Part shown: one piece after another, positions 1 through 64,000 of the stretch | Numbering within the stretch: position 1 is the first letter of the stretch | Layout: every line of letters starts with the position of its first letter | Origin: Fidelibacterota bacterium | GTDB taxonomy: Bacteria; Fidelibacterota; Marinisomatia; Marinisomatales; Marinisomataceae | Direction of reading: 5' to 3' | Assembly: GCA_028140795.1 (NCBI GenBank) | Contig: JAOIOW010000003.1 | Coordinates: forward strand, 60,663-124,662 | Length of the DNA: 64,000 nucleotides | The notes under the pieces: model-generated | Databases searched by the model: none | Told to the model about the DNA's origin: nothing | The model's input: only the letters and a program-made list of their open reading frames with translations | Program-made: the position numbers and the translations under genes

Positions 1-368
1 GATTCTAGTCTAGCTAACTCTTCCTTCATTTCAAGCTGATACTTTATTGCAGTATCTACGTCAAATTTTGATATATCCTTTGTTTTAGATCGTAGCTTAC
101 CAACCTTTTCGCGATACTGCTTTTGAGCTTCACGTACCATGTCTTTATACTCTTTTTGCATTGGAAAAAACTTTTGCGCTTGTTCTGGTGATAAGTCTAA
201 ATAATTGGTTTGAAGCCCAATCATAGTAGATTCTTTTTGATCTTGTAATTGCTCCATACGTTTTTTACGCATTTCCATTTTTTCCATATCTTCTGCATTT
301 TTACGTTGCATCTGACCTTGAGCAAAAATACTTGTTAAGAATATTGATAAAATAAGTAATTGTTTCAT
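1..368 (-). CDS. Spy/CpxP-like periplasmic protein, partial (C-terminus lies beyond the window edge)
   Basis: Not in the ORF track. My translation from the ATG at 368 gives MKQLLILSIFLTSIFAQGQMQRK..., a signal peptide followed by K/E/Q-rich helices with 'LSPEQAQKFFP' (LTXXQ-like). The frame stays open to position 1. Confidence 0.45.
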   Translation of the reverse strand, partial: MKQLLILSIFLTSIFAQGQMQRKNAEDMEKMEMRKKRMEQLQDQKESTMIGLQTNYLDLSPEQAQKFFPMQKEYKDMVREAQKQYREKVGKLRSKTKDISKFDVDTAIKYQLEMKEELARLE

Positions 369-431
369 GATTTCTCCTGTTTATTAATCATATGTATTTC
401 TTTAAACACTGTTATTTAATAAAAGTTTCAA

Positions 432-794
432 TTAACCTTTTCTGGCATTTATAAATGACTTTACTGACATTATAAATCCGACAAGACATAAAACAAAAGT
501 TGTAAATTGTTCAACGGTTGCTAAAGGCCTTTCTAACTCATTGCCACTAAAAAGATAACCAGCTAAATCAGAAACAGATCCAAAAGTAGCTCCAATTCCA
601 AGAATTAATATTAACACATTTACATGTGCAAAATGTTTATGAAATTTTGGAAAACTTTTTCCTAAAAACAAAACAATCTGCATCAAAAGCCCAAGTATTG
701 AGGGAATGAGCGCAGTAAAAGTCATAGCAAAAGCATAAAATGCTATGCCCAAAATAATTAAACTTATACTAATTTTATTAAAAATATTATCCAT
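432..794 (-). CDS. Small integral membrane protein, unknown function
   Basis: 120-aa ORF with about 4 hydrophobic helices. No recognisable family motif. Confidence 0.5.
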   Translation of the reverse strand: MDNIFNKISISLIILGIAFYAFAMTFTALIPSILGLLMQIVLFLGKSFPKFHKHFAHVNVLILILGIGATFGSVSDLAGYLFSGNELERPLATVEQFTTFVLCLVGFIMSVKSFINARKG

Positions 795-804
795 AATATT
801 CCTC

Positions 805-1518
805 TTATTTTTCTATAATTTCGCTAATTTTTTTAAAACTTCCATTTAATTCCGAAATCATTTTTTCGGTATATGGATTAAAATTTTGAATATCTTCAAA
901 TAATTCCCAAGTATCGTTACATGTTTGACTTACAAGCTTATGCAATGCTTTATAGCCTTCTGTATCAATTCTAGTTTGGTTTGTTCCAAAATCATCAATA
1001 ACTCTTCCAACAAAATGGGTTAATCCTTGTGATCTTGCAGCCATCATGTCATGCTCTTCAGCAGAAATTTCTTCAATGGTAATATTTTGACTTTCAAAAT
1101 AGTTTTTCCAAAAATCATATCTTTCAAAATTATTTCTTACCGATTCCATAGTCATGACTGAACCACTATCTTTTAGGGAATCAGGACCAAATAATGGATG
1201 TGTTGCTATTATGTCTGTTTGAGTAGGCAAATTATCTTTCATCACTTTTTTTGGAAATACTTTTACGGAACAAACATCTATTAAAGTCTTTCCGCTTTCA
1301 ATTTTATCTGAAATATTGATTATCAGCTCTTCAAAATCTCTAATAGGAACAGCAATGAAAATAGTTTCATTTTTAAGAGCGTCTTCAAATGAAACTTCAT
1401 TGATTTCTGTATTATTAATTGGATTTTTATCAAATACGTCTACTTCAAAACCTTTTGAGAGTAACGCATGTAGCATTGCTCCAAATCTACCAAATCCTAT
1501 GATGCTAACTTTGTTCAT
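805..1518 (-). CDS. tyrA: Prephenate (or arogenate) dehydrogenase, short form
   Basis: N-terminal Rossmann motif 'IIGFGRFG' and 'ATHPLFGP' (the HPMFGP-type motif of TyrA). ATGA overlap with the upstream pheA gene. Confidence 0.85.
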   Translation of the reverse strand: MNKVSIIGFGRFGAMLHALLSKGFEVDVFDKNPINNTEINEVSFEDALKNETIFIAVPIRDFEELIINISDKIESGKTLIDVCSVKVFPKKVMKDNLPTQTDIIATHPLFGPDSLKDSGSVMTMESVRNNFERYDFWKNYFESQNITIEEISAEEHDMMAARSQGLTHFVGRVIDDFGTNQTRIDTEGYKALHKLVSQTCNDTWELFEDIQNFNPYTEKMISELNGSFKKISEIIEK

Positions 1519-2081
1519 GAGTCCAACCTTTTAACAGCCAAGAATAACGTTAAATTTCTCTTCAAGTCATGTATATCATTCTCAAGAATGTTAAGTCCAT
1601 ATTTCTTTGCGGAAAATTTACTTGCAATAACTGCAACTTTTTTCGGTAATCTTCCCTCTGCTAAATCTTGAGCAGCCTTAGCAGTATCATCCTCCTCAAC
1701 AAGCTTTTTTGACCAGAATTTTTCAGCCAAATAATCTTTACATTGCTTTAATGCTTGTTCATGTGAATGAATTTCTTCAATATCTCCGACTGAAACTCCA
1801 TCTATTGCTAATAAATTTTGGCTGATTTCTACATAAAACATGTCAATGATTTGACACTGATTTTTTGCTAAAGCTTCTACGCTTTCAATCACCACTCCTC
1901 CTTGCGCATTTTCCATAGCAAATATTCCTGTATCAATCGAATTATTTGATAAACTATTAAGCACGTTCATTGAGCTAACAAGATATTTTAATTCAAAATC
2001 TTCAATTCCAAATTTTTTACAATATGATTTTGCAGCTTCTTCGCTAAAACTACCTTCAATTCCTTGAATACCTACTTTCAT
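1515..2081 (-). CDS. pheA: Prephenate dehydratase, PDT catalytic domain only (no ACT domain)
   Basis: 'GIQGIEGSFSEEAA', 'ENAQGGVV', 'SHEQALKQC' and 'NLTLFLAV' match PDT-domain motifs. At 188 aa there is no room for a C-terminal ACT domain. Confidence 0.85.
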   Translation of the reverse strand: MKVGIQGIEGSFSEEAAKSYCKKFGIEDFELKYLVSSMNVLNSLSNNSIDTGIFAMENAQGGVVIESVEALAKNQCQIIDMFYVEISQNLLAIDGVSVGDIEEIHSHEQALKQCKDYLAEKFWSKKLVEEDDTAKAAQDLAEGRLPKKVAVIASKFSAKKYGLNILENDIHDLKRNLTLFLAVKRLDS

Positions 2082-2509
2082 TTTTTCATCTCCAAAATAT
2101 GCTTTATACCTTTAATATAACTTTGTTTTCCTTCACCAAAAAACTGTCCAATGCAAACATTTTTTATGACGGAAGTTTTTCTAAAATTTTCTCGTTTATG
2201 AATATTCGACAAATGTACTTCAACCGTAGGAATTTGAGTCCCAATTATAGCATCTCTTAAAGCATATGAATAATGAGTCAGTGCACCAGCATTTAAAATA
2301 CAATAGTCTACTTTTCCTCTTTTTGAATGCAAAAAGTCAATCATTTCACCTTCCGAATTTGATTGAAAGAATTCAAGTTCAAAATTCTGGCACAATTCAT
2401 GATTTTGAATCCATGCATTGATTTGATTCAGACTCTCACTACCATAAATCTCAGGCTCTCTTTCGCCAAGCAAATTCAGGTTTGGTCCATTCACGATAAT
2501 TAATTTCAT
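2078..2509 (-). CDS. aroQ: 3-dehydroquinate dehydratase, type II
   Basis: 'IIVNGPNLNLLGEREPEIYG' and 'HLSNIHKRE' are typical of type II DHQase. Confidence 0.93.
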   Translation of the reverse strand: MKLIIVNGPNLNLLGEREPEIYGSESLNQINAWIQNHELCQNFELEFFQSNSEGEMIDFLHSKRGKVDYCILNAGALTHYSYALRDAIIGTQIPTVEVHLSNIHKRENFRKTSVIKNVCIGQFFGEGKQSYIKGIKHILEMKK

Positions 2510-3573
2510 AACACGCTCAAACTTTCTTTAATTTGATCAAATGTGATATCTTTGCTGATTCTTGATTTACCAATTTCATCAAGTAAAATAAATCTAATTT
2601 TTTTCTCTCTAAATTTTTTGTCATTCTTAACAAAATTTATAAAAGTCTCTCTGTTATCAATATCAAGTTTTGGTAATTCAAATTTAGACAATAATTGAGT
2701 GGATATATCATATTCATCATTAGATAAATTTCCAAATTTATTGGAAAGATATAATGCGCATTTCATACCATAAAAAATTGCTTCTCCATGTAATAAATTT
2801 TTGTAATTAGTAAATGATTCAATTGCATGCCCAACAGTATGACCAAAATTCAGAATCATCCTTAATTCATTCTCATTTTCATCTTCACTAACAATATCGC
2901 TTTTTATTTCACAACATTGGATAATTATTTTTTGTAAAACATCTATATCTTTATTTTTAATTTTGATTGAATTAGCAACTAAATAATCAAAAAATTCTCT
3001 ATCATAAATGAAGCCGTATTTTACAACCTCTGCAAGAGCAGCTTGCAACTCTCTAGCTGGTAACGTTGATAAAAAATTGGTATCAATTTCTACAGCTATA
3101 GGCTGATATATTCTTCCAACCAAATTTTTACCAACCTTTAAATTAATTCCTGTCTTTCCTCCTATAGCAGAATCAACCATTGCAAGTAACGTGGTTGGAT
3201 ATTGAATGTATTTAATTCCCCTCATAAAAATTGATGATGCAAAGCCCGCAACATCTCCAACTACCCCTCCACCTACTGCAAACACTAATGATGACCTATC
3301 AAAATGTTTTTTTGCCATCTCATTTACAATTAAAGAAATAGATTCAAATGATTTTGCTTTTTCACCTTGATCAATCAAAAAAATATTTACATTAGGTAAA
3401 TTAGAAAGCTCGTTTATTTCATCTTTATATAGACTTAGAATCTCTTTTTGAGTAATTAACATACATTGTGATTTTGTTGACGATGCAAACTTTACAACTG
3501 AATTTTTGAAACCCTCAATCAAACTGATGTTATAGCTATTGTTTCCTAAATCAACTTTAATCTTATTGGACAT
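2506..3573 (-). CDS. aroB: 3-dehydroquinate synthase
   Basis: 'GGGVVGDVAGFASS', 'GGKTGINL' and 'NFGHTVGHAIE' motifs. 355 aa. Confidence 0.93.
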   Translation of the reverse strand: MSNKIKVDLGNNSYNISLIEGFKNSVVKFASSTKSQCMLITQKEILSLYKDEINELSNLPNVNIFLIDQGEKAKSFESISLIVNEMAKKHFDRSSLVFAVGGGVVGDVAGFASSIFMRGIKYIQYPTTLLAMVDSAIGGKTGINLKVGKNLVGRIYQPIAVEIDTNFLSTLPARELQAALAEVVKYGFIYDREFFDYLVANSIKIKNKDIDVLQKIIIQCCEIKSDIVSEDENENELRMILNFGHTVGHAIESFTNYKNLLHGEAIFYGMKCALYLSNKFGNLSNDEYDISTQLLSKFELPKLDIDNRETFINFVKNDKKFREKKIRFILLDEIGKSRISKDITFDQIKESLSVL

Positions 3574-4084
3574 TAATTATCTCCATTATTTGATTGCAGT
3601 TGTCCTGAATAGTCTGATGATCCGTAATAACCTCAATTTTGCATAATGCTTCATACTTTTGTTCTCTTTTTAATATAATTTCTTCAAATACCTCATCTTT
3701 ATTTTGGACATTTAATAATGGCCTAGAATTATCATCTTTAAGCCTATCTAGTAAGATATTTTTAGATGTTTTTAAATAAATGCAATGTTTTGAGCTTAAC
3801 AATTCGTAACTATCTTTGTGTGATACTGCTCCTCCACCAACAGCTATAACAGTATTTTCTTTTAAAATATGTTTTTGTAATTCAGCAAATTCTAACTTTC
3901 TAAAACTTTCTTCTCCCTTTAAAAATAGCTCATTTATGGACATATCAAATGACTTAATTAGTTCATCATCAATATCAATAAAATTCCATCCTAAGCTCAA
4001 AGAAAGAGCTTTTGCGGTGGAAGATTTTCCAGAACCCATCATTCCGATTAAGTATAGCTGATTAATATTTTCCACTGCTTTCAA
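3563..4084 (-). CDS. aroK: Shikimate kinase
   Basis: P-loop 'GMMGSGKSS', 'VIAVGGGAV', and a size of 173 aa. Confidence 0.9.
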   Translation of the reverse strand: MKAVENINQLYLIGMMGSGKSSTAKALSLSLGWNFIDIDDELIKSFDMSINELFLKGEESFRKLEFAELQKHILKENTVIAVGGGAVSHKDSYELLSSKHCIYLKTSKNILLDRLKDDNSRPLLNVQNKDEVFEEIILKREQKYEALCKIEVITDHQTIQDNCNQIMEIINVQ

Positions 4085-5222
4085 TGTGTTTTTTTAATTG
4101 CTTAATACTATCTCCACCGAACTTTTCAAGTAATGCATCCGCAAGGACAATAGCCAACATACTTTCCCCAATGATTGATGCCGCAGGAACTGCACAAGAA
4201 TCTGTTCTTTCTTTATGCGCAAGCTTTGGCTCCATAGTATTCAAATCTATCGATCTTAAGGGCTTTATGAGCGTTGAGATAGGTTTCATGCTTACCTTTA
4301 CATGAATTGGTTGAGCATTGCTCATTCCACCTTCAATACCTCCAGCATTATTTCTTGAACGAGTGATTTTGTCATTTTCAAATAATATTTCATCATGAAG
4401 TTCGCTTCCAAATGCCGCAGATGAAGCAAAACCGGCTCCAACCTCAACGCCTTTAAAAGCATTCACAGACATCATTGCTTGGGAAATTCTGGCTTGAAGC
4501 TTTCCATCAGCGTTGATATAGCTTCCTAAACCATAAGGCATTCCTTTGGCAATTACCTCAAAAGAACCTCCAACTGAATCACCATTACTTTTCGCTTGAT
4601 CAATAACGTTAATCATTTTTTCTTCTGCATCTTTATTTAAACATCTTACTGAGGATTTGTCAGCTAAATCGTTTAATTGAGACATAGTTAAAGAATGGTC
4701 AACTTCTTTATTATCAACTACATCATGAATTTGATATACTCTGCTCCCAATGGTTATTCCTACTTCATTTAATAGTTTTCTGCAAATAGCACCAATAGCA
4801 ACTCTCATAGCAGTTTCTCTTGCTGAAGATCGTTCTAAAACATTTCTAATATCATCAAAATCATATTTCATCATACCTGCTAAATCTGCATGTCCAGGTC
4901 GAGGCATTGTTACCTTTTTATGTTCTTTTTTAGGTTTACCTACTGCCATTCTATCTTCCCAGTTCACCCAATCTAAATTTTTAATGATTAGGGAAATAGG
5001 AGATCCGAGTGTGTGTTCATGTCGCACTCCTGAAAAAATTTCTGCAAAATCTTTTTCAATTTGCATTCTTTTTCCTCTGCCATGACCTTGCATTCTTCTT
5101 AAAAGATCAACCGCAATATATTCTTCAGTAAGCTGAAGACCAGCAGGTATTCCTTCAATGATACCTATTAACCCTTTTCCATGCGATTCACCAGCGGTCA
5201 TATATGATATTTTTTTTAACAT
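4062..5222 (-). CDS. aroC: Chorismate synthase
   Basis: 'TAGESHGKGL', 'RPGHADL' and 'ERSSARETA' motifs. Confidence 0.95.
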   Translation of the reverse strand: MLKKISYMTAGESHGKGLIGIIEGIPAGLQLTEEYIAVDLLRRMQGHGRGKRMQIEKDFAEIFSGVRHEHTLGSPISLIIKNLDWVNWEDRMAVGKPKKEHKKVTMPRPGHADLAGMMKYDFDDIRNVLERSSARETAMRVAIGAICRKLLNEVGITIGSRVYQIHDVVDNKEVDHSLTMSQLNDLADKSSVRCLNKDAEEKMINVIDQAKSNGDSVGGSFEVIAKGMPYGLGSYINADGKLQARISQAMMSVNAFKGVEVGAGFASSAAFGSELHDEILFENDKITRSRNNAGGIEGGMSNAQPIHVKVSMKPISTLIKPLRSIDLNTMEPKLAHKERTDSCAVPAASIIGESMLAIVLADALLEKFGGDSIKQLKKHIESSGKY

Positions 5223-6034
5223 TTTATGTTCTCCAATTGTTTTCTCACGGACTCAATTTGTGAATCCAAATTATAGTTAGTTTCTCTCCAAATTTCAATA
5301 GACTTCAAAGCTTGGAAAATAAACATATCAAGACCATTAATCTTTTTGGAGCATTTATCAAATTTTTTTAAAAATAAAGTTTCTTTCGAAGTATAAATTA
5401 GATCAATTAATACTGTATGATCTTCAACAGGAATATCAAAAAAATTGTCACTGTCTTGCTTATACATTCCTATTGGAGTTGTATTAATTGCAATATCACA
5501 ACTCGTATGATTTGAATTAAATAGATCTATGTTGTTGAAACCGAGGGTATGAGCAAAATTTTGGAGATTGTGAGCATTATCGATAGATCTGTTTTTTATA
5601 ATAATCCTACCAATTCCCTTATCAATTAAGCATTTAACTACAGTTTTTGCAGATGATCCTGCCCCAAGGACAACACAGCTAATTCCATCAATATCTATAC
5701 CATTTTCATTTAAAAGCATATCAAATCCATACTTATCAGTATTAAACCCACAAATCATATTATTTGATTTTGATATACAGTTCACATTATCTAAGATTTT
5801 TGCCTCATCATCAATAGTATCTAAAAACTTTACTACGCTACTTTTGAATGGTATGGTAACATTAATACCATTAAATAAACCAAAATCATTATTGAAAAAA
5901 TCATCAAGCTGTTCATTTTCTAAATGAATTTTTTCAAAAGAACAGTTCAAAATATTCAATTTCTCATAAAGAATTTTATGAAGCTGAGGGCTTAAACTTT
6001 TATCAATTGGGTTTCCAATTACTGCAAATTTCAT
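5216..6034 (-). CDS. aroE: Shikimate 5-dehydrogenase
   Basis: 'VIGNPIDKSLSPQLHK', 'GFNTD' and NADP-binding 'VLGAGSSAK'. Confidence 0.88.
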   Translation of the reverse strand: MKFAVIGNPIDKSLSPQLHKILYEKLNILNCSFEKIHLENEQLDDFFNNDFGLFNGINVTIPFKSSVVKFLDTIDDEAKILDNVNCISKSNNMICGFNTDKYGFDMLLNENGIDIDGISCVVLGAGSSAKTVVKCLIDKGIGRIIIKNRSIDNAHNLQNFAHTLGFNNIDLFNSNHTSCDIAINTTPIGMYKQDSDNFFDIPVEDHTVLIDLIYTSKETLFLKKFDKCSKKINGLDMFIFQALKSIEIWRETNYNLDSQIESVRKQLENIKC

Positions 6035-7281
6035 TTGGTTAACTCGCTAAGATAATTAAAGAAATTTGGCAATGAAATATCAACGCATTGTATATTATCA
6101 AGCTCATATTTTTCAAAAGAAGTAAGGCTTAAAATTGTGAATGCCATAGCAATCCTATGATCATCAAAGGTAGTTATTTTAGGCATTCTTTTTACCTTAC
6201 CTCCTTCAATAAATAAATCATTATTTTTTTCATATGCCTTGATTCCAAATGCTTTAAGATTATGTATAATTGCGCCTAACCTATCACATTCTTTATATTT
6301 TAACTCTTCAACATTTTTAAAAACTGTAGTGCCGTTTGCAAAAGCTGCTACAACTGCTAATATTGGTACTTCATCTATGATTGATGGTATAATTTCAGGC
6401 TCAACTTCTATTGCTTTTGGATTAGATGCGCTAACAGTTAAATCTCCTACTTTTTCTCCATTATGAATAGATTCATTTGATTTTGTTATTAAACAATTCA
6501 TTTTATTTAAAACTTCAACAAATCCAATTCTTGACTCATTAAGCAATACATTAGTCAGTTTTAAATTTGAATTATTGTTAATAACTGCCAAAGCAACAAA
6601 AAAGGCTGCTGAAGATGGATCAGAGGGCACAGAAATATCAATCGACTTTAACTTGGATTTGAGTGGATGAACTATAATTTTACTTCCTTCACTTTCAATT
6701 GATGCTCCCATATTCTTTAACATAATTTCTGAATGATTTCTTGTCGGAATAATCTCATTAACACTTGATACATTATTTCCACCTAAAGCTGAAAAAAGTA
6801 TACTTGATTTCACCTGCGCACTTGCAACTTTCATATCATAATCTATACCGCTAATACCTTCAGAAGCATCTATTGATAAGGGCAATAATCCATCATTAGA
6901 GAAAATTTTACATCCCATTGCTGTTAAAGGCGTAATTATTCGCTTCATTGGTCTTTTTGATAAAGATTCATCTCCAATTAATGAAAATACTAATTTTTGG
7001 GAAGCTAATAGTCCTGCAACCAGTCTAGTAGTAGTTCCTGAATTACCACAATCAAGATCATTTGATGGAGAATGAAGTTCTTTTCCATGAATTACTATTT
7101 CATTTTCTCTTTCTTGTATTGAAGCTCCACAATCTTTCAAAATATTAATTGTTGACTGCAGATCAGCTCCATCATTTAAATTTCTAACATAACTAACTCC
7201 CTCAGCTATGGCTGAAAGCATAATTGCTCTATGAGAAATAGATTTATCTCCTGGAAGTTGCAATGTTCCTTGAACTAGCAT
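6031..7281 (-). CDS. aroA: 3-phosphoshikimate 1-carboxyvinyltransferase (EPSP synthase)
   Basis: 'LPGDKSISHRA', 'GNSGTTTRL' and 'DHRIAMAF' motifs. Confidence 0.95.
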   Translation of the reverse strand: MLVQGTLQLPGDKSISHRAIMLSAIAEGVSYVRNLNDGADLQSTINILKDCGASIQERENEIVIHGKELHSPSNDLDCGNSGTTTRLVAGLLASQKLVFSLIGDESLSKRPMKRIITPLTAMGCKIFSNDGLLPLSIDASEGISGIDYDMKVASAQVKSSILFSALGGNNVSSVNEIIPTRNHSEIMLKNMGASIESEGSKIIVHPLKSKLKSIDISVPSDPSSAAFFVALAVINNNSNLKLTNVLLNESRIGFVEVLNKMNCLITKSNESIHNGEKVGDLTVSASNPKAIEVEPEIIPSIIDEVPILAVVAAFANGTTVFKNVEELKYKECDRLGAIIHNLKAFGIKAYEKNNDLFIEGGKVKRMPKITTFDDHRIAMAFTILSLTSFEKYELDNIQCVDISLPNFFNYLSELTK

Positions 7282-8622
7282 TTAACCTTGCAGCTCCTCC
7301 GCAATATTGAAAGAGAGTTCTAGCGCTTGATTAGCATTCAATCTTGGATCACAATGCGTATGATATCTTGAATTTAAATCCTCATCGCTCAGTTTATAAA
7401 TACCACCTGTACACTCAGTAACATTTTGTCCGGTCATTTCTAGGTGTATTCCACCCAAATGACATCCTTTATCCTTAAGAATCTTTATTGCCTCTGAAGT
7501 TTCGTTTAATAAAGAACTAAAATCTCTAGTTTTTAGTCCTGAGGAAGATTTTATTGTATTACCATGCATTGGGTCTGATACCCATAAAACTTTTTTTCCA
7601 TTTTTTGTTATTTCGTCAATTAATCCTGGAAGATATTTACGGACTTTGTTTTTGCCATATCTAAAGATCAAAGAAATTTTTCCAGGCTCATTATCTGGAT
7701 TAATTTTATCAATTATTTTAATGAGCTCTTTTGGATCTAAACTTGGTCCACACTTAATACCAATAGGATTATTAATTCCAGAACAATATTCAACATGAGC
7801 ACTATCTACGAATCTAGTCCTATCACCAATCCAAACCATGTGCGATGAAGTAGCAAAAGTTTTGCCAGAAATTGAATCTGTTCTTGTAAGTGCAGATTCA
7901 AATGGTAAATGCAATGCTTCATGACTTGTATAAAAATCTACTGAATTTAGATAGTCTACAGAGGAAATATTTACACCAATAGCCTCAATGAAATCAAGAT
8001 ATTCATTTATTTGGTTTGCTATTTTTTCATATTTTTTTCCCTCGGGTGTAGCTTTTACAAAACCCATATTCCAGGAATTTACTTTTCTTAAATTTGCAAA
8101 TCCGCCTTGTGCAAAAGATCTAATAAGATTAAGTGTAGATGCTGATTGTGAATAAGCTCTCAAAAGTCTTGAAGGGTTAGGTTCTCTTTTTTGTTCAGAA
8201 AATTCAATGCTATTTATTGAATCTCCAAAATAACTTGGTAATGTTTTATCATTAACTGTTTCAAAATCAGATGATCTAGGTTTAGCAAATTGACCAGCAA
8301 TTCTTCCTACTTTAATTACTGGTACCTTCATTTTTGCGGTAAAAATGGCACTCATTTGCAAAATCACTCTAAATGTATCTCTTATGCTATTAGCATTAAA
8401 TTCCTTAAAACTTTCAGCACAATCACCACCTTGAATTAAAAAAGCTTTACCTTCAACAGCTGAAGCAAGTTTTTCTTTAAGAATATTACATTCACCGGCA
8501 AAAACTAATGGTGGAAATTTTTCAATCTTCTTTAACGCTTTTTTTAAAGCATCTTTATCCTTGTATTCAGGAATATGTTTAACGGTGAAATTTTCCCAAG
8601 AATTTTTAGTCCACTTACTCAT
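7282..8622 (-). CDS. DAHP synthase, class II (plant/actinobacterial type)
   Basis: 446 aa. 'QGGDCAESF' and 'RIAGQFAKPRSS' are class II DAHPS signatures. Confidence 0.92.
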   Translation of the reverse strand: MSKWTKNSWENFTVKHIPEYKDKDALKKALKKIEKFPPLVFAGECNILKEKLASAVEGKAFLIQGGDCAESFKEFNANSIRDTFRVILQMSAIFTAKMKVPVIKVGRIAGQFAKPRSSDFETVNDKTLPSYFGDSINSIEFSEQKREPNPSRLLRAYSQSASTLNLIRSFAQGGFANLRKVNSWNMGFVKATPEGKKYEKIANQINEYLDFIEAIGVNISSVDYLNSVDFYTSHEALHLPFESALTRTDSISGKTFATSSHMVWIGDRTRFVDSAHVEYCSGINNPIGIKCGPSLDPKELIKIIDKINPDNEPGKISLIFRYGKNKVRKYLPGLIDEITKNGKKVLWVSDPMHGNTIKSSSGLKTRDFSSLLNETSEAIKILKDKGCHLGGIHLEMTGQNVTECTGGIYKLSDEDLNSRYHTHCDPRLNANQALELSFNIAEELQG

Positions 8623-8882
8623 AATTCATTCCCTTCAATTTTCTTAGAAGCAGAAATTACACTTTGGTATATTTCTTTTAAATATTTTGCTTCTTTTTGA
8701 GAAAATCTTGCATCAATTCTAGCATAAATGGAATTTTCTCGCTTCGAATCTTCAATTGGTATATTATTCTTAGATTTGATTTCACCAATCTTTATAACAG
8801 GATCTAACCTATCTACTAAAAGGTCAAAAATCATATTATCAATGTTATCAATATTTTTTCTTTCATCATTTATTTCAATCAT
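8619..8882 (-). CDS. Chorismate mutase (AroQ class, monofunctional)
   Basis: Helical CM_2-like sequence 'IDNIDNMIFDLLVDRLDPVIKIGEIK...SKRENSIYARI'. I place the start at ATG 8882, preceded by GGAGG at 8891-8887. The track's longer start at 8909 lies inside the upstream hairpin and U-tract. Confidence 0.8.
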   Translation of the reverse strand: MIEINDERKNIDNIDNMIFDLLVDRLDPVIKIGEIKSKNNIPIEDSKRENSIYARIDARFSQKEAKYLKEIYQSVISASKKIEGNEL

Positions 8883-8891
8883 AATTCCTCC

Positions 8892-8924
8892 AAAAAAAAA
8901 CCCTAACATTTTTTGCTAGGGTTT
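8892..8924 (-). terminator. Intrinsic terminator hairpin plus U-tract (terminator arm of the Phe/Tyr attenuator)
   Basis: Minus-strand RNA reads AAACCCUAGC-AAAAAAU-GUUAGGGUUU followed by more U. The A9 run at 8892-8900 on the plus strand gives nine consecutive U, three of them in the stem. The U-tract abuts the GGAGG ribosome-binding site of chorismate mutase. Confidence 0.7.
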
Positions 8925-8950
8925 CTATAGTTTGTGATATAATTATTCTA

Positions 8951-9010
8951 TCAGGCGCCTATAGTCCCCCTGCATCTAAAATAGAAATAATAGTTGTTAA
9001 AATTTTTCAT
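8951..9010 (-). CDS. Candidate 19-aa Phe/Tyr-rich leader peptide MKNFNNYYFYFRCRGTIGA
   Basis: ATG at 9010, TGA at 8953-8951. Three Phe and three Tyr codons fall within codons 4-11. Codons 14-17 (AGGGGGACUAUAG, 8971-8959) can pair with CUAUAGAAACCCU (8930-8918), which overlaps the 5' arm of the terminator. Confidence 0.6.
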   Translation of the reverse strand: MKNFNNYYFYFRCRGTIGA

Positions 9011-9051
9011 CAGAGCATATTAGTGATAAAAATCTAATTGAGAAACAAAAA

Positions 9052-9813
9052 TTATTTTTTTAGGTTTTTTACAAAATTTTCAACAACACCCTTTTTTGTA
9101 TCTTTGAGAACTTTTTTTATAACTGCAGATCCAACTACAGCCCCATCTGAAAAACTATTAAACCAATTAACATCATCATTTGTGCTTATACCAAAACCTA
9201 CCATAAATGGCGTTTCGCTATTATCTTTTACTTTTGCTAAGTAGTTCTTCAAATTATTTTTTGAACTCAGGTCATTACCAGTAATACCTAAAATACTTAC
9301 AGCATATATGAGATCTCCTGCAAGTTTTGAAATTTTCTTAATTCTTTTTTCCGAAGTATTTGGAGCTACAAGAAGTATCGGAGAAATATTTTTATTCTTT
9401 AAATTATTACAAAATTCAACAGATTCATCAAGAGGTAAATCTGGTAGAATAACCCCATCAATTTCTGCATCATTACATTTTTTTATGAAATCCTTTGTAC
9501 CCATCCTAAGAATTGGATTATAATAACCCATTAGCGCAATAGGGACATCAGTTTCCTTTCTAATCTCCTTTACTTGTTCAAAAATTTCAAGTAGCGTAAT
9601 TCCATTTTTTAAAGCTATTTCGTTTGCTTCTTGAATAACTGGTCCATCTGCTTGAGGATCTGAAAAAGGAATACCTATCTCAATCATATCAGCTCCTCCT
9701 TTAATTGCTTCCAAAACTAAATTCTTCGTACTATCTTTATTTGGAAAACCTGCAGTAATAAATACTATTAATTTTTTAGAATCTGTTGCAAAAAGTTCTT
9801 TTATTCTATTCAT
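9052..9813 (-). CDS. trpA: Tryptophan synthase alpha chain
   Basis: '[19 protein letters not shown]' and 'GFGIS' motifs. Confidence 0.95.
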
Positions 9814-11018
9814 AATTCAATACCCAATTCCTTTGCAATAGTATTTATATCTTTATCTCCTCTTCCAGATAAATTCAAAATAACATGTTCATTTTTTTTG
9901 ATATTATTATTTTTATTTTTTAAATAAGCAACAGCATGTGCAGTTTCTAAAGCTGGAATTATTCCCTCTTTTTCAGACAACCACTTGAATGCTTCTAACG
10001 CTTCATCATCCGTTGCTGATGAATATTCAACTCTTTTGGTTTTTTGAAGATAACTGTGTTCTGGACCAATTCCTGGATAATCTAAACCTGCAGATAAAGA
10101 ATAAGGTAAAGCAATTTGACCATCCATACTTTGTAGTAACATTGATGCTGCACCATGTAATACACCAAATTCACCCTTCGTAAGAGTAGCAGCATGCTGA
10201 TTTGTATCAATCCCCTTTCCTGCAGCTTCAACTCCAACTATTTTTACATCATCATCAATGAAAGGATAAAATAAGCCAAGAGCATTAGACCCACCACCAA
10301 CACATGCTATAAGTCTATCAGGTAATTTTTTATTAGTCATATCTGTAAATTGTTTTTTTGTTTCAGTACCAATTACAGATTGAAAATCACGAACAAGCAT
10401 TGGGTATGGATGAGGTCCAACAGAAGAACCAATAATGTAGAATGTATCTTCTACATTTGTTACCCAATCCCTAATTGCTTCATTGGTAGCATCTTTTAAA
10501 GTTTTAGATCCAGAAGTAACAGGTATAACTTTTGCACCCATTAAATTAATTTTAAACACATTTAGCTTTTGACGCTCAATATCTTCCTCGCCCATATAAA
10601 CAATACATTCTAAACCAAATTTAGCAGCTGCTGCTGCAGTAGCTACACCATGTTGTCCTGCTCCTGTTTCAGCAATAATTCTTTTTTTTCCCATTCTATG
10701 TGCCAATAAAATTTGTCCAAGGGCATTGTTTATTTTATGTGCACCGGTATGATTTAGATCTTCCCTTTTAAGCCATACATTAAAACCTAGTTCTTCGGAA
10801 ATATTTTTAGCTAAGTATAATGGAGTTGGTCTACCTCCGTAATGTTTAAGCAAATTAAAAAATTCTTTTTGGAAATTTTTATCTTTTTTGCTCTTTAAAT
10901 ATTCCTGCTCTAATTCATCCAATGCAGGAATAAGAGTTTCAGGAACATATTTTCCACCAAATTCTTCAAAATGCCCATACTTATCAGGCATATTATATTT
11001 TTTAACTAAATTATCCAA
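9810..11018 (-). CDS. trpB: Tryptophan synthase beta chain
   Basis: '[11 protein letters not shown]' (PLP lysine) and 'GGGSNA' motifs. Confidence 0.97.
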
Positions 11019-11643
11019 AACTAAACTCCTTCTTTTTTGTTTGTTTTAAAATTTTGACAATCCTAAAGATTTTTGACTTACTTTTTAATCCAGGACTTTT
11101 TTCAACACCACTATTTATATCAACTGCATGAGGATTGATCTGATTAATACCATCCAAAATATTATTTTCATTTAAACCCCCTGATAGTATGATTGGAAGA
11201 TTGAATTTAACATTTTCAATTATTTTCCAATTAAAGATTTTACCAGTGCCTCCAAATTGATTTCTTGTTCTATTATCAAGCAGAATTGCGTGTACATCAT
11301 AATTATTTATTACATTTAAATCACTTTTTTTTGAAACAGATAAAGCTTTTATGACCGGAACTTTGAAATTATTACAAAATTCAGGTGTTTCATTTCCGTG
11401 TAGCTGAATTGCATCAAGATTTAATTCATTTATGACATCATTAATAATATTTTTACTCTCATTTACAAAAATGCCAATTTTTTTTAACCCAGAAGAACTC
11501 ATGCTGATTTTTTTTGCATTTTCTATATCAACACATCTTGGGCTTTTACCGTAAAATATCATCCCAATTGCAGTTGCCCCTGCATTTTTTGCATGCAAAG
11601 CGTCTTTATAATTAGTTATACCGCAAATTTTCAAATCTATCAT
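11011..11643 (-). CDS. trpF: Phosphoribosylanthranilate isomerase
   Basis: 'KICGIT', 'IQLHGNE' and position between trpC and trpB. Confidence 0.9.
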
Positions 11644-12398
11644 AACTCTTTTATAATTCGTTCAAGTTTTTTTCCGGGATTTTTACTTTTCATCAAAGAT
11701 GTTCCCATAAGTATGGCATCATATCCCAACTGCTCAACAATTTTTATTTTTTTAATACTTTTAAAACCACTTTCTGCAACTTTAAGCGAATCTTTAGGTA
11801 GTTTTGGAAAAAATCTCTCAAATCTTGAAAAATCAAGTTCCATTTTTTTTAAATTTCTACAATTCACGCCTACAATTGTAGGACTAAGCTCGTTAATAGC
11901 TAAAAGGTTTTTTCTATCGTGAATTTCTACTAATGTTTCCATTTTTTCATTTAATCCAAAGCTATAAAGGTCTGCCAAATCATTATAGTTCAAGGCTTCA
12001 GCAATTAATAAGAAAGCGTCAGAGCCATGGCTCATTCCTTGTAAAATTTGTTTTTTACTTATGATAAAATCTTTTTGCATAACAGGAATGTTCACTGCAT
12101 TTTTAATATCCTTTAAAAATTTAATATCACCATTAAAAAATCGTCTATCAGTCAGAACAGAAATAGCTGCAGCGCCAGCATTTTCATAATCTTTAGCAAT
12201 TTGAATATGTTCACCCTTTTTAAGAATTATTCCCTCACTTGGTGATGCAAATTTTATTTCTGCAATTATAGATATTTTGCCTCCTTTTAAAGCTTTTTTT
12301 AAACTGAGTCTTTTATAGTTGGAGCTTTCTAAATGTAGTTCAGGAATTTTCTTAATTTCTGTTTTTTTATGATTCAAAATCTTATCTAAAATATTCAC
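11640..12398 (-). CDS. trpC: Indole-3-glycerol-phosphate synthase
   Basis: 'IIAEIKFASPSEG', 'ISVLTD' and 'VGVNCRNL' motifs. Confidence 0.93.
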   Translation of the reverse strand: MNILDKILNHKKTEIKKIPELHLESSNYKRLSLKKALKGGKISIIAEIKFASPSEGIILKKGEHIQIAKDYENAGAAAISVLTDRRFFNGDIKFLKDIKNAVNIPVMQKDFIISKKQILQGMSHGSDAFLLIAEALNYNDLADLYSFGLNEKMETLVEIHDRKNLLAINELSPTIVGVNCRNLKKMELDFSRFERFFPKLPKDSLKVAESGFKSIKKIKIVEQLGYDAILMGTSLMKSKNPGKKLERIIKEL

Positions 12399-13390
12399 TT
12401 TTGAATACCTTTCAATACTTTAAGAGCAGATAACGAATCGACTGATTCTTCCGCTAAAGAATAACCTTCTTTTAAAGACGTTGCTTTACCTCCAACCATG
12501 ATTCCTGCAGCGGCATTCAGCAAAACTATATCTCTGTTAGGACCTTTTTTTCCATTTAAAATATCCAAAATAATTTTTGCATTAATATCTGAAGTACCTC
12601 CCTGTAAATCTTCATGTTTGGACAATGAAATTCCTATAGACTTTGGATCAAATTTTAAATTGATAATTTTACTATCATTTAAAAAATAAGAAATATTAGA
12701 ATCGCAAGTTGTAGTAAGCTCGTCAAGGCCATCGTCTCCGTTAAAAACCATAACATTCTTTGAACCTAAATTTTTTAAAACTTGTGTTTGAATTTTAGTC
12801 AATGATGGTTCAAAAACTCCCATTGCTTGATTTTTAACATTTGCAGGATTACATAATGGACCTAAAATATTGAAAACTGTTTTAATTTTTAATTTACTTC
12901 TAACATTCATAGCATTTTTTACAGCTGGATGAAAATTTGGAGCAAACATGAAACATATATTATTTTTTTCCAAACTTCGAATGCAATTTTCATTTGATTT
13001 ATTTATATCTACGTTCAATGCTTCGAGAACATCAGCTGAACCTGATTTTGATGTCATAGATCTATTACCGTGTTTAGCTACCTTTATTCCTGCTCCAGCC
13101 ACGACAATTGAGGATGCAGTTGAAATATTAAATGTCCCAGAATAATCTCCGCCTGTACCACACATATCAATAGCAGGAAAATTAAGATCTAATTCAATCA
13201 TAGTATGTCGCATAGCTTTTGCAAAACCAGTTATTTCATCAACTGTTTCTCCTTTTGACCTTAAACCAACTAATAAAGCTGCAATTTGAACGTCATCTAG
13301 ATTTCCTTTCATTAATTCCAGCATAATTTCAAAAGCTTCATTCTCGTTGAGATTTTCTTTTTTTACAACTTTTTTTATTGATTCAATCAT
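12395..13390 (-). CDS. trpD: Anthranilate phosphoribosyltransferase
   Basis: 'CGTGGD', 'KHGNRSMTSKSGSADVLEALN' motifs. Confidence 0.95.
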   Translation of the reverse strand: MIESIKKVVKKENLNENEAFEIMLELMKGNLDDVQIAALLVGLRSKGETVDEITGFAKAMRHTMIELDLNFPAIDMCGTGGDYSGTFNISTASSIVVAGAGIKVAKHGNRSMTSKSGSADVLEALNVDINKSNENCIRSLEKNNICFMFAPNFHPAVKNAMNVRSKLKIKTVFNILGPLCNPANVKNQAMGVFEPSLTKIQTQVLKNLGSKNVMVFNGDDGLDELTTTCDSNISYFLNDSKIINLKFDPKSIGISLSKHEDLQGGTSDINAKIILDILNGKKGPNRDIVLLNAAAGIMVGGKATSLKEGYSLAEESVDSLSALKVLKGIQK

Positions 13391-13954
13391 CTATATTTCC
13401 AAAAAATTTTTGATTATGACTTTACCATCTTTTGTAGCAATCGATTCAGGGTGAAATTGAACTCCATAAAGATTTGAAGTCTTGTGTTTAAGTCCCATGA
13501 TGGTTTTATTATCAGTTTCAGCAATTACTTCCAAGCAAGTAGGTAAAGAGGCTTTTTCAACAATTAGCGAATGATATCTAGTGGCATTAAAGCTATCATT
13601 TATACCTTTAAATAATTTTGAACCAAAATGATTAACATTTGAGACTTTACCATGCATAATTTTTTTCGCTTGAACTATTTCACCACCAAAAGCATATCCA
13701 ATTGCCTGATGTCCCAGACAAACACCTAATATTGGAACTTTTTGATAAAAATGTTGAATGACTTCAACAATATTTCCTGCGTTTTCAGGTTTTCCCGGCC
13801 CAGGAGAAATAACTATATGGGAAGGATTAATTTCTTTAACATTTTTTAAGGACGTTTCATCATTTCTTTTGGTAACAATATCTTTTTTTATATCACCAAT
13901 ATATTGCACAAGATTATAAGTAAAGCTATCGTAGTTATCGATAACAAGTATCAT
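13391..13954 (-). CDS. trpG: Anthranilate synthase component II (glutamine amidotransferase)
   Basis: 'GVCLGHQAIG' catalytic Cys and 'QFHPES' motifs. Confidence 0.93.
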   Translation of the reverse strand: MILVIDNYDSFTYNLVQYIGDIKKDIVTKRNDETSLKNVKEINPSHIVISPGPGKPENAGNIVEVIQHFYQKVPILGVCLGHQAIGYAFGGEIVQAKKIMHGKVSNVNHFGSKLFKGINDSFNATRYHSLIVEKASLPTCLEVIAETDNKTIMGLKHKTSNLYGVQFHPESIATKDGKVIIKNFLEI

Positions 13955-15432
13955 TTTATCAACCCATTTTCAGCAAGATCAATTGCAGCATTCATGACTT
14001 TTGCTTTATTTACAGTTTCATCATACTCTTTTGATGGAATCGAATCATAAACAATACCAGCTCCAGCTTGAAAGTATGCAATTTCGTTTTTTAAAATCAT
14101 AGTTCTTATTGAGATGCAAGTGTTTAAGTTTCCGTTAAAATCTATAAAACCAATCGCTCCTGAGAAAATACCCCTACTATCATTTTCTAATTCATTAATT
14201 ATCTCCATTGCTCTTATCTTTGGTGCTCCTGAAACTGTACCGGCAGGAAAACCACTTTTTAAAGCATCAAAAATGTTTTTATCTTTCATAAGTTTTCCTC
14301 TGACATCTGAAACGATGTGCATCACATGTGAATACATCTCAATATTCATTTTTTCTTTAATTTTGACACTATCAAATTCAGAAACTCTTCCAACATCATT
14401 TCTTCCTAAATCAAGCAACATCAAGTGTTCAGCTAATTCCTTTTTATCGTTTAACAAATCTTGAGCATTTCTTTCATCTTCAATTGCATTTTTACCCCTC
14501 AATCTAGTACCAGCTATTGGACGAATTTCAACTTCACCTTCTTGAACTTTAATCATAAGCTCAGGAGAAGCACCAATAACATCAAATGAATCAATTTTTA
14601 AATGGAACATATATGGTGAAGGATTAATAGACCTTAATGCTCTGTAAACATTCAAAGGTTCTGATAAGGTTTTTCGCTCAAATCTTTGACTCAAAACAAC
14701 TTGAAAAATATCGCCAGACTTAACATATTTTTTTGCTTTATTTACAATTTTTTCAAATTCACTTTTTTTAAAGTTAGAGATTGTCGGAAATGATTTTGTA
14801 ACTAATGGAGTTCTAAATTCGTGATTCGAATGTAATAAATTTCCAATTGAATCAACTCTAGAATTAGCCTCATCAAAAAGTTCATTTAAATTTTCACTTC
14901 TTTCAAGATTGACGTTTGATACTACAATGGCGTCACCATTTAAGTGATCAAAAACTATTATGTCTTCAAAAAGCATAAATTTTGAATCAGGTATTTGTAA
15001 ATATTTCGTTTTTTTAACTGGAACATTTTCGAAAAAATCAATCATTTCATATCCAAAGTAACCAACAATTCCTCCTGTAAAATGTGGAAGTTGATCTAGT
15101 TTTTGGCTTTTATGTGAATCATTTAAATTTTTCAAAAAATCAAAGAAGTTAGCATCTATTTTTTTTCGTTTACCATTAATAACCTCAAATAAAGACCTCT
15201 GGTCATATTCAAAGATCCTTGATGGATTTATGCCAACATAAGAATATCTACCATTTTTCTTTGCTTTCTCCACAGATTCAAGAATGAATCCGTAATCGGA
15301 GTGCATTGATAAATTTGCCCAAGCTGCAGTAGGTGTAATAGTATCTGCCATTATTCTTTTGAAAAAAGGCACAACTTTTCTTCCATCTTTTGCAAGCAAG
15401 TTAAATTCTTTTTTTGATAATTTATTTTTCAT
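13951..15432 (-). CDS. trpE: Anthranilate synthase component I
   Basis: 'LESVE', 'PSPYMF', 'GTVSGAPKIRAMEII' and 'GAGIV' motifs. Confidence 0.95.
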   Translation of the reverse strand: MKNKLSKKEFNLLAKDGRKVVPFFKRIMADTITPTAAWANLSMHSDYGFILESVEKAKKNGRYSYVGINPSRIFEYDQRSLFEVINGKRKKIDANFFDFLKNLNDSHKSQKLDQLPHFTGGIVGYFGYEMIDFFENVPVKKTKYLQIPDSKFMLFEDIIVFDHLNGDAIVVSNVNLERSENLNELFDEANSRVDSIGNLLHSNHEFRTPLVTKSFPTISNFKKSEFEKIVNKAKKYVKSGDIFQVVLSQRFERKTLSEPLNVYRALRSINPSPYMFHLKIDSFDVIGASPELMIKVQEGEVEIRPIAGTRLRGKNAIEDERNAQDLLNDKKELAEHLMLLDLGRNDVGRVSEFDSVKIKEKMNIEMYSHVMHIVSDVRGKLMKDKNIFDALKSGFPAGTVSGAPKIRAMEIINELENDSRGIFSGAIGFIDFNGNLNTCISIRTMILKNEIAYFQAGAGIVYDSIPSKEYDETVNKAKVMNAAIDLAENGLIK

Positions 15433-15439
15433 TTTATAT

Positions 15440-15466
15440 AAAAAAAAACCCCGATAAACGGGGTTT
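15440..15466 (-). terminator. Intrinsic terminator hairpin plus U-tract (terminator arm of the trp attenuator)
   Basis: Minus-strand RNA reads AAACCCCG-UUUAU-CGGGGUUU followed by more U, giving nine consecutive U overall. The tract ends 7 nt before the trpE ATG at 15432. Confidence 0.75.
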
Positions 15467-15492
15467 CAAAATCTTGTTAACATGAACTTGGC

Positions 15493-15552
15493 TTACAAGA
15501 CAGATCCCCCGACTTGAAAATACCACTTCCATGTTTTTGAGTTATTTTTCAC
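15493..15552 (-). CDS. Candidate 19-aa trp leader peptide (M)KNNSKTWKWYFQVGGSVL
   Basis: GTG at 15552 is the only possible start in this frame, because an in-frame TAA lies 4 codons upstream. Trp codons are at 15531-15529 and 15525-15523. TAA is at 15495-15493. Codons 14-16 contain CGGGG (15511-15507), which can pair with CCCCG in the 5' arm of the terminator. GUCUUG/CAAGAU can extend that pairing. Confidence 0.5.
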   Translation of the reverse strand: MKNNSKTWKWYFQVGGSVL

Positions 15553-15591
15553 GAGAAAATATTAAAACATAAAATAAAATTTTGCAAATAC

Positions 15592-17988
15592 TTATTTTGA
15601 TTTGAATACTAATTTTGATGATTTTGAAGAATTTACAGCATCATAAGTAAACATAAATGGCTTGAATTCTCCTCTATTATACATCTCTGTTTGATCACGA
15701 TAATGTTTGGATCTAAATAATCCAGATTGCCCAGTTGGAAGTATGCTAAAACCATTATCAAAATCAGAAAAATCAATTATTCTTCTCATTGAGGAACCTG
15801 CTCGAACATCAAAAGGCTTGCTAACAGAATAGCTTGCAGCTCTAGGAGTCATTTCTGAGCCTGCCATTGGAAATGGTCCAACACTAAAATTTATTAATCT
15901 TTGAACCAGAGGATCTGCATCTAAATTATGTTCATAAGTAACTTGATGAACATCTCCCCATATAAGTTCTGAAGGATTTCCATATTTATCTTTAAGAAAA
16001 ATAAATGCGTCTTCAAAAGACTTGTTCACAATATCGTTAAGAGTCTCTTTTTTGACAGTTTTTACATTATCAACCCAAAGATTAGTCTTACCATCAAAAA
16101 TGCTTCTAATTGCTTGAGTTCTTATGTATTTAAGGCTATAAAATGTATCAAATGAACCATCACCAAAGCTCTGCAACTCATCTTGAAATATATTTTGAAC
16201 AAGGTGAATATAAATTGCATGAAATGCAACAGCCCCTTTTGAATCTAATGATTCAACACCATCCCAATCTTTTAGCATTTCATATATTTTATCTGCGTTA
16301 TCTGAAAAACCTAACGTATAGTTCTGAACAAAAAGTGGAGCGTATTGTTGGCCAAATGGAGCAGTTACTTCATTAAGAATAGACTTCATATCTTCAGTTG
16401 ATAATTTTATGTCCGTGTTTAATCTCCTATCAATTTGAGTAGCTCTACTAGGATCAGCCCAATATCTGGATATATAATAAGGATATTCGTTACCAACAAT
16501 TTTATTATTTCCGTTTGATATATATCCTTTTTCAGGATTAAAAGAGAATGGCATTTCATCAAAAGGAATGTATCCTTGCCAATCATACTTAGTTGTAGTT
16601 CCATCAAAAGGAACAAGTTTATCAGCATCAAGTCTGATAGGAATTTTTGTACTTGGTCTCCATCCAATATTTCCTTCTTTATCAGCGTACGTCCAATTTT
16701 GTCCAGGAGCTCCAAACAACTTTGAAGCTTCATTAAAATCTTCCCAATTTTTTGCTTTTGCAAGCATAAATAAGCCAGTGGTTTCGTCAAACGCATCAAA
16801 TTCTGTCCATCTAAATGATATAGCTTTATTCAAAGCTTTGGCGTCTCGATGTATTTCAGATATGATTGGACCTCTATGAGTAGATCTAATAATAATTTTA
16901 CGCTTAGAACCTGATTTAAGAACCAATTCTTCTTCTTCAATTATTAAATCTCTCCATTCACCATCAACATAATATTGTGTTTGATCTTCGTTTAATGATT
17001 CAATATAAAAATCCATATCATCTGTCATGACATTTGTAAAGCCCCATCCAATATTTTCATTATGTCCTATTACAGGCAAAGGAATACCATACAAACCATA
17101 ACCTCCAAAGTTATAATTATTACTTTTTAAACGAATTTCATACCACCAAGGAGGTAAATTGTATGCAAGATGTGGATCATTAGCTAGTAAAGGCTTACCA
17201 GATTTGGTTTTTGTTCCAGAAACTGCCCATGCGTTAGAACCGTAACCATCTCTATCAGTTTTTAACAAATTTCTCAAATTTTCAGTATCGCTGGCATACT
17301 GCTTAAATGATTTTAGTAACACGTCATTTGAAGAGATAGTAACAAAATTTGGATCATAAGATGGTAAAATTTCTGATAAATAATCTGGACCAAGTTGTTC
17401 ATTAATTGCTCCAAAGAATAGTTCAGAATCCCATCCTCCTTGCAATTCCCAAGCCATCATTGTACTTAATGCAACAATGTCAATAGGTTCAAAAGTAGGA
17501 AGTTCATCTATTTGTAATAATTTAAATTCAAGCGGAAATTCTGTTGGAGATAAACTTTGGACATAGGCATTTATTCCATAGCACGTGTCTTCTAAGTGTG
17601 CGAGAATATCTGAAGGTACTTTGTTCAAAGTTTTTTGAGCAATTTTTTCAAAACCAAGTGTTCTTAAAAAACGATCTTCTGTAAAAAGTGTATCATTAAC
17701 AACAGCACTAAGTTGACCTTTATATGCATATTTTAAAAAGGCCATTTGAAATAATCTATCTCTAGCACCCAAATAACCTGCTACTTTAAACATATCAGAA
17801 TCGCTGACAGCAAAAACGCTTGGAACGCCATAATCATCGAACAATACTTCCACATCATCTGATAATGAAAGCTCTTCATTTATGCCTTCATACGAAACTT
17901 CTACTGGACTCAAAAAAACATTTACAGCATAATTTATTATTATGAATAAAGATATTATTAAAAATAGAATTTTATAGCGCGTCCCCAT
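15592..17988 (-). CDS. Penicillin/acyl-homoserine-lactone acylase family protein (Ntn hydrolase, S45)
   Basis: Family-typical 'GYGSNAWAVSG...GKPLLANDPHL' (autoprocessing Ser nucleophile) and an N-terminal signal/anchor. I place the start at ATG 17988. The track's first codon at 18003 is TTG. Confidence 0.85.
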   Translation of the reverse strand: MGTRYKILFLIISLFIIINYAVNVFLSPVEVSYEGINEELSLSDDVEVLFDDYGVPSVFAVSDSDMFKVAGYLGARDRLFQMAFLKYAYKGQLSAVVNDTLFTEDRFLRTLGFEKIAQKTLNKVPSDILAHLEDTCYGINAYVQSLSPTEFPLEFKLLQIDELPTFEPIDIVALSTMMAWELQGGWDSELFFGAINEQLGPDYLSEILPSYDPNFVTISSNDVLLKSFKQYASDTENLRNLLKTDRDGYGSNAWAVSGTKTKSGKPLLANDPHLAYNLPPWWYEIRLKSNNYNFGGYGLYGIPLPVIGHNENIGWGFTNVMTDDMDFYIESLNEDQTQYYVDGEWRDLIIEEEELVLKSGSKRKIIIRSTHRGPIISEIHRDAKALNKAISFRWTEFDAFDETTGLFMLAKAKNWEDFNEASKLFGAPGQNWTYADKEGNIGWRPSTKIPIRLDADKLVPFDGTTTKYDWQGYIPFDEMPFSFNPEKGYISNGNNKIVGNEYPYYISRYWADPSRATQIDRRLNTDIKLSTEDMKSILNEVTAPFGQQYAPLFVQNYTLGFSDNADKIYEMLKDWDGVESLDSKGAVAFHAIYIHLVQNIFQDELQSFGDGSFDTFYSLKYIRTQAIRSIFDGKTNLWVDNVKTVKKETLNDIVNKSFEDAFIFLKDKYGNPSELIWGDVHQVTYEHNLDADPLVQRLINFSVGPFPMAGSEMTPRAASYSVSKPFDVRAGSSMRRIIDFSDFDNGFSILPTGQSGLFRSKHYRDQTEMYNRGEFKPFMFTYDAVNSSKSSKLVFKSK

Positions 17989-18038
17989 ATTGAAAACTAA
18001 CAAATAAATTATCTTTTTAAGAGAATTTTTTCAAAAAG

Positions 18039-19019
18039 TTAATTCATTAGATTTTTGCTAAAAAAATCTGCGGCAAATTTAAATGATTTTTCTCTAGCTT
18101 CCTCATTCCCACCCATTGTTGGTCCCCTTCCTGCGCAGGTCAATAATGCCAACTCTTGCATTGTGGGAGAATTAATTGGGATTTTCCAAAATTCACTTAA
18201 AAATAAGGTACCTTCATCATTCATTGGAAAGAAACAATCACCAAGTGTATAACCGTGTCCTATTGTAGTTAACTCCATTTCTCTATCAAAAGAGTGGTGA
18301 GCATCTTCGTAAATAGTAATATCTATGTTATGTGATAATCCACTTTCACTCAACTTATCTAAAAAATTCGTACATGCAGAAGCAGGTACCCAATCATCCA
18401 ACTCGCCAATCAAAATATGCACTGGTGCTTGACTAAAAATCATAGATTCATCAGGATAAGGATATGCTAAACACCCAGGATAGATTGGTAAATGAGCAGC
18501 AAATCTAAATTCTCCATCATTGATAGCATTAATTAATGGCATCCAGGCAGAATAGAGCGACACAGTGCCTCCCAAACTCCATCCTGTTATTCCAACATTA
18601 TTAATATCAATATTTGGATGTGTTGACAACGTTTCAAGCGCGAGATAACTATCAAGAATCATCATTGCTGAAGTAACTTCTACCTGACTACCAACTGTAG
18701 ATTGAACATCCCTACTATCGAAACTTTGTAATTGAAACGTAGCAAACCCTAATGAACGATACATTTCTAAATATTTTAAATGATGAGGACCCCAGTTTAA
18801 GCTTCCAGCAACCCCAACAATAAGGGGGTATTTTTTTTCTGTAACAAAATCTGCTGGAAATCCTAAGGTTCCAGTAACAATTTGTGTTTCTTGGTTATCA
18901 AGATCAGTAATTACCTCTTCGAATGAAAATGGATTTCTACTCTCAAAAACAATGGTTTCATTTAACGCTTCTTGAGCTATAATCTGAGAAAAAATTAATA
19001 GTAGAAATATTTTTTTCAT
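18039..19019 (-). CDS. Secreted alpha/beta hydrolase (dienelactone-hydrolase-like)
   Basis: Signal peptide MKKIFLLLIFSQIIAQ, nucleophile elbow 'GWSLGG', and a late 'DAHHSF'. Confidence 0.7.
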   Translation of the reverse strand: MKKIFLLLIFSQIIAQEALNETIVFESRNPFSFEEVITDLDNQETQIVTGTLGFPADFVTEKKYPLIVGVAGSLNWGPHHLKYLEMYRSLGFATFQLQSFDSRDVQSTVGSQVEVTSAMMILDSYLALETLSTHPNIDINNVGITGWSLGGTVSLYSAWMPLINAINDGEFRFAAHLPIYPGCLAYPYPDESMIFSQAPVHILIGELDDWVPASACTNFLDKLSESGLSHNIDITIYEDAHHSFDREMELTTIGHGYTLGDCFFPMNDEGTLFLSEFWKIPINSPTMQELALLTCAGRGPTMGGNEEAREKSFKFAADFFSKNLMN

Positions 19020-19516
19020 GATTTCTCCAATAATTGTAAATACGATTTAAATAGCAATCCACCTCCACCGCTATAACCTACAAGCTCTCCATTACTTCCT
19101 ACTATTCTGTGACAAGGTATGATAATAGGGATTTTATTTGAACCACTAACTCTCCCAACTGCTCTAGCAGATTTAGGTTCTTTAATTTTTTCAGCAACCT
19201 GCTTATAACTTTTTGTTTTTCCGTAAGGAATTTTGGACATTTCCTTAAAAACTTTTAATGAAAACTCTGAACCTTCAATATGAACTGGAATATCAAATTT
19301 TTTTAACTTTCTGGTAAAATAAGCATTCAATTGATTTTGGACCTCTTTAGCAAATTTTGAAGAACTATTTTTATTAATTTTTAAAGATAACTGCCTTTCC
19401 ATTAAATCATTTTTATTCTCCGAAAATGATAAATCAAACAGCTTATTATCATTGAATAAAATTCGAAAATAAAAATGAAGATTATTGACTTGAAATATTT
19501 TTTGATTCATAACCAA
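19016..19516 (-). CDS. ogt: Methylated-DNA--protein-cysteine methyltransferase
   Basis: Active-site 'IPCHRIV', 'YGKTKSYKQVA' and 'GGLLFKSYLL'-type C-terminus. Confidence 0.88.
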   Translation of the reverse strand: MVMNQKIFQVNNLHFYFRILFNDNKLFDLSFSENKNDLMERQLSLKINKNSSSKFAKEVQNQLNAYFTRKLKKFDIPVHIEGSEFSLKVFKEMSKIPYGKTKSYKQVAEKIKEPKSARAVGRVSGSNKIPIIIPCHRIVGSNGELVGYSGGGGLLFKSYLQLLEKS

Positions 19517-19836
19517 AAATTGATATCATCATGAACTTTTACTGTTTGGACTCTCATTTTACTATACCATTGCTTGCCATTTTTTTTTGCTTCGATATGT
19601 AGAAAATTTTTTCTCCATATATCTATGCTTTCTAAATCTTGCCAATAAGATATAAAAGTATTTTCCTTCCCATCACCAAATTTTTCGTATCCAAGATAAC
19701 CAGGTATTTCTGTCACTGCATCAATAGTTTTTTGATCCATATCAGCATATCCTTCAAGATTGTCACTCAGTTTGTAAGAAAATATCACTGCATAGCAGTC
19801 TTTAACATTTTTTGGAATTTTATGAATTTCGCCCAT
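19507..19836 (-). CDS. ABM-domain (antibiotic biosynthesis monooxygenase-like) protein
   Basis: 109 aa with a ferredoxin-like ABM pattern '...GYLGYEKF...TFISYWQDLESIDIWRKN..H'. Confidence 0.6.
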   Translation of the reverse strand: MGEIHKIPKNVKDCYAVIFSYKLSDNLEGYADMDQKTIDAVTEIPGYLGYEKFGDGKENTFISYWQDLESIDIWRKNFLHIEAKKNGKQWYSKMRVQTVKVHDDINFWL

Positions 19837-19874
19837 TAAGCCTTACTTATAGATTGAATATATAGATGAACAAA

Positions 19875-19985
19875 TTAGTATCTCAAAATAAATCTGCTAC
19901 CACATTTAGTGCATTTTGCAAGAAAACTAATATACTCATACCACTTGGTTCTTACCCAAGTATGTTTGCATTTTAAACATTTCAT
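19875..19985 (-). CDS. Unannotated 36-aa zinc-ribbon-like ORF MKCLKCKHTWVRTKWYEYISFLAKCTKCGSRFILRY
   Basis: Below the track's size cutoff. ATG at 19985, TAA at 19877-19875. It has a CxxC-x18-CxxC arrangement and sits 38 nt upstream of the ABM gene on the same strand. Confidence 0.4.
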   Translation of the reverse strand: MKCLKCKHTWVRTKWYEYISFLAKCTKCGSRFILRY

Positions 19986-20038
19986 AATTTTTAAAATTTA
20001 AGTATTTTCTTCAAAAAAACTATATAATATCAAAAATA

Positions 20039-20671
20039 ATGAACCCTAAAATACTAAAAATTATCATTGCTGGAATGGCCATTTGTATTGTCTTTTTATC
20101 GTACAAATTCAATGAAGTAAATAACGATTTAAAGAAATACAAAGAGTATTATAAAGACTTATCAATTATGTATCTAAATGAAGTAATTGAAGCTCCTAAA
20201 CTTGAAGCGCCATCAGCCGAAGATATGAAAGTTACAACAATAGATTTTGATAGCAACATGTTACAATTCTCCGATCTTGAAAATAATAATTTCAGTATTC
20301 AAAATTTTAAGGGAAAAAATCTTTTTATCAACTATTGGGCAACTTGGTGTAATCCTTGTTTAGCCGAAATGCCCTACATGGCTGAGCTGTATGAAAAATA
20401 CAAAGATGAAGAAAATATTATATTTTTGTACTTATCTAGAGAAAAATTAGAGACAATAAAAAATTATGTACCAAAAGATGAAAGTCTTCAAAAACTGCCA
20501 ATTTACAAGATTATCACAGATGATGAATTCTTTGCAACTTCAGGTATTCCTACTACCTTCATTGTTAATTCAGATGGAGAAGTTATTGTAAAGGATCTTG
20601 GAAGCGCTTTTTGGAATGACGAATCTGTTTTCAAATTTATTGATAACCTAATTGGTAAAAATGAAATCTAA
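20039..20671 (+). CDS. Membrane-anchored TlpA/ResA-like thiol:disulfide oxidoreductase
   Basis: N-terminal TM segment 'ILKIIIAGMAICIVFLSY' and thioredoxin motif 'YWATWCNPCLAEMP'. Confidence 0.85.
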   Translation: MNPKILKIIIAGMAICIVFLSYKFNEVNNDLKKYKEYYKDLSIMYLNEVIEAPKLEAPSAEDMKVTTIDFDSNMLQFSDLENNNFSIQNFKGKNLFINYWATWCNPCLAEMPYMAELYEKYKDEENIIFLYLSREKLETIKNYVPKDESLQKLPIYKIITDDEFFATSGIPTTFIVNSDGEVIVKDLGSAFWNDESVFKFIDNLIGKNEI

Positions 20672-22253
20672 TATTTCAATTAATACAGATGATCACTTTC
20701 CATACCTTGGAAACGGAATTCAATTTAATGAACATTTATTTGGTTTAGAGTTTGATGCAAACTTAATTCAACAAACATCAGAATTGATATGGCAACCTAA
20801 TTCAACCTTGCCATACTCGACTCTCAAAAAACTTCCAGCTCCTTATAACATATTATCAGATATTGCACTTGAAATGACTGTGCACAATAATTCAAAAATA
20901 GGTTTAATTGGACAGAATGCACTTTTTAATGAAGTAAAATTAATTGATGATGGATTAATGGATAAATTTATTTTGGATGTACAAAATCATATTGCTAATC
21001 CAACAAAAGAATCAGCTGAATTAATTGCAAACGTAAGATGCTGGTCCTCATGGTTAGCAAATGGAATTAAAATTGAGCCAATCTTTAACGGAAAAAAGAA
21101 AGCATGTTCATTCATTCCATGGCCACTATCAGGACTGCTTTTATTATCTTCAAGAATTACAGGTCAACAACCTGAATTTGAGTATGCTGCAGATTATGTA
21201 TTACGTTCTGGAATTCTTCCAGATCAAGAATTAGATAATTATGATGATTTGAATAAAAATATAGATTATATAAGATCAATTAAGCCTTTAGTTGCTTTCC
21301 ATGATTTTGATGGAAACGAACAAGGATTTAGAATGACTCACCTTGCCATGGAAAGAACTTCAAATATGATGATTGAAAATGCTCATTTAGCAGTTGAAGG
21401 AAATGATATTAAGGAAAATCTTGAAAAAATTGAATTAGCTACAATGCAGTCTAATCAATTATTTAATGCAATGTGGAAAGTAAGTGAACCATTGCTCTAC
21501 AACAAAGAAGTAAGGATTTTTATTCAAGGACTTTTTGGAAATCAAGGAAGTATCTATCCAAAAGAGGGTTTATTTTTTGAAAATTGTGGAGATATATTTA
21601 ACGAAGATTATAACTCTAAAGGTTGCTATTTATCCAATTTACATGGCCAAACTGGTGCAAACAGTTCATATCATCCTATCGCAGATGAAATTACTGGTGT
21701 TGGTAATCATACTCACGCATACATCGCAGACGAAATAGTTGATAAATCTATGATCAAAGGAGTGTTAGAGAAAGGGTATGTAAGCTCTGACGATTTACCA
21801 AAAAATGTGGAAGTTGATTCACTAACAAAATTACTAAAATCATTTAGAGTTGGATACAGACCTCCTGCGCATCATGCCATGATTGTTAAAACAAGAAATA
21901 TTATTCAAAACTCAAATTATTTTTCAAAGATTGAATCTAGTAATGATAATAAAAAAATCTTAGCTAGTGCAGTAAGATGGATTATTCAACATCGAATAGA
22001 TCATTATAAAATGGTTGTTAGCTATATTCTACGAGCGCCAGATCCTTATCAGCATCAAACAAAAGCTAAAGGTACTGGAGGGTCTCCTACCCCTACCTTC
22101 CTTCCAAAAATGTTTACTCACAGCATAGATAGATTACAGAGTTTAGTAGAAAATGAAAATTTACCATGGGCAGATAAACTTATTGATATTACGTCAAATC
22201 ATGAAACTGCAATGCAACAATTCCAAAAAATTGCAATGCAATCTGAAAATTAA
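20661..22253 (+). CDS. Indoleamine 2,3-dioxygenase (IDO)-like heme protein
   Basis: Collinear matches to human IDO1 recalled from memory. 'LHGQTGANSS' matches 'FAGGSAGQSS'. 'YRPPAHHAMI' matches 'YMPPAHRNFL'. 'HRIDHYKMVVSYIL' matches 'LRSYHLQIVTKYIL', which holds the proximal His. 'KAKGTGGSP' matches 'EAKGTGGTD'. The track start at 20652 is TTG; the first ATG is at 20661. Confidence 0.8.
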   Translation: MKSNISINTDDHFPYLGNGIQFNEHLFGLEFDANLIQQTSELIWQPNSTLPYSTLKKLPAPYNILSDIALEMTVHNNSKIGLIGQNALFNEVKLIDDGLMDKFILDVQNHIANPTKESAELIANVRCWSSWLANGIKIEPIFNGKKKACSFIPWPLSGLLLLSSRITGQQPEFEYAADYVLRSGILPDQELDNYDDLNKNIDYIRSIKPLVAFHDFDGNEQGFRMTHLAMERTSNMMIENAHLAVEGNDIKENLEKIELATMQSNQLFNAMWKVSEPLLYNKEVRIFIQGLFGNQGSIYPKEGLFFENCGDIFNEDYNSKGCYLSNLHGQTGANSSYHPIADEITGVGNHTHAYIADEIVDKSMIKGVLEKGYVSSDDLPKNVEVDSLTKLLKSFRVGYRPPAHHAMIVKTRNIIQNSNYFSKIESSNDNKKILASAVRWIIQHRIDHYKMVVSYILRAPDPYQHQTKAKGTGGSPTPTFLPKMFTHSIDRLQSLVENENLPWADKLIDITSNHETAMQQFQKIAMQSEN

Positions 22254-24487
22254 AAATTATCTGTTACTAAATGCTCCATGAAGAAATCAGCCATCTTCTT
22301 ATAAAGATGGTATCTATTCTTCCATCCATCAGCTGGATGATCTTCGCTTAAAAAATTGTTATTGGACATTCCATGGTTCGCATTTGAATAAATGAACATC
22401 TCCATATCTTTTCCATGTTCTGCATACGCTTTAGCAAGCTTTATTGAATGCTGATGATGAACATTATCGTCTGCATTTCCATGTATTTGGAGTAGATGTC
22501 CTTTAGCTTTATCTACGTGTGTAAGTACTGAGGCATTTTTATATCCTTCTGGATTTTCTTCAACTAACCCCATATATCTTTCTGTCCAAATAGTATCATA
22601 TAGTAACGGCTCAACATTTGGAGCAATAGATATACCAGCTTTAAAATAATCGCTGGCTAAAGTCATACACATGTTAGTCAAATAACCGCCGCCACTCCAG
22701 CCCCATATTCCGATGTTATCTCCATCAACATAAGTCAGACCTTGTAAATATTTTGCTGCTTCAATATGATCCTTAACAAGATATTTACCGTAATCACCGT
22801 AAGCTAAATCTTTAAATGCTTTTCCTCTTCCACCAGTACCTCTATTATCAAATGAAAAAATAATAAAATCTCTACTTGCAAAATATTGATGTAAAGTGTG
22901 ACTTCCTGCACCCCATCTGTTAACAACTAATTGTGACCCAGGACCACCATAATTATAAAGAATAACAGGATATTGTTTCATTGGATCAAAATTATGAGGG
23001 TATGTAATTAAGGCATTAAGCCTAGTACCATCATCTGTAAAAATATTAATTAGTTGAGGATAGGTTAGATTATAAGCATCAAATTTAGATCTATCTGTCT
23101 CTCTGAGAGTTCTAACAATCTTTCCATTATCTTCTCTTATGAGTGTTTTCGGAGGAACTGTAAAACTTGAATATGAATTAATGAAATAGTTTAATGTTGG
23201 AGAGAAAGATGATGAATGAGAGCCTTTTTCTTTGGTAAGTCTTTTAAGTCTGGAACCATTGAATCTAATGGAATAAAGATGATTTTCTGTTTCAGTCTCT
23301 TTCTTAGCTGAGAAATAAATTGTTTCATTTCTATAATCAATTGCACTAATATTATTTACCTCCCAATCTCCTCTTGTGACTTGATTTATTGGTCTTCCAT
23401 CAGGTCTATTTCTGTAAATATGACTAAATCCATCTTTTTCAGAAATCCAAATGATTTCTCCATCATCCATAATCGCAAAACTAAAACCTCTCTTAGTAGT
23501 CCATGTGCCAATTTCACCTGGAACAATAAAAGGATCTCTGTCAATCCAAGAATCATTTGAATCATTTAGGATTAGATCTGCCCCATTAGTATCGAAATCA
23601 TATTTGTATAAATTCCAATCATTTTGCTTCCTATTCAAAGTAGCAAAATAAAGATTAGATGAATTGGTTTGCCAAATGATATCGGGAATATAATATGCCG
23701 TATCTGGTAAATTGACTGATCTATATTCTTTATTTTTTAAATCTAATATACTAATCGAAACAATAGGATTATCTTCTCCGGTTTTTGGATACCTAATATA
23801 CTTAACAACTGGATATTGTGCTTCATAATCAACCAAAGCATACTCTTTAACATATGTTTGATCTTCTCTTATAAACGCAATGTAATCACTATTAGGACTC
23901 CACTTGTATGAATCATAAGTACCAAACTCTTCCTCATAAACCCATCCAAAATGTCCGTTAAGAATATCTTCGCTCCCGTCAAAAGTAAGCTGTTCTTCAA
24001 GCTCGTTAGTTAAATCAAAAAGATATAAATTGTTATCATTTCGAACGAATGCTAGCTTGTTTGAATCTGGAGAAAATTTTACATTTCTTAAACTATCAGG
24101 ATCACTGGTGACAGGCGTTAAAGATTCTGATGATATATCGTACACATAATATGAACCATAAGAAGAATGTCTCCATAGTTTTACTGAATTCTTTTTTAAA
24201 AGCAACTTTGTTTGATCTGGACTAAATGAATACGAAAAATTGCTTATAATATCTTTTTTGACTGTAAAGGCTTTTAAGGTATCATTTGAAGCAAGATTAT
24301 ATTCATAAAATTCTAACCCTTCATCATTTCTTTCCGAAAAATAATATGAATCAGAACTATTCTTCCAATCATATCTTCCAATTGATTCGGTTCTAAATGT
24401 GCCATCAAGTACGTTTTCTAAAGATATTTTATCTTGGGGAAAAAGCGTACCAAACATTAAAATAATAATTAAGTATTTATATCTCAT
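22250..24487 (-). CDS. Dipeptidyl-peptidase IV family serine peptidase (S9B)
   Basis: Signal peptide, beta-propeller-like N-terminal half, 'GIWGWSGGGY' nucleophile, and a late 'GNADDNVH' motif. Confidence 0.88.
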   Translation of the reverse strand: MRYKYLIIILMFGTLFPQDKISLENVLDGTFRTESIGRYDWKNSSDSYYFSERNDEGLEFYEYNLASNDTLKAFTVKKDIISNFSYSFSPDQTKLLLKKNSVKLWRHSSYGSYYVYDISSESLTPVTSDPDSLRNVKFSPDSNKLAFVRNDNNLYLFDLTNELEEQLTFDGSEDILNGHFGWVYEEEFGTYDSYKWSPNSDYIAFIREDQTYVKEYALVDYEAQYPVVKYIRYPKTGEDNPIVSISILDLKNKEYRSVNLPDTAYYIPDIIWQTNSSNLYFATLNRKQNDWNLYKYDFDTNGADLILNDSNDSWIDRDPFIVPGEIGTWTTKRGFSFAIMDDGEIIWISEKDGFSHIYRNRPDGRPINQVTRGDWEVNNISAIDYRNETIYFSAKKETETENHLYSIRFNGSRLKRLTKEKGSHSSSFSPTLNYFINSYSSFTVPPKTLIREDNGKIVRTLRETDRSKFDAYNLTYPQLINIFTDDGTRLNALITYPHNFDPMKQYPVILYNYGGPGSQLVVNRWGAGSHTLHQYFASRDFIIFSFDNRGTGGRGKAFKDLAYGDYGKYLVKDHIEAAKYLQGLTYVDGDNIGIWGWSGGGYLTNMCMTLASDYFKAGISIAPNVEPLLYDTIWTERYMGLVEENPEGYKNASVLTHVDKAKGHLLQIHGNADDNVHHQHSIKLAKAYAEHGKDMEMFIYSNANHGMSNNNFLSEDHPADGWKNRYHLYKKMADFFMEHLVTDNF

Positions 24488-24529
24488 ATTTTTGAATATA
24501 TAGATTTTTAATGAAAATAATCTAATAGT

Positions 24530-26257
24530 TTATGGAATGAACCAACCCATAGAATCATAAACTATTCCAACCGAAACGAATCCTTGGATAGCAAAAAGTA
24601 CTCCAGTTAATACTAAACCTAACACTGAGCCCATAACACCATTGTTTGCAGCATAGCCAAAGATAGTAGTTGGTTTATAAATCAACTCTTTATAATTGAT
24701 AGATTCATCAACTTGCTGTAATAAGGCTTTTGCACTCGATAAATCGTTAATTCTTTCCTCTCCTTTTCCAGCAAGCTTTAGCTCCCAAATTTCTTCTTCA
24801 ATAATGAAAAGTTCATTTCTGATAAAATCCCTATGCTTTGCGCTAAGAGATTGCAGTTGAATGGCTTTTGAAATTGCAAATAAGCAAATAACTGAAACAG
24901 CAACAATTACTGTTCCAATTAAATACACAGTGGAAATATGGTGCTTCATGCCTGTCCATACTATCAGATTTAATATTCCAACACATAACAAGGAATAAAA
25001 AATTAAAATTGAAGTATAGCCCTGAATTCGTAGATAATATGTTTCACCAAATGATCGTAAAACATTTCTCATGTTCATCCAAGCAAACACATTGACTCTT
25101 TTTTGTAAATCGACAAAGATTCTATCTTCTTTTTTATCTTTATAAAAACTTTTAAAAATTGAAGAAAGTTTTAAACCAGGGTAAGATACAAGCTCTCCCA
25201 ATTTCTTGGATGTAGCATATCTTCTTTCATAGTCTGCTGCACAAACCATTCCAAACATCATAAGTTGAAATCCATTGAAAAGTCCAAGAAGAGTTGCTAC
25301 AGAAATAATTTTTTCTTGAGGAGTAACTCCAAACAAGTCCATTCCATAAAAATATTTTGACAAGAATGCTGCTACAGGTAATAATAACATACATAAATAT
25401 GTCAATTGCTGCATATATTTGAGCGCAGGTAAACGATAAACTGAATTAATTATATTGTAAAGAATAAATCCTGAAGGAAGTTCATTTTCTTTTGTTGAGC
25501 TTGTGGAAGATGGAAATAGCTCATTATTTGACTCATTAATTAATTTATCTCTAGTTTCTTTGCATGGTTCAAATGGAATTCCTTGTAAACAAATATCATT
25601 TTCATCCATAGCAATAGTTAATTCATCTTCAATTAATCCTGGAAACTCCCAAGGGCGCATCCATCCTTGAGCAATTAATCTTCTGACAGTTTTATTATCA
25701 TCCCAATCTGGAGCTGGTAAGCATAAGCGTTCTAAATCCTCTGGTCTAAAATATCCATACTTAGTAGCAATAATTAGTCTTCTAAAAAATAAGAGCAAGT
25801 AAGCTAAAATCATGTGAAATGGATCAATATTAAGAATCAGCTCTTTATCTGAAAAAAGTGCTAAAAATAGCCCAATATTCATCAACCATGATGCAGGATA
25901 AATAATCAACCAATTATTACGGATTGTCGATAAAGAATGGTGTTTTGTAGATATTGCAATTAACTGTCTATTTTGAGAAACGTGCCATGCCCTAGATAAA
26001 GAACCTTCTAAAAATATTGCTGCTATTGGCGAAAAAATGACCGGAGGTAAATTTTCATATATAAAGGATTTCCAAAATGCTTTCCATGAAAAGCTTACTG
26101 GAGAATGAAATTTATCAACTGTTTTATCTTTCGACGCGCTTCTTAATTTTGCAGCTTGATATGGTGAATCTATGCCTGATATAAATTTTTCATCATCTTG
26201 ATTGGAAGGCTTTCTAAGACTCAAAAATGATTGAATTTTTTGGATTGTTTTGCTCAT
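24530..26257 (-). CDS. Multi-pass membrane protein, no recognisable family
   Basis: 575-aa ORF with about 8 hydrophobic helices, two soluble loops and a C-terminal coiled-coil-like stretch. I recognise no motif. Confidence 0.6.
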   Translation of the reverse strand: MSKTIQKIQSFLSLRKPSNQDDEKFISGIDSPYQAAKLRSASKDKTVDKFHSPVSFSWKAFWKSFIYENLPPVIFSPIAAIFLEGSLSRAWHVSQNRQLIAISTKHHSLSTIRNNWLIIYPASWLMNIGLFLALFSDKELILNIDPFHMILAYLLLFFRRLIIATKYGYFRPEDLERLCLPAPDWDDNKTVRRLIAQGWMRPWEFPGLIEDELTIAMDENDICLQGIPFEPCKETRDKLINESNNELFPSSTSSTKENELPSGFILYNIINSVYRLPALKYMQQLTYLCMLLLPVAAFLSKYFYGMDLFGVTPQEKIISVATLLGLFNGFQLMMFGMVCAADYERRYATSKKLGELVSYPGLKLSSIFKSFYKDKKEDRIFVDLQKRVNVFAWMNMRNVLRSFGETYYLRIQGYTSILIFYSLLCVGILNLIVWTGMKHHISTVYLIGTVIVAVSVICLFAISKAIQLQSLSAKHRDFIRNELFIIEEEIWELKLAGKGEERINDLSSAKALLQQVDESINYKELIYKPTTIFGYAANNGVMGSVLGLVLTGVLFAIQGFVSVGIVYDSMGWFIP

Positions 26258-26359
26258 AATTTTTTAAAAGTGATTCAATTTAAAGTATTTTTCAAAATTC
26301 TATTATCAATTTTTTAATAGATTTGCATAAACATTGATGCTGTCATAAATTCGCTGTCT

Positions 26360-28213
26360 ATGGGTCTTATAACAAATATGAGAAGTAGAATGCAAGTAGT
26401 AATGTGGACTATTCTTGTCCTCTTTGTTACTAGTATGGCAATTGGTGGTCTAGTTGGTGGTGCCAGCATTACTGATATTTTTGGTGGTCGCCAAGGTAAT
26501 GAAGTTGGTTCATTAAACGGAAAACCAATATTATTTGAAGATTTTAATCAATTAGTTTCTAATGAAATTAATAGACTAGATCAACAATCAGGTCGTTTAA
26601 TTTCCGACGAGGAAAGAGAATATATCAGAGCTGTTGTATGGGAGCGATTAATTGCTGATTTAATAGTACAAGAGCAAATTGAAAAAAATAAAATTGTAGT
26701 TGGAGACGAAGAAGTTTTATTTCAAATGAAAAATAATCCTCCTCCATTTCTACAAAACTCAGATGCCTTTCAATCATTTGGAAGATTTGATTTAGAAAAA
26801 TATTTAGATGCTGTTCTAAACCCTAGTCAAATTGATTGGAAACCAATTGAAGACTTCATGCAGAATGTGTATTTACCTAGCTATAAACTACAACAATATG
26901 TTTCTAATGCAGCTGCTATTACGTCAAACGATGTGTTAGAAGACTACAAAAAAAGATTTTTAAACTATAAAGTTGAAATTCTTCATGTTACTGAAAAGGC
27001 AATTGATCAGGATTTTTATAACGGATTATTAGCAGATAGACCATCAGACGATGAATTACGCAATCTTTATAATGAAAATATTTCAGACTATGACCAACCT
27101 GAGTTAAGATATTTAAAGTATGTCAAGTGGCCAATTATGTCTAATGCAACTGATACATTGCGCGTTAAACTTGAAGCTGAAGATTTAATTTTTAGATTAA
27201 ATGAAGGTGAAGATTTTGCTTTATTAGCTAATACTTATACTGAAGATCCAAGCAATAGTGCTGATCCTCAAAATCTAAAAGGTGGAAGTCTAGGATGGTT
27301 TAATAAAGGACAGTTATTGCCTGAGTTTGAAATAGCATCCTTTGAAGCTGAAAAAGGATCAATTGTTGGCCCAATTTTAACAGAATATGGATATCATGTA
27401 ATAAAAGTTAATGATAAACGTACTGTGGACAGTAATGAGCAAGTTAATGCCTCTCATATTCTTTTAACTATTCAACCTGGAAGAGGTACTGAAAACGAAC
27501 TTAAAGATACTGCAAGTATATTTGCCTTAGAAGCAACCGAATATGGATTTTTTGCATTAGCTGATTCATTGGGCTTAGAAATTCAAGACTCTAATGGTCT
27601 AAGAAAAGAGTCAATTTTTGTTGATAATTTTGGAGTTGGAAGAAGTGCAGTAAATTTTGCGTTCAATAATGTTGAAGGTTCAACTTCTGATGCTATTAAA
27701 AATGATAATTTCTTTGGGGTATTTTTTCTTGATAAAGTTAGTAAAGAAACAGTTATATCTTTTGAAGAGGTTAAAGAAGATTTGAAAAATGAATTTTTAT
27801 CTGATTTCAAAAAAAATCATATTAAAACTTTAGCCGAATCCATTAAAGATAATTATAAAGGCGAAATGGACCTTTCAGCGATATTTCAAAATAATGAAAA
27901 TCTCGAATACGTTGCTGAAGCAAATTCAGCTTTAATTGGAAGTTTTGAATCTATTGGTAAGAGTAACTTCATAGTAGGTGCCCTAGCTAATGCTAAAGAA
28001 GGTGATATTATTGGTCCTCTTCCAACTTTAAGGGGTCAAGCATTTTTAAAAGTAATTGATATCGCTGATGTTGTAGTTAGTGATTTTGAAGAAAAGAAAG
28101 ATGCTATAAGATTTAGTTTACTTATTGATAGACAGAATGCTATTTGGGGTAATTGGCTACAAGCTTTAAGAGATAATGCTGATCTTAAAGATTATAGATA
28201 CGATTTTTATTAA
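26360..28213 (+). CDS. ppiD: Periplasmic chaperone / parvulin-type peptidyl-prolyl isomerase PpiD-like
   Basis: N-terminal TM anchor, SurA_N-like region, and parvulin domain 'LGWFNKGQLLPEFE...GYHVIKV'. Confidence 0.8.
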   Translation: MGLITNMRSRMQVVMWTILVLFVTSMAIGGLVGGASITDIFGGRQGNEVGSLNGKPILFEDFNQLVSNEINRLDQQSGRLISDEEREYIRAVVWERLIADLIVQEQIEKNKIVVGDEEVLFQMKNNPPPFLQNSDAFQSFGRFDLEKYLDAVLNPSQIDWKPIEDFMQNVYLPSYKLQQYVSNAAAITSNDVLEDYKKRFLNYKVEILHVTEKAIDQDFYNGLLADRPSDDELRNLYNENISDYDQPELRYLKYVKWPIMSNATDTLRVKLEAEDLIFRLNEGEDFALLANTYTEDPSNSADPQNLKGGSLGWFNKGQLLPEFEIASFEAEKGSIVGPILTEYGYHVIKVNDKRTVDSNEQVNASHILLTIQPGRGTENELKDTASIFALEATEYGFFALADSLGLEIQDSNGLRKESIFVDNFGVGRSAVNFAFNNVEGSTSDAIKNDNFFGVFFLDKVSKETVISFEEVKEDLKNEFLSDFKKNHIKTLAESIKDNYKGEMDLSAIFQNNENLEYVAEANSALIGSFESIGKSNFIVGALANAKEGDIIGPLPTLRGQAFLKVIDIADVVVSDFEEKKDAIRFSLLIDRQNAIWGNWLQALRDNADLKDYRYDFY

Positions 28214-29154
28214 TCTTCTCTAAAAACACCAAGCTTATCATATCTTGAAACTCTAGATTCCAAGAAATCACTACTCAAGTTATTTTGCAATTCTTTGATT
28301 TCGCTTAAAATTGTTTCCTTAAGAATGTCTGCAGTAGCATCAAAATGTCTGTGTGCACCTCCAGAAGGCTCGTAAACGATCATATTACAAATATTATGTT
28401 CCATCAAATCTTTAGGAGTGAGCTTTAAGGATTTAGCAGCTTCTGGTGCTTTTGAAGAGTCTTTCCATAAAATAGATGCACAACCCTCAGGACTGATAAC
28501 AGAAAACCAAGTATTCTCAAGCATAATCATCTTATCGCAAAGTCCAATGCCTAATGCGCCACCGCTAGCTCCCTCTCCAATGACAATTGATAAAATTTGA
28601 GTTTTAATTGAAGCCATTTCAAAAAGATTATTTGCTATAGCATACCCTTGTCCCCTTTCTTCAGCTCCAATACCTGGGTCAGCTCCAGGGGTGTCAATCA
28701 ATGTAATTATAGGCAATTTAAATTTCTCAGCTAACTTCATAACTCTTAATGCTTTTCTATAACCTTCAGGTTTCATCATTCCAAAATTTCTAAAAATATT
28801 ATCTTTAGTATTTCTTCCTTTTTGTTGACCAATAATAGCAACCTTTACTTTGTCGATGATTCCAATTCCTGCTACAACTGCGTTGTCATCTGAAAAAGCT
28901 TTGTCTCCATGTAATTCTGTGAAATTATCACACCAAGCATTGATGTAATCAAGGGTATAAGGTCTATTAGGATGTCTGGCTAGTTGGACAGTCTCCCAAG
29001 GAGATAAATCTGTAAAAATTTCTTTTTCTAAATTTTCCCTTTCAGCAATTAAATCTTTTAATTGTTTTGAATCAGATTCGGATGTTGTCAATTTTTCAAT
29101 TTCAAAATCTAAATCTTTTAACGGTTTTTCAAATGGTAAATAATGTCTTTTCAT
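28210..29154 (-). CDS. accA: Acetyl-CoA carboxylase carboxyltransferase alpha subunit
   Basis: 'LDFEKP'-like N-terminus, 'ARHPNRPY' and 'IDTPGADPG..AEERGQ' motifs. I place the start at ATG 29154, in an ATGA overlap with the upstream stop. Confidence 0.92.
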   Translation of the reverse strand: MKRHYLPFEKPLKDLDFEIEKLTTSESDSKQLKDLIAERENLEKEIFTDLSPWETVQLARHPNRPYTLDYINAWCDNFTELHGDKAFSDDNAVVAGIGIIDKVKVAIIGQQKGRNTKDNIFRNFGMMKPEGYRKALRVMKLAEKFKLPIITLIDTPGADPGIGAEERGQGYAIANNLFEMASIKTQILSIVIGEGASGGALGIGLCDKMIMLENTWFSVISPEGCASILWKDSSKAPEAAKSLKLTPKDLMEHNICNMIVYEPSGGAHRHFDATADILKETILSEIKELQNNLSSDFLESRVSRYDKLGVFRED

Positions 29155-29861
29155 CTTTTTAACCTTAGCAGTCGCCATAAACCAAACAACCAAACCTTAA
29201 ATACTGCCTCTATCATTACAGTTTTACTCATTTTTGACTCTCCAACAGTTCGGTCTGTAAAAACTATAGGATGCTCAATCAACTTACAACCTTTTTGAAA
29301 AGCTCTAAAGGAAGTCTCAATTTGAAAACAATATCCCTGTGAAGAACATTCATGAAAATTAATTCTATTTAAAGTATCTTTTGTCCAGCCCTTGAATCCA
29401 GCTGTCAAGTCTTTAACAGGAACACCAGTAATAATTCTTGCATAAATATTAGCAAAATAACTGATATACAACCTTCTGATAGGCCAATTAATTACTCTCA
29501 AACCTCCTTCATACCTACTACCAATAACAAGGTCATTACTTTCCAATAAATTCAACATAGGATTTATTTCTTTAGGATCGTGTGATAAGTCTGCATCCAT
29601 TTGAATTATTTTTTGATAGTTATTTTTTAAAGACCATGAAAAGCCTTCAACATATGCTGAGCCTAAACCTTTTTTTGATTTACGCTCAATTATGAAAATT
29701 TTTTCATTATTTAAGTCTTTAACAATTTTTGCAGTCCCATCAGGAGAATTATCGTCGATGATAAGAATATTTAAATCATCTCTTTGGGCTAAAACTAAAT
29801 TGATAGTTTGAACAATATTTTTTGATTCATTGTAAGTTGGTAGGATAACTAAGTTTTTCAT
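29151..29861 (-). CDS. GT2 polyprenol-phosphate mannosyl/glycosyltransferase (DPM1-like)
   Basis: 'ILPTYNES', 'IDDNSPDGT', 'GLGSAY' and 'QMDADLSHDP' motifs. Confidence 0.85.
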   Translation of the reverse strand: MKNLVILPTYNESKNIVQTINLVLAQRDDLNILIIDDNSPDGTAKIVKDLNNEKIFIIERKSKKGLGSAYVEGFSWSLKNNYQKIIQMDADLSHDPKEINPMLNLLESNDLVIGSRYEGGLRVINWPIRRLYISYFANIYARIITGVPVKDLTAGFKGWTKDTLNRINFHECSSQGYCFQIETSFRAFQKGCKLIEHPIVFTDRTVGESKMSKTVMIEAVFKVWLFGLWRLLRLKR

Positions 29862-30851
29862 TTAATTTATATCTATTGTTTTAACAATCATTTCCATTTG
29901 GCGCATATAAAATGCTTTTTTTCCTCCAGGATTAAAAACTATATAACTTATATAAAAGGTTCTATCATTTTCATAATCATAAAAGATATATCCTTGAAAA
30001 GGACCGCCTTTAGCATCATCAATTGATTCCCATAAACCAAAAATTCTATAAGCTGATTCATCATTGAAATCATCAAATTCAATATTCAAATAATCTTGAT
30101 TGTATTGTATAGAACTAAAATGCTCTTGAGGAAATTCTACGAGATATTCTAAAGCATCTTCCTTGCTAAAATGATTTCCATCTCTCCAATGAACAGCAAT
30201 CCATCTAAATGGAAGTTCTTGCCCAATCCAAAAAAATGATTTATCACTATCATTTCTTATCAATTCCCATCCCCATGGAATTTTCATTGTCCAATCATAT
30301 GATCTATAGATTTCTGACTCTAATTCTTCCTGTCTTTCATTTTCTAAGAAATATTGAGCTTGTTTTTTGAAAAAATTTTCGTCGAATTGCTGTTTAATAA
30401 AAGTGCTATTCTGAAGTAGGTAATCGTTTATTTGCTCATAATCATTACCACTTATAATCATAAATAATTGATTTTTAGCGAATTGATTTCTTGATAAAAT
30501 TAAAGGAGTATCATTTAGTGTTTTTTTAAATGCGCTTTCTCCTAACAAATCTTTGGTTAGCTTAGTTGCAGGATTTAGCTCATAATCACCAATAGATGCA
30601 ATGACAAGATTTGTCTGAGTTTTAAGCGCTGAAAAGCTCTCTGGTTCAGCAAATTTAATATTATAGAATAATTCAGGAGATGGGGTTAAAAGAGTATCAT
30701 TGAAAACAATGGATAATAAAGAACTTATTTTTTCTCTATCTTCCTTTGCAGCAAGTACAACAATATCATCGTTTCCACCAATAGCATCTCGTTTATAATC
30801 GCAGGCTTGAGATATAAATAAAAATATTAAAATTATTAATATTCTATTCAT
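29862..30851 (-). CDS. Lipoprotein, DUF4837-like (family assignment tentative)
   Basis: Lipobox 'FISQAC' follows MNRILIILIFL. The start is chosen at 30851 to avoid overlap with the upstream gene. The DUF4837 resemblance is from memory only. Confidence 0.55.
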   Translation of the reverse strand: MNRILIILIFLFISQACDYKRDAIGGNDDIVVLAAKEDREKISSLLSIVFNDTLLTPSPELFYNIKFAEPESFSALKTQTNLVIASIGDYELNPATKLTKDLLGESAFKKTLNDTPLILSRNQFAKNQLFMIISGNDYEQINDYLLQNSTFIKQQFDENFFKKQAQYFLENERQEELESEIYRSYDWTMKIPWGWELIRNDSDKSFFWIGQELPFRWIAVHWRDGNHFSKEDALEYLVEFPQEHFSSIQYNQDYLNIEFDDFNDESAYRIFGLWESIDDAKGGPFQGYIFYDYENDRTFYISYIVFNPGGKKAFYMRQMEMIVKTIDIN

Positions 30852-31569
30852 CTCTAATCCTTTGAAACTCATAGATAACAACTAAAATAATTGATAATAG
30901 CAAAAAAGCTATCATTGGCTCCCAAGTGATGAAAGGATATCTAACAAATCTATCACTTGCAGTTGGTGGTGGCTGAACCACAGAATCTTGAGTGCTTATA
31001 TTTGCAGCATATTCAATTGACGTATTTCCATGTGGATTATAATAACTTAAATTAATCTCTGTCGATGATGATTCTGAAAAATCATTAATAATTCCCTGAA
31101 AAAATGTTAGACCATTTTGATCTCTAACTCTTTCAAGAGAAAAACCTTCAGCATTAACCGTAAAATCTTCTGAAGCAAAAGGTATTTGTACTCCAAGAAT
31201 AAAAGTTTTAATTATTTGGTTCGACCCAAAATCATATGAAAATCTTCTTGGACCAGGATCTTTGATAAATCTATCCAAAAATAAATAAATAGTATGGTTT
31301 CCATCCTGATTGATAGCTTGCAAAGAATTTTCATTTGTTTTCAAAATTTGTTCAAATTCTAACCCGTCTCCAGAAACTGTATAAAGCACAGAATCTATAT
31401 CTGAAGATACAGGGAATCCAATTTCATCACTTCCAAATTTATCAAACTTATATTCTATTGCTACTCCGGGATAAGAGAATTCAGGATAAATTGTTACTGA
31501 TAACGTATCAATAGTTGTTTGAGCAAAAATTTGGCTTATCAACATCAAATAAAAACATATTTTTTTCAT
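30844..31569 (-). CDS. Exported protein with C-terminal membrane anchor, unknown function
   Basis: Signal peptide MKKICFYLMLISQIFAQ and C-terminal TM 'MIAFLLLSIILVVIY'. Confidence 0.55.
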   Translation of the reverse strand: MKKICFYLMLISQIFAQTTIDTLSVTIYPEFSYPGVAIEYKFDKFGSDEIGFPVSSDIDSVLYTVSGDGLEFEQILKTNENSLQAINQDGNHTIYLFLDRFIKDPGPRRFSYDFGSNQIIKTFILGVQIPFASEDFTVNAEGFSLERVRDQNGLTFFQGIINDFSESSSTEINLSYYNPHGNTSIEYAANISTQDSVVQPPPTASDRFVRYPFITWEPMIAFLLLSIILVVIYEFQRIRDE

Positions 31570-31572
31570 AGG

Positions 31573-32268
31573 CTAAGTTAATTGAAAAATAACAAATAAA
31601 TCATAAAATGCATGAGTTAAAGCAACAATACCGAAACCGCGTTTTATATATATCAACGATAAATAAACACCAGCAATAAATCTTAAAGTAAATGATAATG
31701 GAGTAAATGACTCGATTCCAATATAATGAAATGATGAAAACAGAATTGAACTAAAAATAATCGATAGAATTAGAGAAGAAGATTCATTGGTTTTGAAAAT
31801 GAATGAAAATGATTTTGTTAAAATAAATAACAATAAAAAACGGAAAATAAGCTCTTCATACAACCCTGCCCCAATTGATAAAATGATATTATTTATTACA
31901 TTAGTTGTCAAACCTTGAATTAGATAGATATTTTGAAGAACTAACAATAAAACACCTGCATAAAGCAAAGATTCTATAATCATAATTGAAATATATTTAA
32001 TAGATATATCAAACGTTTTAAAATTTTTTCTTTGACTGAAAAGAACAAAAAAAAGTACAATTATAAAAATAGAACTAGCTGCATAGTATCCGTTCAATCC
32101 TAGCATTTTAATAAATTCTTCAATTAAAACATCTGCTCCGTTTTTAGAAAACGCTATATCTGCTTTGAACAAAAAGAAAATTCCGATTTCATAAATTATA
32201 AAGAGAGGTAAAGTGACAAGTAAGCTATAAAATAAAGATTTAGATTTAAAAAAATATTCAGAAAACAT
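31573..32268 (-). CDS. CPBP-family intramembrane glutamic endopeptidase (CAAX protease-like)
   Basis: 'EELIFRFLL', 'FHY' and 'HAFYD' motifs in a polytopic protein. The start is probably ATG 32268, just after the lepA stop; the track gives 32313. Confidence 0.75.
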   Translation of the reverse strand: MFSEYFFKSKSLFYSLLVTLPLFIIYEIGIFFLFKADIAFSKNGADVLIEEFIKMLGLNGYYAASSIFIIVLFFVLFSQRKNFKTFDISIKYISIMIIESLLYAGVLLLVLQNIYLIQGLTTNVINNIILSIGAGLYEELIFRFLLLFILTKSFSFIFKTNESSSLILSIIFSSILFSSFHYIGIESFTPLSFTLRFIAGVYLSLIYIKRGFGIVALTHAFYDLFVIFQLT

Positions 32269-32269
32269 G

Positions 32270-34054
32270 CTATATTTTAAGAACTGCCAATAGGGCTTCC
32301 TGAGGAACTTCAACCCTTCCGATCATTCGCATTCTTTTTTTACCCTTTTTCTGCTTTTGAAGTAATTTATTTTTTCTAGTAACATCTCCACCGTAGAGTT
32401 TTTCAGTAACATTTTTTCTAAACGGAGCAATATTAGTTCTTGCAATAACCCTTGATCCAATTGAAGCTTGAATAGGGATTTGAATTTGATGCCTTGGAAT
32501 TAACTCCTTTAATTTCTGGCATAAGGCTAAACCTCTATGATAAGAGTCTTTCTTGGCACATATCATTGATAATGCATCAACAGGTTCTTTATTTATTAAA
32601 ATATCTAGCTTATCGAGTTTGCTAGTTTGATATTCTTTAAATGTGTAGTCAAATGAGGCGTAACCTTTTGAGCCGGATTTCATTTTATCATAAAAATCAA
32701 AAAGAATTTCACCTAAAGGTAGTTCATATATAAGTTGCACTTTTGATTTAGATAAATATTGAGTGGATTTGTATTTCCCTCTTTTCTCTTCACATATCTT
32801 CATTACATTACCTATATAATCAACAGGAGTAAGAATTTCTGCTGTAACAATAGGCTCCATTAAACTTTCAAGGAATTTTGGTTCAGGTAATAAAGCAGGA
32901 CGTTGAACCTCAACCTGAGAACCATCTTTTAGATTAGCCAAATATTTTACATTTGGACTGGTGGTAACAATTGAAAGGTCAAACTCCCTTTCCAATCTCT
33001 CTTGAATAATTTCCATATGAAGCAACCCAAGGAATCCACATCTATAACCAAAACCAAGCGCATCACTTACCTCTGGTTCAAAAGATAGCGAAGCATCATT
33101 CAGCTTAAGTTTTTCAAGTGCAGTTCGTAAATCGTCATAATCTCCAGCATCCGATGGAAAAAGACCTGAAAAAACCATAGGTTTTATCTTTTGGAATCCA
33201 GGTAAAGGGTTTTTGCAAGGCTTGTTAAAATTTGTGACGGTATCTCCAGCCAAAACATGTTCAATATCTCTGACATTCGCTATTATATATCCTACTTCTC
33301 CAGCTTTAATGGAATCTGCTTTTTTTCTTTCAATAACAAAATGGCCTACTTCATCTACATCATAGTGTGTATTATGGGCGAAAAACTTAATTCTACTACC
33401 TTTTTTCAATGAACCTTCGTAAACCCTTACATAAGCAACAACTCCTCTATATCTATCATATATTGAGTCAAAAATTAAACCTTTAAATTCTTCATTTTTT
33501 GGTTCGTCTGGAGGAGGAATTTTATCAATGATTGTAGTTAAAATATCTTCAATTCCTTCTCCTGTTTTAGCGCTTGCTAGCAAAATATCATCCTTTGAAC
33601 AACCGACTAGTTCAATAATTTGAGACGTAACATTTTCGATATCGGCATTAGGTAAATCAACTTTATTTATAACAGGGATAATTTCTAAATCATTATCAAT
33701 AGCTAATAAATAATTTGTGACAGTTTGAGCTTCTATTCCTTGAGCTGCATCTACAATTAACAATGCACCTTCACTAGCAGACAGTGTTCTTGAAACTTCA
33801 TAAGTGAAATCAACATGTCCTGGCGTATCAATTAAATTTAAAATATGTCCATTATAATCAATGCGAATCGAATGACTTTTAATGGTAATACCTCTTTCTC
33901 TTTCCAATTCCATATTATCTAAAACTTGATCTTGCATCTTTTTCTTTGAAATGGTTCCAGTATGCTCAAGAAGTCTGTCGGCAAGTGTGGACTTACCGTG
34001 ATCTATATGTGCAATAATACAGAAATTTCTGATAGGTTTTGTCGTACTACTCAT
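32270..34054 (-). CDS. lepA: Elongation factor 4
   Basis: 'IAHIDHGKST', 'DTPGHVDF', 'NKVDL' and a LepA-type C-terminus. Confidence 0.97.
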   Translation of the reverse strand: MSSTTKPIRNFCIIAHIDHGKSTLADRLLEHTGTISKKKMQDQVLDNMELERERGITIKSHSIRIDYNGHILNLIDTPGHVDFTYEVSRTLSASEGALLIVDAAQGIEAQTVTNYLLAIDNDLEIIPVINKVDLPNADIENVTSQIIELVGCSKDDILLASAKTGEGIEDILTTIIDKIPPPDEPKNEEFKGLIFDSIYDRYRGVVAYVRVYEGSLKKGSRIKFFAHNTHYDVDEVGHFVIERKKADSIKAGEVGYIIANVRDIEHVLAGDTVTNFNKPCKNPLPGFQKIKPMVFSGLFPSDAGDYDDLRTALEKLKLNDASLSFEPEVSDALGFGYRCGFLGLLHMEIIQERLEREFDLSIVTTSPNVKYLANLKDGSQVEVQRPALLPEPKFLESLMEPIVTAEILTPVDYIGNVMKICEEKRGKYKSTQYLSKSKVQLIYELPLGEILFDFYDKMKSGSKGYASFDYTFKEYQTSKLDKLDILINKEPVDALSMICAKKDSYHRGLALCQKLKELIPRHQIQIPIQASIGSRVIARTNIAPFRKNVTEKLYGGDVTRKNKLLQKQKKGKKRMRMIGRVEVPQEALLAVLKI

Positions 34055-35630
34055 GAAAATGATTTACAATTGGTATTCTTCTTCCAATACCAAAAGCTTT
34101 TTTACTTACTCTAAGAACCGGAGCAGCTTGTCTTCTTTTATGTTCATTAATATTTATCTTCTTTTTTAAACTTAAATATTGTTCATTTTGCTCATTTCCA
34201 TCTCCGAAAACAATTTTATCTACGATGGGACTAATTAAATCATAATCAAATGGATCAACCTGATCAGGAGCAAGCTCTGCTGATGGTTCTTTATTTATAA
34301 TATTGTTAGGAATAGTTTCATTATATTGATTAATCCACTTTGAAAGCTCATATACTTCAGTTTTATTTAAATCTCCAATAGCTGATAACCCACCACTCAT
34401 ATCTCCGTATAAAGTACAATATCCAAGCGCCAATTCTGTTTTATTTCCTGTAGATAAAACTAAGGAGCCAAACTTGTTTGAAAATGCCATTAAAATATTT
34501 CCCCTTATTCTTGATTGAATATTTTCTTCAGCAACATTTGGATTTGACCCATCAAAATGTACATTCATAACATCTAAATAAGCTTGAAATAAGCTATCAA
34601 TGTCTACTGTTTTAAAATTTGCATCAAGATTTTTAGCTAATTGTTTCGCATCACTTTTACTATGATCACTTGAAAACCTTGAAGGCATTGAAATCAAAGA
34701 TACATTTTCTGAACCAAGAGCATCTACAGCAAGACAAGCTACCAACGCTGAATCAATACCTCCACTTAGTCCAATAACAGCTTTTTCATGTCCTGTTTTA
34801 ATGAAATAATCCTTAATTCCTAAAGATAATGCCTTAAATAACTGCTCATTTGGAGAAATATTTTCAATTAATTCTTTTGTTTTGAGATCGGTTATTAGAA
34901 TTTGTTCTTCAAAAGCATTAGCAATGTCAATTAATTCTGATTCGCTGTTAAAAACCATTGAGAAACCATCAAAAATCAATTCATCTTGGCCACCAACAAG
35001 ATTACAATAAATAAATGGACAATTTGCATCCTTGTACTTGCTTTGAATTAATTTCATCCTGTCATTTTTTCTGTCTTTTGCAAATGGAGAAGCTGAAATA
35101 TTAATAATTAAATCAGGGTTATTTTCAATAATTTCTTCAGATATTTTTCGTTCATATTCATCTTCCCATAAATCTTCACAAATTTGTAACGCAATTTTAT
35201 AATCAGAATTATTTACTTTTAAATCAAATATTCCAACTGAATCACCGCTATGAAAATATCTTCTTTCATCAAATACATCATAATTTGGTAAATGAATTTT
35301 GTGATATTTATAAACTATTTCTCCATCTTGGCACACAGCAGCTGCATTGAATTTTTTATTATCCTCAAAATCAACATAACCCAAAATACATGGAATGGTT
35401 ATTGACTTAACAAGCTCATTTAAGCAGGAAATATTTTGACTAATAAATTCTTTATTATTGAGTAAATCTTGAGGGGGATATCCTGTTATGGACATTTCTG
35501 GAAAGACCACTAAGTCTGCACCTTTTTCTACTGCGGATTTATAGTTTTTAGAAATTATATCAATATTTTTTTGAAAATTTCCTAATGTAGGGTTTATTTG
35601 ACAAACTGCAACATTTAATGCTTTAGACAC
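34047..35630 (-). CDS. nadE: Glutamine-dependent NAD+ synthetase
   Basis: N-terminal CN-hydrolase domain ('VFPEMSITGY', 'ICEDLW') plus synthetase domain with 'GLSGGIDS'. Confidence 0.93.
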   Translation of the reverse strand: MSKALNVAVCQINPTLGNFQKNIDIISKNYKSAVEKGADLVVFPEMSITGYPPQDLLNNKEFISQNISCLNELVKSITIPCILGYVDFEDNKKFNAAAVCQDGEIVYKYHKIHLPNYDVFDERRYFHSGDSVGIFDLKVNNSDYKIALQICEDLWEDEYERKISEEIIENNPDLIINISASPFAKDRKNDRMKLIQSKYKDANCPFIYCNLVGGQDELIFDGFSMVFNSESELIDIANAFEEQILITDLKTKELIENISPNEQLFKALSLGIKDYFIKTGHEKAVIGLSGGIDSALVACLAVDALGSENVSLISMPSRFSSDHSKSDAKQLAKNLDANFKTVDIDSLFQAYLDVMNVHFDGSNPNVAEENIQSRIRGNILMAFSNKFGSLVLSTGNKTELALGYCTLYGDMSGGLSAIGDLNKTEVYELSKWINQYNETIPNNIINKEPSAELAPDQVDPFDYDLISPIVDKIVFGDGNEQNEQYLSLKKKININEHKRRQAAPVLRVSKKAFGIGRRIPIVNHFHE

Positions 35631-36073
35631 TTATCTACTTCCTCAATTAAAGAATCTATAGTTTTAACTTGAATTGATTTTGGAATATCCCAACTATTAT
35701 AAGCAATTAATTGCTTTTCTTGAGCTAATGTGAAGGCTATTTCACTAAGTGTTCCATAGGCTCCAGAAATTGCAACACCTAAATCGCAATTATAGCTAAT
35801 TAAGGCATTTCTAGTTATATCCAATCCAGTTGAAATTGGAATACTGAGATATTCATTTCCAGTTTTAAAATCTTTATCTTTTAAAATTCCAATACATGTT
35901 CCACCGCCAAGTGATACGCCTTTAGCAATAGCTTCCATTACACCTTCACCGCCGCCGCAGAAAACCAACCAATTTTTTTTGGCCATTCGTTTCCCAATTT
36001 CTATAGTATCTTTATAAATTTCTTCTGAAATAAACCTTCCTCCAAAAACAGCAATTCTTCCATCAAATTTCAT
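35615..36073 (-). CDS. LOG/TIGR00725-family Rossmann protein
   Basis: 'IAVFGG', 'VFCGGGEGVMEAIAKG' and 'GAYGTLSEI' motifs. The start is probably ATG 36073, in a TAATG overlap with the asnS stop. Confidence 0.7.
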   Translation of the reverse strand: MKFDGRIAVFGGRFISEEIYKDTIEIGKRMAKKNWLVFCGGGEGVMEAIAKGVSLGGGTCIGILKDKDFKTGNEYLSIPISTGLDITRNALISYNCDLGVAISGAYGTLSEIAFTLAQEKQLIAYNSWDIPKSIQVKTIDSLIEEVDKCLKH

Positions 36074-37374
36074 TATGGCTCCAATCTTCCCATTGTTCTT
36101 GGAAAAGGAATGGTTTGTCTTACATGATCTATTCCACATATCCATGAAACTGTTCTTTCAAGCCCCAATCCAAATCCGGAATGAATAACTGAACCATATT
36201 TTCTTAAGTCTAAATACCACTTGAATGCGCTTAAAGGCAGTCCATGATCTTCTATTCTCTTAACCAAGGTGTCGTGATCATCTTCTCTTTGTCCCCCACC
36301 AACTATTTCACCGTAACCTTCTGGTGCAATAACATCTACTCCTAAAGCAAGTTTATCAGAATCATCTCTTTTCATATAAAAAGCTTTGGTTGCATGAGGC
36401 CAGCTATGAATCATCACAGGGCTATCAAACTTTGAAGCAATCAATTCTTCATCCGGTGCTCCAAAATCACTACCGTACTTAAATTCTTGACCATTATCAT
36501 GTAAGAGCTTAACAGCTTCATCATAAGTTATTCGAGGAAATGGAGATTTTACTTTCTCGAGCAAAGTAATATCTCTTTCCAAAATTTTTAACTCTTCTTT
36601 ACAATTTTCAATACTTTGAGAAACAATATGAACAATAAATTCCTCAATCAAATCCATATTATCTTTTAAATCATAAAATGCCATTTCTGGTTCTACCATC
36701 CAAAATTCTGTTAAATGTTTTCTCGTTTTTGATTTTTCAGCCCTAAAACATGGACCAAAACAATATGTTTTTCCAAAGGCCATTGCCCCGGCTTCCTGAT
36801 ATAGCTGTCCACTTTGAGTTAAATAAGCTGATCTATTAAAATATTCAGTTTCAAATAATGTAGTAGTGCCTTCAACAGCATTTCCAGTAAACATAGGTGA
36901 GTCAATTAACACAAAATCTCTTGTATCAAAAAAATCTCTAATTGATTTAATTACATTTTGACGAACTTTCATTATGGCATACTGCTTCTTTGATCGTAAC
37001 CAAAGGTGCCTATTATCCATTAAAAAGCTTACTCCGTGCTCTTTCAAAGCAATCGGATATTCTTCAGCAATATGAATTACTTCCATATCTTTTACTAGAA
37101 TCTCAACCCCCAAATCAGAACGAGAATCTTCTTGAACAATTCCCTTAACACTTACAGATGATTCTTGAGTAAGGCTAGATTCAAGTTCAAAAACATCAGA
37201 AGAAACATCATTGCTTGTAATGACACATTGGACAAAACCTGTACCATCTCTAACGATTGCAAACCAAATTTTTCCAACAGATCTAAGGTTATAAATCCAT
37301 CCATTTAGCTGGACTTCTTTCCCTATAAAATCTTTTAATTTATTTATTGATATATTTTTCATTTTCTTTACCAT
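36073..37374 (-). CDS. asnS: Asparaginyl-tRNA synthetase
   Basis: OB-fold N-terminus 'GWIYNLRS', class II motifs 'FRAEKSKTRKHLTEFWMVEPE' and 'GFGLGLER'. Confidence 0.93.
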   Translation of the reverse strand: MVKKMKNISINKLKDFIGKEVQLNGWIYNLRSVGKIWFAIVRDGTGFVQCVITSNDVSSDVFELESSLTQESSVSVKGIVQEDSRSDLGVEILVKDMEVIHIAEEYPIALKEHGVSFLMDNRHLWLRSKKQYAIMKVRQNVIKSIRDFFDTRDFVLIDSPMFTGNAVEGTTTLFETEYFNRSAYLTQSGQLYQEAGAMAFGKTYCFGPCFRAEKSKTRKHLTEFWMVEPEMAFYDLKDNMDLIEEFIVHIVSQSIENCKEELKILERDITLLEKVKSPFPRITYDEAVKLLHDNGQEFKYGSDFGAPDEELIASKFDSPVMIHSWPHATKAFYMKRDDSDKLALGVDVIAPEGYGEIVGGGQREDDHDTLVKRIEDHGLPLSAFKWYLDLRKYGSVIHSGFGLGLERTVSWICGIDHVRQTIPFPRTMGRLEP

Positions 37375-37943
37375 GTAGAAAGGATTGAATTTACAACATC
37401 TGATGCAATTTTGTTAATGGCAATATTAATTGCCAACTCTCGTGAATCTCCAAATTCATCATCATCATTTTCATCAAGAATCCCATCGTTATCATTATCT
37501 ATTCCATCCGACGAAGGATCATTATTTATACTATAATTTCCAAAACCTGTAAAAGTTTTTTCAATTAAATTTTTTTCATTTTCATTATCAACCCATAAAA
37601 TTTTTAAAGAGATTGAAAATCGATACTCATCTACCTGTTCATTGCTATCAAATGTAAAAGGTCCATCGGTAGCACTGGTTATCACTCCCAGAATAGTACT
37701 ATCACTATTGCTATCATCTGTAATTTTTAAAATATTTTGAATAGCAATTTCTTGCGTTATTTTTGAAGTTAAATTTTCAGAAATCTCAAATTCCGCGGTA
37801 TCATTTTCTATTAGTGGGATATAAACGTTATTTATATTGGCTGGAATCGATCCTGCCATGGAATAATAACTACATCCAACAAGCATGAAAATTGATAAAG
37901 AATTAACTATCTTTTTTAATTTTCTTTTCAATGCCATAATCAT
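37368..37943 (-). CDS. LptE-like outer-membrane lipoprotein with Asp-rich C-terminal insert (tentative)
   Basis: Lipobox 'FMLVGC', 'NNVYIPLIENDT' typical of the LptE N-terminus, and an acidic 'DGIDNDNDGILDENDDDEFGD' stretch. Confidence 0.45.
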   Translation of the reverse strand: MIMALKRKLKKIVNSLSIFMLVGCSYYSMAGSIPANINNVYIPLIENDTAEFEISENLTSKITQEIAIQNILKITDDSNSDSTILGVITSATDGPFTFDSNEQVDEYRFSISLKILWVDNENEKNLIEKTFTGFGNYSINNDPSSDGIDNDNDGILDENDDDEFGDSRELAINIAINKIASDVVNSILSTW

Positions 37944-39105
37944 TTATTTTTCTATAAAGAGTTCTTTCACTCATATCAAGTGATTTAGCTGCTGCTCTTC
38001 TGTTGTTATTAAAATGCTCTAAAGTTCTTATAATCATTTCTTTTTCAAGATCCTTAGTGTTAAAAGCTCCAATCATCTTACCTTTAATAAGATTTTCATT
38101 CTCATCAAATATTTCATTATCCTGAATTGCTGAACCAAATGATTGATTAATGCTTCTCGATGAATTTAATTCAGAAAAACTAGATTCTTTCATCATTAAT
38201 TTTAAATCTTCAATGTCCTGTCTTAAGAAAAGTAGTTGACGTAGAATTAGTTCTCTTTCTGCTTGATCAGGATCTCTGTTTACAACTACAGGTAGAGAGG
38301 TATTATTTTCCATAGGCTCAATTTTATCTCCAATTAACTGATTAGCAACCATATCTGCAGTAATTCTTTCACCTTTCTGCAAGATTAAAATACTTTCTAC
38401 AAAGTTTCTCAATTCTCTTACATTTCCTGGCCAATGATAATCCTGCATTTCTTTAATTGATTCAGGCGTAAAGCCTTTATACTTAATATCATTTGTTCTG
38501 CTAAATTGCAATGCAAACCTATCCACTAGTAGCCTAATATCATTTGCTCTTTTCCTCAATGGTGGAATATTGATTGTTACGGTTTTCAATCTATAATACA
38601 AATCTTGCCTAAACTTCCCTTCTTGGACCAGTTTTGCCAAATCCTTGTTCGTTGCAGCAATAACCCTTACATCTGTTTTCTTTGTTACAGAATCACCCAC
38701 TCTCATAAACTCACCTGATTCTAAGACTCGAAGAACTTTAACCTGAGTCTCCAATGGCATATCACCAATTTCATCTAAAAAAATTGTTCCCTTATTAGCT
38801 GTTTCAAAGTATCCTTTTCTGGAATCTGCAGCATCTGTATAAGCACCTTTTTTATGTCCAAAAAGCTCACTTTCTATGATTCCTTCTGGAATAGCTCCAC
38901 AATTAACAATTACAAGCTCACTTGATGCACGCTTACTGCCTAAATGTAATGCTTTGCTTACTAATTCTTTTCCAGTTCCTGATTCTCCATTAATTAAAAC
39001 TGAAATATCTACATTTGCTACTTGGGCAACCATTTCTAAAACCTGACTAATAGCATCGCTTTCTCCAATAATACCAGCTTTTTGTTTAATTAAATCTATA
39101 TTCAT
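37903..39105 (-). CDS. Sigma-54-type enhancer-binding protein (AAA+ plus Fis-type HTH, no sensor domain)
   Basis: Walker A 'GESGTGKE', 'FLDEIGDM', 'VRVIAATN' and C-terminal HTH 'NNRRAAAKSLDMSERTLYRKI'. The GAFTGA position reads 'GAYTDA'. Confidence 0.85.
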   Translation of the reverse strand: MNIDLIKQKAGIIGESDAISQVLEMVAQVANVDISVLINGESGTGKELVSKALHLGSKRASSELVIVNCGAIPEGIIESELFGHKKGAYTDAADSRKGYFETANKGTIFLDEIGDMPLETQVKVLRVLESGEFMRVGDSVTKKTDVRVIAATNKDLAKLVQEGKFRQDLYYRLKTVTINIPPLRKRANDIRLLVDRFALQFSRTNDIKYKGFTPESIKEMQDYHWPGNVRELRNFVESILILQKGERITADMVANQLIGDKIEPMENNTSLPVVVNRDPDQAERELILRQLLFLRQDIEDLKLMMKESSFSELNSSRSINQSFGSAIQDNEIFDENENLIKGKMIGAFNTKDLEKEMIIRTLEHFNNNRRAAAKSLDMSERTLYRKINDYGIEKKIKKDS

Positions 39106-39119
39106 AATATCTCCGTTGA

Positions 39120-41114
39120 TTATAACTTAATTTCTTTTTCTAGTTTGTTCATTTCATCTCTTAGCTTGGCTGCTTTTTCAAATTCTAAATTTTCAGCTGC
39201 TTCAAGCATCTCTTCTCTAATCATTTCTACAACAATTTTTTTATCCTCCAGTAAAAACTTATCCGTCGCAACATCTCTTTTAACTTCAATTTCACTATCT
39301 CTGTAAGATTCAGCGACTCTAGTTGATTGCATAATTTCTTCAACTGATTTTTTAACAGTTTTTGGAGTAATGTTGTTTTCTTTATTGAATTTCATCTGAA
39401 TTTTTCTTCTTCGATCAGTTTCATCAATCAAATATTTCATCGAATCTGTTATTTTATCAGCATATAAAATTACTTTACCTTGCTCATGTCGAGCTGCCCT
39501 ACCTGCTGTTTGAACCAATGAACTTTTAGATCTAAGAAATCCCTCCTTATCAGCATCTAAAATTGCGACCAATGATACTTCAGGAAGATCTAATCCTTCT
39601 CTTAATAGATTGATTCCAACTAAAACATCAAAATCACCTAATCTTAAATCTCTTAAAATTTTAACTCTTTCAATAGTTTTCACTTCTGAATGAAGATATC
39701 GAACTCTTAAACCGACAGAACTTAAATACTCGGATAAATCTTCAGCCATTTTCTTAGTTAATGTAGTAACTAAACATCTTTCATCTTTTGACGACCTAAT
39801 CTTTATCTCTGAAATAAGATCATCAATTTGACCAGCAGAAGGTCTAATCATCAACTCAGGATCTACCAATCCAGTAGGCCTATTAATTAATTCAGTAATT
39901 GCCCCCTGAGATAGTTCTAACTCTCTATGAGATGGAGTTGCAGATGCGTAAATAACTTGATTTTGAAGTGTTGAAAATTCATCTGATTTTAATGGTCTAT
40001 TATCATATGCTGAGGGTAATCTAAACCCATAATCAATCAAATTATCTTTACGCTTTCTATCTCCACCATACATAGCCTGGATTTGAGGTAAAGTAACGTG
40101 AGACTCATCTATTACAGTTAAAAAATCTTCAGGAAAAAAATCAATCAATGTAAAAGGTCTTTCGCCTTCTTTCCTTCCATCAAAATATCTTGAATAATTT
40201 TCAATACCAGAACAATATCCAATCTCTTGAATCATTTCAATATCAAAATTAGTTCTTTGACTAATTCTTTGTTCTTCTAAAAACTTTTCGTTTTCATTAA
40301 AGAACTTAGTCCTCTCAATTAAGTCTCTTTTTATCTCTTTAATAACCGAATCATTTTTATCTTTATCAGAAATGAAATGTCTTGCTGGATATAGATAAAA
40401 TTCATCATGCTCAAAATGTTCTTCTCCTGTTAGAGGATCAAATGATACTATCGATTGAATAATATTGTCAAAAATATCAACTCTGATAGCCTTATCCTCA
40501 TACGCTGGAAAGATTTCAAAAATATCTCCTAAAATTCTAAAATTACATCTCTCTAAAACTTGATCATTTCTTTGATAATAAATATCGACAAGGTATTCAG
40601 TTAAGCTAGACCTGCTAATAGAATCATCAAGCTTTAAATGAACCACTTGCTTCTTCCATTCTTTGGGATTACCTAAACCATATATACATGAAACAGAGCT
40701 AACGACAATGACATCTTTTCGTTGAAGTAAAGAGCTGGTTGCTTTTAACCTTAAACGATCTATTTCTTCATTCATTGAAAAGTCTTTTTCTATGAATGTA
40801 TCAGTTACTGGCATATATGATTCAGGCTGATAATAATCGTAATAGCTAATAAAGTATTCAACAGCATTATTTGGAAATAAGTTTTTGAATTCTCCGTAAA
40901 GCTGAGCTGCTAAAGTTTTATTATGAGAAATAACTAAAGTCGGCTTTTGAACTTCCTCAATTACCTTTGCAATTGTATATGTTTTTCCTGATCCAGTTAC
41001 ACCAAGCAAAGTCTGATGAGATGCATTTTCCTTCAATCCATCAGATAATTCAGATATAGCTGTTGGCTGGTCTCCTGCTGGAGAAAATTTTGATTCTACT
41101 TTAAAGTCTGCCAT
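39120..41114 (-). CDS. uvrB: Excinuclease ABC subunit B
   Basis: 'PAGDQPTAI', 'GVTGSGKT' and a C-terminal UVR motif. The start is ATG 41114; the track start at 41123 is TTG. Confidence 0.96.
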   Translation of the reverse strand: MADFKVESKFSPAGDQPTAISELSDGLKENASHQTLLGVTGSGKTYTIAKVIEEVQKPTLVISHNKTLAAQLYGEFKNLFPNNAVEYFISYYDYYQPESYMPVTDTFIEKDFSMNEEIDRLRLKATSSLLQRKDVIVVSSVSCIYGLGNPKEWKKQVVHLKLDDSISRSSLTEYLVDIYYQRNDQVLERCNFRILGDIFEIFPAYEDKAIRVDIFDNIIQSIVSFDPLTGEEHFEHDEFYLYPARHFISDKDKNDSVIKEIKRDLIERTKFFNENEKFLEEQRISQRTNFDIEMIQEIGYCSGIENYSRYFDGRKEGERPFTLIDFFPEDFLTVIDESHVTLPQIQAMYGGDRKRKDNLIDYGFRLPSAYDNRPLKSDEFSTLQNQVIYASATPSHRELELSQGAITELINRPTGLVDPELMIRPSAGQIDDLISEIKIRSSKDERCLVTTLTKKMAEDLSEYLSSVGLRVRYLHSEVKTIERVKILRDLRLGDFDVLVGINLLREGLDLPEVSLVAILDADKEGFLRSKSSLVQTAGRAARHEQGKVILYADKITDSMKYLIDETDRRRKIQMKFNKENNITPKTVKKSVEEIMQSTRVAESYRDSEIEVKRDVATDKFLLEDKKIVVEMIREEMLEAAENLEFEKAAKLRDEMNKLEKEIKL

Positions 41115-41182
41115 AATGACCAATAATTTAAATATTATTAAGGATAAAGTAAAATAATATGTATGACAATTATGTAGATTTT

Positions 41183-41725
41183 TTATTTTATTTTAAGGAA
41201 AAATCTTAGATAATCAAGAAGGCTAATAAATAGTAAAATAGCGGCAATATTTAATAACACAGACGCAATATAATATATACTCTGAATCTTAAATGCAAAA
41301 ATACATAATGCAGCTCCTAAAAAACATACTCCTGTTTTGCCTAAAATATTGGAGCCATAAACTGTTTTTAATTTTGGTAAATACCATAATGAAAATATTA
41401 AAATTGTTAATTGTCTTAAAAAATAAAAGATCATAAACCAAGTTGAGATTAGACCTTCTTGATTAAAAAGGATTATAAAAGCAAATAACGTAATTCCATC
41501 TGCAATTGGATCAAGTGTCTTGCCAAGCTCTGATTTCTGGTCAAGAATTCTAGCAGCAATTCCATCTAAAAAATCTGACAATAATGATACAAAAAGTATT
41601 ATTAAGAAATACGATTGCATTCCATTCTTGTAAGTTATAATCATTGGAGCAATAAGAAAAAATCTCAGAATTGTAATTAGATTAGGGACAAGAAATATAT
41701 CGCTAACTTTGAATAATTTACTCAT
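41183..41725 (-). CDS. CDP-alcohol phosphatidyltransferase family protein
   Basis: 'DFLDGIAAR...G..LDPIADG' signature in a polytopic 180-aa protein. Confidence 0.8.
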   Translation of the reverse strand: MSKLFKVSDIFLVPNLITILRFFLIAPMIITYKNGMQSYFLIILFVSLLSDFLDGIAARILDQKSELGKTLDPIADGITLFAFIILFNQEGLISTWFMIFYFLRQLTILIFSLWYLPKLKTVYGSNILGKTGVCFLGAALCIFAFKIQSIYYIASVLLNIAAILLFISLLDYLRFFLKIK

Positions 41726-42953
41726 ATAATTCCTTTAAAATTTTTTCCGTGGAGCCAGAATTTTCAGTTACAAAAGATTTACAATTTTTGGATGAATTAT
41801 TGTAATTATTTTTATCTAAAAGCCAATTCATTTTTTCCGTAAATAGCTCATAAGAATCGACGGAAAAACCACCTGAAACATCTATTAAACCTTCAGCGTC
41901 AAATTTATTAGAATTAAGAAAATTTGAACCAAAAATAACTGGGTTTGAAGCAGCTGCGGGCTCAATGATATTATGTATTCCCGATTTAGAAAAGCCTCCT
42001 CCAACATAAGTTATAGTACTTTGAGCATATAATTTTGAAAGAAAACCTACTTTATTAACAATAATATACTTTTCTTCAAATTGGTTAAAATTTTGATATT
42101 GATTTATTTTTTTGAATGAAAAATCTTTATCCTCAAGAACAGAGCAATAGTAATTCAAATAGGAATCATTCACCTCATGAGGAACAATTATCACTTTTTT
42201 GAAATGATTCACTAATGGTGAATTAATAAACTTTTCAAAAATAATTTTATTGTCTTCATCCCACATACTTGCAAAAATCAATATACTACCTTCATCTTGT
42301 CTAGAAGAATCAAGTTTATATTCAACATTTTCTAAATTATTTAATATTCTATCATATCGAGGATTTCCAATTTTATAAATTTCATCATTTGAAATATTCA
42401 TTTTTATTTGATGATAATCATTATCACTTACACAAAATATCTTATTAAACATTTTCAAAAATATGCTATATGATTTTCTATATCTTGCTGATGTTAAAAC
42501 TGTTGTAATATTTAACTGATTTGCAGCAAATAAAAAACTTGGCCAAAAATCACTTGAAGTAAAGAATATTTTACTAGGTTTTACTATCCTTAAAACCCTA
42601 AATGATGAAAAAATAAAATCAAATGGTAAATAAATTTTCAAATCAATATTTCTATCATTTACATTTTCAAATCCTGATGGTGAAAAAAAGGAGGTTATAA
42701 TTCCTATACTTTGATCTCTTTTTTTTATTTGTTCAATTAATGTCTCAACTTGTTGATATTCTCCAAAAGATGCGCAATGAAACCAATAAATCTGTGAAAA
42801 CTTGTTCGTTGGGAATGATTTGAGTGCTGAAAAAGAATTAAATCTTCCAATAAATCCTTTTCTTATTTTTGTGTTAAAAATTGAAAAAATAATTGATAAA
42901 AGTAAAATAATTGGAAGAGCTAAAAGGTTGTATAACAATATTAGAACCATCAT
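41718..42953 (-). CDS. waaA: 3-deoxy-D-manno-octulosonic acid (Kdo) transferase
   Basis: N-terminal anchor, 'WFHCASFGEYQQVETLI' (the HxxSxGE motif), and a GT-B C-terminal half. Confidence 0.8.
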   Translation of the reverse strand: MMVLILLYNLLALPIILLLSIIFSIFNTKIRKGFIGRFNSFSALKSFPTNKFSQIYWFHCASFGEYQQVETLIEQIKKRDQSIGIITSFFSPSGFENVNDRNIDLKIYLPFDFIFSSFRVLRIVKPSKIFFTSSDFWPSFLFAANQLNITTVLTSARYRKSYSIFLKMFNKIFCVSDNDYHQIKMNISNDEIYKIGNPRYDRILNNLENVEYKLDSSRQDEGSILIFASMWDEDNKIIFEKFINSPLVNHFKKVIIVPHEVNDSYLNYYCSVLEDKDFSFKKINQYQNFNQFEEKYIIVNKVGFLSKLYAQSTITYVGGGFSKSGIHNIIEPAAASNPVIFGSNFLNSNKFDAEGLIDVSGGFSVDSYELFTEKMNWLLDKNNYNNSSKNCKSFVTENSGSTEKILKELYE

Positions 42954-43951
42954 AATGTTAAAGCCCTACTTACATTGCTATACACTTTTTCGCTGTCTAT
43001 TTCAGTCATACAGTACTGTTCTTTTCTATAACAAGGTCTACTACCATTTTGTGAGCACGGTCTGCACCATAAATCTTTATTTTCAATGACTCTTGAGTCA
43101 CTTAATGTAACTCTGGCACCTGTTTCTTTGGATGTAGGCCCTAAAATCATTGTTACTGGTGTCCCCATTGCTTCAGAAATATGTAAAAGACCAGTATCAC
43201 TACCTAAAGTATGCTGCGCATATTTAACTAAACCCATTGCCATTCTTAAAGATGTTTTATCTTTTAGGTTTATGATTTTGTCATGTTTAATAATTTCATC
43301 ACAAATAACATCATTTGTAGATCCAAGAATTACAATTGTTGAATTAAACGAACGAATTAACTTTTTTATTAATTTATTATAGTTGTCAATCGACCATTGC
43401 TTTTGACTCCACGCAGCACCTGGAACAATAGCTATATAATTATTTCCAATGTTATTTTCTCTTAAAAACTGTTTAGTTTTTTCTTCTTCAAGTTGATCAA
43501 TATACAAGTTTGTTTGAGGAAAAGTTTTATCTTGTCCTAATAAGGTATGGTACATTTTTATATGACTGAAGCTTTCTTCAAAATAATTTTTATAACCGTA
43601 AAACAATAGGAATCTTCTTAATCTTGGTTTTTTTATCTGCTTAAATAAATTCTTTCTTAAAAAAAGTGATAAAACTCTTGTTCTAAAAACGCTATGAATA
43701 TCAAAAATTATGTCATAATTATTACTTCTTAAAAATCTTCCCAATCGAAATAGCTCATTTAATCCTAATTTTTTATCAAAGGATATAAGTTTATCAATAA
43801 TTGGATGTTTTTTTACAAGATCAGAGAATTCCTTCTTGATAAGAAAATGTATCTCACTATCAGGATATTTTTGTTTTACTGATTCTAGAAATGATGTTGC
43901 AAGAACAATATCACCAATTGCACTCATTCTGATGACTAAAATCTTTTTCAT
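42950..43951 (-). CDS. GT9 lipopolysaccharide heptosyltransferase family protein
   Basis: 'KILVIRMSAIGDIVLATS' N-terminus and 'GSDTGLLHISEAMGTP' are typical of GT9. Confidence 0.82.
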   Translation of the reverse strand: MKKILVIRMSAIGDIVLATSFLESVKQKYPDSEIHFLIKKEFSDLVKKHPIIDKLISFDKKLGLNELFRLGRFLRSNNYDIIFDIHSVFRTRVLSLFLRKNLFKQIKKPRLRRFLLFYGYKNYFEESFSHIKMYHTLLGQDKTFPQTNLYIDQLEEEKTKQFLRENNIGNNYIAIVPGAAWSQKQWSIDNYNKLIKKLIRSFNSTIVILGSTNDVICDEIIKHDKIINLKDKTSLRMAMGLVKYAQHTLGSDTGLLHISEAMGTPVTMILGPTSKETGARVTLSDSRVIENKDLWCRPCSQNGSRPCYRKEQYCMTEIDSEKVYSNVSRALTL

Positions 43952-44676
43952 GTCTCATTATTAAAAAGTTTATTAGCAAACCAGGAGACGACTATACTTA
44001 TCTCGTACAAGATTAACATTGGAATAGACATTATAATCAGACTAATTGGGTCTGGAGGGGTAATTATTGCAGAAAGAACAACTGTTATAGCAATAGCCTC
44101 TCTTCTGTATGTTTTTAAAAATTCTGGATTAATTAATCCAATTGAAGAAAATAAGAAGGATGCGACAGGTAATTCGAAAATTAATCCTGCTCCAATCATC
44201 AAAGATAATACAAAACTAAAATAATAATTGATTGAGAAATTGTTTTGGATATCTGCTGTTATCATTGATGCAAAAAAATCTAAAGAAAAAGGTAAGATTA
44301 CCTTATAAGCAAAAACACCTCCCAAAATAAAACAAATAAATGCGGTAAGGATAAGCGGAACTAGTATTTTCTTTTCTTTATCATAAAGGCCTGGAGATAA
44401 AAATTTCCAAACTTGAACTGTTATAACTGGAAGAGATAAAATAATTCCTCCAATGATAGCCAAATTCCATTTTAAAAGAAACATACCTTGAATTGTTAAA
44501 ACCTGAAGGTTTAAATCTGAATTAATTTGAGAAGCAGGTTTTATGAGGATATCTACAAGAAAATTTGCAAAATTGAATGTTAAGACTGACATTAAAAGTA
44601 TCGAACCTAGCGACTTTAAAATTCTCCATCTTAATTCTTCAAGATGATCTACTATTGACATATCATTATTATTCAT
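43948..44676 (-). CDS. tatC: Twin-arginine translocase subunit TatC
   Basis: 'HLEELRWRI' N-terminus, six TM helices and 'LSAIITPPDPIS'. Confidence 0.92.
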   Translation of the reverse strand: MNNNDMSIVDHLEELRWRILKSLGSILLMSVLTFNFANFLVDILIKPASQINSDLNLQVLTIQGMFLLKWNLAIIGGIILSLPVITVQVWKFLSPGLYDKEKKILVPLILTAFICFILGGVFAYKVILPFSLDFFASMITADIQNNFSINYYFSFVLSLMIGAGLIFELPVASFLFSSIGLINPEFLKTYRREAIAITVVLSAIITPPDPISLIIMSIPMLILYEISIVVSWFANKLFNNET

Positions 44677-45611
44677 TTTTTTTTAATTTCATCAACAAGC
44701 TCGTATGGTGACTTTGTTTTTATTGAGGCTTTATCAACACTATCTAGAAGAGCTGTTCTTTCCTCATGCCAAAATTGACTTAAAATATCTTTTTCAACTA
44801 TTGATTTTATTCTTCGATTATATCTCAAAACTTGCTTCTCTTGTATATCTTTATTGTCTTTCATGGATTTGAAGTATGAAGTAATAGCTTGTGAAAAATC
44901 TTCAATACCCTCATCCGTTTTACAGCTTGTTTTGAAAATTGGAATTTTCTTTGAGTCTTTTTTTGTTGATGATAAAATATTATTTATAGATTTAACTAAT
45001 AGATTAGAATCTTTTCTATCTGACTTATTAACAACAAATACATCGGCTAGTTCTAAAATCCCAGCTTTTAGAAGTTGAATTTCATCTCCAGATTCAGGAA
45101 CGAAAACTAAAGTAGTCAGATCAGTAATTTCGGACACACTGTATTCAGATTGTCCTACTCCAACGGTTTCTATAAAAATTATATCTTTTCCGCTAAATGC
45201 CAAAATATCACTAAAATCTTCTGCTAACTCAGTTACTCCACCAAGCTCTGCTCTAGATCCCATACTTCTTACAAAAACATTATCATCATTTACAGCATTA
45301 TTAATTCTTACTCTGTCTCCCAGAAAAGAACCGCCAGTAATTGGGCTTGAAGGATCAATTGCAATCACTCCTACCGATAAATTTTCTTTCCTTATCTGAG
45401 GAATAAGCTTGTTCATTAGTGAACTTTTACCTGCACCAGGAGGACCTGTAATTCCAATCTTCAATGATTTATGAGACTCCTTAAAGATTAGTTGGGACAC
45501 TTCTTTTCTTGAAAAAACTCTATTCTCAATACCAGTCATTAACTCAGAAATGGAAATAAAATCATTTTTTCTAGCTTTATCTGCTATTTCTTTCAAATTC
45601 TTTGACGACAT
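44673..45611 (-). CDS. meaB: MeaB/ArgK-type G3E GTPase
   Basis: 'GITGPPGAGKSS', 'AIDPSSPITGGSFLGDRVR', 'ETVGVGQSE' and 'VVNKSD' motifs. Confidence 0.85.
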   Translation of the reverse strand: MSSKNLKEIADKARKNDFISISELMTGIENRVFSRKEVSQLIFKESHKSLKIGITGPPGAGKSSLMNKLIPQIRKENLSVGVIAIDPSSPITGGSFLGDRVRINNAVNDDNVFVRSMGSRAELGGVTELAEDFSDILAFSGKDIIFIETVGVGQSEYSVSEITDLTTLVFVPESGDEIQLLKAGILELADVFVVNKSDRKDSNLLVKSINNILSSTKKDSKKIPIFKTSCKTDEGIEDFSQAITSYFKSMKDNKDIQEKQVLRYNRRIKSIVEKDILSQFWHEERTALLDSVDKASIKTKSPYELVDEIKKK

Positions 45612-45661
45612 AGCGTAATTTAAAGGATAAAACTTAAAACCATAATCAAATTAGAAAATTA

Positions 45662-45690
45662 TTGACATCTATTTCTGAATAGAATAAGTT
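45662..45690 (+). promoter_or_regulatory. Candidate sigma-70-type promoter for rpsT
   Basis: TTGACA (45662-45667), a 17-nt spacer, then TAAGTT (45685-45690). The -10 element is weak and AT-rich background makes chance matches likely. Confidence 0.25.
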
Positions 45691-45703
45691 GCAACCACAT
45701 TTT

Positions 45704-45958
45704 ATGGATAGACATAAACAACAAATTAAAAGAGACAGACAAGACTTAAAGAGAAGAGCTATTAACTCTCAAAACAAGTCAAGGATGCGTACACTTATTA
45801 AAAATGTATTATCTTCTGACTCTAAAAAAGCTGCTGATGAATATTATTCAAGTGCAGTTTCATTCATTGACAAAATGGCTAGCAAAAATGTTATTCATAA
45901 AAATAATGCTGCTAGACAAAAATCTAAGATTACTAATCATTTAAATTCTTTAAAATAA
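45704..45958 (+). CDS. rpsT: 30S ribosomal protein S20
   Basis: Basic helical protein 'KQQIKRDRQDLKRRAINSQNKSRMRTLIK'. The start is taken at ATG 45704; the track start at 45689 is TTG. Confidence 0.85.
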   Translation: MDRHKQQIKRDRQDLKRRAINSQNKSRMRTLIKNVLSSDSKKAADEYYSSAVSFIDKMASKNVIHKNNAARQKSKITNHLNSLK

Positions 45959-45962
45959 AGAA

Positions 45963-47426
45963 TTACTTATCGTGACCCTGATAATTTGGGGCTTCCTTGA
46001 TGATACTTACTTCGTGAGGGTGACTTTCTTTAACTCCTGCAGATGAAATTTCAATAAATTTTTTATTTTCATATAATGACTTTAGATCTTTGGCGCCACA
46101 ATAGCCCATTGAAGATTTTAAACCTCCAATTAATTGGAAGATTGTATTATTAACTGGACCTCTAAATGGAACCATTCCCTCGATTCCTTCTGGTACCAAT
46201 TTTAATTCATCTTTTTCTTGTTGAAAATATCTTTCACCGCCCCCTTCTTTCATTGCAGCTAGCGAACCCATTCCTCTGTAAGACTTATATCTTCTTCCTT
46301 CATAAACAATAGTCTCTCCTGGACTTTCATCCATGCCAGCAAGCATACCTCCAAGCATTACTACATTTGCACCAGCAGCCAAAGATTTTGCAATATCTCC
46401 ACTATACCTAATACCACCGTCTGCAATAATAGGTATTTTGTGCTTTATTCCAACCTGAGCACAGTCCATAACAGCTGATAGCTGTGGTACCCCAACTCCA
46501 GCAATGATTCTTGTAGTGCAACTAGAACCTGCGCCGATGCCAATTTTTACACAATCTGCACCAGCTTTGATCAAATCTTCTGTTGCTTCAGGGGTTGCTA
46601 CATTTCCCGCAATTAAATCTAAATTTGGAAATTCTTTTTTTACCTCTTTAACTAATTTTAAAACAAATTCAGAGTGACCATGTGCTGTATCAACAACAAT
46701 TGCATCTACTCCTACTTTTATGAGTGCTTTAATCCTTTCTTGCCAATCGTCTCTGACACTTATGGCAGCTGCAACTCTTAATCTTCCATTTTTATCTTTA
46801 GTAGAAAAAGGAAATTCTTCTTTCTTGGTTAAATCTTTAACAGTAATTAAACCATCAAGATTATTTTGCTTATCAACAACTAACAATCTTTCAATTCTGT
46901 GTTTTTGAAGAATCTTTTTAGCGTCTTCGTTGCTTGTATCAGAGTCAACTGTAATTAAATTTTTTGAAGTCATTCTATCTTTAACAAGAGTATTAAGATC
47001 AGATTCAAAACGAATATCTCTTTTCGTAATAATTCCAACTAATTTACCTTTTGATAAAACAGGTAAACCTCCAATAGAATATTGTTCCATTAGTTGTTTT
47101 GCATCTCGTACAGTCTTTTCTTCATCTAAAGTAATAGGATTTCTAATCATACCACTTTCATATCTTTTCACCTTATCTACCATTAGAGCTTGATCTTCAA
47201 TACTTAAATTTTTGTGAATAACACCGATACCTCCTTGTCTTGCCAAGGCAATTGCCATATCAGATTCAGTGACTGTATCCATAGCTGCACTCATTATAGG
47301 AATATTTAAAGTAATATTTCTTGTAAGATTAGTAGCGCAATTCACTTCTTTCGGTAAAACAGAGGATCTTCTAGGAACTAATAAAACATCATCAAATGTT
47401 AATTTCTTTTCAACGTTATTTGACAT
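45963..47426 (-). CDS. guaB: IMP dehydrogenase
   Basis: CBS pair insert, '[13 protein letters not shown]' catalytic Cys loop and 'GGIRYSGDI'. GGAGA ribosome-binding site upstream. Confidence 0.97.
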
Positions 47427-47546
47427 AAATATCTCCGGGCGTAATTAGTGGAATGGCTTGTGTAACCAACTTTTTAGAACAAAAAGCTTTGACTAAGGTC
47501 AACATTGGACAATTTAACAAAAAAGATAAAAAAAACCAGGATATTA

Positions 47547-48305
47547 TTAAGCCTGATCAAACCTTAGAAAATCATACTTTCTTTTAAAGGAGAAATAGTA
47601 ATACATGTTAAAAAAGAGGAAGTATGAAAGTCCAATAAATGCAAACCAAAATTCCTTAGTGGCAATGAAAATAAACATTATCAAAGGAAGATATTTTTGA
47701 GCGTAAATAATTAATTTTTTTGATTTAAATGCTAAAGAAAAAATTAAAAAAGGTAGGAATACTGCAGAACTTGTAGCGAGGACAGGTTCATTTGAGTTTA
47801 CTGATAACAATAAAACAATAACCGTTAAAGATAGAGCTAAAAATATACTGAAATAACTATCTGATCTGTAAATAACATATAGAATGATATTCATCAAAAA
47901 AAATGCAATCATCATTTTTCCAAAAAAGATGATATCAATCAAAGAGAATAAAGCTAAAAAAAGTAGGAAGTTTGTTTGAAAATCAGACTTTACTGTCCTG
48001 AAAGGACCAAAAGTATCAAATCTTTTCATTAGCCAAAGAAATAATAAAGTATGAAAAAGAATATTTGCTATACCAATCCAGTCTTCTTTAATCATCGAAA
48101 AGACATAATTTGTGTTCAAATTAATTTCCATTGATCTGAAAATAGCAATATCAAAACTCTTAACTAGGTAGTGCTGATATGCAAACATACACCACATTGG
48201 AAAAAACATTTCTAATCTGTCGATAAATTCTTTATCAAAAGATTTAAAAATTTTTTGCAGAAAATTAAACTGATTTGAATCTTCTGGAAAAAGTCTTCTT
48301 ATCAT
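47547..48305 (-). CDS. Polytopic membrane protein, unknown function
   Basis: 252-aa ORF, highly hydrophobic with about 7 helices. No motif recognised. Confidence 0.5.
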   Translation of the reverse strand: MIRRLFPEDSNQFNFLQKIFKSFDKEFIDRLEMFFPMWCMFAYQHYLVKSFDIAIFRSMEINLNTNYVFSMIKEDWIGIANILFHTLLFLWLMKRFDTFGPFRTVKSDFQTNFLLFLALFSLIDIIFFGKMMIAFFLMNIILYVIYRSDSYFSIFLALSLTVIVLLLSVNSNEPVLATSSAVFLPFLIFSLAFKSKKLIIYAQKYLPLIMFIFIATKEFWFAFIGLSYFLFFNMYYYFSFKRKYDFLRFDQA

Positions 48306-48310
48306 TTAAT

Positions 48311-49738
48311 TTATATCCATCCAATTGAGTATAGGAAAACAAGGAAAATAAGTACTGGACAAATATATCTTACAGTGAAACTAAATGCAGACTTAAATCC
48401 TTTTGATTTCACAATTCCATTACCAAAATATATAGAATTTGATTCACCAATTAATAAATTTCTAATAACCTCATCAATGCCCCATACATATCCAGCAAAA
48501 ACTGCTAAGAAAAATCCTCCAAAAGGTAATAGAAGATTTGATGCTAAATAATCAGCAATATCAAAAAATGTAAAGGCTTTATCTTGTAAGTTAAAAGTAT
48601 AGTCAGAAAGAACATTGAATGACAATGCACATGGAATAGCTGCAAGATATACTAAACCAGCCATCATTAATACTGCTTTCTTTCTAGACATTTTCCTCTC
48701 ATCTACTAAATAAGCAACGCTTACCTCTAATATTGAAATTCCAGATGTAACTGCAGCGATAGAGAGCAATAAAAAGAATAAGAATGCAAATATATAGCCT
48801 CCAACTAAGTTTGATAATAATGGTGGTAGTACATGAAACACTAGACCTGGTCCAGCTGTAGGATCATAACCCGACGAAAATACTACAGTGAATATTGCTA
48901 CACCTGCAAAAATAGCAATGACAGTATCTAAAAATGCAACTAAATACGATGCATTAACAATATCGTCTTTGTCAGATAAATAACTTCCGTATGTCATCAT
49001 TGCTCCCATACCTAAACTCAAAGTAAAAAAAGCATGTCCTAAAGCTAGAAGGAATGTCTGGCCATTAATCTTGGACCAATCTGGCTGAAATAAGAATGAC
49101 ACACCTTTATTTGCATCTGGGAGAATTAATCCTTGGACAACCAATATCATCAAAATAAATAACAATATTGGCATAAGAAACTTACTTGCTTTTTCAAGAC
49201 CTGCCCTTACTCCTGATAAAAGAATAAAGACAACAATAGATAAAAATAAAGTATGGTATCCTAAAACCCATAAAGGACTACTATTTCTTAAATTAAAAAA
49301 ATCTCCTGCAGTTGAAGGATTTGCAAATGCTGGAGTATTAAAAGTCCCTACTAACGCTTCATATGTATAAGCCAAAGACCATCCACCAACAACACTATAA
49401 AATGATAAAATGGTAAAACTTGCTAAGACACCCAACGCTCCAACATATTTCCAAAAAGGATTATTTGTAAGCGTTTTAAATGCTCCTACAGGATTTTTTT
49501 TAGTAGTTCTACCTAACAGTATTTCAATGTTAAGAATTGGTAAACCAATCAAAACAATACAAATTAAATAAATAAATAGGAACGCAGCTCCCCCATTTTC
49601 TCCAGCTATATATGGAAATTTCCAAATATTTCCAAGACCAACAGCTGAACCTGCAGCTGCTAAAATGAAACTAGCTTTTGAACTCCATTGCTCTCTATTA
49701 TTTTCCATCAATAACTCCTGTCTCTGATTGCGGATCAT
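48311..49738 (-). CDS. Sodium-dependent transporter, neurotransmitter:sodium symporter (SNF) family
   Basis: 'WSSKASFILAAAGSAVGLGNIWKFPY' is the NSS signature. There is an alternative start at ATG 49708. Confidence 0.9.
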   Translation of the reverse strand: MIRNQRQELLMENNREQWSSKASFILAAAGSAVGLGNIWKFPYIAGENGGAAFLFIYLICIVLIGLPILNIEILLGRTTKKNPVGAFKTLTNNPFWKYVGALGVLASFTILSFYSVVGGWSLAYTYEALVGTFNTPAFANPSTAGDFFNLRNSSPLWVLGYHTLFLSIVVFILLSGVRAGLEKASKFLMPILLFILMILVVQGLILPDANKGVSFLFQPDWSKINGQTFLLALGHAFFTLSLGMGAMMTYGSYLSDKDDIVNASYLVAFLDTVIAIFAGVAIFTVVFSSGYDPTAGPGLVFHVLPPLLSNLVGGYIFAFLFFLLLSIAAVTSGISILEVSVAYLVDERKMSRKKAVLMMAGLVYLAAIPCALSFNVLSDYTFNLQDKAFTFFDIADYLASNLLLPFGGFFLAVFAGYVWGIDEVIRNLLIGESNSIYFGNGIVKSKGFKSAFSFTVRYICPVLIFLVFLYSIGWI

Positions 49739-50135
49739 TTTCTTTAACTATTTTATCAAAATCATCTAGATGTGCCTCAACAACAGAATCTAGAATTCCA
49801 TAAAAATACAATCCAATTGCTATCCAAGCAAAACGATTTCTCTCTCTTAAATAATAATCTTGAGATTTGTCATAACTCTCATTGTAGTCTTTGTATTTTT
49901 TTCTATTTTCGTTAAAACTATATAAAGAAAAAAGTTCAGCAGCAATTAAAGTATATCCCTTGATTTTTTGGTCATTGTATAACTGCCCTACACCGGGAAA
50001 AATCAACGACTTTTTTAATGCTACATTAGGATCTTTTGCTTGTTCTTCTGCAGTTCTAAAATCAATCTTCTGCTGAGAGAAACATAGAGAAATTAGAATC
50101 ATCCCTATGAAAATATTTTTTATTACCCTAAGCAT
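49698..50135 (-). CDS. DUF5683-like exported/membrane protein (tentative)
   Basis: Signal sequence and 'SLIFPGVGQLYN' motif, a resemblance recalled from memory. Confidence 0.5.
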   Translation of the reverse strand: MLRVIKNIFIGMILISLCFSQQKIDFRTAEEQAKDPNVALKKSLIFPGVGQLYNDQKIKGYTLIAAELFSLYSFNENRKKYKDYNESYDKSQDYYLRERNRFAWIAIGLYFYGILDSVVEAHLDDFDKIVKENDPQSETGVIDGK

Positions 50136-50485
50136 TCTACTTCAACGTTTGCTCCCATGGGTAAACCTGCAACTTGAATTGTTGATCTAGCAGGAAATGG
50201 TTCATTTAGCCTTTTTTCAATTTCAGCATTAACCAATGGAGTAATTGACAAATCTGTTAAAAAAACTAAAAATTTTCTAACATCATTTAGAGATTTTCCA
50301 TTATCCGATAAAACAGCTTCAAGATTATCAAAAACTTGTATAACCTCTTCCTCGACACTATTATTGTTCAAAGTACCATTTTCAGGGTCAATCGGAATCT
50401 GTCCTGAGGTTATCCATCCTCCAGAAGATAATTTTCTAAACATTGAGTAAGGCCCAACAGGATTTGGTGATTTAAATTTTGACAT
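50123..50485 (-). CDS. ridA: RidA/YjgF family reactive-intermediate deaminase
   Basis: 'PVGPYS', 'GQIPIDP' and 'PARSTIQVAGLPMGANVEVE' motifs. Confidence 0.85.
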   Translation of the reverse strand: MSKFKSPNPVGPYSMFRKLSSGGWITSGQIPIDPENGTLNNNSVEEEVIQVFDNLEAVLSDNGKSLNDVRKFLVFLTDLSITPLVNAEIEKRLNEPFPARSTIQVAGLPMGANVEVECLG

Positions 50486-50487
50486 AA

Positions 50488-50922
50488 TTACTCCTCGATT
50501 TTACATAAACTTAATGTTGCAAGTCCAATTTCATCATTCATTTTTCGATGAGTTTCATCTCTAAAATCATGAATAATGAATTCTCCAACTGCAGCTACTT
50601 CCATTTCAAATAAGTGCCCCCCAAATACCTCCATATCATGGGTTCCTAGGGTAATGTGAGCATGTAAGAATGGTTTACCATCTTTCAATGCTACATTTCC
50701 TTGAAATGATAATAACTCTAATATTTCATCAAATTTTCTATGAATATAATCTTTTGTATTAATATCGTATGCTCCAATATCAATATTTTTGACTGCTCCA
50801 ATACCTGCTAATTGTCCTGAATGAATATTATTTTCAATACAAAAGCTGGTTAATGTTTCCATAACTTTTTCACCCTTCTCAACATAAACGATGAATGAAT
50901 TATTTAATTTTTGAAATTGCAT
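50488..50922 (-). CDS. PPC (DUF296) domain protein
   Basis: 'GQLAGIGAV', 'LLSFQGNV', 'HAHITL' and 'GGHLFE' match the PPC-domain pattern. Confidence 0.7.
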   Translation of the reverse strand: MQFQKLNNSFIVYVEKGEKVMETLTSFCIENNIHSGQLAGIGAVKNIDIGAYDINTKDYIHRKFDEILELLSFQGNVALKDGKPFLHAHITLGTHDMEVFGGHLFEMEVAAVGEFIIHDFRDETHRKMNDEIGLATLSLCKIEE

Positions 50923-53459
50923 TATATTTCCTCCAAAATACTTAAAATTATTTTTTCAACAACTGCTTTTAAATCATCTGCATTCGTATGAGGTATTCCA
51001 GCCATAGCAAAATCCTCTCTACCTCCGCCTCCGCCTTGAAGTTCTAATGCAATAGATTTTACCAAATCTCCAGCTTTTAAATTTTTAGCAATTAAGTCAT
51101 CAGAGACGCCAACAGATATTGTTGTTTTATTTTCAATTTCAGTAAATAAAAATATTATTCCTGAGTCTATCTTATTTTTAATTTTTTTATTCAAGCTTTT
51201 TAAATCTGAAGCGATTCCTAGCTCAACTTTGCTAAAAAATAAATCAGTTCCATTAATTTCCTTTATTGGTTTACTTGCTATTAAATCAACATTCACACTA
51301 TCAAGTAAAATGGATTGACTTTGCTTTTCTTCTACTTTCTTCTGCTCTGCTTCTTTTTGTAATCCTAGTTCTTCTGATTTTTCCTTTAAATACAAATCAA
51401 CTTGATTATGAGTAATAGCGTTTATTCTTCGAATTCCAGATGATATTGCTTTATCATGCTTGATTTTAAATTTATTAATTTTACCTGTACTTGAAACATG
51501 GGTTCCTCCACATAATTCTTTAGAAAACTCACCCATTGTAACTACCCTAACTTGGTCTCCATACTTTTCACCAAACAATGCAGTAGCACCCTCTTTTTTA
51601 GCCTCTTCCAAACTTTTAATACTTGTTTCGACTGTAATATCTTCGTCTATTTTCTGGTTTACAATTAACTCAATAGATTCTAATTCCTTTGAAGAAATTT
51701 TATTTGGATGGGTAATATCAAACCTTAAATATTCTGGATGAACTAGAGATCCTGCCTGATTTACATGGTTACCTAAAACATCTTTTAACGATTGATGAAG
51801 TAAGTGGGTTGCTGTATGATTCACTTTAATATTATTTCTTCTATCAACGTCTATAATGCAATCTACAGAAAGATTATCACCAATATTGCCATTTGTTAGT
51901 GTGCATATATGTAAAACATAATCTCCATTTTTTTGGGTATCATTGACTCTAGCTGAAAAGTCATCATTCCTAATTATACCTGTGTCGCCAATTTGACCTC
52001 CAGATTCGGAATAAAAAGGTGTATTTTCTAGAATGATTATTATGTCTTCTCCGCTTTCAGCGTGATTTATAATTTTTGAAGAAATACTTTCATTTTCATA
52101 ACCAACAAAAATCGAATGGCTGCTTTTAGTTTCTAAGTTCCATTTTAAATCAAGATTATCCATTTCAAATTTTTGACCAGATTTAGCTAACTCTTTTTGA
52201 TTTTTCATTTCAACATCAAAACCATCTATATCAACAGTCATCTTTCTTTCTTCAGCCATAAGCTGAGTTAAATCAAGTGGAAATCCATAAGTATCATATA
52301 GCTTAAATGCATCTTTCCCATGTATTTCTGATCCAGATGTACTGCTTACAATTTTTTCAAATTGAATAACTCCATTTTCAAGCGTTCGCAAGAATGACTG
52401 TTCTTCTGAAAAAATAGTTTGCTCAATATATTCTTGTTTTTCTTTTAGCTCTGGATAATGAGAAGACATTGTCGAAACCACTGAATCAACCAATTTGTAT
52501 AGAATCGGTTCTTTAATTTCTAAATTCATAGCAAATTTTGAACCTCTTCTCAGAACTCTTCTTACAACATAACCTCTACCATCATTTGATGGAACAACTC
52601 CATCAGCAATTGCAAATGACAGCATTCTTATATGATCACAAATAACATTATATGAAACCTCAAAATCTTGATATTTTGTGTTCGAAAAATTTTCTAAATC
52701 TTCAATCGTTTTTGAAAACAAATCAGTTTTATAATTTGAATCTTTGTTTTGCAATACTGAACAAATTCTTTCAAGTCCTGCACCAGTGTCTACATGTTTT
52801 TTTGGCAAATCCTCCATAGTTCCATCTTTGAGGCGATTAAATTGAATAAATACAAGATTCCATAATTCCCAATACTCTGAAGAATTATTAACCAGCTCAG
52901 CTTGTTGATCTCCTGGATTATTCCCAACATAGTAATGAATTTCAGAACATGGACCACATGGTCCAGTTTCAGCCATTTCCCAAAAATTATCCTTTGCACC
53001 AGAACGAATTATTCGATTTGAATCTATATCTGTTTGATTTTTCCATAAGTCGAAAGCTTCGTCGTCTTCTTCATAAACAGTAACCCATAATCTGGATTTA
53101 TCTAGTTTCCAAACTTTTGTAAACAATTCCCATGACCATTCAATTGCTTCTTTTTTGTAATAATCACCGAATGACCAATTTCCAAGCATTTCAAAAAAAG
53201 TATGGTGGAATCCGTCTCTTCCAACTTCTTCCAAATCATTGTGCTTTCCGCTAACTCTAATGCATTTTTGACTATTTGCTACTCGTAAATCTTTAGGTTC
53301 TTCTGTATTCAAGAAAATTGCTTTGAATTGATTCATTCCAGCATTTGTAAATAGCAAGGACTTATCTCCAATTGGAAGAACCGGTGCACTCGGTACACGA
53401 GCATGACTTTTGCTTTCAAAAAAGCTGATAAATGATTCTCTAATTTGTGAACTTTTCAT
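50922..53459 (-). CDS. alaS: Alanyl-tRNA synthetase
   Basis: 'FTNAGMNQFK', 'GNWSFGDYYK', editing-domain 'HTATHLL' and 'CGGTHV' motifs. Confidence 0.97.
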   Translation of the reverse strand: MKSSQIRESFISFFESKSHARVPSAPVLPIGDKSLLFTNAGMNQFKAIFLNTEEPKDLRVANSQKCIRVSGKHNDLEEVGRDGFHHTFFEMLGNWSFGDYYKKEAIEWSWELFTKVWKLDKSRLWVTVYEEDDEAFDLWKNQTDIDSNRIIRSGAKDNFWEMAETGPCGPCSEIHYYVGNNPGDQQAELVNNSSEYWELWNLVFIQFNRLKDGTMEDLPKKHVDTGAGLERICSVLQNKDSNYKTDLFSKTIEDLENFSNTKYQDFEVSYNVICDHIRMLSFAIADGVVPSNDGRGYVVRRVLRRGSKFAMNLEIKEPILYKLVDSVVSTMSSHYPELKEKQEYIEQTIFSEEQSFLRTLENGVIQFEKIVSSTSGSEIHGKDAFKLYDTYGFPLDLTQLMAEERKMTVDIDGFDVEMKNQKELAKSGQKFEMDNLDLKWNLETKSSHSIFVGYENESISSKIINHAESGEDIIIILENTPFYSESGGQIGDTGIIRNDDFSARVNDTQKNGDYVLHICTLTNGNIGDNLSVDCIIDVDRRNNIKVNHTATHLLHQSLKDVLGNHVNQAGSLVHPEYLRFDITHPNKISSKELESIELIVNQKIDEDITVETSIKSLEEAKKEGATALFGEKYGDQVRVVTMGEFSKELCGGTHVSSTGKINKFKIKHDKAISSGIRRINAITHNQVDLYLKEKSEELGLQKEAEQKKVEEKQSQSILLDSVNVDLIASKPIKEINGTDLFFSKVELGIASDLKSLNKKIKNKIDSGIIFLFTEIENKTTISVGVSDDLIAKNLKAGDLVKSIALELQGGGGGREDFAMAGIPHTNADDLKAVVEKIILSILEEI

Positions 53460-53506
53460 CGATAAAATTGTTTCATATGAATCTAAACAAATAATATATT
53501 CAATGG

Positions 53507-54109
53507 ATGAGAAATAATCTATTAGTAACTATTTTATTTTTAGCTTCCAGTTCTATTATTCTATCTCAAGATTTAAGAATTAAAAATTTGCAAATTGAAT
53601 CAAAAAATAACGGTACAGTTATCCAGCTTGATTCCAACAAGAAAGTAAATCTTGAAAATGTTACTGCTTGGTATTCTTCAGAATGGTTCTACATGACGAT
53701 ATATGATGCTAATGCAGATAGTTTATCTTTAGCTAATTACAAAAATGATTCTTTAAAAAATATTGAAGTTTCAAATAGCGATGAATCTACTCAAATTGCT
53801 GTTCAATTATTTTCAGAGATTGAATCTTTTGAAATAAATACTCCGAACAGAAAAACTTTGCAATTTTTCCTGAGAAATAGTCAATTAGTTGCCAAAAATA
53901 GTATTTCTGTGGAAGATGAAATTGATATTGTTCAAACAGAAGAAAAAACTCCAAAAGAAAAAGATATTATCTATGAAAAAGAGCAACCAAGAAATGCTAA
54001 TAGTAAATTGATAGTCATTGCTGGTTTGATTGTTTCTGCTATAGATATTACAAACTCAACATCTTTTTCAGCTGGAGCATTAATAGCAATAATTGCGAAT
54101 TTCTTATAA
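53507..54109 (+). CDS. Exported protein with C-terminal hydrophobic anchor, unknown function
   Basis: Signal peptide 'LLVTILFLASSSIILSQ' and C-terminal 'LIVIAGLIVSAI...ALIAIIANFL'. Confidence 0.5.
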   Translation: MRNNLLVTILFLASSSIILSQDLRIKNLQIESKNNGTVIQLDSNKKVNLENVTAWYSSEWFYMTIYDANADSLSLANYKNDSLKNIEVSNSDESTQIAVQLFSEIESFEINTPNRKTLQFFLRNSQLVAKNSISVEDEIDIVQTEEKTPKEKDIIYEKEQPRNANSKLIVIAGLIVSAIDITNSTSFSAGALIAIIANFL

Positions 54110-54110
54110 A

Positions 54111-55055
54111 CTAAAGCTTAAGAAATTTGTCAGTGTATTCAAGTAGCTTATTTTTAATACCTTCTTCATAAATTGAATGTCCTGCATCAGGAATAATATG
54201 TAAATCTGCTTCTGGCCATGCTTTATGTAAATCCCAAGCTTGAACAACAGGACAAATTATATCATATCTTCCATGAACTATTACTGCTGGAATATGTCTT
54301 ATTTTATCAACATTCTCGATTAAATAATTTTCAGTTGGAAACCAACAATTGTTCATAAAATAATGGCATTCAATTCTAGCAAACGCTTCAGCAAATGTTG
54401 CATCACCAAAATCAGATATAAAATCATCATCTAAGATGAGCCTAACAGAACTTCCCTCCCATGTGCTCCAGGCTTTTGCTGCTTCAATTTTCTTTTTATG
54501 ATCATCACCAGTTAAAATTTCATAATATGCGCTTAATAAATTATCTCTTTTATGTTCAGGAATTGGTGCTAAATAAGATTCCCATTTATCTGGATAGATG
54601 TTGCTTGCACCATATTGATAAAACCAATCAATTTCTTTCTTACGAACTAAAAAAATACCTCTTAAAATTAAACCTTTGCACGCATTTGGATGTTTTTGAC
54701 TATATGCCAAAGACAACGTGCTTCCCCAACTTCCCCCAAAGACTACCCATTGATCAATTTGAAGATGGCCTCTTATCTTTTCTATGTCTGCCACCAAATC
54801 CCATGTAGTATTCTCTTCAAGTTCTGCAAAAGGAGTGCTTTTACCGCAACCTCTTTGGTCAAACATAATTATTCTCCACTCATCTGGATTAAAATATTGT
54901 CTATAAGTAGAACTAATTCCACCTCCAGGTCCTCCATGTAGAAAAATGACCGGTTTACCATTTTTATTACCTGACTCTTCAACAAAAATTGTATGTAATT
55001 CAGATACTTTTAGATTGAAAGAATTGAACACTTTTGCTTTAGGATATAATTGCAT
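54111..55055 (-). CDS. pip: Proline iminopeptidase
   Basis: 'FLHGGPGGG', 'DQRGCGKS' and 'GGSWGSTLSLAY' motifs. Confidence 0.92.
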   Translation of the reverse strand: MQLYPKAKVFNSFNLKVSELHTIFVEESGNKNGKPVIFLHGGPGGGISSTYRQYFNPDEWRIIMFDQRGCGKSTPFAELEENTTWDLVADIEKIRGHLQIDQWVVFGGSWGSTLSLAYSQKHPNACKGLILRGIFLVRKKEIDWFYQYGASNIYPDKWESYLAPIPEHKRDNLLSAYYEILTGDDHKKKIEAAKAWSTWEGSSVRLILDDDFISDFGDATFAEAFARIECHYFMNNCWFPTENYLIENVDKIRHIPAVIVHGRYDIICPVVQAWDLHKAWPEADLHIIPDAGHSIYEEGIKNKLLEYTDKFLKL

Positions 55056-55144
55056 TTTTTAATTTAATAAAAAATTTTTTTTAATATGAATAAAGTTCTT
55101 GATGAATGTTCTAAAATGCGTAATTTTACGTCGATTTTACTGTT

Positions 55145-56266
55145 ATGAAAATTGGAATTTTAAAAGAACACAAATCTGGAGAAAAAAGAGTGGCCATCGT
55201 GCCATCTACTGTTTCTGCATTATCTAAAAAAGGATATGAATTTTTTCTGGTATCTGATTCAGGATTATTATCAAACTATTCTGATGATGATTACAAAGAA
55301 GCTGGAGCTAAAATTGTAAGCCAAAATGAAGTTTTTGATTGTGACATTGTTTGTAAAGTAAATGCTCCATCAGATGAGGAAGTATCACTTCTAAAATCAG
55401 GAACACTCTTTATCTCTTTATTACAAACAATTAAAGAAATTGATTGTGTGAAAAAATTAGCAGATAAAAAAGTGTCTGCATTTTCTTTAAACCTGCTTCC
55501 TAGAACTACTTTGGCACAAAAAATGGATGTACTTAGCTCTCAAGCTAATATTGCAGGTTATAAAGCAGTATTAATTGGTTCAAATCATATTGGAAAATAT
55601 ATGCCACTTTTAATGACTGCTGCTGGAACAATTTCTCCTGCAAGAACTTTAGTAATTGGTGCTGGAGTTGCTGGATTGCAAGCGATTGCAACTGCTAAAA
55701 GATTGGGATCTCAAGTAGAAGCATTTGATGTAAGACCTGAAGTAAAAGAACAGGTTGAAAGCTTAGGTGCAAAATTCATCGAAGTTGAAAGCGATTCAGA
55801 TGATGGTGTTGGTTCTGGCGGTTATGCATCAGAAACCAGCGATGAATACAAAGCAAAACAGCAAGAACTAATGAAAGAAAGAGTTGGAAAGTCAGATATA
55901 GTTATTACAACTGCATTGATTCCAAATAGACCTGCACCGATGTTAATACCTAAAAGTATGGTTGAAACTATGGCGCCTGGTTCAGTTATTATGGATTTAG
56001 CTTCTGAAAATGGTGGTAACTGTGAATTAACTCAAGAAAATGAAATAGTTAATCACAATGGCGTATTAATAGATGGTAATTCAAACTTACCAAGCACAAT
56101 GGCATATCACTCTAGCCAACTTTTCTCAAAAAATATTGAGGCTATCATTGATCACTGCCATTCAGAAGAAGGATTTAAACTTGATAAAGAAGACGAGATA
56201 ATTGATGGAATGCTATTTATTGAAAATGGTGAAGTCCGACATCAACCAACAAAGGAGTCAATGTAA
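55145..56266 (+). CDS. pntA: NAD(P) transhydrogenase subunit alpha, part 1
   Basis: AlaDH/PNT fold, 'RVAIVP', 'VIGAGVAGLQAIATAKRLGSQVEAFDVR'. Confidence 0.93.
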   Translation: MKIGILKEHKSGEKRVAIVPSTVSALSKKGYEFFLVSDSGLLSNYSDDDYKEAGAKIVSQNEVFDCDIVCKVNAPSDEEVSLLKSGTLFISLLQTIKEIDCVKKLADKKVSAFSLNLLPRTTLAQKMDVLSSQANIAGYKAVLIGSNHIGKYMPLLMTAAGTISPARTLVIGAGVAGLQAIATAKRLGSQVEAFDVRPEVKEQVESLGAKFIEVESDSDDGVGSGGYASETSDEYKAKQQELMKERVGKSDIVITTALIPNRPAPMLIPKSMVETMAPGSVIMDLASENGGNCELTQENEIVNHNGVLIDGNSNLPSTMAYHSSQLFSKNIEAIIDHCHSEEGFKLDKEDEIIDGMLFIENGEVRHQPTKESM

Positions 56267-56547
56267 TGCAAATTGATATTGTTAGCTTAATTACTATTTT
56301 TATTCTTGCAGTATTTGTTGGGAATGAAATTATAAACAAAGTTCCACCTACATTACACACACCTTTAATGTCTGGTTCAAATGCTATTTCAGGAATTGCT
56401 ATTGTGGGTGCAATTCTAGCGATATTAGCAGATGCAGGTGATGCAAGTAAATATATTGGTTTAGCTGCTTTAATTTGTGCTACTATTAATGTTGTTGGTG
56501 GCTTTCTTGTTACAGATAGAATGTTAAAAATGTTTAAAAAGAAATAA
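56266..56547 (+). CDS. NAD(P) transhydrogenase subunit alpha, part 2 (membrane)
   Basis: 93-aa, 3-TM protein with 'HTPLMSGSNAISGI', sitting between the alpha-1 and beta subunit genes. Confidence 0.9.
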   Translation: MQIDIVSLITIFILAVFVGNEIINKVPPTLHTPLMSGSNAISGIAIVGAILAILADAGDASKYIGLAALICATINVVGGFLVTDRMLKMFKKK

Positions 56548-56550
56548 AAA

Positions 56551-57939
56551 ATGGAAGCTATTCAAATAACAAACATCCTTTATTTAATATCAGCAGTAGC
56601 CTTTATTTTTGGTATTAAAAGATTATCGCATCCGAAAACTGCTCGAAGTGGAAACTTATTATCTTCATTAGGAATGTTAATAGCTATTATTGCGACCTTA
56701 ACATATCCAGGAAAAGAATTTGACTTCACCTTGATACTTGCCGGAGTAGGTATCGGAGCAGTTATTGGAGCAATCTTTGCAACTAGAGTTCAAATGACTG
56801 AAATGCCTCAAATGGTTGCTATTTTTAATGGTCTTGGTGGAGCAGCATCTGCTTTTGTTGCTTCTTCTGAGTTTTTATCATCACCAAATAGTCCATTTAT
56901 CATTGTATGCTTAAGTGTTTTCATTGGATCATTGACTTTTACTGGTAGTTTTGTTGCATTCGGAAAACTTCAAGGATTTATATCAGGAAGAGCTGTTACA
57001 TTTAAAGGTCAACAAGCTATCAATGCTGTGATTGCTCTGCTTTCAGTTTCCTTAATACTTGCACCTGGTTTATTTTTTGATTCATCAATGTACAGTGGTT
57101 ATTTAAATGCATTCTTTGTTATTATTGTTCTTGCATTAATTCTTGGAGTTGGACTTACAATTCCTATCGGTGGTGCAGACATGCCAGTTGTTATCTCACT
57201 TCTGAACTCTTATTCTGGAATTGCTGCGGCAGCTACAGGATTTTTAATTAGTAACAATGCCCTTATTATTAGCGGATCCCTTGTTGGAGCATCAGGGCTG
57301 ATTCTAACAAATATTATGTGTAAAGGAATGAATCGTTCTCTTGCAAATGTAATTTTTGGTGCAGTTGGAGCTGAGTCTGAAGGTGGAAGCTCAGATGGAA
57401 AAGAAATGAATATTAAAAGCTACTCAACAACTGAAGCAGCTATGATTTTAGATGCTGCAGAAAAAATTATTATTGTTCCAGGATATGGACTTGCAGTTGC
57501 TCAAGCACAACACGTTGCTAGAGAAGTAGCCGAATCTCTTGAAGCTATGGGTAAAACAGTATTGTATGCAATTCACCCAGTCGCCGGAAGAATGCCTGGA
57601 CACATGAATGTTTTGCTAGCTGAGGCAAATGTTTCTTATGACGTTTTAAAAGATTTAGATGAAATTAATCCAGAATTTGAGGATTGTGATGTTGCACTTA
57701 TTCTTGGTGCAAATGATGTAGTAAATCCTGCAGCTAGACACGATCAATCTAGTCCTATTTATGGTATGCCTATTTTAAATGTAGACAAATCAAGAACGGT
57801 AATTATTAATAAAAGAAGTATGAATCCAGGTTTTGCTGGAGTGCAAAATGAATTATTTGGATATGACAATTCTATTATGGTTTTTGGTGATGCAAAAGAC
57901 ATGCTAAATGACTTACTTAAAGAAGTAAAAGAATTATAA
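56551..57939 (+). CDS. pntB: NAD(P) transhydrogenase subunit beta
   Basis: Polytopic N-terminal half plus dIII 'VPGYGLAVAQAQH', 'IHPVAGRMPGHMNVLLAEA' and 'GANDVVNPAA'. Confidence 0.95.
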   Translation: MEAIQITNILYLISAVAFIFGIKRLSHPKTARSGNLLSSLGMLIAIIATLTYPGKEFDFTLILAGVGIGAVIGAIFATRVQMTEMPQMVAIFNGLGGAASAFVASSEFLSSPNSPFIIVCLSVFIGSLTFTGSFVAFGKLQGFISGRAVTFKGQQAINAVIALLSVSLILAPGLFFDSSMYSGYLNAFFVIIVLALILGVGLTIPIGGADMPVVISLLNSYSGIAAAATGFLISNNALIISGSLVGASGLILTNIMCKGMNRSLANVIFGAVGAESEGGSSDGKEMNIKSYSTTEAAMILDAAEKIIIVPGYGLAVAQAQHVAREVAESLEAMGKTVLYAIHPVAGRMPGHMNVLLAEANVSYDVLKDLDEINPEFEDCDVALILGANDVVNPAARHDQSSPIYGMPILNVDKSRTVIINKRSMNPGFAGVQNELFGYDNSIMVFGDAKDMLNDLLKEVKEL

Positions 57940-57970
57940 ACTTCTTTTATTTTTTTTTCTATATTAAATC

Positions 57971-58462
57971 ATGTCAAAATCAACTCTCTATGATATCGCA
58001 AATGAATTTGAAAAATCTTTAGACAACTTATTAGATCATGAAGATTCAGATTTAATAAGTGAAATTGAATCAATCGAGGGTGAATTCAAATCGAAATCAG
58101 CTAACGTTGCAAAATATATTCGAAATCTTGAACATTTAGCTTCAGGTATTAAAGAAATAGAAAGCAATCAAAAACATCGTAGAAACTCTTTGGAAAAGAA
58201 AATTACAAGATTAAAAGATTATCTTCGAATTAATTTTGAAAAAACAAACACAGAAAAAATTGAAAGCGATGACATAGTTATTGCTATGTATAAAAATCCT
58301 GTAAAAGTACACATTGTTGATGAAGAAAAAATACCTGAAGAATTCTTTCAGGTGAAAGAAACTAAATTATTGAACAAAGATAAAATAAAAGAATCATTAA
58401 AGAATGGTGAGGATATCCCAGGATGTGAGCTAATTCAAGAAAAGAGAATTAGCATTAAATAA
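57971..58462 (+). CDS. Siphovirus Gp157-like protein
   Basis: 163 aa with an acidic coiled-coil N-terminus. The C-terminus reads '...YKNPVKVHIVDEEKIPEEFF...KLLNKDKIKESLKNGEDIPGCELIQEKRISIK', matching the Gp157 family pattern as I recall it. Confidence 0.65.
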   Translation: MSKSTLYDIANEFEKSLDNLLDHEDSDLISEIESIEGEFKSKSANVAKYIRNLEHLASGIKEIESNQKHRRNSLEKKITRLKDYLRINFEKTNTEKIESDDIVIAMYKNPVKVHIVDEEKIPEEFFQVKETKLLNKDKIKESLKNGEDIPGCELIQEKRISIK

Positions 58463-58468
58463 ATTATT

Positions 58469-59059
58469 ATGAAATTTTTAGCAAAATATAGGATGTATTT
58501 TTTGAGAGTTTCTATTTTACTTCTTATAGTTTTATCAGTTACAAATAATGACTTTAGAGCCTATACTCTTGAAATAACCACTATCGAATCATTACAAATG
58601 AGTATTTTAGGCTTTGTACTGGTTGTTTTTGGTTCATTTGGTAGAATTTGGGCTTCATTATATATTGAAGGCAATAAAACAAAAAATCTTATTACTGCTG
58701 GACCTTTTTCAATGGTAAGAAATCCATTATACTTTTTTAGTTTAATAATGTTATTAGGTTTTAGTTTAGCATTAAAAGCTATTTATCTTCCTTTGGCTCT
58801 CCTATTAATTTTTGTTTTATTTCACGTACCAACTATTGCTAATGAAGAAAGAAAACTTAGAAAAAATCATGGAGATAAATTTGAAAGTTATATGAAATCT
58901 ACTCCTAGATTAATTCCAAATATTTTTAAGTACAAAAGACCAGAAACTGGGGAAAAAGTATTAGTTAAAATTAGCAGAATAAATGGTGTACTTATTGAAG
59001 TAATTGGATATTTATTTCTATATACTCTTATTGATATAATATATTTTATTTTAGATTAA
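58469..59059 (+). CDS. ICMT/PEMT-like membrane methyltransferase family protein
   Basis: About 4-5 TM helices. 'GPFSMVRNPLYFFSL' and 'EERKLRKNHGDKFESYMKSTPRLIP' match the family's C-terminal signature. Confidence 0.7.
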   Translation: MKFLAKYRMYFLRVSILLLIVLSVTNNDFRAYTLEITTIESLQMSILGFVLVVFGSFGRIWASLYIEGNKTKNLITAGPFSMVRNPLYFFSLIMLLGFSLALKAIYLPLALLLIFVLFHVPTIANEERKLRKNHGDKFESYMKSTPRLIPNIFKYKRPETGEKVLVKISRINGVLIEVIGYLFLYTLIDIIYFILD

Positions 59060-59767
59060 TTCTTTTTCACGAAGCATATTTATTAGATCTTCGCTTTTGT
59101 ACTCTACATTAAAGATTTCATAGGTATCATTTTCTTTTAAATGAAATAAAGTTTGGCTACCTACCTCTAACCCATAGTAACGTTCAAGAATATATCTATA
59201 AAATGATAGTTGTAAAGAATAATGCATAAAATTGCAATCGTCTAAATGTTTTGATGATGAAAGTATTCCTTTCTTGTTCCTAAACGAATTTTTATCAATT
59301 CTTTTATTAGTTTTCCAATCAACTAAATGATACATATTTTGTTCACTATTGTAGACAAGTAAGTCAATTGTTCCTGCTATTCCTAATTCTTTTGAATAGA
59401 CAATAACTTCTGAAAAAAATGAGTTGTGCTCATTCTTTTGTTTCTCTTTTAACCATCTAACACCTGTAATTGACATTTGATGTTTTGGATCAATATTTTC
59501 TTTTACATACATCTCTAATTCATTATGAACTATTGTACCTCTTTCTGCGCCTTTACCCCACTCTTTAAGTACTTCATTTAACGTTTTGCCGCTATACTTA
59601 GGGTTAGTATTTATCAACTTAGTAGCTACTTTTTCTTGATCAAACTTTTCAAAAAAGAAATGGATGAACTCTGTAACGCTTGAAAATTTAAATTCAGGAC
59701 TACTATTAAGAATATATTTATGATTTTCTTGATCTAAACTAATATCGTTTTTGAATAATTCATTCAT
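59051..59767 (-). CDS. RecB-family PD-(D/E)XK nuclease
   Basis: 'GTIVHNELE', 'GTIDLLVY...HLVDWKTNK' (D...D/E-x-K core) and 'QLSFYRYIL' (QxxxY motif). No Cas4-type Cys cluster. Confidence 0.7.
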   Translation of the reverse strand: MNELFKNDISLDQENHKYILNSSPEFKFSSVTEFIHFFFEKFDQEKVATKLINTNPKYSGKTLNEVLKEWGKGAERGTIVHNELEMYVKENIDPKHQMSITGVRWLKEKQKNEHNSFFSEVIVYSKELGIAGTIDLLVYNSEQNMYHLVDWKTNKRIDKNSFRNKKGILSSSKHLDDCNFMHYSLQLSFYRYILERYYGLEVGSQTLFHLKENDTYEIFNVEYKSEDLINMLREKELI

Positions 59768-59769
59768 TC

Positions 59770-59994
59770 TTAACCTTCATGTAAAACATCTTTATTCTTA
59801 GAACCTCGGAGCTTATTAACTCTTCTTCTAGTAACTCTTCTCTGATAAAAACCAAGCGACCACCCTAAAAGCAATAAAATTGGAATTATAGCTCGATCAG
59901 GAGTATCAGATTTTAATGTAAAGTATAAAAGTAGCAATGCAGTTATCAATTGTATTGAAAACTGAATTGAATTAATCGCTTTCAGTTTATTCAT
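59770..59994 (-). CDS. Small 2-TM membrane protein with basic tail
   Basis: 74 aa. TAATG overlap with the pepA stop. Its own stop lies 2 nt before the nuclease ATG. Confidence 0.5.
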   Translation of the reverse strand: MNKLKAINSIQFSIQLITALLLLYFTLKSDTPDRAIIPILLLLGWSLGFYQRRVTRRRVNKLRGSKNKDVLHEG

Positions 59995-61433
59995 TAAGCA
60001 CCGAGCATATCGAGCACTAATCTTATCACTTGTCCAGAAGCACTATTTTTTTGAATATAACTTCTGTTTTCTACATGATATGAAGTTCCTGCAACATCGA
60101 AATGAGCCCAGGGAATATCTTTACCAACAAATGCTTTAAGGAATGCTCCGCCAGCAATAGTTCCTGCTTGACCTGGTGATCCTAAGTTCTTTACATCGGC
60201 AACCTCGGATTTGACTTGATCGCAATATTCATCCCATAATGGTAGTTGCCATACATGTTCTCCGGTATTATCAGAAGAAACTTTAATGTTTTCTACTAGT
60301 GTTTCATTATTGCTCATTATTCCTGTGGCTATATGACCAAGAGTAATAACCACAGCACCCGTTAATGTTGCAAAATCTAGCATATACTCTGGGTCGTAAT
60401 GCTTACTTGCATATGCCAAAGCATCAGCAAGAATTAATCTACCTTCTGCATCAGTATTTAAAACTTCAATAGTTTTTCCATTGTATGCAGTTAGAATATC
60501 TCCAGGTTTATAGGCTGAGCCACCTAACATATTATGCGTTGAAGGAACAATAGCTACAACGTTCATCTTAGGTTGTAATTCAGCTATAGCATTCATCACT
60601 CCAAATACAACCGCTGAACCGCACATATCAAATTTCATTCGGTCCATATTTAAACCAGGTTTAAGTGAAACTCCTCCTGTATCAAAAGTTAAACCTTTTC
60701 CTACAAGCAATACTGGCTTTTCACTTTTCTTTCCTCCAAAATATTCCATAATGATAAACTTTGGAGGTTCATTTGTGCCTTGAGCTACCCCGGCAAATGA
60801 TCCCATGCCCATCTTAGTAAATTCTTCTCTGTCAAAAACTGTAACTTTCATATTACCTTTTTTGCCAACTTCTTTTGCAAAATTTGCCAACCTTGTTGGA
60901 GTAGTCACATTTCCAGGATGATTGCCAAGATCTCTTGAATCACAAACAGCACTTGCAATAATTGCACCTTTTTTTGCTGCATCTTGATTACAAGCATCAA
61001 CCATAGTAATGCTCTTCAAATGATACTCTCCTCTTTCATCCGTGAAATAATCTAAAAATCTATAACTTGAAAGGATCAAACCTTCTGCAAATGCCTGACA
61101 AAAATATTCACCCTCATCTGTTACAGGACACTCAACTGCAATATCACTGTATTTATGCTGCAAAGCATAACCCACAACTTCCCCAGCTGCTCTTCTGAAA
61201 TTTTCTGCTGTTTTATCAGATGAATCACCTAGACCGTAATAAACTATTCTTGAATTATTATCGATTTCAAAAACAAGATCTCCAACCTTTCCTGTTTTAT
61301 TTTGAGATTTGAACAATTCTTCTAAATCTTTATCCATTTTATCTGAAAATGTTGGTACCGCAACCATCCCATAATTTTCATCTACTAAATCTTTATGATT
61401 TTTTAAAAAGTTTAATTTTTTTATGTGTGCCAT
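59994..61433 (-). CDS. pepA: Leucyl aminopeptidase (M17)
   Basis: 'VGKGLTFDTGG', 'NTDAEGRL' and 'TLTGA' motifs. Confidence 0.95.
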   Translation of the reverse strand: MAHIKKLNFLKNHKDLVDENYGMVAVPTFSDKMDKDLEELFKSQNKTGKVGDLVFEIDNNSRIVYYGLGDSSDKTAENFRRAAGEVVGYALQHKYSDIAVECPVTDEGEYFCQAFAEGLILSSYRFLDYFTDERGEYHLKSITMVDACNQDAAKKGAIIASAVCDSRDLGNHPGNVTTPTRLANFAKEVGKKGNMKVTVFDREEFTKMGMGSFAGVAQGTNEPPKFIIMEYFGGKKSEKPVLLVGKGLTFDTGGVSLKPGLNMDRMKFDMCGSAVVFGVMNAIAELQPKMNVVAIVPSTHNMLGGSAYKPGDILTAYNGKTIEVLNTDAEGRLILADALAYASKHYDPEYMLDFATLTGAVVITLGHIATGIMSNNETLVENIKVSSDNTGEHVWQLPLWDEYCDQVKSEVADVKNLGSPGQAGTIAGGAFLKAFVGKDIPWAHFDVAGTSYHVENRSYIQKNSASGQVIRLVLDMLGA

Positions 61434-61442
61434 TTTTTTTCC

Positions 61443-61835
61443 TTACAAACTTAGATTATGTTTAAAACTTACTAGCTTACCATTCTCATCTTTAATTACT
61501 GCAACAAATGTTATATCAGCTGTACACGCTAGTCTTTTTCCGTGATCTTTACTTTCTGCGAATGCTTTAACTTGAACTTTGACTGACGTATTTCCAGTAT
61601 CGATAATTGTTGATTTACATTTTACCCAATCACCAAGGTAAACTGGTTCTTTAAATTCTACTTTGTCCAAAGCCCTAGTCACAGATCCCCAAGCATCGGT
61701 TTCTTCTAGAAATTCAGATGCTGCTTTAGCTGCAGCCAAGTCAAGCCACGAAAGCATGTATCCACCAAAGAGCGTACCTGCCGTATTGATATGAGTGGGT
61801 TGTACTAATTCTGAAAATTCTGAAACTTTATTCAC
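61443..61835 (-). CDS. Hotdog-fold acyl-CoA thioesterase (YciA-like)
   Basis: 'VQPTHINTAGTLFGGYMLSWLD' motif and a size of 130 aa. Confidence 0.8.
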   Translation of the reverse strand: MNKVSEFSELVQPTHINTAGTLFGGYMLSWLDLAAAKAASEFLEETDAWGSVTRALDKVEFKEPVYLGDWVKCKSTIIDTGNTSVKVQVKAFAESKDHGKRLACTADITFVAVIKDENGKLVSFKHNLSL

Positions 61836-61889
61836 GAGGATAATTTATAAAAAATTGTGACTTTTTCAGTACTTTATTTCAAAAAATAA

Positions 61890-63167
61890 TTAAAACTGTT
61901 CTTCTTCTGTAGAACCGTCCATAGCACTTGTTGAAGGGTCTCCAACAATACAATTATTCACTGCATCAAAGTAGCCTGTACCAACCTCTTGCTGATGTGC
62001 AGAAAAAGTATATCCCTTATCCTGATCTGCAAATTCTTTCTCTTGCAATTCTACATAAGCAGTCATGCCAGATTTAACATAATTTTTTGTCAAATCAAAC
62101 ATACCATGCCACATTGAGTGAATTCCGGCAAGAGTTATAAATTGGAATTTATAACCCATTGCACCAAGCTCTCTTTGGAACTTAGCTATTGTAGCATCAT
62201 CAAGATTCTTTTTCCAATTGAATGATGGAGAACAATTATAAGCTAACATTAATTCAGGATGATCTTTCTTAATTGATTCAGCGAATAGTTTTGCTTCTTC
62301 AAGATTAGGCTTTCCTGTTTCACACCATAATAAATCAGAGTATGGAGCGTATGAAAGACCTCTTGAAATTGCTTGTTGAATACCTGGTTTTACTCTATAA
62401 AAACCTTCAGTTGTTCTTTCTCCAGTAACAAACTCAGCATCTCGCTCATCAATGTCAGAAGTAAGTAATTCTGCTGCATTAGCATCCGTTCTAGCAACTA
62501 ATAAAGTTGGAACATTTGAAACATCTGCAGCTAACCTTGCTGCAACAAGCTTATTTATTGCCTCTTGAGTTGGTACAAGGACTTTGCCGCCCATATGACC
62601 ACATTTTTTTACGCTTGCTAACTGATCTTCAAAATGTACTCCAGCAGCTCCTGCTTTTATCATAGCTTTCATAAGCTCAAAAGCGTTTAAAACTCCACCA
62701 AAACCAGCTTCTGCATCAGCTACTATTGGTGTAAAAAAGTCAAATTTTGGACTACCATTAGAGTTCATCCATTCAATTTGGTCTGCTCTTTTAAAAGAAC
62801 TGTTTATTCTTTTTACTAAAGAAGGAACAGAATCAACTGGATACAAAGATTGATCTGGATACATTGCCTCAGCGCTATTATTATCTGCTGCTACTTGCCA
62901 TCCGGATACATAAATTGCTTTTGCACCAGCCTTTACTCCCTGCACTGCCTGCCCCCCAGTTAAAGTACCTAGGCAATTAACATAATCTTCTTTATGGAGC
63001 ATATTCCAAAGCTTCTCAGCTCCAACTCTTGCTAAAGTGTATTCAGGTTGAAGAGAACCTCTTAGCTTAACAACCTCCTCTGCTGAATATGGCCTTTTTA
63101 CATAGGCCCACCTTTCATTCATCTCCCAGTCATTTTTTAACTCTAATACTTGTTCATTTAAATTCAT
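61890..63167 (-). CDS. aceA: Isocitrate lyase
   Basis: 'KKCGHMGGK' active-site motif and 'ARTDA'. Confidence 0.96.
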
Positions 63168-64000
63168 TATAACTCCTCGTATGCTTTAGTGGTTAAAAAT
63201 TCTTCTACATTATCAGACAAAGTGATTTCTTCAAAAATTGATTTCGCTAAATTGAATTTTCCACTTTCAAACTTTTCGATACCAACTTCATTTTTGACAT
63301 TCAATAATTCTTCTTCTAAATATTGCTTAAATAATTTTTTATCAACTATTTTTCCATTATCAAGCCTATTTTTATGCTTAATCCATTGCCAGATTGAGGT
63401 TCTAGAAATCTCTGCAGTTGCCGCATCTTCCATTAAACCATAAATGGCTACGCAACCCAAACCATTAATCCAAGCTTCAATATATTTTAGCGAAATTCTT
63501 ATGTTTGATCTAAGACATTCTTCTGAACTAACTCCATTACATCCTTGCAATAATTGTTCAGCAGTAATTTTTTTATCTGAAATAAAATCTAATTGGTTAG
63601 TTTGAAAAGTATCAAATTTATCTTTGAAAATTTCGTTTACATAATCAGCTAACCCAGGATGGGCAATCCATGTTCCATCGTGCCCATTATTTATTTCAAA
63701 TAATTTGTCTTCATTAACTTTCTGTAAAATCTTTCTATTCTCATCATGATCTTTTGACGGAACAAAAGCTGCCATCCCCCCCATAGCAAAAGCACCTCTT
63801 TTGTGACAAGTATTTACGAGTAATGTAGAATAGCTGGTTAAAAACGGTTGATTCATTGTAATAATGCTTCTGTCAGGTAATAATTTTTCAGGATAAGATT
63901 GTAATGTCTTGATAAAACTGAAGATATAATCCCACCTTCCACAATTCAAACCAATTATATGGTCTTTAAGGTGATATAATATTTCTTCCATTTGAAAAAC
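63167..64000 (-). CDS. aceB: Malate synthase A, C-terminal part (N-terminus beyond window edge)
   Basis: '[11 protein letters not shown]' and '[10 protein letters not shown]' motifs. The frame stays open through position 64000 (..[11 protein letters not shown]). Confidence 0.93.

Follow-up and report, generated by a model that had tools for sequence, protein, structure and literature searches.

The 169-nt spacer in front of a ten-gene CM/DAHP synthase/shikimate/pheA/tyrA operon in this 64-kb stretch of Marinimicrobia DNA (the whole of the stretch analysed, referred to below as the window) most likely encodes a ribosome-mediated transcription attenuator, through which expression of the operon would depend on how much charged tRNA-Tyr and tRNA-Phe is available. 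The first-pass annotation had read the spacer as a Phe/Tyr attenuator of the pheA/pheST type, and that reading is supported by conservation, by compensatory changes, by the fold of the nascent RNA and by the occurrence of the same architecture in distant Marinimicrobia; it has withstood all of the computational checks suggested in that annotation. The attenuator type is textbook, and the Marinimicrobia element is a further example of it. SAR406/Marinimicrobia are abundant, uncultured and almost uncharted in their gene regulation. The element bears on an entire aromatic pathway within a streamlined genome, and few of the attenuators described so far have leader peptides rich in Tyr.

The leader and its operon

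Between the trpA stop codon (9054-9052, minus strand) and the ATG of the chorismate mutase (CM) gene (8882-8880) lies a gap of 169 nt (8883-9051), which holds a small ORF preceded by promoter-like hexamers. The features of this region and the operon behind it are as follows.

9010-8951, minus strand: leader ORF of 19 codons plus stop, encoding MKNFNNYYFYFRCRGTIGA
8978-8992, minus strand: putative regulatory codon run Tyr7-Tyr8-Phe9-Tyr10-Phe11, with Phe4 standing apart at 9001-8999
9040-9045, minus strand: weak -35-like hexamer TTTCTC, 17 nt upstream of the -10-like hexamer, read from sequence
9017-9022, minus strand: -10-like hexamer TAATAT, ending 6 nt before the leader ATG
805-8891, minus strand: putatively controlled operon, with ribosome-binding site GGAGG at 8891-8887, CM at 8882-8619 and the last gene ending at 805; genes overlap or abut

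The leader reads ATG AAA AAT TTT AAC AAC TAT TAT TTC TAT TTT AGA TGC AGG GGG ACT ATA GGC GCC TGA, with Phe/Tyr codons at positions 4, 7, 8, 9, 10 and 11, i.e., six within eight consecutive codons. When the spacer was subjected to dinucleotide-preserving shuffles, an ATG ORF with at least six aromatic codons in eight arose in 11 of 2000 cases. Both the 169-nt gap and the ORF with six Phe/Tyr codons among codons 4-11 had been proposed in the first-pass annotation, and re-reading of the sequence returned exactly the same coordinates.

No Shine-Dalgarno sequence precedes the leader ATG, and translation of the leader, which we infer, therefore depends on a presumed leaderless start; trpE likewise has none, so that its absence is not unusual in this organism. 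An automated promoter search ranked a neighbouring register, TTCTCA (spacer 16), top for the -35-like hexamer, and other clades carry TTGCYA at the equivalent position, which is degenerate only in the clade with trpA upstream. In 16 of the 18 leaders compared across the phylum, the start codon follows 5-8 nt after the end of a TAnnnT hexamer, a spacing that suggests leaderless or near-leaderless leader mRNAs. To judge from a reference title in PMC4046766, the ilvBNC leader of Corynebacterium glutamicum is a precedent for a leader peptide without a ribosome-binding site.

The ten genes downstream run in the order CM, class II DAHP synthase, aroA, aroE, aroC, aroK, aroB, aroQ, prephenate dehydratase and prephenate dehydrogenase. 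All ten have NCBIfam matches, those of CM, aroE, aroK, prephenate dehydratase and prephenate dehydrogenase falling below the curated cut-offs. At 188 aa, the prephenate dehydratase covers the first ~185 of the 283-284 positions of full-length models and appears to be devoid of the usual C-terminal regulatory (ACT) domain, and gene-level control may therefore carry more weight than usual.

Two mutually exclusive helices

The distal part of the leader and the spacer behind it can form two helices, and a third, weaker pairing is also possible.

8892-8924, minus strand: intrinsic terminator, stem AAACCCUAGC/GUUAGGGUUU with arms 8924-8915 and 8907-8898, and nine U at 8900-8892
8959-8974, minus strand: antiterminator 5' arm UGCAGGGGGACUAUAG, within leader codons 13-17, the stop codon lying 6-21 nt downstream
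8914-8930, minus strand: antiterminator 3' arm CUAUAGAAACCCUAGCA, overlapping the entire 5' arm of the terminator
8945-8987, minus strand: possible third helix, formed by codons 8/9-11 (8987-8980) and the region of the stop codon (8952-8945)

The terminator consists of a stem of 10-11 bp and nine U, directly after which come GGAGG and then the ATG of the first gene. It is predicted independently by the consensus fold, and a strict scan of both strands of the 64 kb returned only two perfect terminator hairpins, this one and another just before trpE. In the alternative pairing, AGGGGGACUAUAG (8971-8959) is complementary to CUAUAGAAACCCU (8930-8918), and RNAfold extends the helix by three pairs, UGC (8974-8972) with GCA (8916-8914); the two helices are mutually exclusive. 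A hairpin whose U-tract runs into GGAGG and the first-gene ATG, and a pairing of codons 14-17 with 8930-8918 that sequesters the terminator 5' arm, had both been described before, and both hold, the second with the three additional pairs.

In the nascent RNA of the window the alternative pairing is the minimum-energy fold (-18.7 versus -13.7 kcal/mol for the terminator alone), and it is thus competitive with the terminator, as the attenuator reading had supposed. In all the lineages that were folded, the nascent RNA has the antiterminator as its minimum-energy structure (-13 to -19 kcal/mol, versus -12 to -16.5 kcal/mol for the terminator alone), and when a ribosome is masked at the stop codon only the terminator remains in the fold. 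It is nascent-RNA folding that provides the relevant comparison, whereas in the window clade equilibrium folding of the complete leader is not enough to favour the antiterminator: for the full-length RNA of both the window and the L002 clade the terminator is preferred even with a stalled ribosome, so that antitermination there must be kinetic. In the L005 clade a small AACCCC/GGGGUU hairpin with its U-run could persist alongside the antiterminator.

The possible third helix has 93.8% of its alignment cells paired and two compensatory pairs. It is AU-rich and weak, contributing +3.6 to -2.8 kcal/mol alone, and lies outside both the minimum-energy fold of the L005 clade and the consensus fold. 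A stable, conserved anti-antiterminator (1:2) hairpin was found neither in the clade folds nor in the consensus fold, and an untranslated transcript would therefore read through by default.

Conservation and covariation

In the comparison with relatives that the first-pass annotation had called for, close relatives keep the small ORF and its Phe/Tyr run with synonymous variation and show compensatory changes in both stems. Twenty distinct sequences, drawn from three Marinimicrobia clades, contain the leader ORF together with the terminator and the alternative pairing, and among them the leader reading frame is maintained through synonymous changes (TAT/TAC, TTT/TTC) and a single indel of 3 nt. 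All clades have a run of 4-5 Tyr/Phe codons (YYFYF, YYYF, FYYYF), with varying residues on either side. In the alignment of the terminator, 98.5% of cells are paired and three pairs have compensatory changes. For the antiterminator the figure is 84%, with three compensatory pairs, and it drops to 27-50% when the partner is slid. In the sequence L094 one G of the G-run has become A and its partner in the C-run has become U, and in the terminator this position persists as a G-U pair. Much of the covariation distinguishes the three clades from one another and hence represents few independent events. The genome search was made with DAHP synthase, Pelagibacteraceae and other Alphaproteobacteria (55-58% identity) being left out; for the weak CM matches L099-L117, seven upstream regions were inspected and contained no obvious leader.

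The same alignments bear on the idea that the small ORF acts in translation, or as a micropeptide or upstream ORF, while the hairpin affects mRNA stability and not transcription. Reinitiation by leader genes near structural genes has been proposed to raise translation (PMC4833913), and the U-run of the hairpin does pass directly into the ribosome-binding site. However, the peptide is unconserved beyond its aromatic run and a Gly/Arg-rich tail, which is dictated by the RNA arm, and the stop codon and the CM start are 69 nt apart, a distance too large for coupling. Moreover, the hairpin and U-run make up a canonical intrinsic terminator in competition with a covarying alternative helix, and we regard a role of this kind as very improbable.

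The gene upstream of the element changes from clade to clade, being trpA, a penicillin amidase-like gene or one of several unrelated genes, which indicates that the element belongs to the downstream CM/DAHP synthase operon and not to trpA. Its architecture also extends to more distant Marinimicrobia with a pheA-tyrA-DAHPS operon, in which the leaders are just as rich in Tyr/Phe but cannot be aligned (e.g., MATKYYYQTYFNDGLRVSP, MNIEKFYNFYGYFTHAGEM, MLNTFYFYYFAKTRGNT and MFNYYYWNYRKSGG) and each is followed by a terminator. Eleven distant leaders were considered, seven before aro operons and four before fused trp-aro operons, and in ten of the 11 the nascent fold pairs a G-rich segment upstream of the stop codon with the 5' arm of the terminator; for the eleventh, L024, the check was by eye. 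In shuffle tests of the individual distant aromatic leaders, the observed count was reached in 1/2000 to 33/2000. We conclude that the attenuator is very probably conserved across the phylum and previously uncatalogued. In the L025 gap no aromatic leader was seen. The L126 leader was set aside: it has no stop codon and the trpB of this locus is split, probably reflecting a poor assembly or a decaying locus.

The hairpin could also be thought of as a plain terminator or insulator of the trp operon, with the aro operon having its own promoter and the Tyr/Phe ORF arising as an AT-rich by-product. It does stand downstream of trpA, and TTT and TAT are common triplets at 28% G+C, yet the ORF, the hairpin and the alternative pairing are also present where there is no trpA upstream, even where the neighbour is on the opposite strand. 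Between the hairpin and the ribosome-binding site of the first aro gene there are always 5-25 nt, lineages that cannot be aligned have aromatic ORFs as well, and the antiterminator covaries. Furthermore, the U-run abuts GGAGG and leaves no room for a transcription start downstream of 8892. This reading is contradicted by these findings and, of the alternatives that we weighed, is the least probable.

A candidate Trp attenuator in series

The second perfect hairpin of the window accompanies a leader ORF in front of trpE, for which the following features can be listed.

15493-15552, minus strand: Trp leader ORF with GTG start, encoding VKNNSKTWKWYFQVGGSVL, TGG codons at 15531-15529 and 15525-15523
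15445-15467, minus strand: predicted Trp attenuator terminator, GAAACCCCG/CGGGGUUUU plus U-run, 13 nt before the trpE ATG (15432), fold z-score -3.81
15559-15587, minus strand: trp promoter-like TTGCAA (15587-15582), 17-nt spacer and TAATAT (15564-15559), 6 nt to the GTG start

Across four sequences the two TGG codons do not vary, whereas the codon between them is AAG, AAA, AAT or ATA. Besides its terminator, the element has a hairpin that takes in the Trp codons, and Tyr and Phe codons come after them. From this arrangement the Tyr/Phe element would be the second of two attenuators in series, the Trp leader putatively gating trpEGDCFBA; a scan for further attenuators in the 64-kb window gave only these two. 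The series arrangement with the Trp leader had been overlooked in the first reading.

In distant lineages the leaders before trpE are of the NNYYSWYWFF type, with Trp, Tyr and Phe codons, and at the two loci that cover the whole operon they are followed by trpEGDCFBA-pheA-tyrA-DAHPS-aroA. The codon content of the leader therefore follows the content of the operon: fused operons have Trp, Tyr and Phe codons, and the leader of the trp-only operon in the window is TWKWYF. This match amounts to a natural experiment on the re-tuning of attenuators once operons have fused or split.

A tentative and rather doubtful extension of these observations is that they belong to a phylum-wide, modular family of leaderless aromatic attenuators, in which the codon set would be re-tuned on each operon rearrangement (Trp, Tyr and Phe for the fused trp-phe-tyr-aro transcript, Tyr and Phe for aro/phe/tyr only, Trp for trp alone). 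In the lineage of the window, two such elements in series might then form an OR gate, the common pathway being opened either by Tyr/Phe starvation at its own promoter or by Trp starvation, via read-through transcripts whose internal, SD-less leader would be poorly translated and default to the antiterminator.

Proposed mechanism

We propose the following account of how the Tyr/Phe element might operate. To judge from promoter geometry, the leader AUG would be the transcription start or lie no more than about 2 nt from it, and polymerases reading through from trpA may supply further transcripts in this lineage. The 19-codon leader would then be translated by a ribosome. When Tyr- and Phe-tRNA are plentiful, the ribosome would reach the UGA codon and cover the G-rich 5' arm (8974-8959), leaving the C-run 8924-8915 to pair with 8907-8898, so that the terminator would form and the polymerase would halt in the U-run at ~8892. 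A ribosome stalled in the Tyr/Phe run (8992-8978), on the other hand, would leave the 5' arm exposed to pair with 8930-8914 once this segment has been transcribed; the terminator 5' arm would thereby be sequestered and the polymerase would enter the operon. Both the placement of the ribosome and a response to Tyr and/or Phe are inferred.

Relation to known regulatory systems

A scan of the whole 64-kb window against Rfam at gathering thresholds, T-box and other cis-regulatory families included, returned no match; as a positive control, the same library detects a SAM riboswitch in a related locus. In permissive scans of the two leaders, the covariance models remain far below their gathering scores, with Phe_leader (RF01859) giving 19.2 bits (E = 1; gathering score 55) for the Tyr/Phe leader and Trp_leader (RF00513) giving 14.2 bits (gathering score 41) for the element before trpE. 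Being absent from Rfam, such elements are overlooked in current genome annotation of the phylum.

These searches also address the proposal that a ligand-, tRNA- or protein-binding switch (riboswitch, T-box, or TRAP/PyrR type) controls the terminator, the ORF being incidental. Terminator/antiterminator pairs do serve such switches as expression platforms, and the spacer contains several UAG triplets. Against this, the window contains no match to any Rfam family at its gathering score, and the sub-threshold matches are terminator-driven and to leader families. Conservation throughout the phylum concerns the ORF, the aromatic codons in it and the position of its stop codon, and not an aptamer-like core, while a short and variable stretch separates the arms. 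T-box, TRAP and riboswitch identities were rejected on these grounds, and we hold control by such a switch to be extremely improbable.

The first-pass annotation did not know of a described case of a combined Phe+Tyr leader before DAHP synthase and the entire shikimate pathway, which overstates its novelty, given that in C. glutamicum the Phe-Tyr-Phe leader peptide aroR precedes aroF, which encodes DAHP synthase (Mentz et al. 2013, PMC4046766; Neshat et al. 2014, summarised in PMC11802643). There, too, a mixed Phe/Tyr leader lies upstream of a DAHP synthase operon and stalled ribosomes raise read-through, a functional likeness that is drawn by description alone and across phyla. The Marinimicrobia run is longer, with 4-6 aromatic codons, and dominated by Tyr, and the operon takes in the whole common pathway together with CM, pheA and tyrA (ten genes). 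The C. glutamicum leader responded to limitation for Phe and not for Tyr, and dual sensing should therefore not be assumed in Marinimicrobia.

Flavobacteriaceae and Marinimicrobia belong to the same broad FCB group. Leader-peptide-type structured 5' elements with no Rfam hit are described before pheA and hisG of Flavobacteriaceae (PMC9723704). Operon content differs in these cases, and the likeness is one of the description given there and not of sequences or peptides.

E. coli pheL-pheA and pheM-pheST share with the Tyr/Phe element an aromatic codon run, a terminator and an antiterminator dependent on ribosome position, but they use Phe codons only, serve single-function operons and have the classical three-hairpin design (1:2 / 2:3 / 3:4) with an SD-led leader ORF. 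In Bacillus subtilis, trp is nested in an aromatic supraoperon, aroFBH-trpEDCFBA-hisC-tyrA-aroE, which is TRAP-controlled. As in the window, trp is thereby transcriptionally linked with common-pathway and Tyr genes and an internal regulatory site is present, although control there is exerted by an RNA-binding protein instead of leader peptides and the gene order is different. The element before trpE resembles E. coli trpL in having two Trp codons, a terminator and a hairpin within which these codons fall, and differs from it in starting with GTG 6 nt after a -10-like hexamer and in carrying Tyr/Phe codons after those for Trp.

A Tyr/Phe leader ahead of the aromatic operon

The spacer between trpA and the chorismate mutase (CM) gene contains the leader ORF, the hairpin with its U-run and the complementary segments that the first-pass annotation had described there.

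Features of the spacer and its flanking operons
15432-9052, minus: trpE-G-D-C-F-B-A
9051-8883, minus: trpA-CM spacer, 169 nt
9010-8951, minus: leader ORF encoding MKNFNNYYFYFRCRGTIGA, Phe/Tyr at codons 4 and 7-11
8971-8959 with 8930-8918, minus: complementary segments
8924-8898, minus: terminator hairpin, AAACCCUAGC/GUUAGGGUUU
8900-8892, minus: U-run of nine U after the hairpin, abutting GGAGG
8891-8887, minus: GGAGG ribosome-binding site, CM ATG at 8882
8882-8619, minus: CM, first gene after the spacer (NCBIfam)
After CM, minus: class II DAHP synthase, then aroA, aroE, aroC, aroK, aroB, aroQ (NCBIfam)
1515-2081, minus: prephenate dehydratase, 188 aa (NCBIfam)
End at 805, minus: prephenate dehydrogenase, tenth gene (NCBIfam)

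These features exceed chance expectation. Dinucleotide-preserving shuffling of the spacer produced an ATG ORF with at least six aromatic codons in eight in 11 of 2000 trials, and a strict scan of both strands found two perfect terminator hairpins in the 64 kb, one here and the other directly before trpE. The ten genes 3' of the spacer abut or overlap, and all have NCBIfam matches. That of prephenate dehydratase is limited to the first ~185 of the 283-284 positions of full-length models, so the enzyme apparently lacks the C-terminal ACT regulatory domain that is usual in this family, and allosteric feedback by Phe may therefore be absent. A 120-aa hydrophobic ORF on the same strand (432-794, minus), 11 nt after tyrA, may share its transcript.

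Conservation of the leader

In a genome search, the window's DAHP synthase shares 99% identity with the one encoded by the Marinimicrobia (SAR406) single-cell genome AG-895-O20. That search with DAHP synthase and one of metagenomes with a CM alignment together yielded a homologous leader in 25 loci, representing 20 distinct sequences from three clades.

Leader peptides by clade (L numbers are loci of relatives)
Window, L001, L081, L082: MKNFN[NY]YYFYFRC[RK]GTIGA
L002-L004, L083-L093: MKNF[FL][ND]YYYF[RK]SRGTVEA
L005, L006, L094-L098: MK[SI]N[NQ]NFYYYFN[GA][RG]GYVGT

The small ORF and its Phe/Tyr run are thus conserved across the 20 sequences, with a constant aromatic run between variable flanking residues, synonymous TAT/TAC and TTT/TTC substitutions, and a single indel, of 3 nt, in the ORF alignment; the L085 leader (MKSNNNFYYYFRSRGTVGA) is intermediate between the L002 and L005 types. 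Because the gene 5' of the leader is trpA in the window clade, penicillin amidase-like in another and unrelated elsewhere, the leader moves with the CM-DAHP synthase operon, and we rejected the idea that it is the tail of the trp operon.

Competing helices and proposed mechanism

Two mutually exclusive helices covary in the alignment of the 20 sequences.

Helices in the alignment
Terminator, columns 88-97/107-116: 98.5% of cells paired, 3 pairs changed on both sides, slid partner 25-69%
Alternative helix, columns 41-52/82-94: 84.2% of cells paired, 3 pairs changed on both sides, slid partner 27-50%

Most telling is L094, in which a C-to-U change in the C-run matches a G-to-A change in the G-run while the terminator position stays paired, as G-U. 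Both the terminator and, in its lower part, the alternative helix are recovered independently by a consensus fold. On nascent RNA, in which the terminator 3' arm is not yet made, the fold of lowest energy in all lineages tested is the alternative helix (-13 to -19 kcal/mol), compared with -12 to -16.5 kcal/mol for the terminator alone. The alternative pairing of the first-pass annotation competes well on nascent RNA (-18.7 versus -13.7 kcal/mol in the window). For full-length RNA at equilibrium in the window and L002 clades, the terminator is favoured even when a ribosome is stalled, so that the choice between helices must be kinetic, as it is in classical attenuators. Masking a ribosome at the stop codon leaves only the terminator in the predicted fold.

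A candidate third helix (8987-8980 with 8952-8945, minus) would tie the final Tyr/Phe codons to the region of the stop codon. Across the 20 sequences 93.8% of its cells are paired and two of its pairs are compensatory, but it is energetically marginal and is missing from the minimum-energy folds of L005, L094 and L095, the L005-type sequences folded. If no third helix is stable, read-through would be the default for transcripts that are not translated. Throughout the L005 clade (L005, L006, L094-L098), AACCCC within the terminator loop is able to pair with GGGGUU, so a small hairpin with the U-run survives in the predicted antiterminated state and could persist beside the antiterminator.

The conserved ORF, the covarying exclusive helices and the nascent-RNA energetics support the attenuator proposed in the first-pass annotation, and ribosome-mediated Tyr/Phe attenuation with two outcomes is the most likely mechanism. 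With adequate supply, a ribosome at the UGA would cover 8974-8959, the terminator would form and transcription would stop at ~8892. With short supply, a ribosome stalled in 8992-8978 would leave the 8974-8959 arm free to pair with 8930-8914, blocking the terminator and allowing transcription of the ten genes.

Start of the leader

The ATG of the Tyr/Phe leader is not preceded by a Shine-Dalgarno sequence. Of 18 leaders from across the phylum (the window's two, with -10-like elements at 9017-9022 and 15559-15564, and 16 in relatives), 16 have a -10-like TAnnnT that ends 5-8 nt 5' of the start codon, in most cases together with a TTGnnn hexamer another 16-18 nt upstream; the exceptions, L017 and L020, have 20-nt spacing and an AAGGA-like motif. 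This arrangement suggests that translation of most of these leaders begins on leaderless mRNAs. The -35 of the Tyr/Phe leader is a degenerate TTTCTC in the window clade versus TTGCYA elsewhere, consistent with some dependence on trp operon transcripts that read through. Shine-Dalgarno use is mixed in the window's genome: trpE has none (UUUUUUUUUAUAUAAAAUG, 15433-15445, minus) and CM has a perfect GGAGG (8887-8891, minus). For C. glutamicum ilvBNC, the title of a reference cited in PMC4046766 records a leader peptide made without a ribosome-binding site.

Leader codons and operon content

A second leader lies before trpE.

Features of the trp leader
15552-15493, minus: leader ORF with GTG start, VKNNSKTWKWYFQVGGSVL, G-run present
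15467-15445, minus: terminator
Within 15445-15587, minus: promoter-like TTGCAA, 17-nt spacer, TAATAT, 6 nt to GTG

Its fold has a z-score of -3.81 and a predicted hairpin containing the Trp codons, and the leader is conserved in three related loci (L118, L128, L129); across the four sequences neither TGG codon changes, whereas the codon that separates them is AAG, AAA, AAT or ATA. With a Trp leader before trpE and the Tyr/Phe leader separating trpA and CM, the window thus has two predicted attenuators in series.

In distant Marinimicrobia, whose DAHP synthase is ~57-61% identical, the gene order differs (pheA-tyrA-DAHPS) and the leader regions are not alignable to the window at the nucleotide level. 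Where a gap precedes this operon, it contains a short ORF with aromatic codons and, after it, a terminator (MATKYYYQTYFNDGLRVSP, MATNYYYKFFMNNGLRIRP, MNIEKFYNFYGYFTHAGEM, MNYIITKNYYSSYFFFTRERVL, MFNYYYWNYRKSGG, MLNTFYFYYFAKTRGNT, MIKLTAEQFTIFYWYYGSGGLE, MKIFFYYFKYAIEGLKNCP); for each of seven regions tested, 1 to 33 per 2000 shuffles matched the observed aromatic count. Loci found through homologues of the window's TrpE (L119-L124, L126, L127) have CM as a stand-alone gene, and a single leader upstream of trpE in them carries Trp, Tyr and Phe codons (MNTNNYYSWYWFFNHKGVS, MNYKNIENYYNWYWFFSLKGVT, MKYINTNNYYSWYWFFNQEGVS). In L124 and L126, where the fused operon is seen whole, the leader is followed by a tight trpE-G-D-C-F-B-A-pheA-tyrA-DAHPS-aroA. 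Among 11 distant leaders folded as nascent RNA, seven before pheA-tyrA-DAHPS and four before trpE in fused-operon lineages, a G-rich segment 5' of the stop codon pairs with the terminator 5' arm in 10; the pairing in the eleventh, L024, was judged by eye alone. Across the phylum, leader codon content follows operon content, as if codons were re-tuned.

L126 has lost its leader stop codon (TAG to CAG, 1039-1158), so that reading continues through the antiterminator, and its trpB (5597-6805) is broken into two ORFs; the locus is probably misassembled or decaying.

Comparison with known systems

The mechanism is textbook attenuation with described precedent, and the window's element is real and adds to a known type. 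The closest described case is C. glutamicum aroR, a Phe-Tyr-Phe leader before the DAHP synthase gene aroF, for which a response to Phe limitation and none to Tyr is reported (PMC4046766, PMC11802643). Flavobacteriaceae are reported to have leader-peptide-type 5' elements upstream of pheA and hisG (PMC9723704), and a full-text literature search for Marinimicrobia and attenuator gave no match. Distinctive here are a Tyr-dominated leader, its predicted control of the whole common pathway together with both the Phe and the Tyr branch, its probably leaderless start, its position in series with a Trp attenuator, and the apparent phylum-wide re-tuning of leader codons with operon content.

No Rfam family reached its threshold in scans of the whole window or in permissive leader scans (Phe_leader 19.2 versus 55 bits, Leu_leader 22.8 versus 50, Trp_leader 14.2 versus 41). 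The same library does pick up a SAM riboswitch at a related locus, which serves as a positive control. A SAM-I riboswitch (RF00162, 80.4 bits, 1496-1611) on the distant Marinimicrobia contig L127 precedes a gene cluster for aspartate kinase/homoserine dehydrogenase, aspartate-semialdehyde dehydrogenase, a GHMP-family kinase, threonine synthase and Cys/Met metabolism.

Follow-up and report, generated by a model that had tools for sequence, protein, structure and literature searches.

Two predicted leader-peptide attenuators in a 17-gene aromatic amino-acid array of a marine Marinimicrobia bacterium

Examination of the window (the whole 64-kb stretch of DNA that was analysed, from a Marinimicrobia (SAR406) genome of a marine bacterium) showed that 17 aromatic amino-acid genes lie in one same-strand (minus) array, which contains two predicted leader-peptide switches, the Trp-sensing L1 and the Phe/Tyr-sensing, clade-specific L2. 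These are probably two ribosome-mediated attenuators, one for each module of the 17-gene supraoperon, L1 being a member of a wider family and L2 a derived element particular to one clade. The genes downstream of each leader make exactly the amino acids encoded in that leader. The two modules and two of their genes are:

9052..15432, minus strand: trpE-trpG-trpD-trpC-trpF-trpB-trpA, from NCBIfam equivalog matches and ORF coordinates
805..8882, minus strand: aro/phe/tyr module of 10 genes, ORFs all overlapping or abutting
8882-8619, minus strand: chorismate mutase, with a GGAGG(N5)ATG start
2509-2078, minus strand: type II dehydroquinase

The trpEGDCFBA ORFs likewise overlap or abut. The aro/phe/tyr module has the order chorismate mutase, class II DAHP synthase, aroA, aroE, aroC, aroK, aroB, type II dehydroquinase (aroQ), pheA and tyrA, with pheA containing the PDT domain only. 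For chorismate mutase, the start of the longest ORF (8909) was rejected, the real start being 8882 with its GGAGG(N5)ATG. The next gene after tyrA is at most 10 nt away.

The trp module is preceded by L1, which has the following parts:

15552-15440, minus strand: L1 whole element, leader ORF plus antiterminator/terminator pair, preceding trpEGDCFBA
15493..15552, minus strand: L1 leader ORF, VKNNSKTWKWYFQVGGSVL and stop, GTG 15552 to TAA 15493, 19 codons plus stop
15459..15511, minus strand: L1 antiterminator, −19.0 kcal/mol in nascent-RNA folding
15440..15467, minus strand: L1 intrinsic terminator, GAAACCCCG-TTTAT-CGGGGTTTT + T9, −13.5 kcal/mol in folding
15559..15587, minus strand: putative sigma-70-type promoter of L1, TTGCAA (15587-15582), 17-nt spacer, TAATAT (15564-15559), read directly from the sequence

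The Trp codons of L1 (W-K-W, 15531-15529 and 15525-15523) are codons 8 and 10; a Y-F pair lies downstream of them. The outer helix of the predicted antiterminator pairs a GGGGG run (15510-15506, codons 14-16) with CCCC of the terminator 5′ arm, and the inner helix is GUCUUGU/ACAAGAU. In nascent-RNA folding, this structure was lost once a ribosome at the stop codon masked nt 1-72. The terminator stem contains 9 bp, including 5 GC pairs, and is followed by a U9 tract ending 7 nt from the trpE ATG (15432). The TAATAT box ends 6 nt upstream of the GTG start, implying a near-leaderless leader mRNA; the TTGCAA/TAATAT pair is a putative promoter, with an equivalent box pair conserved in relatives. 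An upstream same-strand acylase gene ends 39 nt before L1, with no terminator between them.

The second leader, L2, lies between trpA and chorismate mutase:

9011..9051, minus strand: trpA-L2 spacer of 41 nt (trpA stop at 9054-9052, L2 ATG at 9010)
9010-8892, minus strand: L2 whole element, leader ORF plus antiterminator/terminator pair, preceding chorismate mutase
8951..9010, minus strand: L2 leader ORF, MKNFNNYYFYFRCRGTIGA and stop, ATG 9010 to TGA 8951, 19 codons plus stop
8914..8974, minus strand: L2 antiterminator, −18.7 kcal/mol in nascent-RNA folding
8892..8926, minus strand: L2 intrinsic terminator, AGAAACCCTAGC-AAAAA-ATGTTAGGGT + T9, −15.3 kcal/mol in folding

The Phe/Tyr codons of L2 (F..YYFYF, 9001-8999 and 8992-8978) are codons 4 and 7-11. 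In the predicted antiterminator, the G-run at 8970-8966 pairs with CCCU of the terminator 5′ arm, and the inner helix CUAUAG/CUAUAG carries a small apical hairpin on top; with a ribosome at the stop codon, the folding energy of the antiterminator was 0 kcal/mol. The clade shows little sequence variation, and the L2 helices are predicted from folding. Among 11 distinct orthologous sequences, the F/Y codons are invariant and codons 2, 3, 6 and 14 vary, with one change (N6Y) gaining a seventh aromatic codon. The L2 U-tract immediately adjoins the GGAGG ribosome-binding site (8891-8887) of chorismate mutase, so every aro-module transcript must cross L2, and a promoter cannot fit downstream of its terminator. 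A mini-ORF, ATG-CTC-TGA (9018-9010), lies upstream of L2, and its stop overlaps the L2 ATG.

An earlier note on this DNA had described L1 and L2 as copies of one template, and most of the design that it listed was borne out. Both leaders have 19 codons plus a stop (15552-15493 and 9010-8951) and a G5 run at codons 14-16; both are predicted to pair the G-run with the C-run (antiterminators −19.0/−18.7 versus terminators −13.5/−15.3 kcal/mol); and both place the U-tract at most 7 nt from the next gene, L1 at 7 nt from the trpE ATG and L2 directly against the ribosome-binding site. The common M-K-N start holds for the translated peptides, but is weak evidence, because L1 starts with GTG (its initial M assumes fMet initiation) and MKN is not distinctive: it also begins 2 of the 53 large ORFs of the window, an orthologue of L2 begins with MRD, and the distant orthologues of L1 begin with MNN, MNR, MIN or MKL. 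The regulatory codons fit a first-half placement only loosely, being codons 8 and 10 in L1 and 4-11 in L2. Translation of the two leaders depends on an inferred near-leaderless start, because L1 begins with GTG and neither has a Shine-Dalgarno sequence.

The anatomy of the leaders, combined with ribosome footprint geometry from E. coli, suggests how they would operate. A shortage of the cognate charged tRNA would stall the ribosome at Trp codons 8 and 10 of L1 or at Phe/Tyr codons 4 and 7-11 of L2, with its leading edge not yet at the G-run (codons 14-16). The free G-run would pair with the C-run of the terminator 5′ arm, stacked on the inner helix, and this antiterminator would block the terminator and let RNA polymerase continue. 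With ample amino acid, the ribosome would reach the stop codon and cover the G-run and inner helix, the AAACCC.../...GGGU9 terminator could form, and transcription would end just upstream of the first structural gene. In folding of both leaders, antiterminator and terminator were mutually exclusive, and the antiterminator was lost only with the ribosome at the stop codon.

To gauge chance expectation, intergenic DNA of the whole window was scanned for hairpins of at most −10 kcal/mol followed by T6; the only two strong intrinsic terminators were those of L1 and L2. GGGGG occurs 18 times and AAACCC 21 times in 128 kb (both strands), and the probability of at least two TGG in 19 codons is ~0.013, and that of at least six F/Y codons ~0.005-0.03. 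It is very improbable that L2 is something other than a leader-peptide switch, with its hairpin being the trp operon terminator, the small ORF fortuitous, and aro expression dependent on another antitermination factor (protein, tRNA or metabolite). Such a reading would fit the lack of a Shine-Dalgarno sequence in L2, an F/Y-rich frame arising by chance in AT-rich DNA (p ~0.03), and the Rfam scan of the window, in which no family reached gathering score (Trp_leader and Phe_leader were among the families covered) and Leu_leader, matching L2 at E = 0.3, was the sole leader family of amino-acid operons listed at E ≤ 10. However, the same scan detected no T-box or riboswitch in the window, and with the U-tract directly against the ribosome-binding site of chorismate mutase, the aro genes could be expressed only if the terminator is conditional. 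The F/Y codons stay invariant amid changing neighbours, one of which became a Tyr codon; the G-run, stop-codon geometry and antiterminator agree with the Trp leader family; and a F/Y leader plus terminator is almost absent elsewhere in the fetched loci (about 80, a few to 20 kb each).

L1 is one member of a family of trp leaders that is conserved throughout Marinimicrobia. Nine lineages have a common topology (W-x-W, aromatic codons, 2-5 codons, G-run, stop codon, AAACCCCG...CGGGGU(n)), and the two-helix antiterminator topology is present in all members of the family, with 86.7% pairing compared with 33-44% in slid controls and one compensatory G-C to A-U change. A covariance model made from distant Marinimicrobia trp leaders only gave the window L1 (15552-15440) 34.4 bits (E = 4.7e-5). 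The box pair TTGG.. / TTAATAT is conserved 6-8 nt upstream of the leader ATG in five loci (L068, L075, L076, L078, L079), and a TAATAT-type box with its spacing is common to L1, L2 and the whole family. A conserved 1:2 pause or anti-antiterminator hairpin was not found; the hairpin predicted in the window is abolished in L001.

The two-leader pattern recurs in related genomes (L001, L035-L044 and L072), and L2 is confined to the shallow clade of the window (trpA identity of at least 87%). The sister lineages, at 64-71% trpA identity, have trpA overlapping pheA directly, and the whole fused supraoperon lies behind a single mixed leader (YYSWYWFF). L2 is absent in L066, L068, L071, L073, L074, L076, L078 and L079, where trpA overlaps pheA-tyrA-DAHPS; L065 has a frameshifted pheA-tyrA behind trpA, and L075 keeps a pheA relic. 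The leader has 5-6 F/Y codons where pheA-tyrA follow trpA without L2, and 2 where they do not. The absence of L2 and the single mixed leader in the sister lineages thus indicate that the split into two checkpoints is the derived state. L2 would be an insertion at the site of the seamless trpA/pheA overlap, and the ancestral-type state a fused trp-phe-tyr-aro operon under a single mixed Tyr/Trp/Phe leader.

The 41-nt spacer between the trpA stop and the L2 ATG yielded no terminator-like hairpin, as the earlier note had stated, though this is weak evidence for read-through, because canonical terminators are nearly absent in this genome. Co-transcription is better argued from the sister lineages, because trpA overlaps pheA there without a spacer. 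With the fused state apparently ancestral and no terminator intervening, it is plausible that trp transcripts read into L2. The modules could instead be two adjacent independent operons, with a promoter in the spacer or the trpA 3′ end supplying essentially all aro transcription, trpA read-through being negligible and the serial layout a by-product of genome compaction. We consider this rather unlikely. An invariant -10-like TAATAT (9022-9017) does lie 6 nt upstream of the L2 ATG, with the geometry of the trp-leader family promoter, and a TTGAAA-18-AAAAAT match occurs in the trpA 3′ end (9083-9054). Moreover, divergent gene starts in the window commonly have a -10-type box 6-17 nt upstream of the start codon, and L1, likewise close behind a gene without a terminator, nevertheless has a clear (putative) promoter of its own. 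Against this, the -35 region of the spacer box is poor (TTTCTC at 17 nt, or a TTG no nearer than 20 nt), matches resembling promoters are no commoner than expected by chance in this AT-rich DNA (95 found versus 96 expected), nothing to halt polymerase was found between trpA and L2, and in sister lineages trpA and aro genes would be co-transcribed through overlapping ORFs. The serial gating proposed in the earlier note therefore agrees with the shared strand and the lack of a detected terminator, but the TAATAT box is a possible internal promoter, so gating may not be purely serial. A strict serial AND-gate would be physiologically awkward, because Phe starvation alone could not induce pheA; an independent promoter would avoid this, and it argues for an internal promoter. 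Most likely, aro transcripts arise both by read-through from the trp operon, the ancestral route, and from a weak internal promoter with its -10 box 6 nt before the L2 start.

As for copies of one template, the architecture is shared, but the sequences themselves are marginally similar (E = 26 in pairwise comparison, about 0.01-0.05 with profiles). We tentatively entertain, at somewhat below even chances, a duplication with sub-functionalisation, in which the mixed Tyr/Trp/Phe attenuator of the ancestor, together with its core promoter, gave rise to a second copy downstream of trpA; Trp codons would then have been lost from the copy, and most Phe/Tyr codons from the original. Both start codons have TAATAT exactly 6 nt upstream (hexamer frequency 0.0009 per nt), and both leaders share the 19-codon ORF, TATTTT followed after 6-7 nt by GGGGGA, the two-helix antiterminator, the AAACCC arm and the U9 tract; the Y-F pair of L1 would be a remnant of the mixed state. 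L2 was the best non-self same-strand match in the window for family HMMs including L1 (E = 0.048, 0.014) and for the distant-trp-leader covariance model without window-clade sequences (21.0 bits, E = 0.038, with an alignment that starts at the ATG and stops exactly where the U-tract does), in which L077, a bona fide divergent trp leader, scored only 19.3 bits. The similarity of L2 to mixed leaders of the ancestral type (z = 5.4-6.7) is no lower than its similarity to L1.

However, each shared feature is also functionally required by this attenuator design, and pairwise similarity is at background level (no blastn match; the E = 26 came from nhmmer). In the profile searches, a generic terminator at 18.8 kb scored 9.2 bits, about the score of L2, which with an HMM lacking the window clade had 8.4 bits (E = 0.054), level with terminator-only matches; the covariance-model score is near a noise match (18.6 bits), and that alignment skips the structured core of L2. 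L1 is closer to orthologous leaders at 64% trpA identity (z = 8.5) than to L2 (z = 4.6), although L2 must postdate that split; this is awkward for a recent simple duplication and would need strong acceleration afterwards. In addition, the ancestral order of chorismate mutase and then leader cannot be converted to leader and then chorismate mutase by simple rearrangement. The common design thus stands, homology between the two sequences is not demonstrated, and L2 may have arisen either by duplication and re-coding of a trp leader or by convergent assembly to the same design.

Escherichia coli trpL (Rfam Trp_leader, RF00513) is the classical case of leader-peptide attenuation via ribosome position. 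L1 resembles it in its short ORF with two Trp codons, alternative hairpins and U-tract just before trpE. In contrast to trpL, L1 is without the conserved 1:2 pause or anti-antiterminator hairpin, its antiterminator consists of two stacked helices nucleated by G5:C4 pairing, it is probably near-leaderless with a GTG start, and Trp_leader was not among the Rfam matches of the window at E ≤ 10. Rfam RF01692 (Bacteroid-trp) is likewise a trp leader-peptide attenuator before trpE in the same FCB superphylum, and WWW-type leaders with terminators are present in the fetched Bacteroidota loci. Its model matched the Bacteroidaceae locus L025 (50.6 bits) and none of the Marinimicrobia leaders, which differ in having Tyr/Phe codons that flank W-x-W and an antiterminator of the G-run/C-run type.

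The internal trp attenuator of Bacillus subtilis is TRAP-controlled and protein-mediated and acts on transcripts from the upstream module and an internal promoter, whereas both checkpoints of the window are leader peptides, with different amino-acid specificities. As summarised in PMC1173090, citing Xie et al. 2003, that attenuator lies in an aro supraoperon, between the modules of one transcription array that joins trp and aro genes as in the window, with the order mirrored (aro upstream, trp downstream). Song et al. 2005 (PMC1173090, Table 7) list a Streptococcus pneumoniae aromatic supraoperon with two predicted attenuator units and a Desulfovibrio vulgaris aro...tyrA > trp operon array. 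They set precedents for multiple attenuators in one aromatic supraoperon and for trp fused to phe/tyr/aro, as database predictions in other phyla with the attenuator type not stated; the source contains no description of a mixed W/Y/F leader re-partitioned into two specific leaders. Going by the account of Neshat et al. 2014 in PMC11802643, the system functionally nearest to L2 is Corynebacterium glutamicum aroR, a Phe-Tyr-Phe leader peptide attenuating aroF (DAHP synthase): both have mixed Phe/Tyr codons and a common-pathway DAHP synthase operon. On that account, aroR heads a free-standing operon, whereas L2 lies inside a supraoperon directly behind trpA and would govern ten genes including pheA and tyrA; the organisms are unrelated and the likeness is functional. 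The mechanism itself is not new, and the two-switch array is an uncatalogued variation on a textbook mechanism.

The aromatic gene array is encoded on the minus strand, and its nearest genomes are single-cell and metagenome assemblies of Candidatus Marinimicrobia (SAR406). The ORFs from trpE to tyrA overlap or abut. Two candidate leaders, a trp leader (L1) and a Phe/Tyr leader (L2), are placed as follows.

18003–15592, minus: penicillin-amidase-family gene, upstream of the trp genes
15552–15493, minus: L1 ORF, GTG to TAA, peptide VKNNSKTWKWYFQVGGSVL
15467–15440, minus: intrinsic terminator between the L1 ORF and trpE
15432–9052, minus: trpE, trpG, trpD, trpC, trpF, trpB, trpA
9010–8951, minus: L2 ORF, ATG to TGA, peptide MKNFNNYYFYFRCRGTIGA
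8926–8892, minus: intrinsic terminator between the L2 ORF and the chorismate mutase (CM) gene
8882–8619, minus: monofunctional AroQ CM, downstream of L2
Following CM, minus: class II DAHP synthase (DAHPS), aroA, aroE, aroC, aroK, aroB, type II dehydroquinase
2081–1515, minus: pheA (PDT domain only)
Ending at 805, minus: tyrA

A CM start at 8909, which gives the longest ORF, was rejected because it falls inside the terminator loop, and the real start at 8882 lies behind a GGAGG. The 188-aa pheA product matches the PDT catalytic domain only; domain matching found no ACT regulatory domain in it, and the pheA products of the relatives are of similar size (186–190 aa). Allosteric feedback by Phe may therefore be absent, and with no ACT domain on pheA, Phe synthesis may be controlled mainly by transcriptional attenuation.

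The two leaders are built as the earlier note had described them. Each ORF has 19 codons, with GGGGG at codons 14–16, and is followed by a terminator whose arm carries AAACCC(C/T) and whose T9 tract stops 7 nt short of the trpE ATG in L1 and abuts the GGAGG of CM in L2. In 128 kb (both strands) GGGGG occurs 18 times and AAACCC 21 times, and a stable hairpin followed by at least six T residues was found in intergenic DNA at the L1 and L2 sites only, across the whole 64 kb. The regulatory codons are W8 and W10 in L1, and F4, Y7, Y8, F9, Y10 and F11 in L2 (chance estimates for these clusters of 0.013 and 0.005–0.03, respectively). The genes behind each leader make the encoded amino acids, with trpEGDCFBA behind L1, and CM, DAHPS, aroAECKBQ, pheA and tyrA behind L2.

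Both nascent RNAs, cut before the 3′ arm of the terminator, are predicted to fold as a two-helix antiterminator (−19.0 kcal/mol for L1 and −18.7 kcal/mol for L2, versus −13.5 and −15.3 kcal/mol for the predicted terminators). In these folds the G-run pairs with the C-run of the terminator 5′ arm, a pairing proposed earlier from the sequence, making the antiterminator and terminator mutually exclusive. Masking of nt 1–34 or 1–40, corresponding to a ribosome on the regulatory codons with a footprint assumed from E. coli, preserved the antiterminator in both leaders, and masking of nt 1–60 or 1–72, corresponding to a ribosome at the stop codon, led to its loss in both. Judging from the modeled folds and the anatomy, L1 and L2 are very probably real leader-peptide attenuators. 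They would operate by the classical attenuation logic, without a conserved 1:2 hairpin. The full-length minimum-energy fold of L1 does pair the Trp-codon region with GCCAAGUUCAUG, as in a 1:2 pause hairpin, but this was rejected as a conserved element, because in L001, a 91%-identical relative, the pairing partner is changed at 7/12 positions while the remaining leader is conserved.

Several further features of the leader regions were observed. The apical loop of the L1 antiterminator is a local hotspot of change (window 15493–15474, GCCAAGTTCATG; L001 2322–2341, GCCTTTTCTACG), with 7 of 12 positions differing, compared with ~95% identity over the remaining leader. An alternative 35-codon frame in L1 (15530–15436, minus, +2 frame, MEVVFSSRGICLVSQVHVNKILKPRLSGFFFI) begins at the ATG within ACATGG, crosses the antiterminator and terminator, and ends in a TAA immediately ahead of the trpE ATG. 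This frame contains no Trp codons and is probably fortuitous. Upstream of L2, a mini-ORF, ATG-CTC-TGA (9018–9008, minus), overlaps the L2 start with its stop (TGATG). A mini-ORF of the form ATG-NNN-TGA or ATG-NNN-NNN-TGA, with a varying middle codon, precedes L2 in all L2 variants; it may serve re-initiation after trpA, or may merely be part of a TAATATG box.

Marinimicrobia loci with trpA 64–69% identical to that of the window have leaders upstream of trpE that are laid out like L1. This set (L065, L068, L075–L079) and the sister locus L074 encode the following leader peptides.

Trp leader peptides of related Marinimicrobia loci, given to the stop codon except for L065
L065: MKNKFYFWFWYF...
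L068 and L074: MNNMKTNNYYSWYWFFSRKGVL
L076: MINMNTQNYYSWYWFFSHEGVS
L078: MIDMNNQNFYSWYWYFSHEGVS
L079: MINMNTKNFYSWYWFFSQEGVS
L075: MNRTDTRKFNNWCWYINQQGVS
L077: MKLILKSIKTTNQLNWWYYHGGTL

Each family leader has a G-run just 5′ of the stop codon, a two-helix antiterminator, and a terminator of the form AAACCCCG...CGGGGU(n), and the two-helix topology is common to nine members. In the five members that align well, pairing of the antiterminator reaches 86.7%, compared with 33–44% in slid controls, and includes one compensatory change, from a G-C to an A-U pair. A covariance model built solely from these five, all outside the window's clade (relatives with trpA at least 87% identical), found L1 at full length (34.4 bits, E = 4.7e-5), and an nhmmer profile built without that clade matched L1 with E = 1e-7. 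These sequence comparisons place L1 as a member of a conserved Marinimicrobia trp-leader family. When divergent members were aligned to R1 with a second, broader covariance model in view, the L077 leader aligned only via a long local insertion, and the broader model was dropped.

The family is covered by no Rfam model. No Rfam family, including Trp_leader (RF00513), Phe_leader (RF01859) and Bacteroid-trp (RF01692), reached its gathering score in the window, and matches with E up to 10 were unrelated or terminator-driven, such as Leu_leader on the L2 terminator (E = 0.3). The nearest catalogued RNA family is RF01692, which matches the trp leader of a Bacteroidaceae locus (L025) but has no match in any Marinimicrobia locus, and of which L1 is not a member. 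Many of the fetched Bacteroidota loci carry trp leaders of the WWW type.

The codon content of the family leaders varies with the genes behind them. Five or six F/Y codons surround the Trp codons (YYSWYWFF, FYFWFWYF) where pheA-tyrA lie behind the leader with no L2, and two where pheA-tyrA have been lost (L075), are absent (L077), or are gated by L2 (window L1). The F/Y codon count separates these operon states perfectly, over few independent lineages (roughly two versus three), suggesting that leader codon content follows operon content.

L2 followed by CM is confined to relatives whose trpA shares at least 87% identity (L001, L035–L044, L072). The six F/Y codons of L2 are invariant across these relatives, while codons 2, 3, 6 and 14 vary; the change N6Y adds a seventh aromatic codon. 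In the sister lineages with 64–71% identity (L066, L068, L071, L073, L074, L076, L078, L079), the stop of trpA and the start of pheA overlap, pheA-tyrA-DAHPS-aroAECKBQ follow trpA with zero spacer, and CM lies upstream of the trp leader. The same gene order, with assembly frameshifts, is present in L065. In L075 the trp operon now stands alone with a relic of the pheA C-terminus behind trpA, and this lineage, whose trp leader is F/Y-poor, is one that lost the aro module. By parsimony, the one-leader fused supraoperon is ancestral and the two-checkpoint layout of the window derived; on this comparison of gene orders, L2 is young and derived.

The relic in L075 (9099–9307) is a 56-aa ORF with 46% identity to pheA residues 131–186, and is followed by sensor kinase genes on the opposite strand. 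Many frameshifts fragment the trp and aro genes of L065 and of L033 (MAG CM1_5m.P33), a locus that apart from this nearly matches the window; the frameshifts probably reflect faulty assembly and not pseudogenes. In L076 (~3590–3612), L078 (~3692–3714) and L079 (~3100–3122), the region separating CM from a divergent ArsR-type HTH gene contains a conserved palindrome, GTATATCGTAAATATACGAT, which is probably an operator site.

The earlier note had read the two leaders as copies of one template. The shared design is real, and extends to a feature that the earlier note had missed, a TAATAT hexamer (frequency 0.0009 per nt) exactly 6 nt before both start codons; common descent is unproven, and the sequence evidence for it is marginal. 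The common M-K-N start had to be dropped as a signature, since MKN begins 2 of 53 ORFs and MK 11 of 53, the L2 ortholog in L072 starts with MRD, and the distant L1 orthologs all differ. Direct comparison of L1 and L2 gave no blastn cross-match (word size 7), a pairwise nhmmer match (--max) of E = 26, and an ungapped identity past the first nine ORF nucleotides of 6/31 by direct reading. With family HMMs that include L1, L2 was the top non-self same-strand match in 128 kb (E = 0.014–0.048). With an HMM built without the window's clade, it reached E = 0.054, level with terminator-only matches. In the family-profile searches, an unrelated terminator at 18.8 kb scored about equal to L2. The covariance-model alignment of L2 begins precisely at the ATG and stops where the U-tract ends, skipping the structured core (21.0 bits, E = 0.038, versus 18.6 bits for the next match, which is noise). 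With the same model, the genuine trp leader of L077 scored 19.3 bits and the other L2 copies 16.7–19.8 bits; L2 thus matches the family no worse than a true but divergent member does, both being near noise.

A z-score of 4.6 for L1 versus L2 (dinucleotide shuffles) was rejected as evidence of descent because the U-tract and terminator common to both leaders inflate it; L1 versus its ortholog at 64% trpA identity gave 8.5. L2 is younger than the 64% split, yet L1 is nearer to that ortholog, so that duplication would need accelerated divergence. The rival to duplication is that L2 was assembled convergently to match this lineage-specific design. More leaders built this way were found neither in the window nor in the fetched Marinimicrobia loci. 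We lean slightly against L2 being a duplicated, re-coded trp leader, while regarding it as a serious possibility. A fuller scenario, in which the SAR406 clade presents attenuator sub-functionalization caught in the act, with one mixed leader duplicated and split by specificity, we consider rather unlikely. In that scenario, a single ancestral Tyr/Trp/Phe leader (YYSWYWFF) would have gated a fused 17-gene trp-phe-tyr-aro operon, and would have been duplicated along with its core promoter. The upstream copy would have kept the Trp codons, and the other copy, placed downstream where trpA and pheA once overlapped, the Phe/Tyr codons only. A single transcript would then carry two ribosomal checkpoints in series, each specific for its own amino acids.

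The earlier note had expected trp transcripts to run on into L2. The 41-nt spacer between trpA and L2 indeed contains no terminator-like hairpin, and the two modules are contiguous on the same strand. The overlap of ORFs at the trpA junction in the sister lineages indicates that trpA-aro co-transcription is the ancestral state. Read-through is plausible on these grounds, but the argument from the missing hairpin is weak: terminators are rare genome-wide, so that a terminator-free spacer has low discriminating power. L1 likewise follows a same-strand gene after 39 nt with no terminator in between, and 10 nt separate tyrA from the next gene. Scanning of the window (1–64000) and of L001, L039, L066, L068, L073 and L075–L077 showed intergenic strong terminators (hairpin of −10 kcal/mol or lower, with T6) to be almost confined to attenuators, gene ends being mostly without them.

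An internal promoter would provide another route to L2. The invariant TAATAT before L2 may be such a promoter, with a poor −35 region in which TTG lies 20 nt away instead of 17 nt. A sigma-70 promoter scan returned 95 matches versus 96 expected by chance, and at this frequency cannot decide for or against it. If the gate were strictly serial, pheA could be induced only during Trp starvation, a dependence that favors a second input. Read-through from trp likely contributes, but is probably not the sole input to L2. Since the L2 U-tract abuts the CM ribosome-binding site, no transcript can enter the aro genes without crossing L2, wherever it starts.

The family leaders are preceded, 6–8 nt before their starts, by a conserved box pair (TTGG..-type −35 and TTAATAT −10), which in L1 of the window reads TTGCAA-17-TAATAT-6-GTG; this spacing suggests that the leader mRNAs are near-leaderless. 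Boxes of the −10 type (TATAAT, TAATAT, TATATT, TAAATT) also lie 6–17 nt before the starts of genes that open transcription units (20039, 53507, 24487, 41123, 45611, 55055), a pattern that hints at very short or absent 5′ UTRs being common in this organism.

Leader-peptide attenuation is a textbook mechanism, and the mechanism proposed for L1 and L2 is the same as that of trpL and pheL in E. coli. To our knowledge, almost all known leader-peptide attenuators are single switches heading the operons of cultured model bacteria. In B. subtilis, the trp operon is inserted into the aro operon under an internal TRAP-dependent attenuator, and this aro supraoperon is the closest analog of the window arrangement. 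The closest analog of L2 is C. glutamicum aroR, described in PMC11802643 (citing Neshat et al. 2014) as a leader with Phe-Tyr-Phe codons that precedes aroF, which encodes DAHP synthase. PMC1173090 lists aromatic supraoperons for which attenuators are predicted, among them one in Streptococcus pneumoniae with two units. In the literature, we found no description of attenuation in Marinimicrobia, nor the term "internal attenuator" alongside leader peptides. Among all fetched loci (~80), the only other match of a scan for F/Y leaders with a terminator was in the Cytophagales locus L010 (minus, near 14732), where a short ORF, MQFHLFFFFLSYFSCFRF, precedes a terminator; this is probably a Phe leader-peptide attenuator.

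L1 and L2 thus appear to be a variation on known attenuation. Three things set the case apart from textbook ones: a trp-leader family outside Rfam in uncultured, streamlined marine bacteria, the match between leader codons and the genes behind them, and the second, internal Phe/Tyr checkpoint, located mid-array in one clade. If confirmed, this would provide a compact system for studying how attenuator specificity evolves with operon content, and how two ribosome-sensing checkpoints are combined, as a serial or a dual-input gate. The main value lies in the comparative series, in which leader specificity follows operon content: a mixed W/Y/F leader for the fused operon, and a W-dominated leader where the phe/tyr genes are lost or separately gated.

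Follow-up and report, generated by a model that had tools for sequence, protein, structure and literature searches.

In 2010, leader-peptide systems were stated to be known solely in Proteobacteria and Actinobacteria, besides a newly found case in Firmicutes (PMC2965389). Deinococcus was added later, with a trpEGD leader in D. deserti whose transcription starts at -1 (PMC4007540), and "strong clues" were reported from a flavobacterium (PMC9723704). Leaderless leader peptides starting with AUG or GUG are known in several other phyla, including those of S. meliloti (PMC6614838), D. deserti (PMC4007540) and mycobacteria (bioRxiv 10.1101/834739), and trp control in Firmicutes involves TRAP and anti-TRAP (PMC10327191). 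Our literature search found no paper joining Marinimicrobia with leader peptides.

Here, we describe an element on the minus strand of the window (the whole 64-kb stretch of DNA analysed) which, as read from its sequence and modelled folds, is very probably a ribosome-mediated (leader-peptide) transcription attenuator of the trpEGDCFBA operon. Four features of leader-peptide attenuators, namely an ORF with cognate codons, a terminator, a mutually exclusive antiterminator and a geometry that depends on ribosome position, were found in silico in the sequence and the folds. The comparison points to attenuation of the Yanofsky type in the phylum Marinimicrobia, with a leader ORF that is probably leaderless. 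For SAR406, which are abundant and uncultured ocean bacteria, the attenuator provides a concrete, testable cis-regulatory element.

Leader ORF, terminator and predicted switch

The element had been placed immediately upstream of trpE in a preliminary description of this DNA, and Pfam searches agree with this location, identifying trpE, trpG, trpD, trpC, trpF, trpB and trpA downstream of it (9052-15432, minus strand; E-values 1e-45 to 1e-90). A penicillin-amidase gene lies upstream on the same strand and ends at 15592. The trpL-like leader ORF (15493-15552, minus strand) consists of a GTG start at 15552-15550, 18 further codons and a TAA stop at 15495-15493, and encodes (M)KNNSKTWKWYFQVGGSVL, in which the N-terminal codons vary freely among relatives. 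Its regulatory codons are TGG-AAG-TGG (Trp8, Lys9, Trp10; 15523-15531, minus strand), with the two TGG codons at 15531-15529 and 15525-15523. TGG accounts for 0.95% of the codons in the window, which has a G+C content of 31%, and WW or WxW is present in 7 of its 1365 short ORFs.

The leader ORF is followed by a predicted intrinsic terminator (15440-15467, minus strand) composed of GAAACCCCG, a UUUAU loop and CGGGGUUUU within a U9 tract. The hairpin part spans 15467-15445, and its stem contains nine pairs, five of them G-C. The U9 tract ends at 15440 and is separated by 7 nt (ATATAAA) from the trpE ATG at 15432. The preliminary description had given an 8-bp hairpin with its U tract at 15466-15440, 7 nt before trpE; the hairpin and its distance hold, with a stem of 9 bp and an extent of 15467-15440. 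The positions it gave for the leader ORF, the two TGG codons and a CGGGG segment were reproduced base for base on the minus strand. The leader transcript would be approximately 113 nt long. Between 8.5 and 18.5 kb, the trp hairpin is the sole strong terminator-like site on the minus strand, and it is one of two attenuator-type terminators in the whole 64 kb. Furthermore, the 159-nt region folds more stably than its shuffled versions (z = -3.2).

The predicted antiterminator has a 5' arm, CGGGGGAUCUGUCUUGUAAGC (15491-15511, minus strand), which takes in the final codons of the leader, its stop codon and CGGGG at 15511-15507, and a 3' arm, GUUAACAAGAUUUUGAAACCCCG (15459-15481, minus strand), which overlaps the 5' arm of the terminator. 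Folding was performed on nascent RNA, that is, on the transcript up to the terminator loop, as a kinetic proxy. In this fold, CGGGG..AU.GUCUUGU.AGC pairs with GUU.ACAAGAU..GA..CCCCG, and the minimum free energy (MFE) structure is the antiterminator at -18.4 to -19.0 kcal/mol, compared with -13.1 kcal/mol for the terminator. The alternative pairing proposed earlier from the letters alone (CGGGG with CCCCG, extended by GUCUUG with CAAGAU) is thus the MFE fold of the nascent RNA, and it covaries in the more distant clade B described below.

Ribosome-position dependence, likewise proposed in the preliminary description, was reproduced in constrained folds in which 28-30 nt were masked around the Trp codon in the A site. 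When the ribosome occupies either Trp codon, the 5' arm stays free and the antiterminator is unaffected. With the A site at UAA, the ribosome covers the 5' arm and the antiterminator is lost, leaving only residual folds of about -5 kcal/mol. Across the three ribosome scenarios, the same switch was obtained in all 18 lineages folded, with antiterminators of -14 to -23 kcal/mol that take up 5-8 of the 9-10 terminator-arm bases. For the full transcript, a fold containing the terminator is optimal in every ribosome scenario, so the switch must be kinetic, as in E. coli. Nascent RNA free of ribosomes also favours the antiterminator, and basal behaviour may therefore differ from the superattenuation of E. 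coli.

A further structure appears in the full-length MFE fold, where the Trp-codon segment AACAUGGAAGUGGU pairs with the spacer GCCAAGUUCAUGUU (15479-15535, minus strand) and encloses a small hairpin, CAAG.CGG/CUG.CUUG, that sequesters CGG and CUUG. This helix is 92% paired in clade A, the closest relatives, through one-sided changes only, and it takes another form in clade B. Its possible role as an anti-antiterminator or pause structure is weakly supported.

According to the proposed mechanism, transcription would start at the GTG at 15552, or no more than a couple of bases from it, under a promoter TTGCAA-N17-TAATAT-N6, and translation of the 19-codon leader ORF would thus take place on a leaderless or near-leaderless mRNA. 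With charged tRNA-Trp in short supply, the ribosome would stall with Trp8 or Trp10 in the A site and expose CGGGG...GUCUUGU (15511-15495). This arm would pair with ACAAGAU...CCCCG (15477-15459) once the latter is transcribed, capturing the 5' arm of the terminator and permitting read-through into trpE. When Trp is plentiful, the ribosome would arrive at the UAA inside the 5' arm of the antiterminator and cover it; CCCCG would then pair with the downstream CGGGG, and the resulting hairpin with its U9 tract would stop transcription 7 nt before trpE. We infer the promoter, the leaderless start, the translation of the leader and the response to Trp from the sequence. Such a mechanism would imply tight coupling of transcription and translation in these cells, with Trp supply sensed via tRNA charging.

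Conservation and covariation among relatives

A scan of reference genomes guided by TrpE places the window in Candidatus Marinimicrobia (SAR406). The upstream regions of trpE were collected from reference genomes, a metagenome scan and contigs encoding chosen TrpE homologues, and a census was defined as the 36 loci whose TrpE has an identity of 47% or more. Of these loci, 31, two of them more remote, keep a terminator and a short ORF that has one to three Trp codons in frame. Three census loci offer too little upstream DNA; one of them, L015, nevertheless contains both leader and terminator within 130 nt. The whole element is missing at L029, and L102 has lost the stop codon (TAG to CAG) with all else kept. 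The terminator was found in 34 of the 36 loci, with none at L029 or in the covered upstream stretches of L017 and L031. A relative retaining the hairpin without in-frame Trp codons, the counter-example named in the preliminary description, was sought throughout the census and none was found, every relative with the hairpin having Trp codons in frame. At four Omnitrophota trpE loci (L010-L013), no leader was present and a gene abuts trpE.

Clade A comprises nine distinct sequences with TrpE 80-100% identical to that of the window (100% in L001). All nine share the GTG start, W-x-W, the GGGG run, the stop codon and the terminator. Substitutions were observed in the N-terminal leader codons, in the codon between the Trp codons (AAG, ATA, AAA or AAT), in the spacer after the stop codon and in the terminator loop; both TGG codons and every helix arm are free of changes. 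This variation is the signature expected of a leader ORF in which the Trp codons and the RNA arms matter and the peptide sequence does not.

Clade B (TrpE approximately 57-60% identical) is characterized by an ATG-initiated ORF of 22 codons, for example MNNMNTKNYYSWYWFFNQEGVS. Its UAG stop codon lies inside the GGGGUUUCAUAGUC arm, and a terminator, AAACCCCG/CGGGGUUU with U9, follows. The regulatory codons in this clade are W-Y-W, W-N-W, W-C-W, W-D-W, W-F-W or W-E-W. Other relatives display W-C-E-W, a single W, WW, WWW or WWWW, the single Trp codon being present in a few (L026, L030, L034 and L036). The gene upstream of the element is a penicillin amidase in clade A and a chorismate mutase in clade B, and the element stays with trpE. 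An alternative ORF, starting from the ATG within ACATGG in the +1 frame and crossing the terminator to end at a TAA directly ahead of trpE, was examined and rejected; it contains no Trp codons, and clade B has no ATG at that position.

Clade A helices are 91-100% paired (100% for the terminator) with zero double changes, the sequences being too similar to test covariation. The antiterminator is paired in 93.5% of cells in this clade, compared with 32-50% when the partners are slid. As clade A contains no compensatory change, the window's own helices rest on conservation and on the comparison between clades. For clade B, an unbiased MAFFT alignment gave 84% of antiterminator cells paired, compared with 31-41% when slid, and 11 double-change cells, a level met by 3 of 500 shuffles; these covariation counts, like those across clades given below, ignore phylogeny. 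The base before the stop codon is paired throughout, as A-U (6 sequences), G-C (8) or G-U (1), and the register of this pair is set by the invariant flanks UAGUC/GACU. Individual sequences vary in the same manner, with GGGUUC/GAACCC in place of GGGGUUU/AAACCCC in L100 and a compensatory terminator variant, CCCCA/UGGGG, in L098.

RNAalifold, applied to nascent segments of both clades with no structure supplied, finds the inner helix, in which one pair occurs as G-C (7 sequences), C-G (6) or A-U (5), and a second as A-U (12) or U-A (6). MAFFT alignments place the clade B terminator out of register, as well as the GGGG run when the clades are compared, and the cross-clade covariation of the outer helix is therefore described without a formal score. 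On these sequence comparisons, clades A and B build the same helix from different sequences, with compensatory changes both within and between clades.

Start of the leader and alternative explanations

A putative -10 hexamer, TAATAT (15559-15564, minus strand), is a conserved feature of both clades, and a putative -35 hexamer, TTGCAA (15582-15587, minus strand), is located 17 nt upstream of it. TAATAT ends 6 nt before the GTG in the window, and its distance from the leader start is 5-8 nt in almost every lineage. Clade B has TTGnnn 17-18 nt before TAATAT although the spacer is unconserved, its -35-like TTG being taken as the one at this distance. L007 and L016 carry TGnTATAAT and TGnCATAAT at the -10-like site, two bases upstream. 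A likeness between clades A and B at TTGCAAAA was set aside as evidence for the -35 element; it is partly coincidental, and in clade B it falls within the end of the chorismate mutase coding sequence. The GTG start is kept in 9 of 9 clade A sequences, and the clade B ATG occupies the same position relative to the promoter-like box. This conserved spacing between box and start codon makes it plausible that the leader ORF begins at, or almost at, the 5' end of its mRNA.

In E. coli, leaderless initiation from GUG is weak. The preliminary description had listed the GTG start and the lack of a Shine-Dalgarno sequence as weak points. Both features are still there, yet they are largely removed as objections by the conservation of the GTG, the sparseness of Shine-Dalgarno sequences in the window and the spacing of the box, since a leaderless start from a conserved box would explain them. 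A 4-mer Shine-Dalgarno core was detected at 18 of the 53 long ORFs of the window, compared with a background of 11%, and the trpE start region has none.

It is unlikely, though a reading to be taken seriously, that the same attenuator operates with an ORF that is not leaderless, transcription starting further upstream (by amidase read-through or from a Bacteroidetes-type promoter) and initiation occurring without a Shine-Dalgarno sequence on an A/U-rich 5' UTR. Most window genes are without a Shine-Dalgarno core, and Marinimicrobia belong to the FCB group, both of which count for this reading. In Bacteroidetes, translation starts without Shine-Dalgarno sequences and leaderless mRNAs are uncommon, amounting to 5.5% in F. 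psychrophilum (PMC9723704). The reading is opposed by the TTGnnn-N17/18-TAATAT pattern, which stands at a fixed 6-8 nt from the start across clades with differing spacers and is also found at a second leader, described below, and in the relatives L106 and L107. The pattern precedes 1.4% of the window's ATG/GTG triplets and is rare at ordinary gene starts.

Other explanations dispense with ribosome-mediated attenuation itself. The hairpin could be a constitutive terminator of the upstream penicillin-amidase gene, which ends on the same strand with no other terminator, and the Trp-codon ORF could have arisen by chance, as at least two TGG codons are expected in 19 codons at about 1.4% under the window's codon usage. 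We regard this as extremely improbable. The ORF and hairpin accompany trpE in clade B despite a different upstream gene, the Trp codons are in frame wherever the hairpin occurs, and the antiterminator covaries. The U tract ends so close to the trpE ATG that there is no room for a trp promoter, and all trp transcription must therefore pass the hairpin; together with the retention of the element when the upstream gene changes, this argues that the hairpin is not a mere terminator of that gene. Almost no credence is given to a switch set by a Trp-sensing trans factor rather than the ribosome, either a TRAP-like protein or uncharged tRNA-Trp acting via a T-box, even though both TRAP and T-box mechanisms control trp genes in Firmicutes. 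TRAP needs 9-11 (G/U)AG triplets, and 15591-15433 contains zero GAG or UAG triplets. No T-box match was returned by the Rfam search, either at the gathering score or at E-values up to 10, and the leader is far shorter than a T-box. Nor would a trans factor explain why the Trp codons are conserved in frame or why the stop codon falls within the antiterminator arm. Very unlikely as well is a main action on trpE translation or via Rho, with the hairpin gating ribosomes from 7 nt before the ATG or with the leader ORF allowing re-initiation. The hairpin does abut an A/U-rich trpE start region that lacks a Shine-Dalgarno sequence, and leader ORFs have been proposed to raise downstream translation by re-initiation (PMC4833913). 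However, 60 nt separate the leader stop from the trpE ATG, a long distance for re-initiation, and the proximity of the hairpin to the ATG is not conserved, since L008 and L019 have 52-83 nt between terminator and trpE. Every lineage keeps the canonical signature of an intrinsic terminator, a G+C-rich stem with nine U after it.

A second aromatic leader and comparison with known systems

A second attenuator of the same blueprint was observed at 9022-8892, between trpA and the chorismate mutase gene. It includes TAATAT at 9022-9017, followed after 6 nt by the ATG of a leader ORF, MKNFNNYYFYFRCRGTIGA, which extends from 9010 to a TGA at 8951. The predicted antiterminator pairs GGGGGACUAUAG with CUAUAGAAACCC, and the terminator (8925-8892) has a U9 tract and a folding energy of -14.7 kcal/mol. 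GGAGGAATT-ATG at 8882 is probably where the chorismate mutase gene truly begins, and chorismate mutase, DAHP synthase and the rest of the shikimate pathway follow downstream, to 2078. A terminator scan restricted to loops of at most 8 nt misses this second attenuator, and a tolerant scan detects it. It is kept in L106 and L107 with covarying stems, and 89 of 148 aligned positions (approximately 60%) are identical between it and the trp attenuator (z = 5.3).

The E. coli pheA leader (pheL, RF01859 Phe_leader) resembles this second element in having an ORF rich in aromatic codons and a terminator before a chorismate mutase gene. The second element differs in mixing Tyr and Phe codons (YYFYF), in having both chorismate mutase and the whole shikimate pathway downstream, and in giving no Rfam match above threshold. 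In clade B, trpA runs straight into pheA-like, tyrA-like and aro genes, and the single leader is rich in Tyr, Phe and Trp codons (YYxWYWFF), a composition that suggests multivalent control. Marinimicrobia might control the whole aromatic array by one reusable leaderless attenuator module, its specificity set by swapped codons, with separate W-x-W and YYFYF copies in the window and one mixed leader in clade B. We advance this tentatively, as an idea that falls somewhat short of an even chance; if true, the clade B leader would sense all three aromatic amino acids. The modular pair of Trp and Tyr/Phe leaders is the most interesting extension of the attenuator finding.

A search of the 64-kb window with Rfam at gathering thresholds returned zero matches. 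For 15380-15650, at E-values up to 10, RF00513 Trp_leader and T-box were both missing from the list, which contained only sub-threshold, terminator-driven matches, for example to the rimP leader (25 bits, threshold 47) and Phe_leader (18 bits, threshold 55). On its sequence, the trp element is an analogue of RF00513 Trp_leader and not a member of that family. The finding offers a route to annotating trpL-like small ORFs that gene callers and Rfam overlook. It leaves the understanding of the attenuation mechanism itself unchanged, adding a conserved example of a well-known kind from an uncultured phylum.

Several described leaders share parts of this arrangement. The trpL/rnTrpL of S. meliloti is a Trp-codon ORF with a terminator between it and trpE(G), and its transcript is leaderless, as is plausible for the window (PMC6614838); it differs in phylum and sequence, and its released attenuator RNA and leader peptide also act in trans (PMC6614838, PMC7298713). 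For the leaderless leaders of D. deserti and the polycysteine short ORFs of mycobacteria, the starts were mapped experimentally, whereas that of the window is deduced from the spacing between box and start codon. The trp leaders of C. glutamicum and S. venezuelae represent classic attenuation outside Proteobacteria (PMC1262725, PMC4833913), with sequences unrelated to that of the window. Within the FCB group, the nearest published taxon is F. psychrophilum, for which leader-peptide attenuators were predicted, as "strong clues", upstream of amino-acid operons (PMC9723704); their sequences are also unrelated.

The likeness to E. coli trpL (RF00513) extends to a short ORF with two Trp codons, a stop codon at which a terminating ribosome would mask the antiterminator, antiterminator and terminator structures that exclude each other, a terminator just before trpE and a proposed mode of action in which stalling leads to read-through. 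The two differ in that no sequence or covariance-model similarity is detectable between them, and in that the Trp codons are tandem in E. coli and one codon apart (W-x-W) in the window. E. coli trpL possesses a Shine-Dalgarno sequence and a 5' UTR, whereas the window leader starts with GTG, has no Shine-Dalgarno sequence and is probably leaderless. A counterpart of the 1:2 anti-antiterminator is weakly supported in the window. As modelled here, the attenuator is functionally equivalent to E. coli trpL and unrelated to it in sequence.

A second predicted leader within the aromatic amino-acid array

On the minus strand of the window, an uninterrupted array of aromatic amino-acid genes extends from 15552 to 2078, with trpEGDCFBA followed by the genes for chorismate mutase, class II DAHP synthase, EPSP synthase, shikimate dehydrogenase, chorismate synthase, shikimate kinase, DHQ synthase and type II dehydroquinase. 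Within this array, a second leader-peptide attenuator is predicted from the sequence at 9022–8892 (minus strand), located between trpA (stop 9052) and the chorismate mutase gene. It follows the blueprint of the trp attenuator, the Trp-codon leader ahead of trpE. A TAATAT box is followed, after 6 nt, by the ATG (9010) of a leader ORF that ends at TGA 8951 and encodes MKNFNNYYFYFRCRGTIGA, featuring a YYFYF run. The putative antiterminator pairs GGGGGACUAUAG with CUAUAGAAACCC, and the terminator (8925–8892) includes a U9 tract. The two attenuators share about 60% identity (z = 5.3). Additionally, the second one is kept in two relatives, L106 (MSKFYNYYFYFRSRGNVDA) and L107 (MKSNQNFYYYFNGRGYVGT), where the stems covary. 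This element probably also ends transcription of the trp operon.

The mechanical ORF call for the chorismate mutase gene (8909–8619, minus strand) begins at ATG 8909, which falls within the terminator loop. The true start is likely ATG 8882, which would yield a product of 87 aa. Few clear Shine-Dalgarno sites were seen in the window, and one of them, GGAGGAATT, precedes this codon.

Gene order and leader composition in clade B

In the sister Marinimicrobia clade, clade B (L100–L105 and L108–L109), gene order is unlike that of the window: the chorismate mutase gene comes first, the leader next, and then trpEGDCFBA, which runs straight into the genes for prephenate dehydratase, prephenate dehydrogenase, DAHP synthase, EPSP synthase and shikimate dehydrogenase. 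The array has one leader, such as NYYSWYWFF, and because this single leader carries 5–6 Tyr/Phe codons besides two Trp codons, its composition suggests multivalent aromatic attenuation. A small hairpin, UGGUU-UUUU-AACCA, is conserved in clade B leaders at positions +38 to +53 relative to the start codon (e.g., L019:1350–1365) and takes in the second Trp codon, with variants including GGUU/AGCC and UUGGU/GCCAA. This hairpin, absent in that form from the window's own clade, may represent a pause or anti-antiterminator element.

Altered, missing and distant leaders

In clade B locus L102 (662–793), the leader stop codon TAG is changed to CAG, and the ORF therefore reads on through the antiterminator to a TGA in the terminator loop. 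Such a sequence is a deregulated natural variant or else the product of an assembly error. Not all lineages of the phylum carry the attenuator: the Marinimicrobia-like L029 (TrpE 57% identical) has neither a leader ORF nor a terminator in its A/T-rich chorismate mutase-trpE spacer of about 130 nt. For L031 the upstream sequence covers only 88 nt, and no hairpin was found in that stretch. The Omnitrophota loci L010–L013 lack a leader.

Leaders with WWWW, WWW or WW runs were observed upstream of trpE in further lineages, represented by metagenome contigs with TrpE 42–49% identical. This set comprised L063, L067, L078 and L089 (the WWWW group); L035; L037; L049 and L075; and L070, L082 and L088. 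L049, L075, L070 and L082 yielded no terminator, and L088 only a weak and distant one. A strong terminator is present in L035, L037 and every member of the WWWW group.

Follow-up and report, generated by a model that had tools for sequence, protein, structure and literature searches.

A TlpA-like thioredoxin gene and an IDO-like dioxygenase gene may form a clade-specific transcription unit for two independent proteins in Marinimicrobia (SAR406)

What does it mean when a gene for a membrane-anchored thioredoxin overlaps a gene for a heme dioxygenase? The question is raised by two neighboring genes, tlpA and an IDO-like gene, in a 64,000-nucleotide stretch of DNA from a Fidelibacterota bacterium (contig JAOIOW010000003.1), hereafter called the window. 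The initial annotation offered two functional possibilities: that the thioredoxin handles heme or redox for the dioxygenase, or that the pair constitutes an indole/Trp-modifying module. The explanation that we favor, and that we hold to be somewhat better than an even prospect, is that the genes form a two-gene transcription unit specific to a single Marinimicrobia (SAR406) clade and encode two biochemically independent proteins.

Both genes lie on the forward strand. tlpA (positions 20039-20671, + strand) specifies a 210-aa thiol-disulfide oxidoreductase of the membrane-anchored ResA/TlpA type, as judged by Pfam, NCBIfam, and PDB matches. The IDO-like gene (20661-22253, + strand) specifies a 530-aa protein predicted, from a Pfam IDO match and its AF2 fold, to be a divergent long-form IDO-family heme dioxygenase. 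Because the tlpA stop codon, TAA, occupies 20669-20671, downstream of the IDO ATG at 20661, the genes overlap by 11 nt (20661-20671, + strand). The frame stays open back to a TTG at 20652, and a start there would lengthen the overlap to 20 nt; both figures, given in the initial annotation, are borne out by reading the sequence. The IDO-like N-terminus, MK(S/K)NI, is conserved and the homologs all begin with MK, and therefore the start is fixed at ATG 20661.

The surroundings of the pair are likewise as first described. Upstream lies a divergent, weakly ABM-like gene (19507-19836, - strand), whose ABM Pfam matches fall below cut-off. Downstream, dpp4 (22250-24487, - strand; Pfam DPPIV_N and Peptidase_S9) is convergent; its stop and that of the IDO-like gene share 4 nt (22250-22253), which marks where the two-gene unit ends. 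The trp operon, said to be about 5 kb away, is trpEGDCFBA (9052-15432, - strand), 4.6 kb from the tlpA start. The sole noncoding gap adjoining the pair is the spacer between the ABM-like gene and tlpA (19837-20038), presumed to be the promoter region of the two-gene unit. A sigma-70 consensus scan for promoter-like sites revealed no excess (18 observed versus 16.8 expected from shuffles). Within dpp4, the hairpin at 22290-22311 makes a weak terminator candidate only. Neither kynB nor kynU occurs near the IDO-like gene within the window. Two other genes were considered as kynurenine-pathway partners (a formamidase, for example) and rejected: the ABM-like gene, given its subthreshold matches and its absence from most relatives, and the DLH hydrolase, given its signal-peptide-like N-terminus.

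Assignment of the second gene to the IDO family draws on sequence and on predicted structure. Specifically, the protein scores 40.8 bits against Pfam PF01231 (IDO; cut-off 26) over residues 190-463, 53 of 58 homologs carry the precomputed PF01231 annotation, and a profile of the family matches human IDO1 at E 3e-8. The AF2 model (pLDDT 82.9, pTM 0.87) was compared with the PDB using Foldseek; the best 50 matches are all IDO1 or IDO2 (E ~1e-9), with human IDO1 the best. Normalized to IDO1, the TM-scores are 0.77-0.80 for the best matches to human IDO1, over ~460 columns, and 0.74-0.80 for the IDO1 chains among all 50. According to this model, the protein has a genuine two-domain, all-helical IDO fold.

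The active site points the same way. His448 (codon 22002-22004, + strand), invariant in 27 sequences, aligns with IDO1 His346, the proximal heme ligand ('ehRidhykmvvsyil' versus 'SLRSYHLQIVTKYIL'), and in the invariant KGTGG loop downstream (G471-G474), Thr472 corresponds to IDO1 T379. Arg285 (21513-21515, + strand), also invariant, aligns with IDO1 Arg231, a ligand of the Trp carboxylate ('vRifikGlrGn' versus 'LRIYLSGWKGN'). In the distal pocket, His227 (21339-21341, + strand), invariant in 27 family members, aligns with IDO1 Ser167, a position occupied by His in TDO. The best PDB match is the IDO1 S167H mutant (6cxu), and the mutant His aligns with His227. A further invariant residue, Arg224, occupies the IDO1 Phe164 position. 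Fold and residues together suggest, as the most probable reaction, addition of O2 to the 2,3-bond of the indole ring, with L-tryptophan or a similar compound as substrate. No cysteine is invariant across the 27-member alignment. Hydropathy agrees with the initial annotation that the dioxygenase lacks an obvious signal peptide: no hydrophobic or signal-like N-terminal segment is present (maximum KD19, the Kyte-Doolittle value over a 19-residue window, 1.2). The long-form clade is rare: of 1.84 billion representatives searched, 39 clusters match at E<1e-30. Its members derive from SAR406, a few proteobacteria, and eukaryote-like contigs whose proteins have targeting-peptide-like N-termini. In ten long family members (621-794 aa), neither a thioredoxin domain nor any additional Pfam domain of another kind is present.

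The tlpA product matches Pfam Redoxin (53.8 bits), AhpC-TSA (46.6), and Thioredoxin_8 (42.5), all above cut-offs, and Thioredoxin is also matched. In a PDB sequence search, its best match is Bacillus anthracis ResA (4nmu; 76 bits, E 2e-20), and TlpA (1jfu) scores 50.6 bits. In NCBIfam, it falls below the cut-offs for ResA (NF002854; 85.3 versus 170), TlpA (NF047696; 64.6 versus 230), and DsbE (TIGR00385; 34.5 versus 123). By these sequence scores, the protein is a ResA/TlpA family member and the equivalogue of no named enzyme. The N-terminal transmembrane anchor and WCNPC motif reported in the initial annotation are both present. The anchor, a hydrophobic signal-anchor at residues ~5-23 (20051-20107, + strand; maximum KD19 2.07), is conserved in orthologs and is the protein's only segment with KD19 >1.6. 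WCNPC can be read at residues 103-107 (20345-20359, + strand), and each of the 32 complete orthologs examined has CNPC. An alignment of 10 orthologs (55-89% identity) contains 66 invariant columns, including W100-P112, the WCNPC motif, and the cis-Pro loop GIPTTF. A juxtamembrane linker of ~45 residues is also conserved, with Y22, K35, Y38, K39, Y45, P53, and P58 invariant.

On which side of the membrane does the thioredoxin domain reside? Family precedent would place it outside the cytoplasm: to our knowledge, all characterized ResA/TlpA/CcmG relatives are extracytoplasmic. The charges flanking the anchor average +1.5 on the N-terminal side and +0.15 on the C-terminal side among orthologs, a weak positive-inside bias. 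In the window's own lineage they are +1 versus +1, a neutral balance with which a cytoplasm-facing domain is conceivable. A role in cytochrome c maturation, with which the initial annotation associated such proteins, finds no support in gene context: no ResB/ResC/CcdA-type gene (resBC/ccsBA/ccm/ccdA) adjoins the pair in any of 83 Marinimicrobia loci. No TlpA paralog occurs in the window.

The pairing is not unique to one genome, a possibility raised at the outset. tlpA and the IDO-like gene are adjacent in 83/83 Marinimicrobia loci recovered, the most stable adjacency of the region. The junction was measured in 33 genome-derived loci and is tight in every one. Most loci with IDO identity of at least 76% have the 11-nt overlap (one has -17), and a gap of +2 to +7 nt replaces it in loci with 62-74% identity. 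The flanking genes vary but always lie on the opposite strand. Across the 83 loci, the upstream neighbor is ogt, abm, ybjQ, or smTM; of these, smTM and ybjQ are additional minus-strand genes that relatives have in the interval before tlpA. On the downstream side, relatives have dpp4 in 53 cases, an ENPP-type phosphodiesterase in 15, and an HhH-GPD glycosylase in 2, each on the minus strand. There are three neighbor states upstream and three downstream, and both flanks have been remodeled several times. Throughout, a spacer of its own precedes the unit, and no third gene has joined it on the same strand. One aberrant locus (L095), in which TlpA ends at residue ~128 and is joined to SRPBCC and SDR genes, lies on a 2.4-kb contig with ~2x coverage; it was treated as a chimera or pseudogene and given no weight. 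Junction conservation and strand isolation imply, in line with the initial annotation, that tlpA and the IDO-like gene are probably co-transcribed as a stand-alone two-gene unit.

The thioredoxin subtype also tracks the dioxygenase. Every TlpA ortholog found with at least 50% identity and enough downstream DNA adjoins an IDO gene, and TlpA-family genes elsewhere drop sharply to at most 38% identity. The metagenome scan with the TlpA alignment sampled the clade well; it used patterns (WATWCNP, CLAEMPxM) derived from IDO-linked sequences and is therefore mute on diverged tlpA genes in IDO-less Marinimicrobia. The relatives listed by a protein search with the TlpA-like query all share at least 92% identity, a range that stops short of distant orthologs.

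How much does such constancy signify in this genome? Coding sequence fills ~96% of the window, whose GC content is 31%, and 31 of the 52 same-strand adjacent ORF pairs in it overlap; the tlpA-IDO overlap itself is not special in such a packed window. Moreover, the whole region (pga-dlh-ogt / tlpA-IDO / dpp4-surA-accA) is syntenic across the Marinimicrobia clade. The unrelated dlh and ogt genes, encoding a secreted hydrolase and a DNA methyltransferase, are adjacent in 61/64 loci and also overlap in the window. The tlpA-IDO adjacency is conserved only inside this one syntenic clade, not across independent lineages.

Outside the clade, the association was sought in the neighborhoods of IDO-like homologs, and a thioredoxin neighbor is absent from all nine contexts. 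In a Flavobacteriaceae MAG (L013), an intact copy, 82% identical, is inserted in the sdh operon, with sdhA on one side and sdhB on the other, and has no tlpA beside it; the 28 nt that precede its ATG resemble the tlpA 3' end, but this match is short and AT-rich and was not relied on as a sign of a tlpA remnant. A homolog with 52% identity (L001) adjoins LysE/EamA/MFS transporters. TlpA is likewise missing from the proteobacterial contexts (L039-L041 and L122/L123) and from the eukaryote-like ones (L002 and L124/L125), which have Arf/Ras and IFT52 neighbors.

These observations underlie our preference for independence. We favor it because the region is syntenic, because dlh-ogt is nearly as stable, and because the outside contexts lack TlpA; further reasons are that fusions are absent, that the predicted compartments differ, and that the IDO-like family has no invariant cysteine. 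The notion is that transcription would begin in the 19837-20038 spacer and continue across both genes, and that ribosomes ending tlpA at the TAA could restart at the IDO ATG. The signal-anchor would hold the CNPC thioredoxin domain on the periplasmic face, where it may reduce disulfides of envelope proteins; by analogy with ResA and TlpA, putative clients are apocytochromes c or copper-center assembly proteins. The IDO-like product would be a soluble cytoplasmic heme-b enzyme, with His448 as proximal ligand, Arg285 and Thr472 to engage the amino-acid part of the substrate, and His227 as a distal histidine like that of TDO, and it is predicted to convert L-tryptophan or an analog plus O2 into N-formylkynurenine. 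We propose that the genes became neighbors in the clade ancestor and were kept in a generally frozen neighborhood. The two products would thus have common expression and no common reaction. Against independence, the 83/83 junction amid repeatedly remodeled flanks looks like a selected operon, and no TlpA of at least 50% identity was found away from IDO by patterns from the IDO-linked set.

Those same features lend themselves to a second explanation, which we regard as tentative and considerably less probable: the proteins do not touch, and selection keeps one promoter for a cellular state that both genes serve. The state could be oxic or oxidative, with an O2-consuming dioxygenase alongside a reductant that serves oxidase, cytochrome, or repair systems from the periplasm; heme sufficiency is another candidate. 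A junction that remains invariant while its flanks change, a constant private spacer, the failure to gain a third same-strand gene, and the co-distribution of the TlpA subtype with IDO would all be expected of such an operon. However, no regulator or operator is recognizable and the promoter scan is at chance level; the equally unrelated dlh-ogt pair is almost as stable; and an IDO gene was acquired and kept in an sdh operon without TlpA.

We consider it unlikely that the thioredoxin serves the dioxygenase directly. In such an arrangement, the thioredoxin might keep the dioxygenase or a partner reduced, aid heme acquisition or loading, or process a Trp/indole product at the membrane, possibly with its domain facing the cytoplasm. 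The universal adjacency is compatible with this idea, as is a junction whose overlap or 2-7 nt gap permits translational coupling. So, too, are the lack of observed orthologs of this TlpA without IDO, the ambiguous anchor charge in the window lineage, and the conserved juxtamembrane linker. The biochemistry argues otherwise. The IDO-like protein has no export signal, whereas the thioredoxin's characterized relatives act outside the cytoplasm; IDO binds heme b noncovalently and needs no CxxCH-type thiol chemistry; and no cysteine is invariant in the family. Neither heme or redox handling for the dioxygenase nor an indole/Trp-modifying module is supported: the pairing is confined to one syntenic clade, dlh-ogt is nearly as stable, the nine outside contexts, including that of the persistent L013 copy, have no thioredoxin neighbor, the predicted compartments differ, invariant cysteines are lacking, and the ten long family members show no thioredoxin fusion. 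In the literature, we found nothing linking IDO with TlpA, nor anything on IDO in Marinimicrobia. Finally, that the ORFs are not real genes, or that the overlap reflects a wrong start codon, is exceedingly improbable: mechanical ORF calling does pick TTG 20652 over ATG 20661, but both ORFs have significant family matches and dozens of full-length orthologs under clear constraint, and the conserved N-terminus sets the start.

What follows for SAR406 depends on the reading. Were there a SAR406-specific module in which a membrane-tethered CNPC thioredoxin is needed for dioxygenase maturation, redox poising, or product handling, which we doubt, it would be a thioredoxin-heme-dioxygenase partnership described for no IDO or TDO. 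It would also expose an unknown need of a heme dioxygenase for a membrane thiol-reductase, in highly abundant uncultured ocean bacteria. Our analysis suggests instead two unrelated genes on one promoter in a packed genome, and no new enzyme system. As such, the pair offers a worked example: where a genome is streamlined, tight and overlapping adjacency, even when conserved across a clade, says little about functional coupling. SAR406 nonetheless carries a conserved, uncharacterized long-form IDO with a TDO-like distal histidine, close to a complete aromatic-amino-acid biosynthesis supercluster (4.6 kb). In these organisms, the enzyme is a candidate first step in tryptophan breakdown or in NAD synthesis by the kynurenine pathway.

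Comparison with known systems places each component. Like IDO1 and IDO2 (PF01231), the dioxygenase is predicted to have a two-domain all-helical fold, and it lacks a signal peptide. It shares with IDO1 the residues H448 (H346), R285 (R231), and T472 (T379, in the GTGG/JK-loop), as well as a GxxGxxSS loop (G329-S336). It differs in being only 15-18% identical to IDO1/IDO2, in its length (530 aa versus ~400), and, in the AF2 model, in a beta-rich N-terminal start, an insertion at ~288-330, and extra helices at the C-terminus. It also differs from IDO1 in having His at the Ser167 position and invariant Arg at the Phe164 position. TDO has a distal histidine in its pocket. With TDO/KynA, the IDO-like protein shares distal His227, aligned to the His of IDO1 S167H, and, by expectation, the reaction and heme chemistry. 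Its architecture is that of the monomer-type two-domain IDO rather than the TDO tetramer fold, and no TDO appears among the sequence or fold matches listed.

The thioredoxin resembles ResA (Bacillus), TlpA (Bradyrhizobium), and CcmG-DsbE in its anchor, its thioredoxin fold with WCxPC, and its cis-Pro loop. The active sites of ResA and TlpA are CEPC and CVPC, whereas that of the window's protein is CNPC. The protein is set apart from these enzymes by scores below every named NCBIfam equivalogue cut-off, by its conserved linker, and by a gene that adjoins an IDO-like gene rather than resBC/ccs/ccdA/sco. At the level of the genome, the window, with its high coding density and low GC, recalls the SAR11-type packing of streamlined marine genomes: most of its same-strand neighbors overlap or lie within 10 nt. 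Operons of unrelated genes in such genomes have their counterpart here in dlh-ogt, stably adjacent and overlapping. In contrast, no other junction in the region is as invariant as that of tlpA and IDO, and the unit stands alone on its strand.

The ResA/TlpA-type thioredoxin gene tlpA (20039-20671, plus strand, 210 aa) and the gene that follows it, encoding a 530-aa divergent long-form member of the indoleamine 2,3-dioxygenase (IDO) family (20661-22253, plus strand, with a Pfam IDO match), probably form a lineage-specific, co-transcribed pair with biochemically independent products: a periplasmic ResA/TlpA-like reductase and a cytoplasmic long-form IDO that most likely oxidizes tryptophan. The IDO start is assigned to the ATG at 20661, 11 nt within tlpA (TAA stop, 20669-20671), because the homologs all open with MK(S/K)NI. 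On the minus strand lie an ABM-like gene upstream (19507-19836) and dpp4 downstream (22250-24487), the latter overlapping the IDO stop by 4 nt. ORFs, Pfam matches, and coordinates confirm what the initial annotation read from the sequence: the 11-nt overlap, the anchor and WCNPC motif of the thioredoxin, the opposite-strand flanks, and the nearby trp operon (trpEGDCFBA, 9052-15432, minus). With 31% GC, the window is AT-rich, and approximately 96% of it is coding; its IDO-like protein is 99% identical to that of a Candidatus Marinimicrobia (SAR406) MAG (locus L003). Within the 3' end of dpp4, approximately 37 nt beyond the IDO stop, a bidirectional hairpin with an 8-bp stem and a T-rich tract after the stem on both strands (22290-22311) is a candidate terminator that the convergent IDO and dpp4 genes could share; 5 terminator-like sites were found, versus 1.4 expected from shuffles. 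We note that a gene between dpp4 and surA (24530-26257, minus) is variably present among otherwise syntenic close relatives; its 575-aa product is a multi-pass membrane protein that matches no Pfam family.

A genome scan based on an IDO alignment returned 39 loci, and a TlpA ortholog lies immediately upstream of IDO in all 33 of the 33 Marinimicrobia loci having upstream DNA. Most loci with IDO identity of at least 76% preserve the 11-nt overlap (one is -17), and at 62-74% identity the junction is a gap of 2-7 nt. A metagenome scan based on a TlpA alignment yielded 56 further loci with TlpA at least 50% identical, every one of which carries the IDO gene when downstream DNA suffices; in other contexts, the identity of TlpA-family genes drops sharply to 38% or less. 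Across 83 Marinimicrobia loci, the unit consists of exactly two genes, the junction is unbroken, and the neighbors lie on the opposite strand: upstream, genes for a small TM protein (53), the DNA methyltransferase Ogt (18), or the ABM-like protein (6); downstream, dpp4 (53), an ENPP phosphodiesterase gene (15), or an HhH-GPD glycosylase gene (2). Given this constancy, we infer with good reason that tlpA and IDO are co-transcribed as a stand-alone unit, as initially proposed, and termination-reinitiation possibly couples them at the junction.

Several loci differ in their surroundings. In L029 and 52 other loci, a ybjQ-family gene and a gene for a 73-aa TM protein (minus; 4772-5301 in L029) directly precede tlpA; the window lineage lacks both and has a 202-nt spacer (19837-20038) instead. 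L029 (OZ243041.1, "Fidelibacterota bacterium"), labeled a complete chromosome of 969,550 bp, carries the same unit and would be a handy closed genome for pathway reconstruction. On one low-coverage metagenome contig (L095, 585-2210), tlpA breaks off after residue ~128 and SRPBCC-like and SDR genes replace IDO; the contig may be chimerically assembled, or else represent a rare variant that is rearranged or pseudogenized.

Alternatively, the two genes could form an operon serving a shared condition, for example one linked to oxygen, which we consider fairly unlikely. More doubtful still is a direct thioredoxin-dioxygenase module. For such a module speak the facts that tlpA-IDO is the most stable adjacency of its region even though the flanks turn over, and that this TlpA subtype was never seen without IDO, in searches whose patterns were biased toward the IDO-linked set. 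However, the region pga-dlh-ogt/tlpA-IDO/dpp4-surA-accA is syntenic throughout the clade; the unrelated pair dlh (a secreted hydrolase gene) and ogt is adjacent in 61 of 64 loci and also overlaps; and 31 of the window's 52 same-strand neighbors overlap, so overlap carries no information.

Beyond the clade, TlpA co-occurrence, which the initial annotation had proposed to examine and which holds within Marinimicrobia, breaks down: no thioredoxin gene neighbors the IDO-family relatives at L001, L002, L013, L039-L041, or L122-L125, and none of ten long IDO-family members is fused to a thioredoxin. Specifically, an intact, 82% identical IDO copy in the Flavobacteriaceae MAG AqS4 (L013, 5476-8016; JAMJVX010000018.1) sits between sdhA and sdhB, alongside genes for a 114-aa TM protein and a VOC/glyoxalase-family protein. 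At the DNA level, this locus resembles Marinimicrobia essentially in the IDO gene alone, and the arrangement looks like horizontal transfer of that gene alone into a succinate dehydrogenase operon. A ferrochelatase gene lies 3 kb upstream. The 52% identical L001 gene adjoins LysE, EamA, and MFS transporter genes; the 1-kb non-coding gap upstream of it holds two repeat copies (5189-5320 and 5729-5851), in which two minus-strand ORFs encode near-identical peptides, MTFLNQTTIYVALSGLSVG.LRFEGLHPSLLYVALSG. Contexts are proteobacterial at L039-L041 and L122/L123 and eukaryote-like at L002 and L124/L125.

The proteins themselves also bear on a direct module. The TlpA-like protein has one hydrophobic segment (residues ~5-23) and WCNPC at residues 103-107; CNPC and the anchor are kept among orthologs. 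Its Pfam matches are Redoxin, AhpC-TSA, Thioredoxin_8, and Thioredoxin; in NCBIfam it scores best against ResA (85 bits, where the cut-off is 170) and TlpA (65 bits, where it is 230), and the nearest solved structures are ResA 4nmu (76 bits) and TlpA 1jfu. If it is oriented as in ResA, TlpA, and CcmG, its thioredoxin domain would face the periplasm, away from a cytoplasmic dioxygenase. Charge is only weakly biased across the anchor (+1 versus +1 in the window lineage; mean +1.5 versus +0.15 overall), so we infer this topology by analogy, a point in the module's favor. So too is the Tyr/Lys-rich juxtamembrane linker of ~45 residues (YKxYYKxLSIxYLNEIMEAPELEAP; 20108-20245, plus; residues 24-69) between anchor and thioredoxin domain, which is conserved, with several positions invariant across orthologs; we know of no comparable linker in ResA or TlpA. 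Against it, the IDO-like family has zero invariant cysteines, and our literature search returned no paper linking IDO or TDO with TlpA, nor any treating IDO in Marinimicrobia. No hydrophobic or signal-like segment was found in the IDO-like protein. Together, the synteny, the nearly equal adjacency of dlh-ogt, the commonness of overlap, the lack of thioredoxin neighbors outside the clade, of fusions, of invariant cysteines, and of a literature link, and the separate compartments expected by precedent make the conserved pairing weak evidence of a functional link, and the suggestion of a heme- or redox-handling or indole/Trp-modifying module over-reached. A second WCxPC-type motif, WCRPC, occurs near the C-terminus of a 333-aa ORF (42950-43951, minus).

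Of greater interest are the uncharacterized long-form IDO clade and its closeness to a complete aromatic-amino-acid biosynthesis supercluster. This single contiguous array (432-15432, minus) comprises genes for prephenate dehydrogenase and prephenate dehydratase, aroQ, aroB, aroK, aroC, aroE, aroA, a class-II DAHP synthase gene, then trpA-B-F-C-D-G-E. An IDO gene of the Trp-degrading type lies 4.6 kb away, an arrangement syntenic in relatives; nadE, for glutamine-dependent NAD synthetase (34047-35630, minus), is 12 kb from IDO. The long-form family is rare: a search of 1.84 billion representatives gave 39 clusters at E<1e-30 and reached canonical IDOs only at E~1e-10. Outside SAR406, its members come from a few proteobacterial MAGs and from eukaryote-like contigs. 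The Limnobacter (L040, 5665-7848; 727 aa) and Pseudomonadales (L041, 2134-4200; 688 aa) homologs, surrounded by housekeeping genes, carry a large additional insert past the conserved Arg, near RLPI(T/Q)AVEG. On the eukaryote-like contigs (L002, L124, L125), Arf/Ras, FHA, and IFT52 genes are neighbors, and seven homologs (P0057-P0061, P0065, P0071) bear N-terminal extensions of 40-120 residues resembling organelle targeting peptides.

The IDO-like protein scores 40.8 bits against Pfam IDO (cut-off 26), and a profile built from 12 family members matches human IDO1 in two blocks. Profile alignment equates His448 with the IDO1 proximal ligand His346, Arg285 with Arg231, and Thr472, in a KGTGG loop, with JK-loop Thr379; these residues and His227 are invariant in 27 sequences spanning 28-94% identity. 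The AF2 model (pLDDT 82.9, pTM 0.87) superposes on IDO1 with TM 0.77-0.80 (IDO1-normalized) over ~460 columns. Alignment and model both indicate that the protein genuinely has the IDO fold, in a divergent form. The top single PDB match of the family profile is the IDO1 S167H mutant, because His227 occupies the position of IDO1 Ser167, the distal position at which TDO has His.
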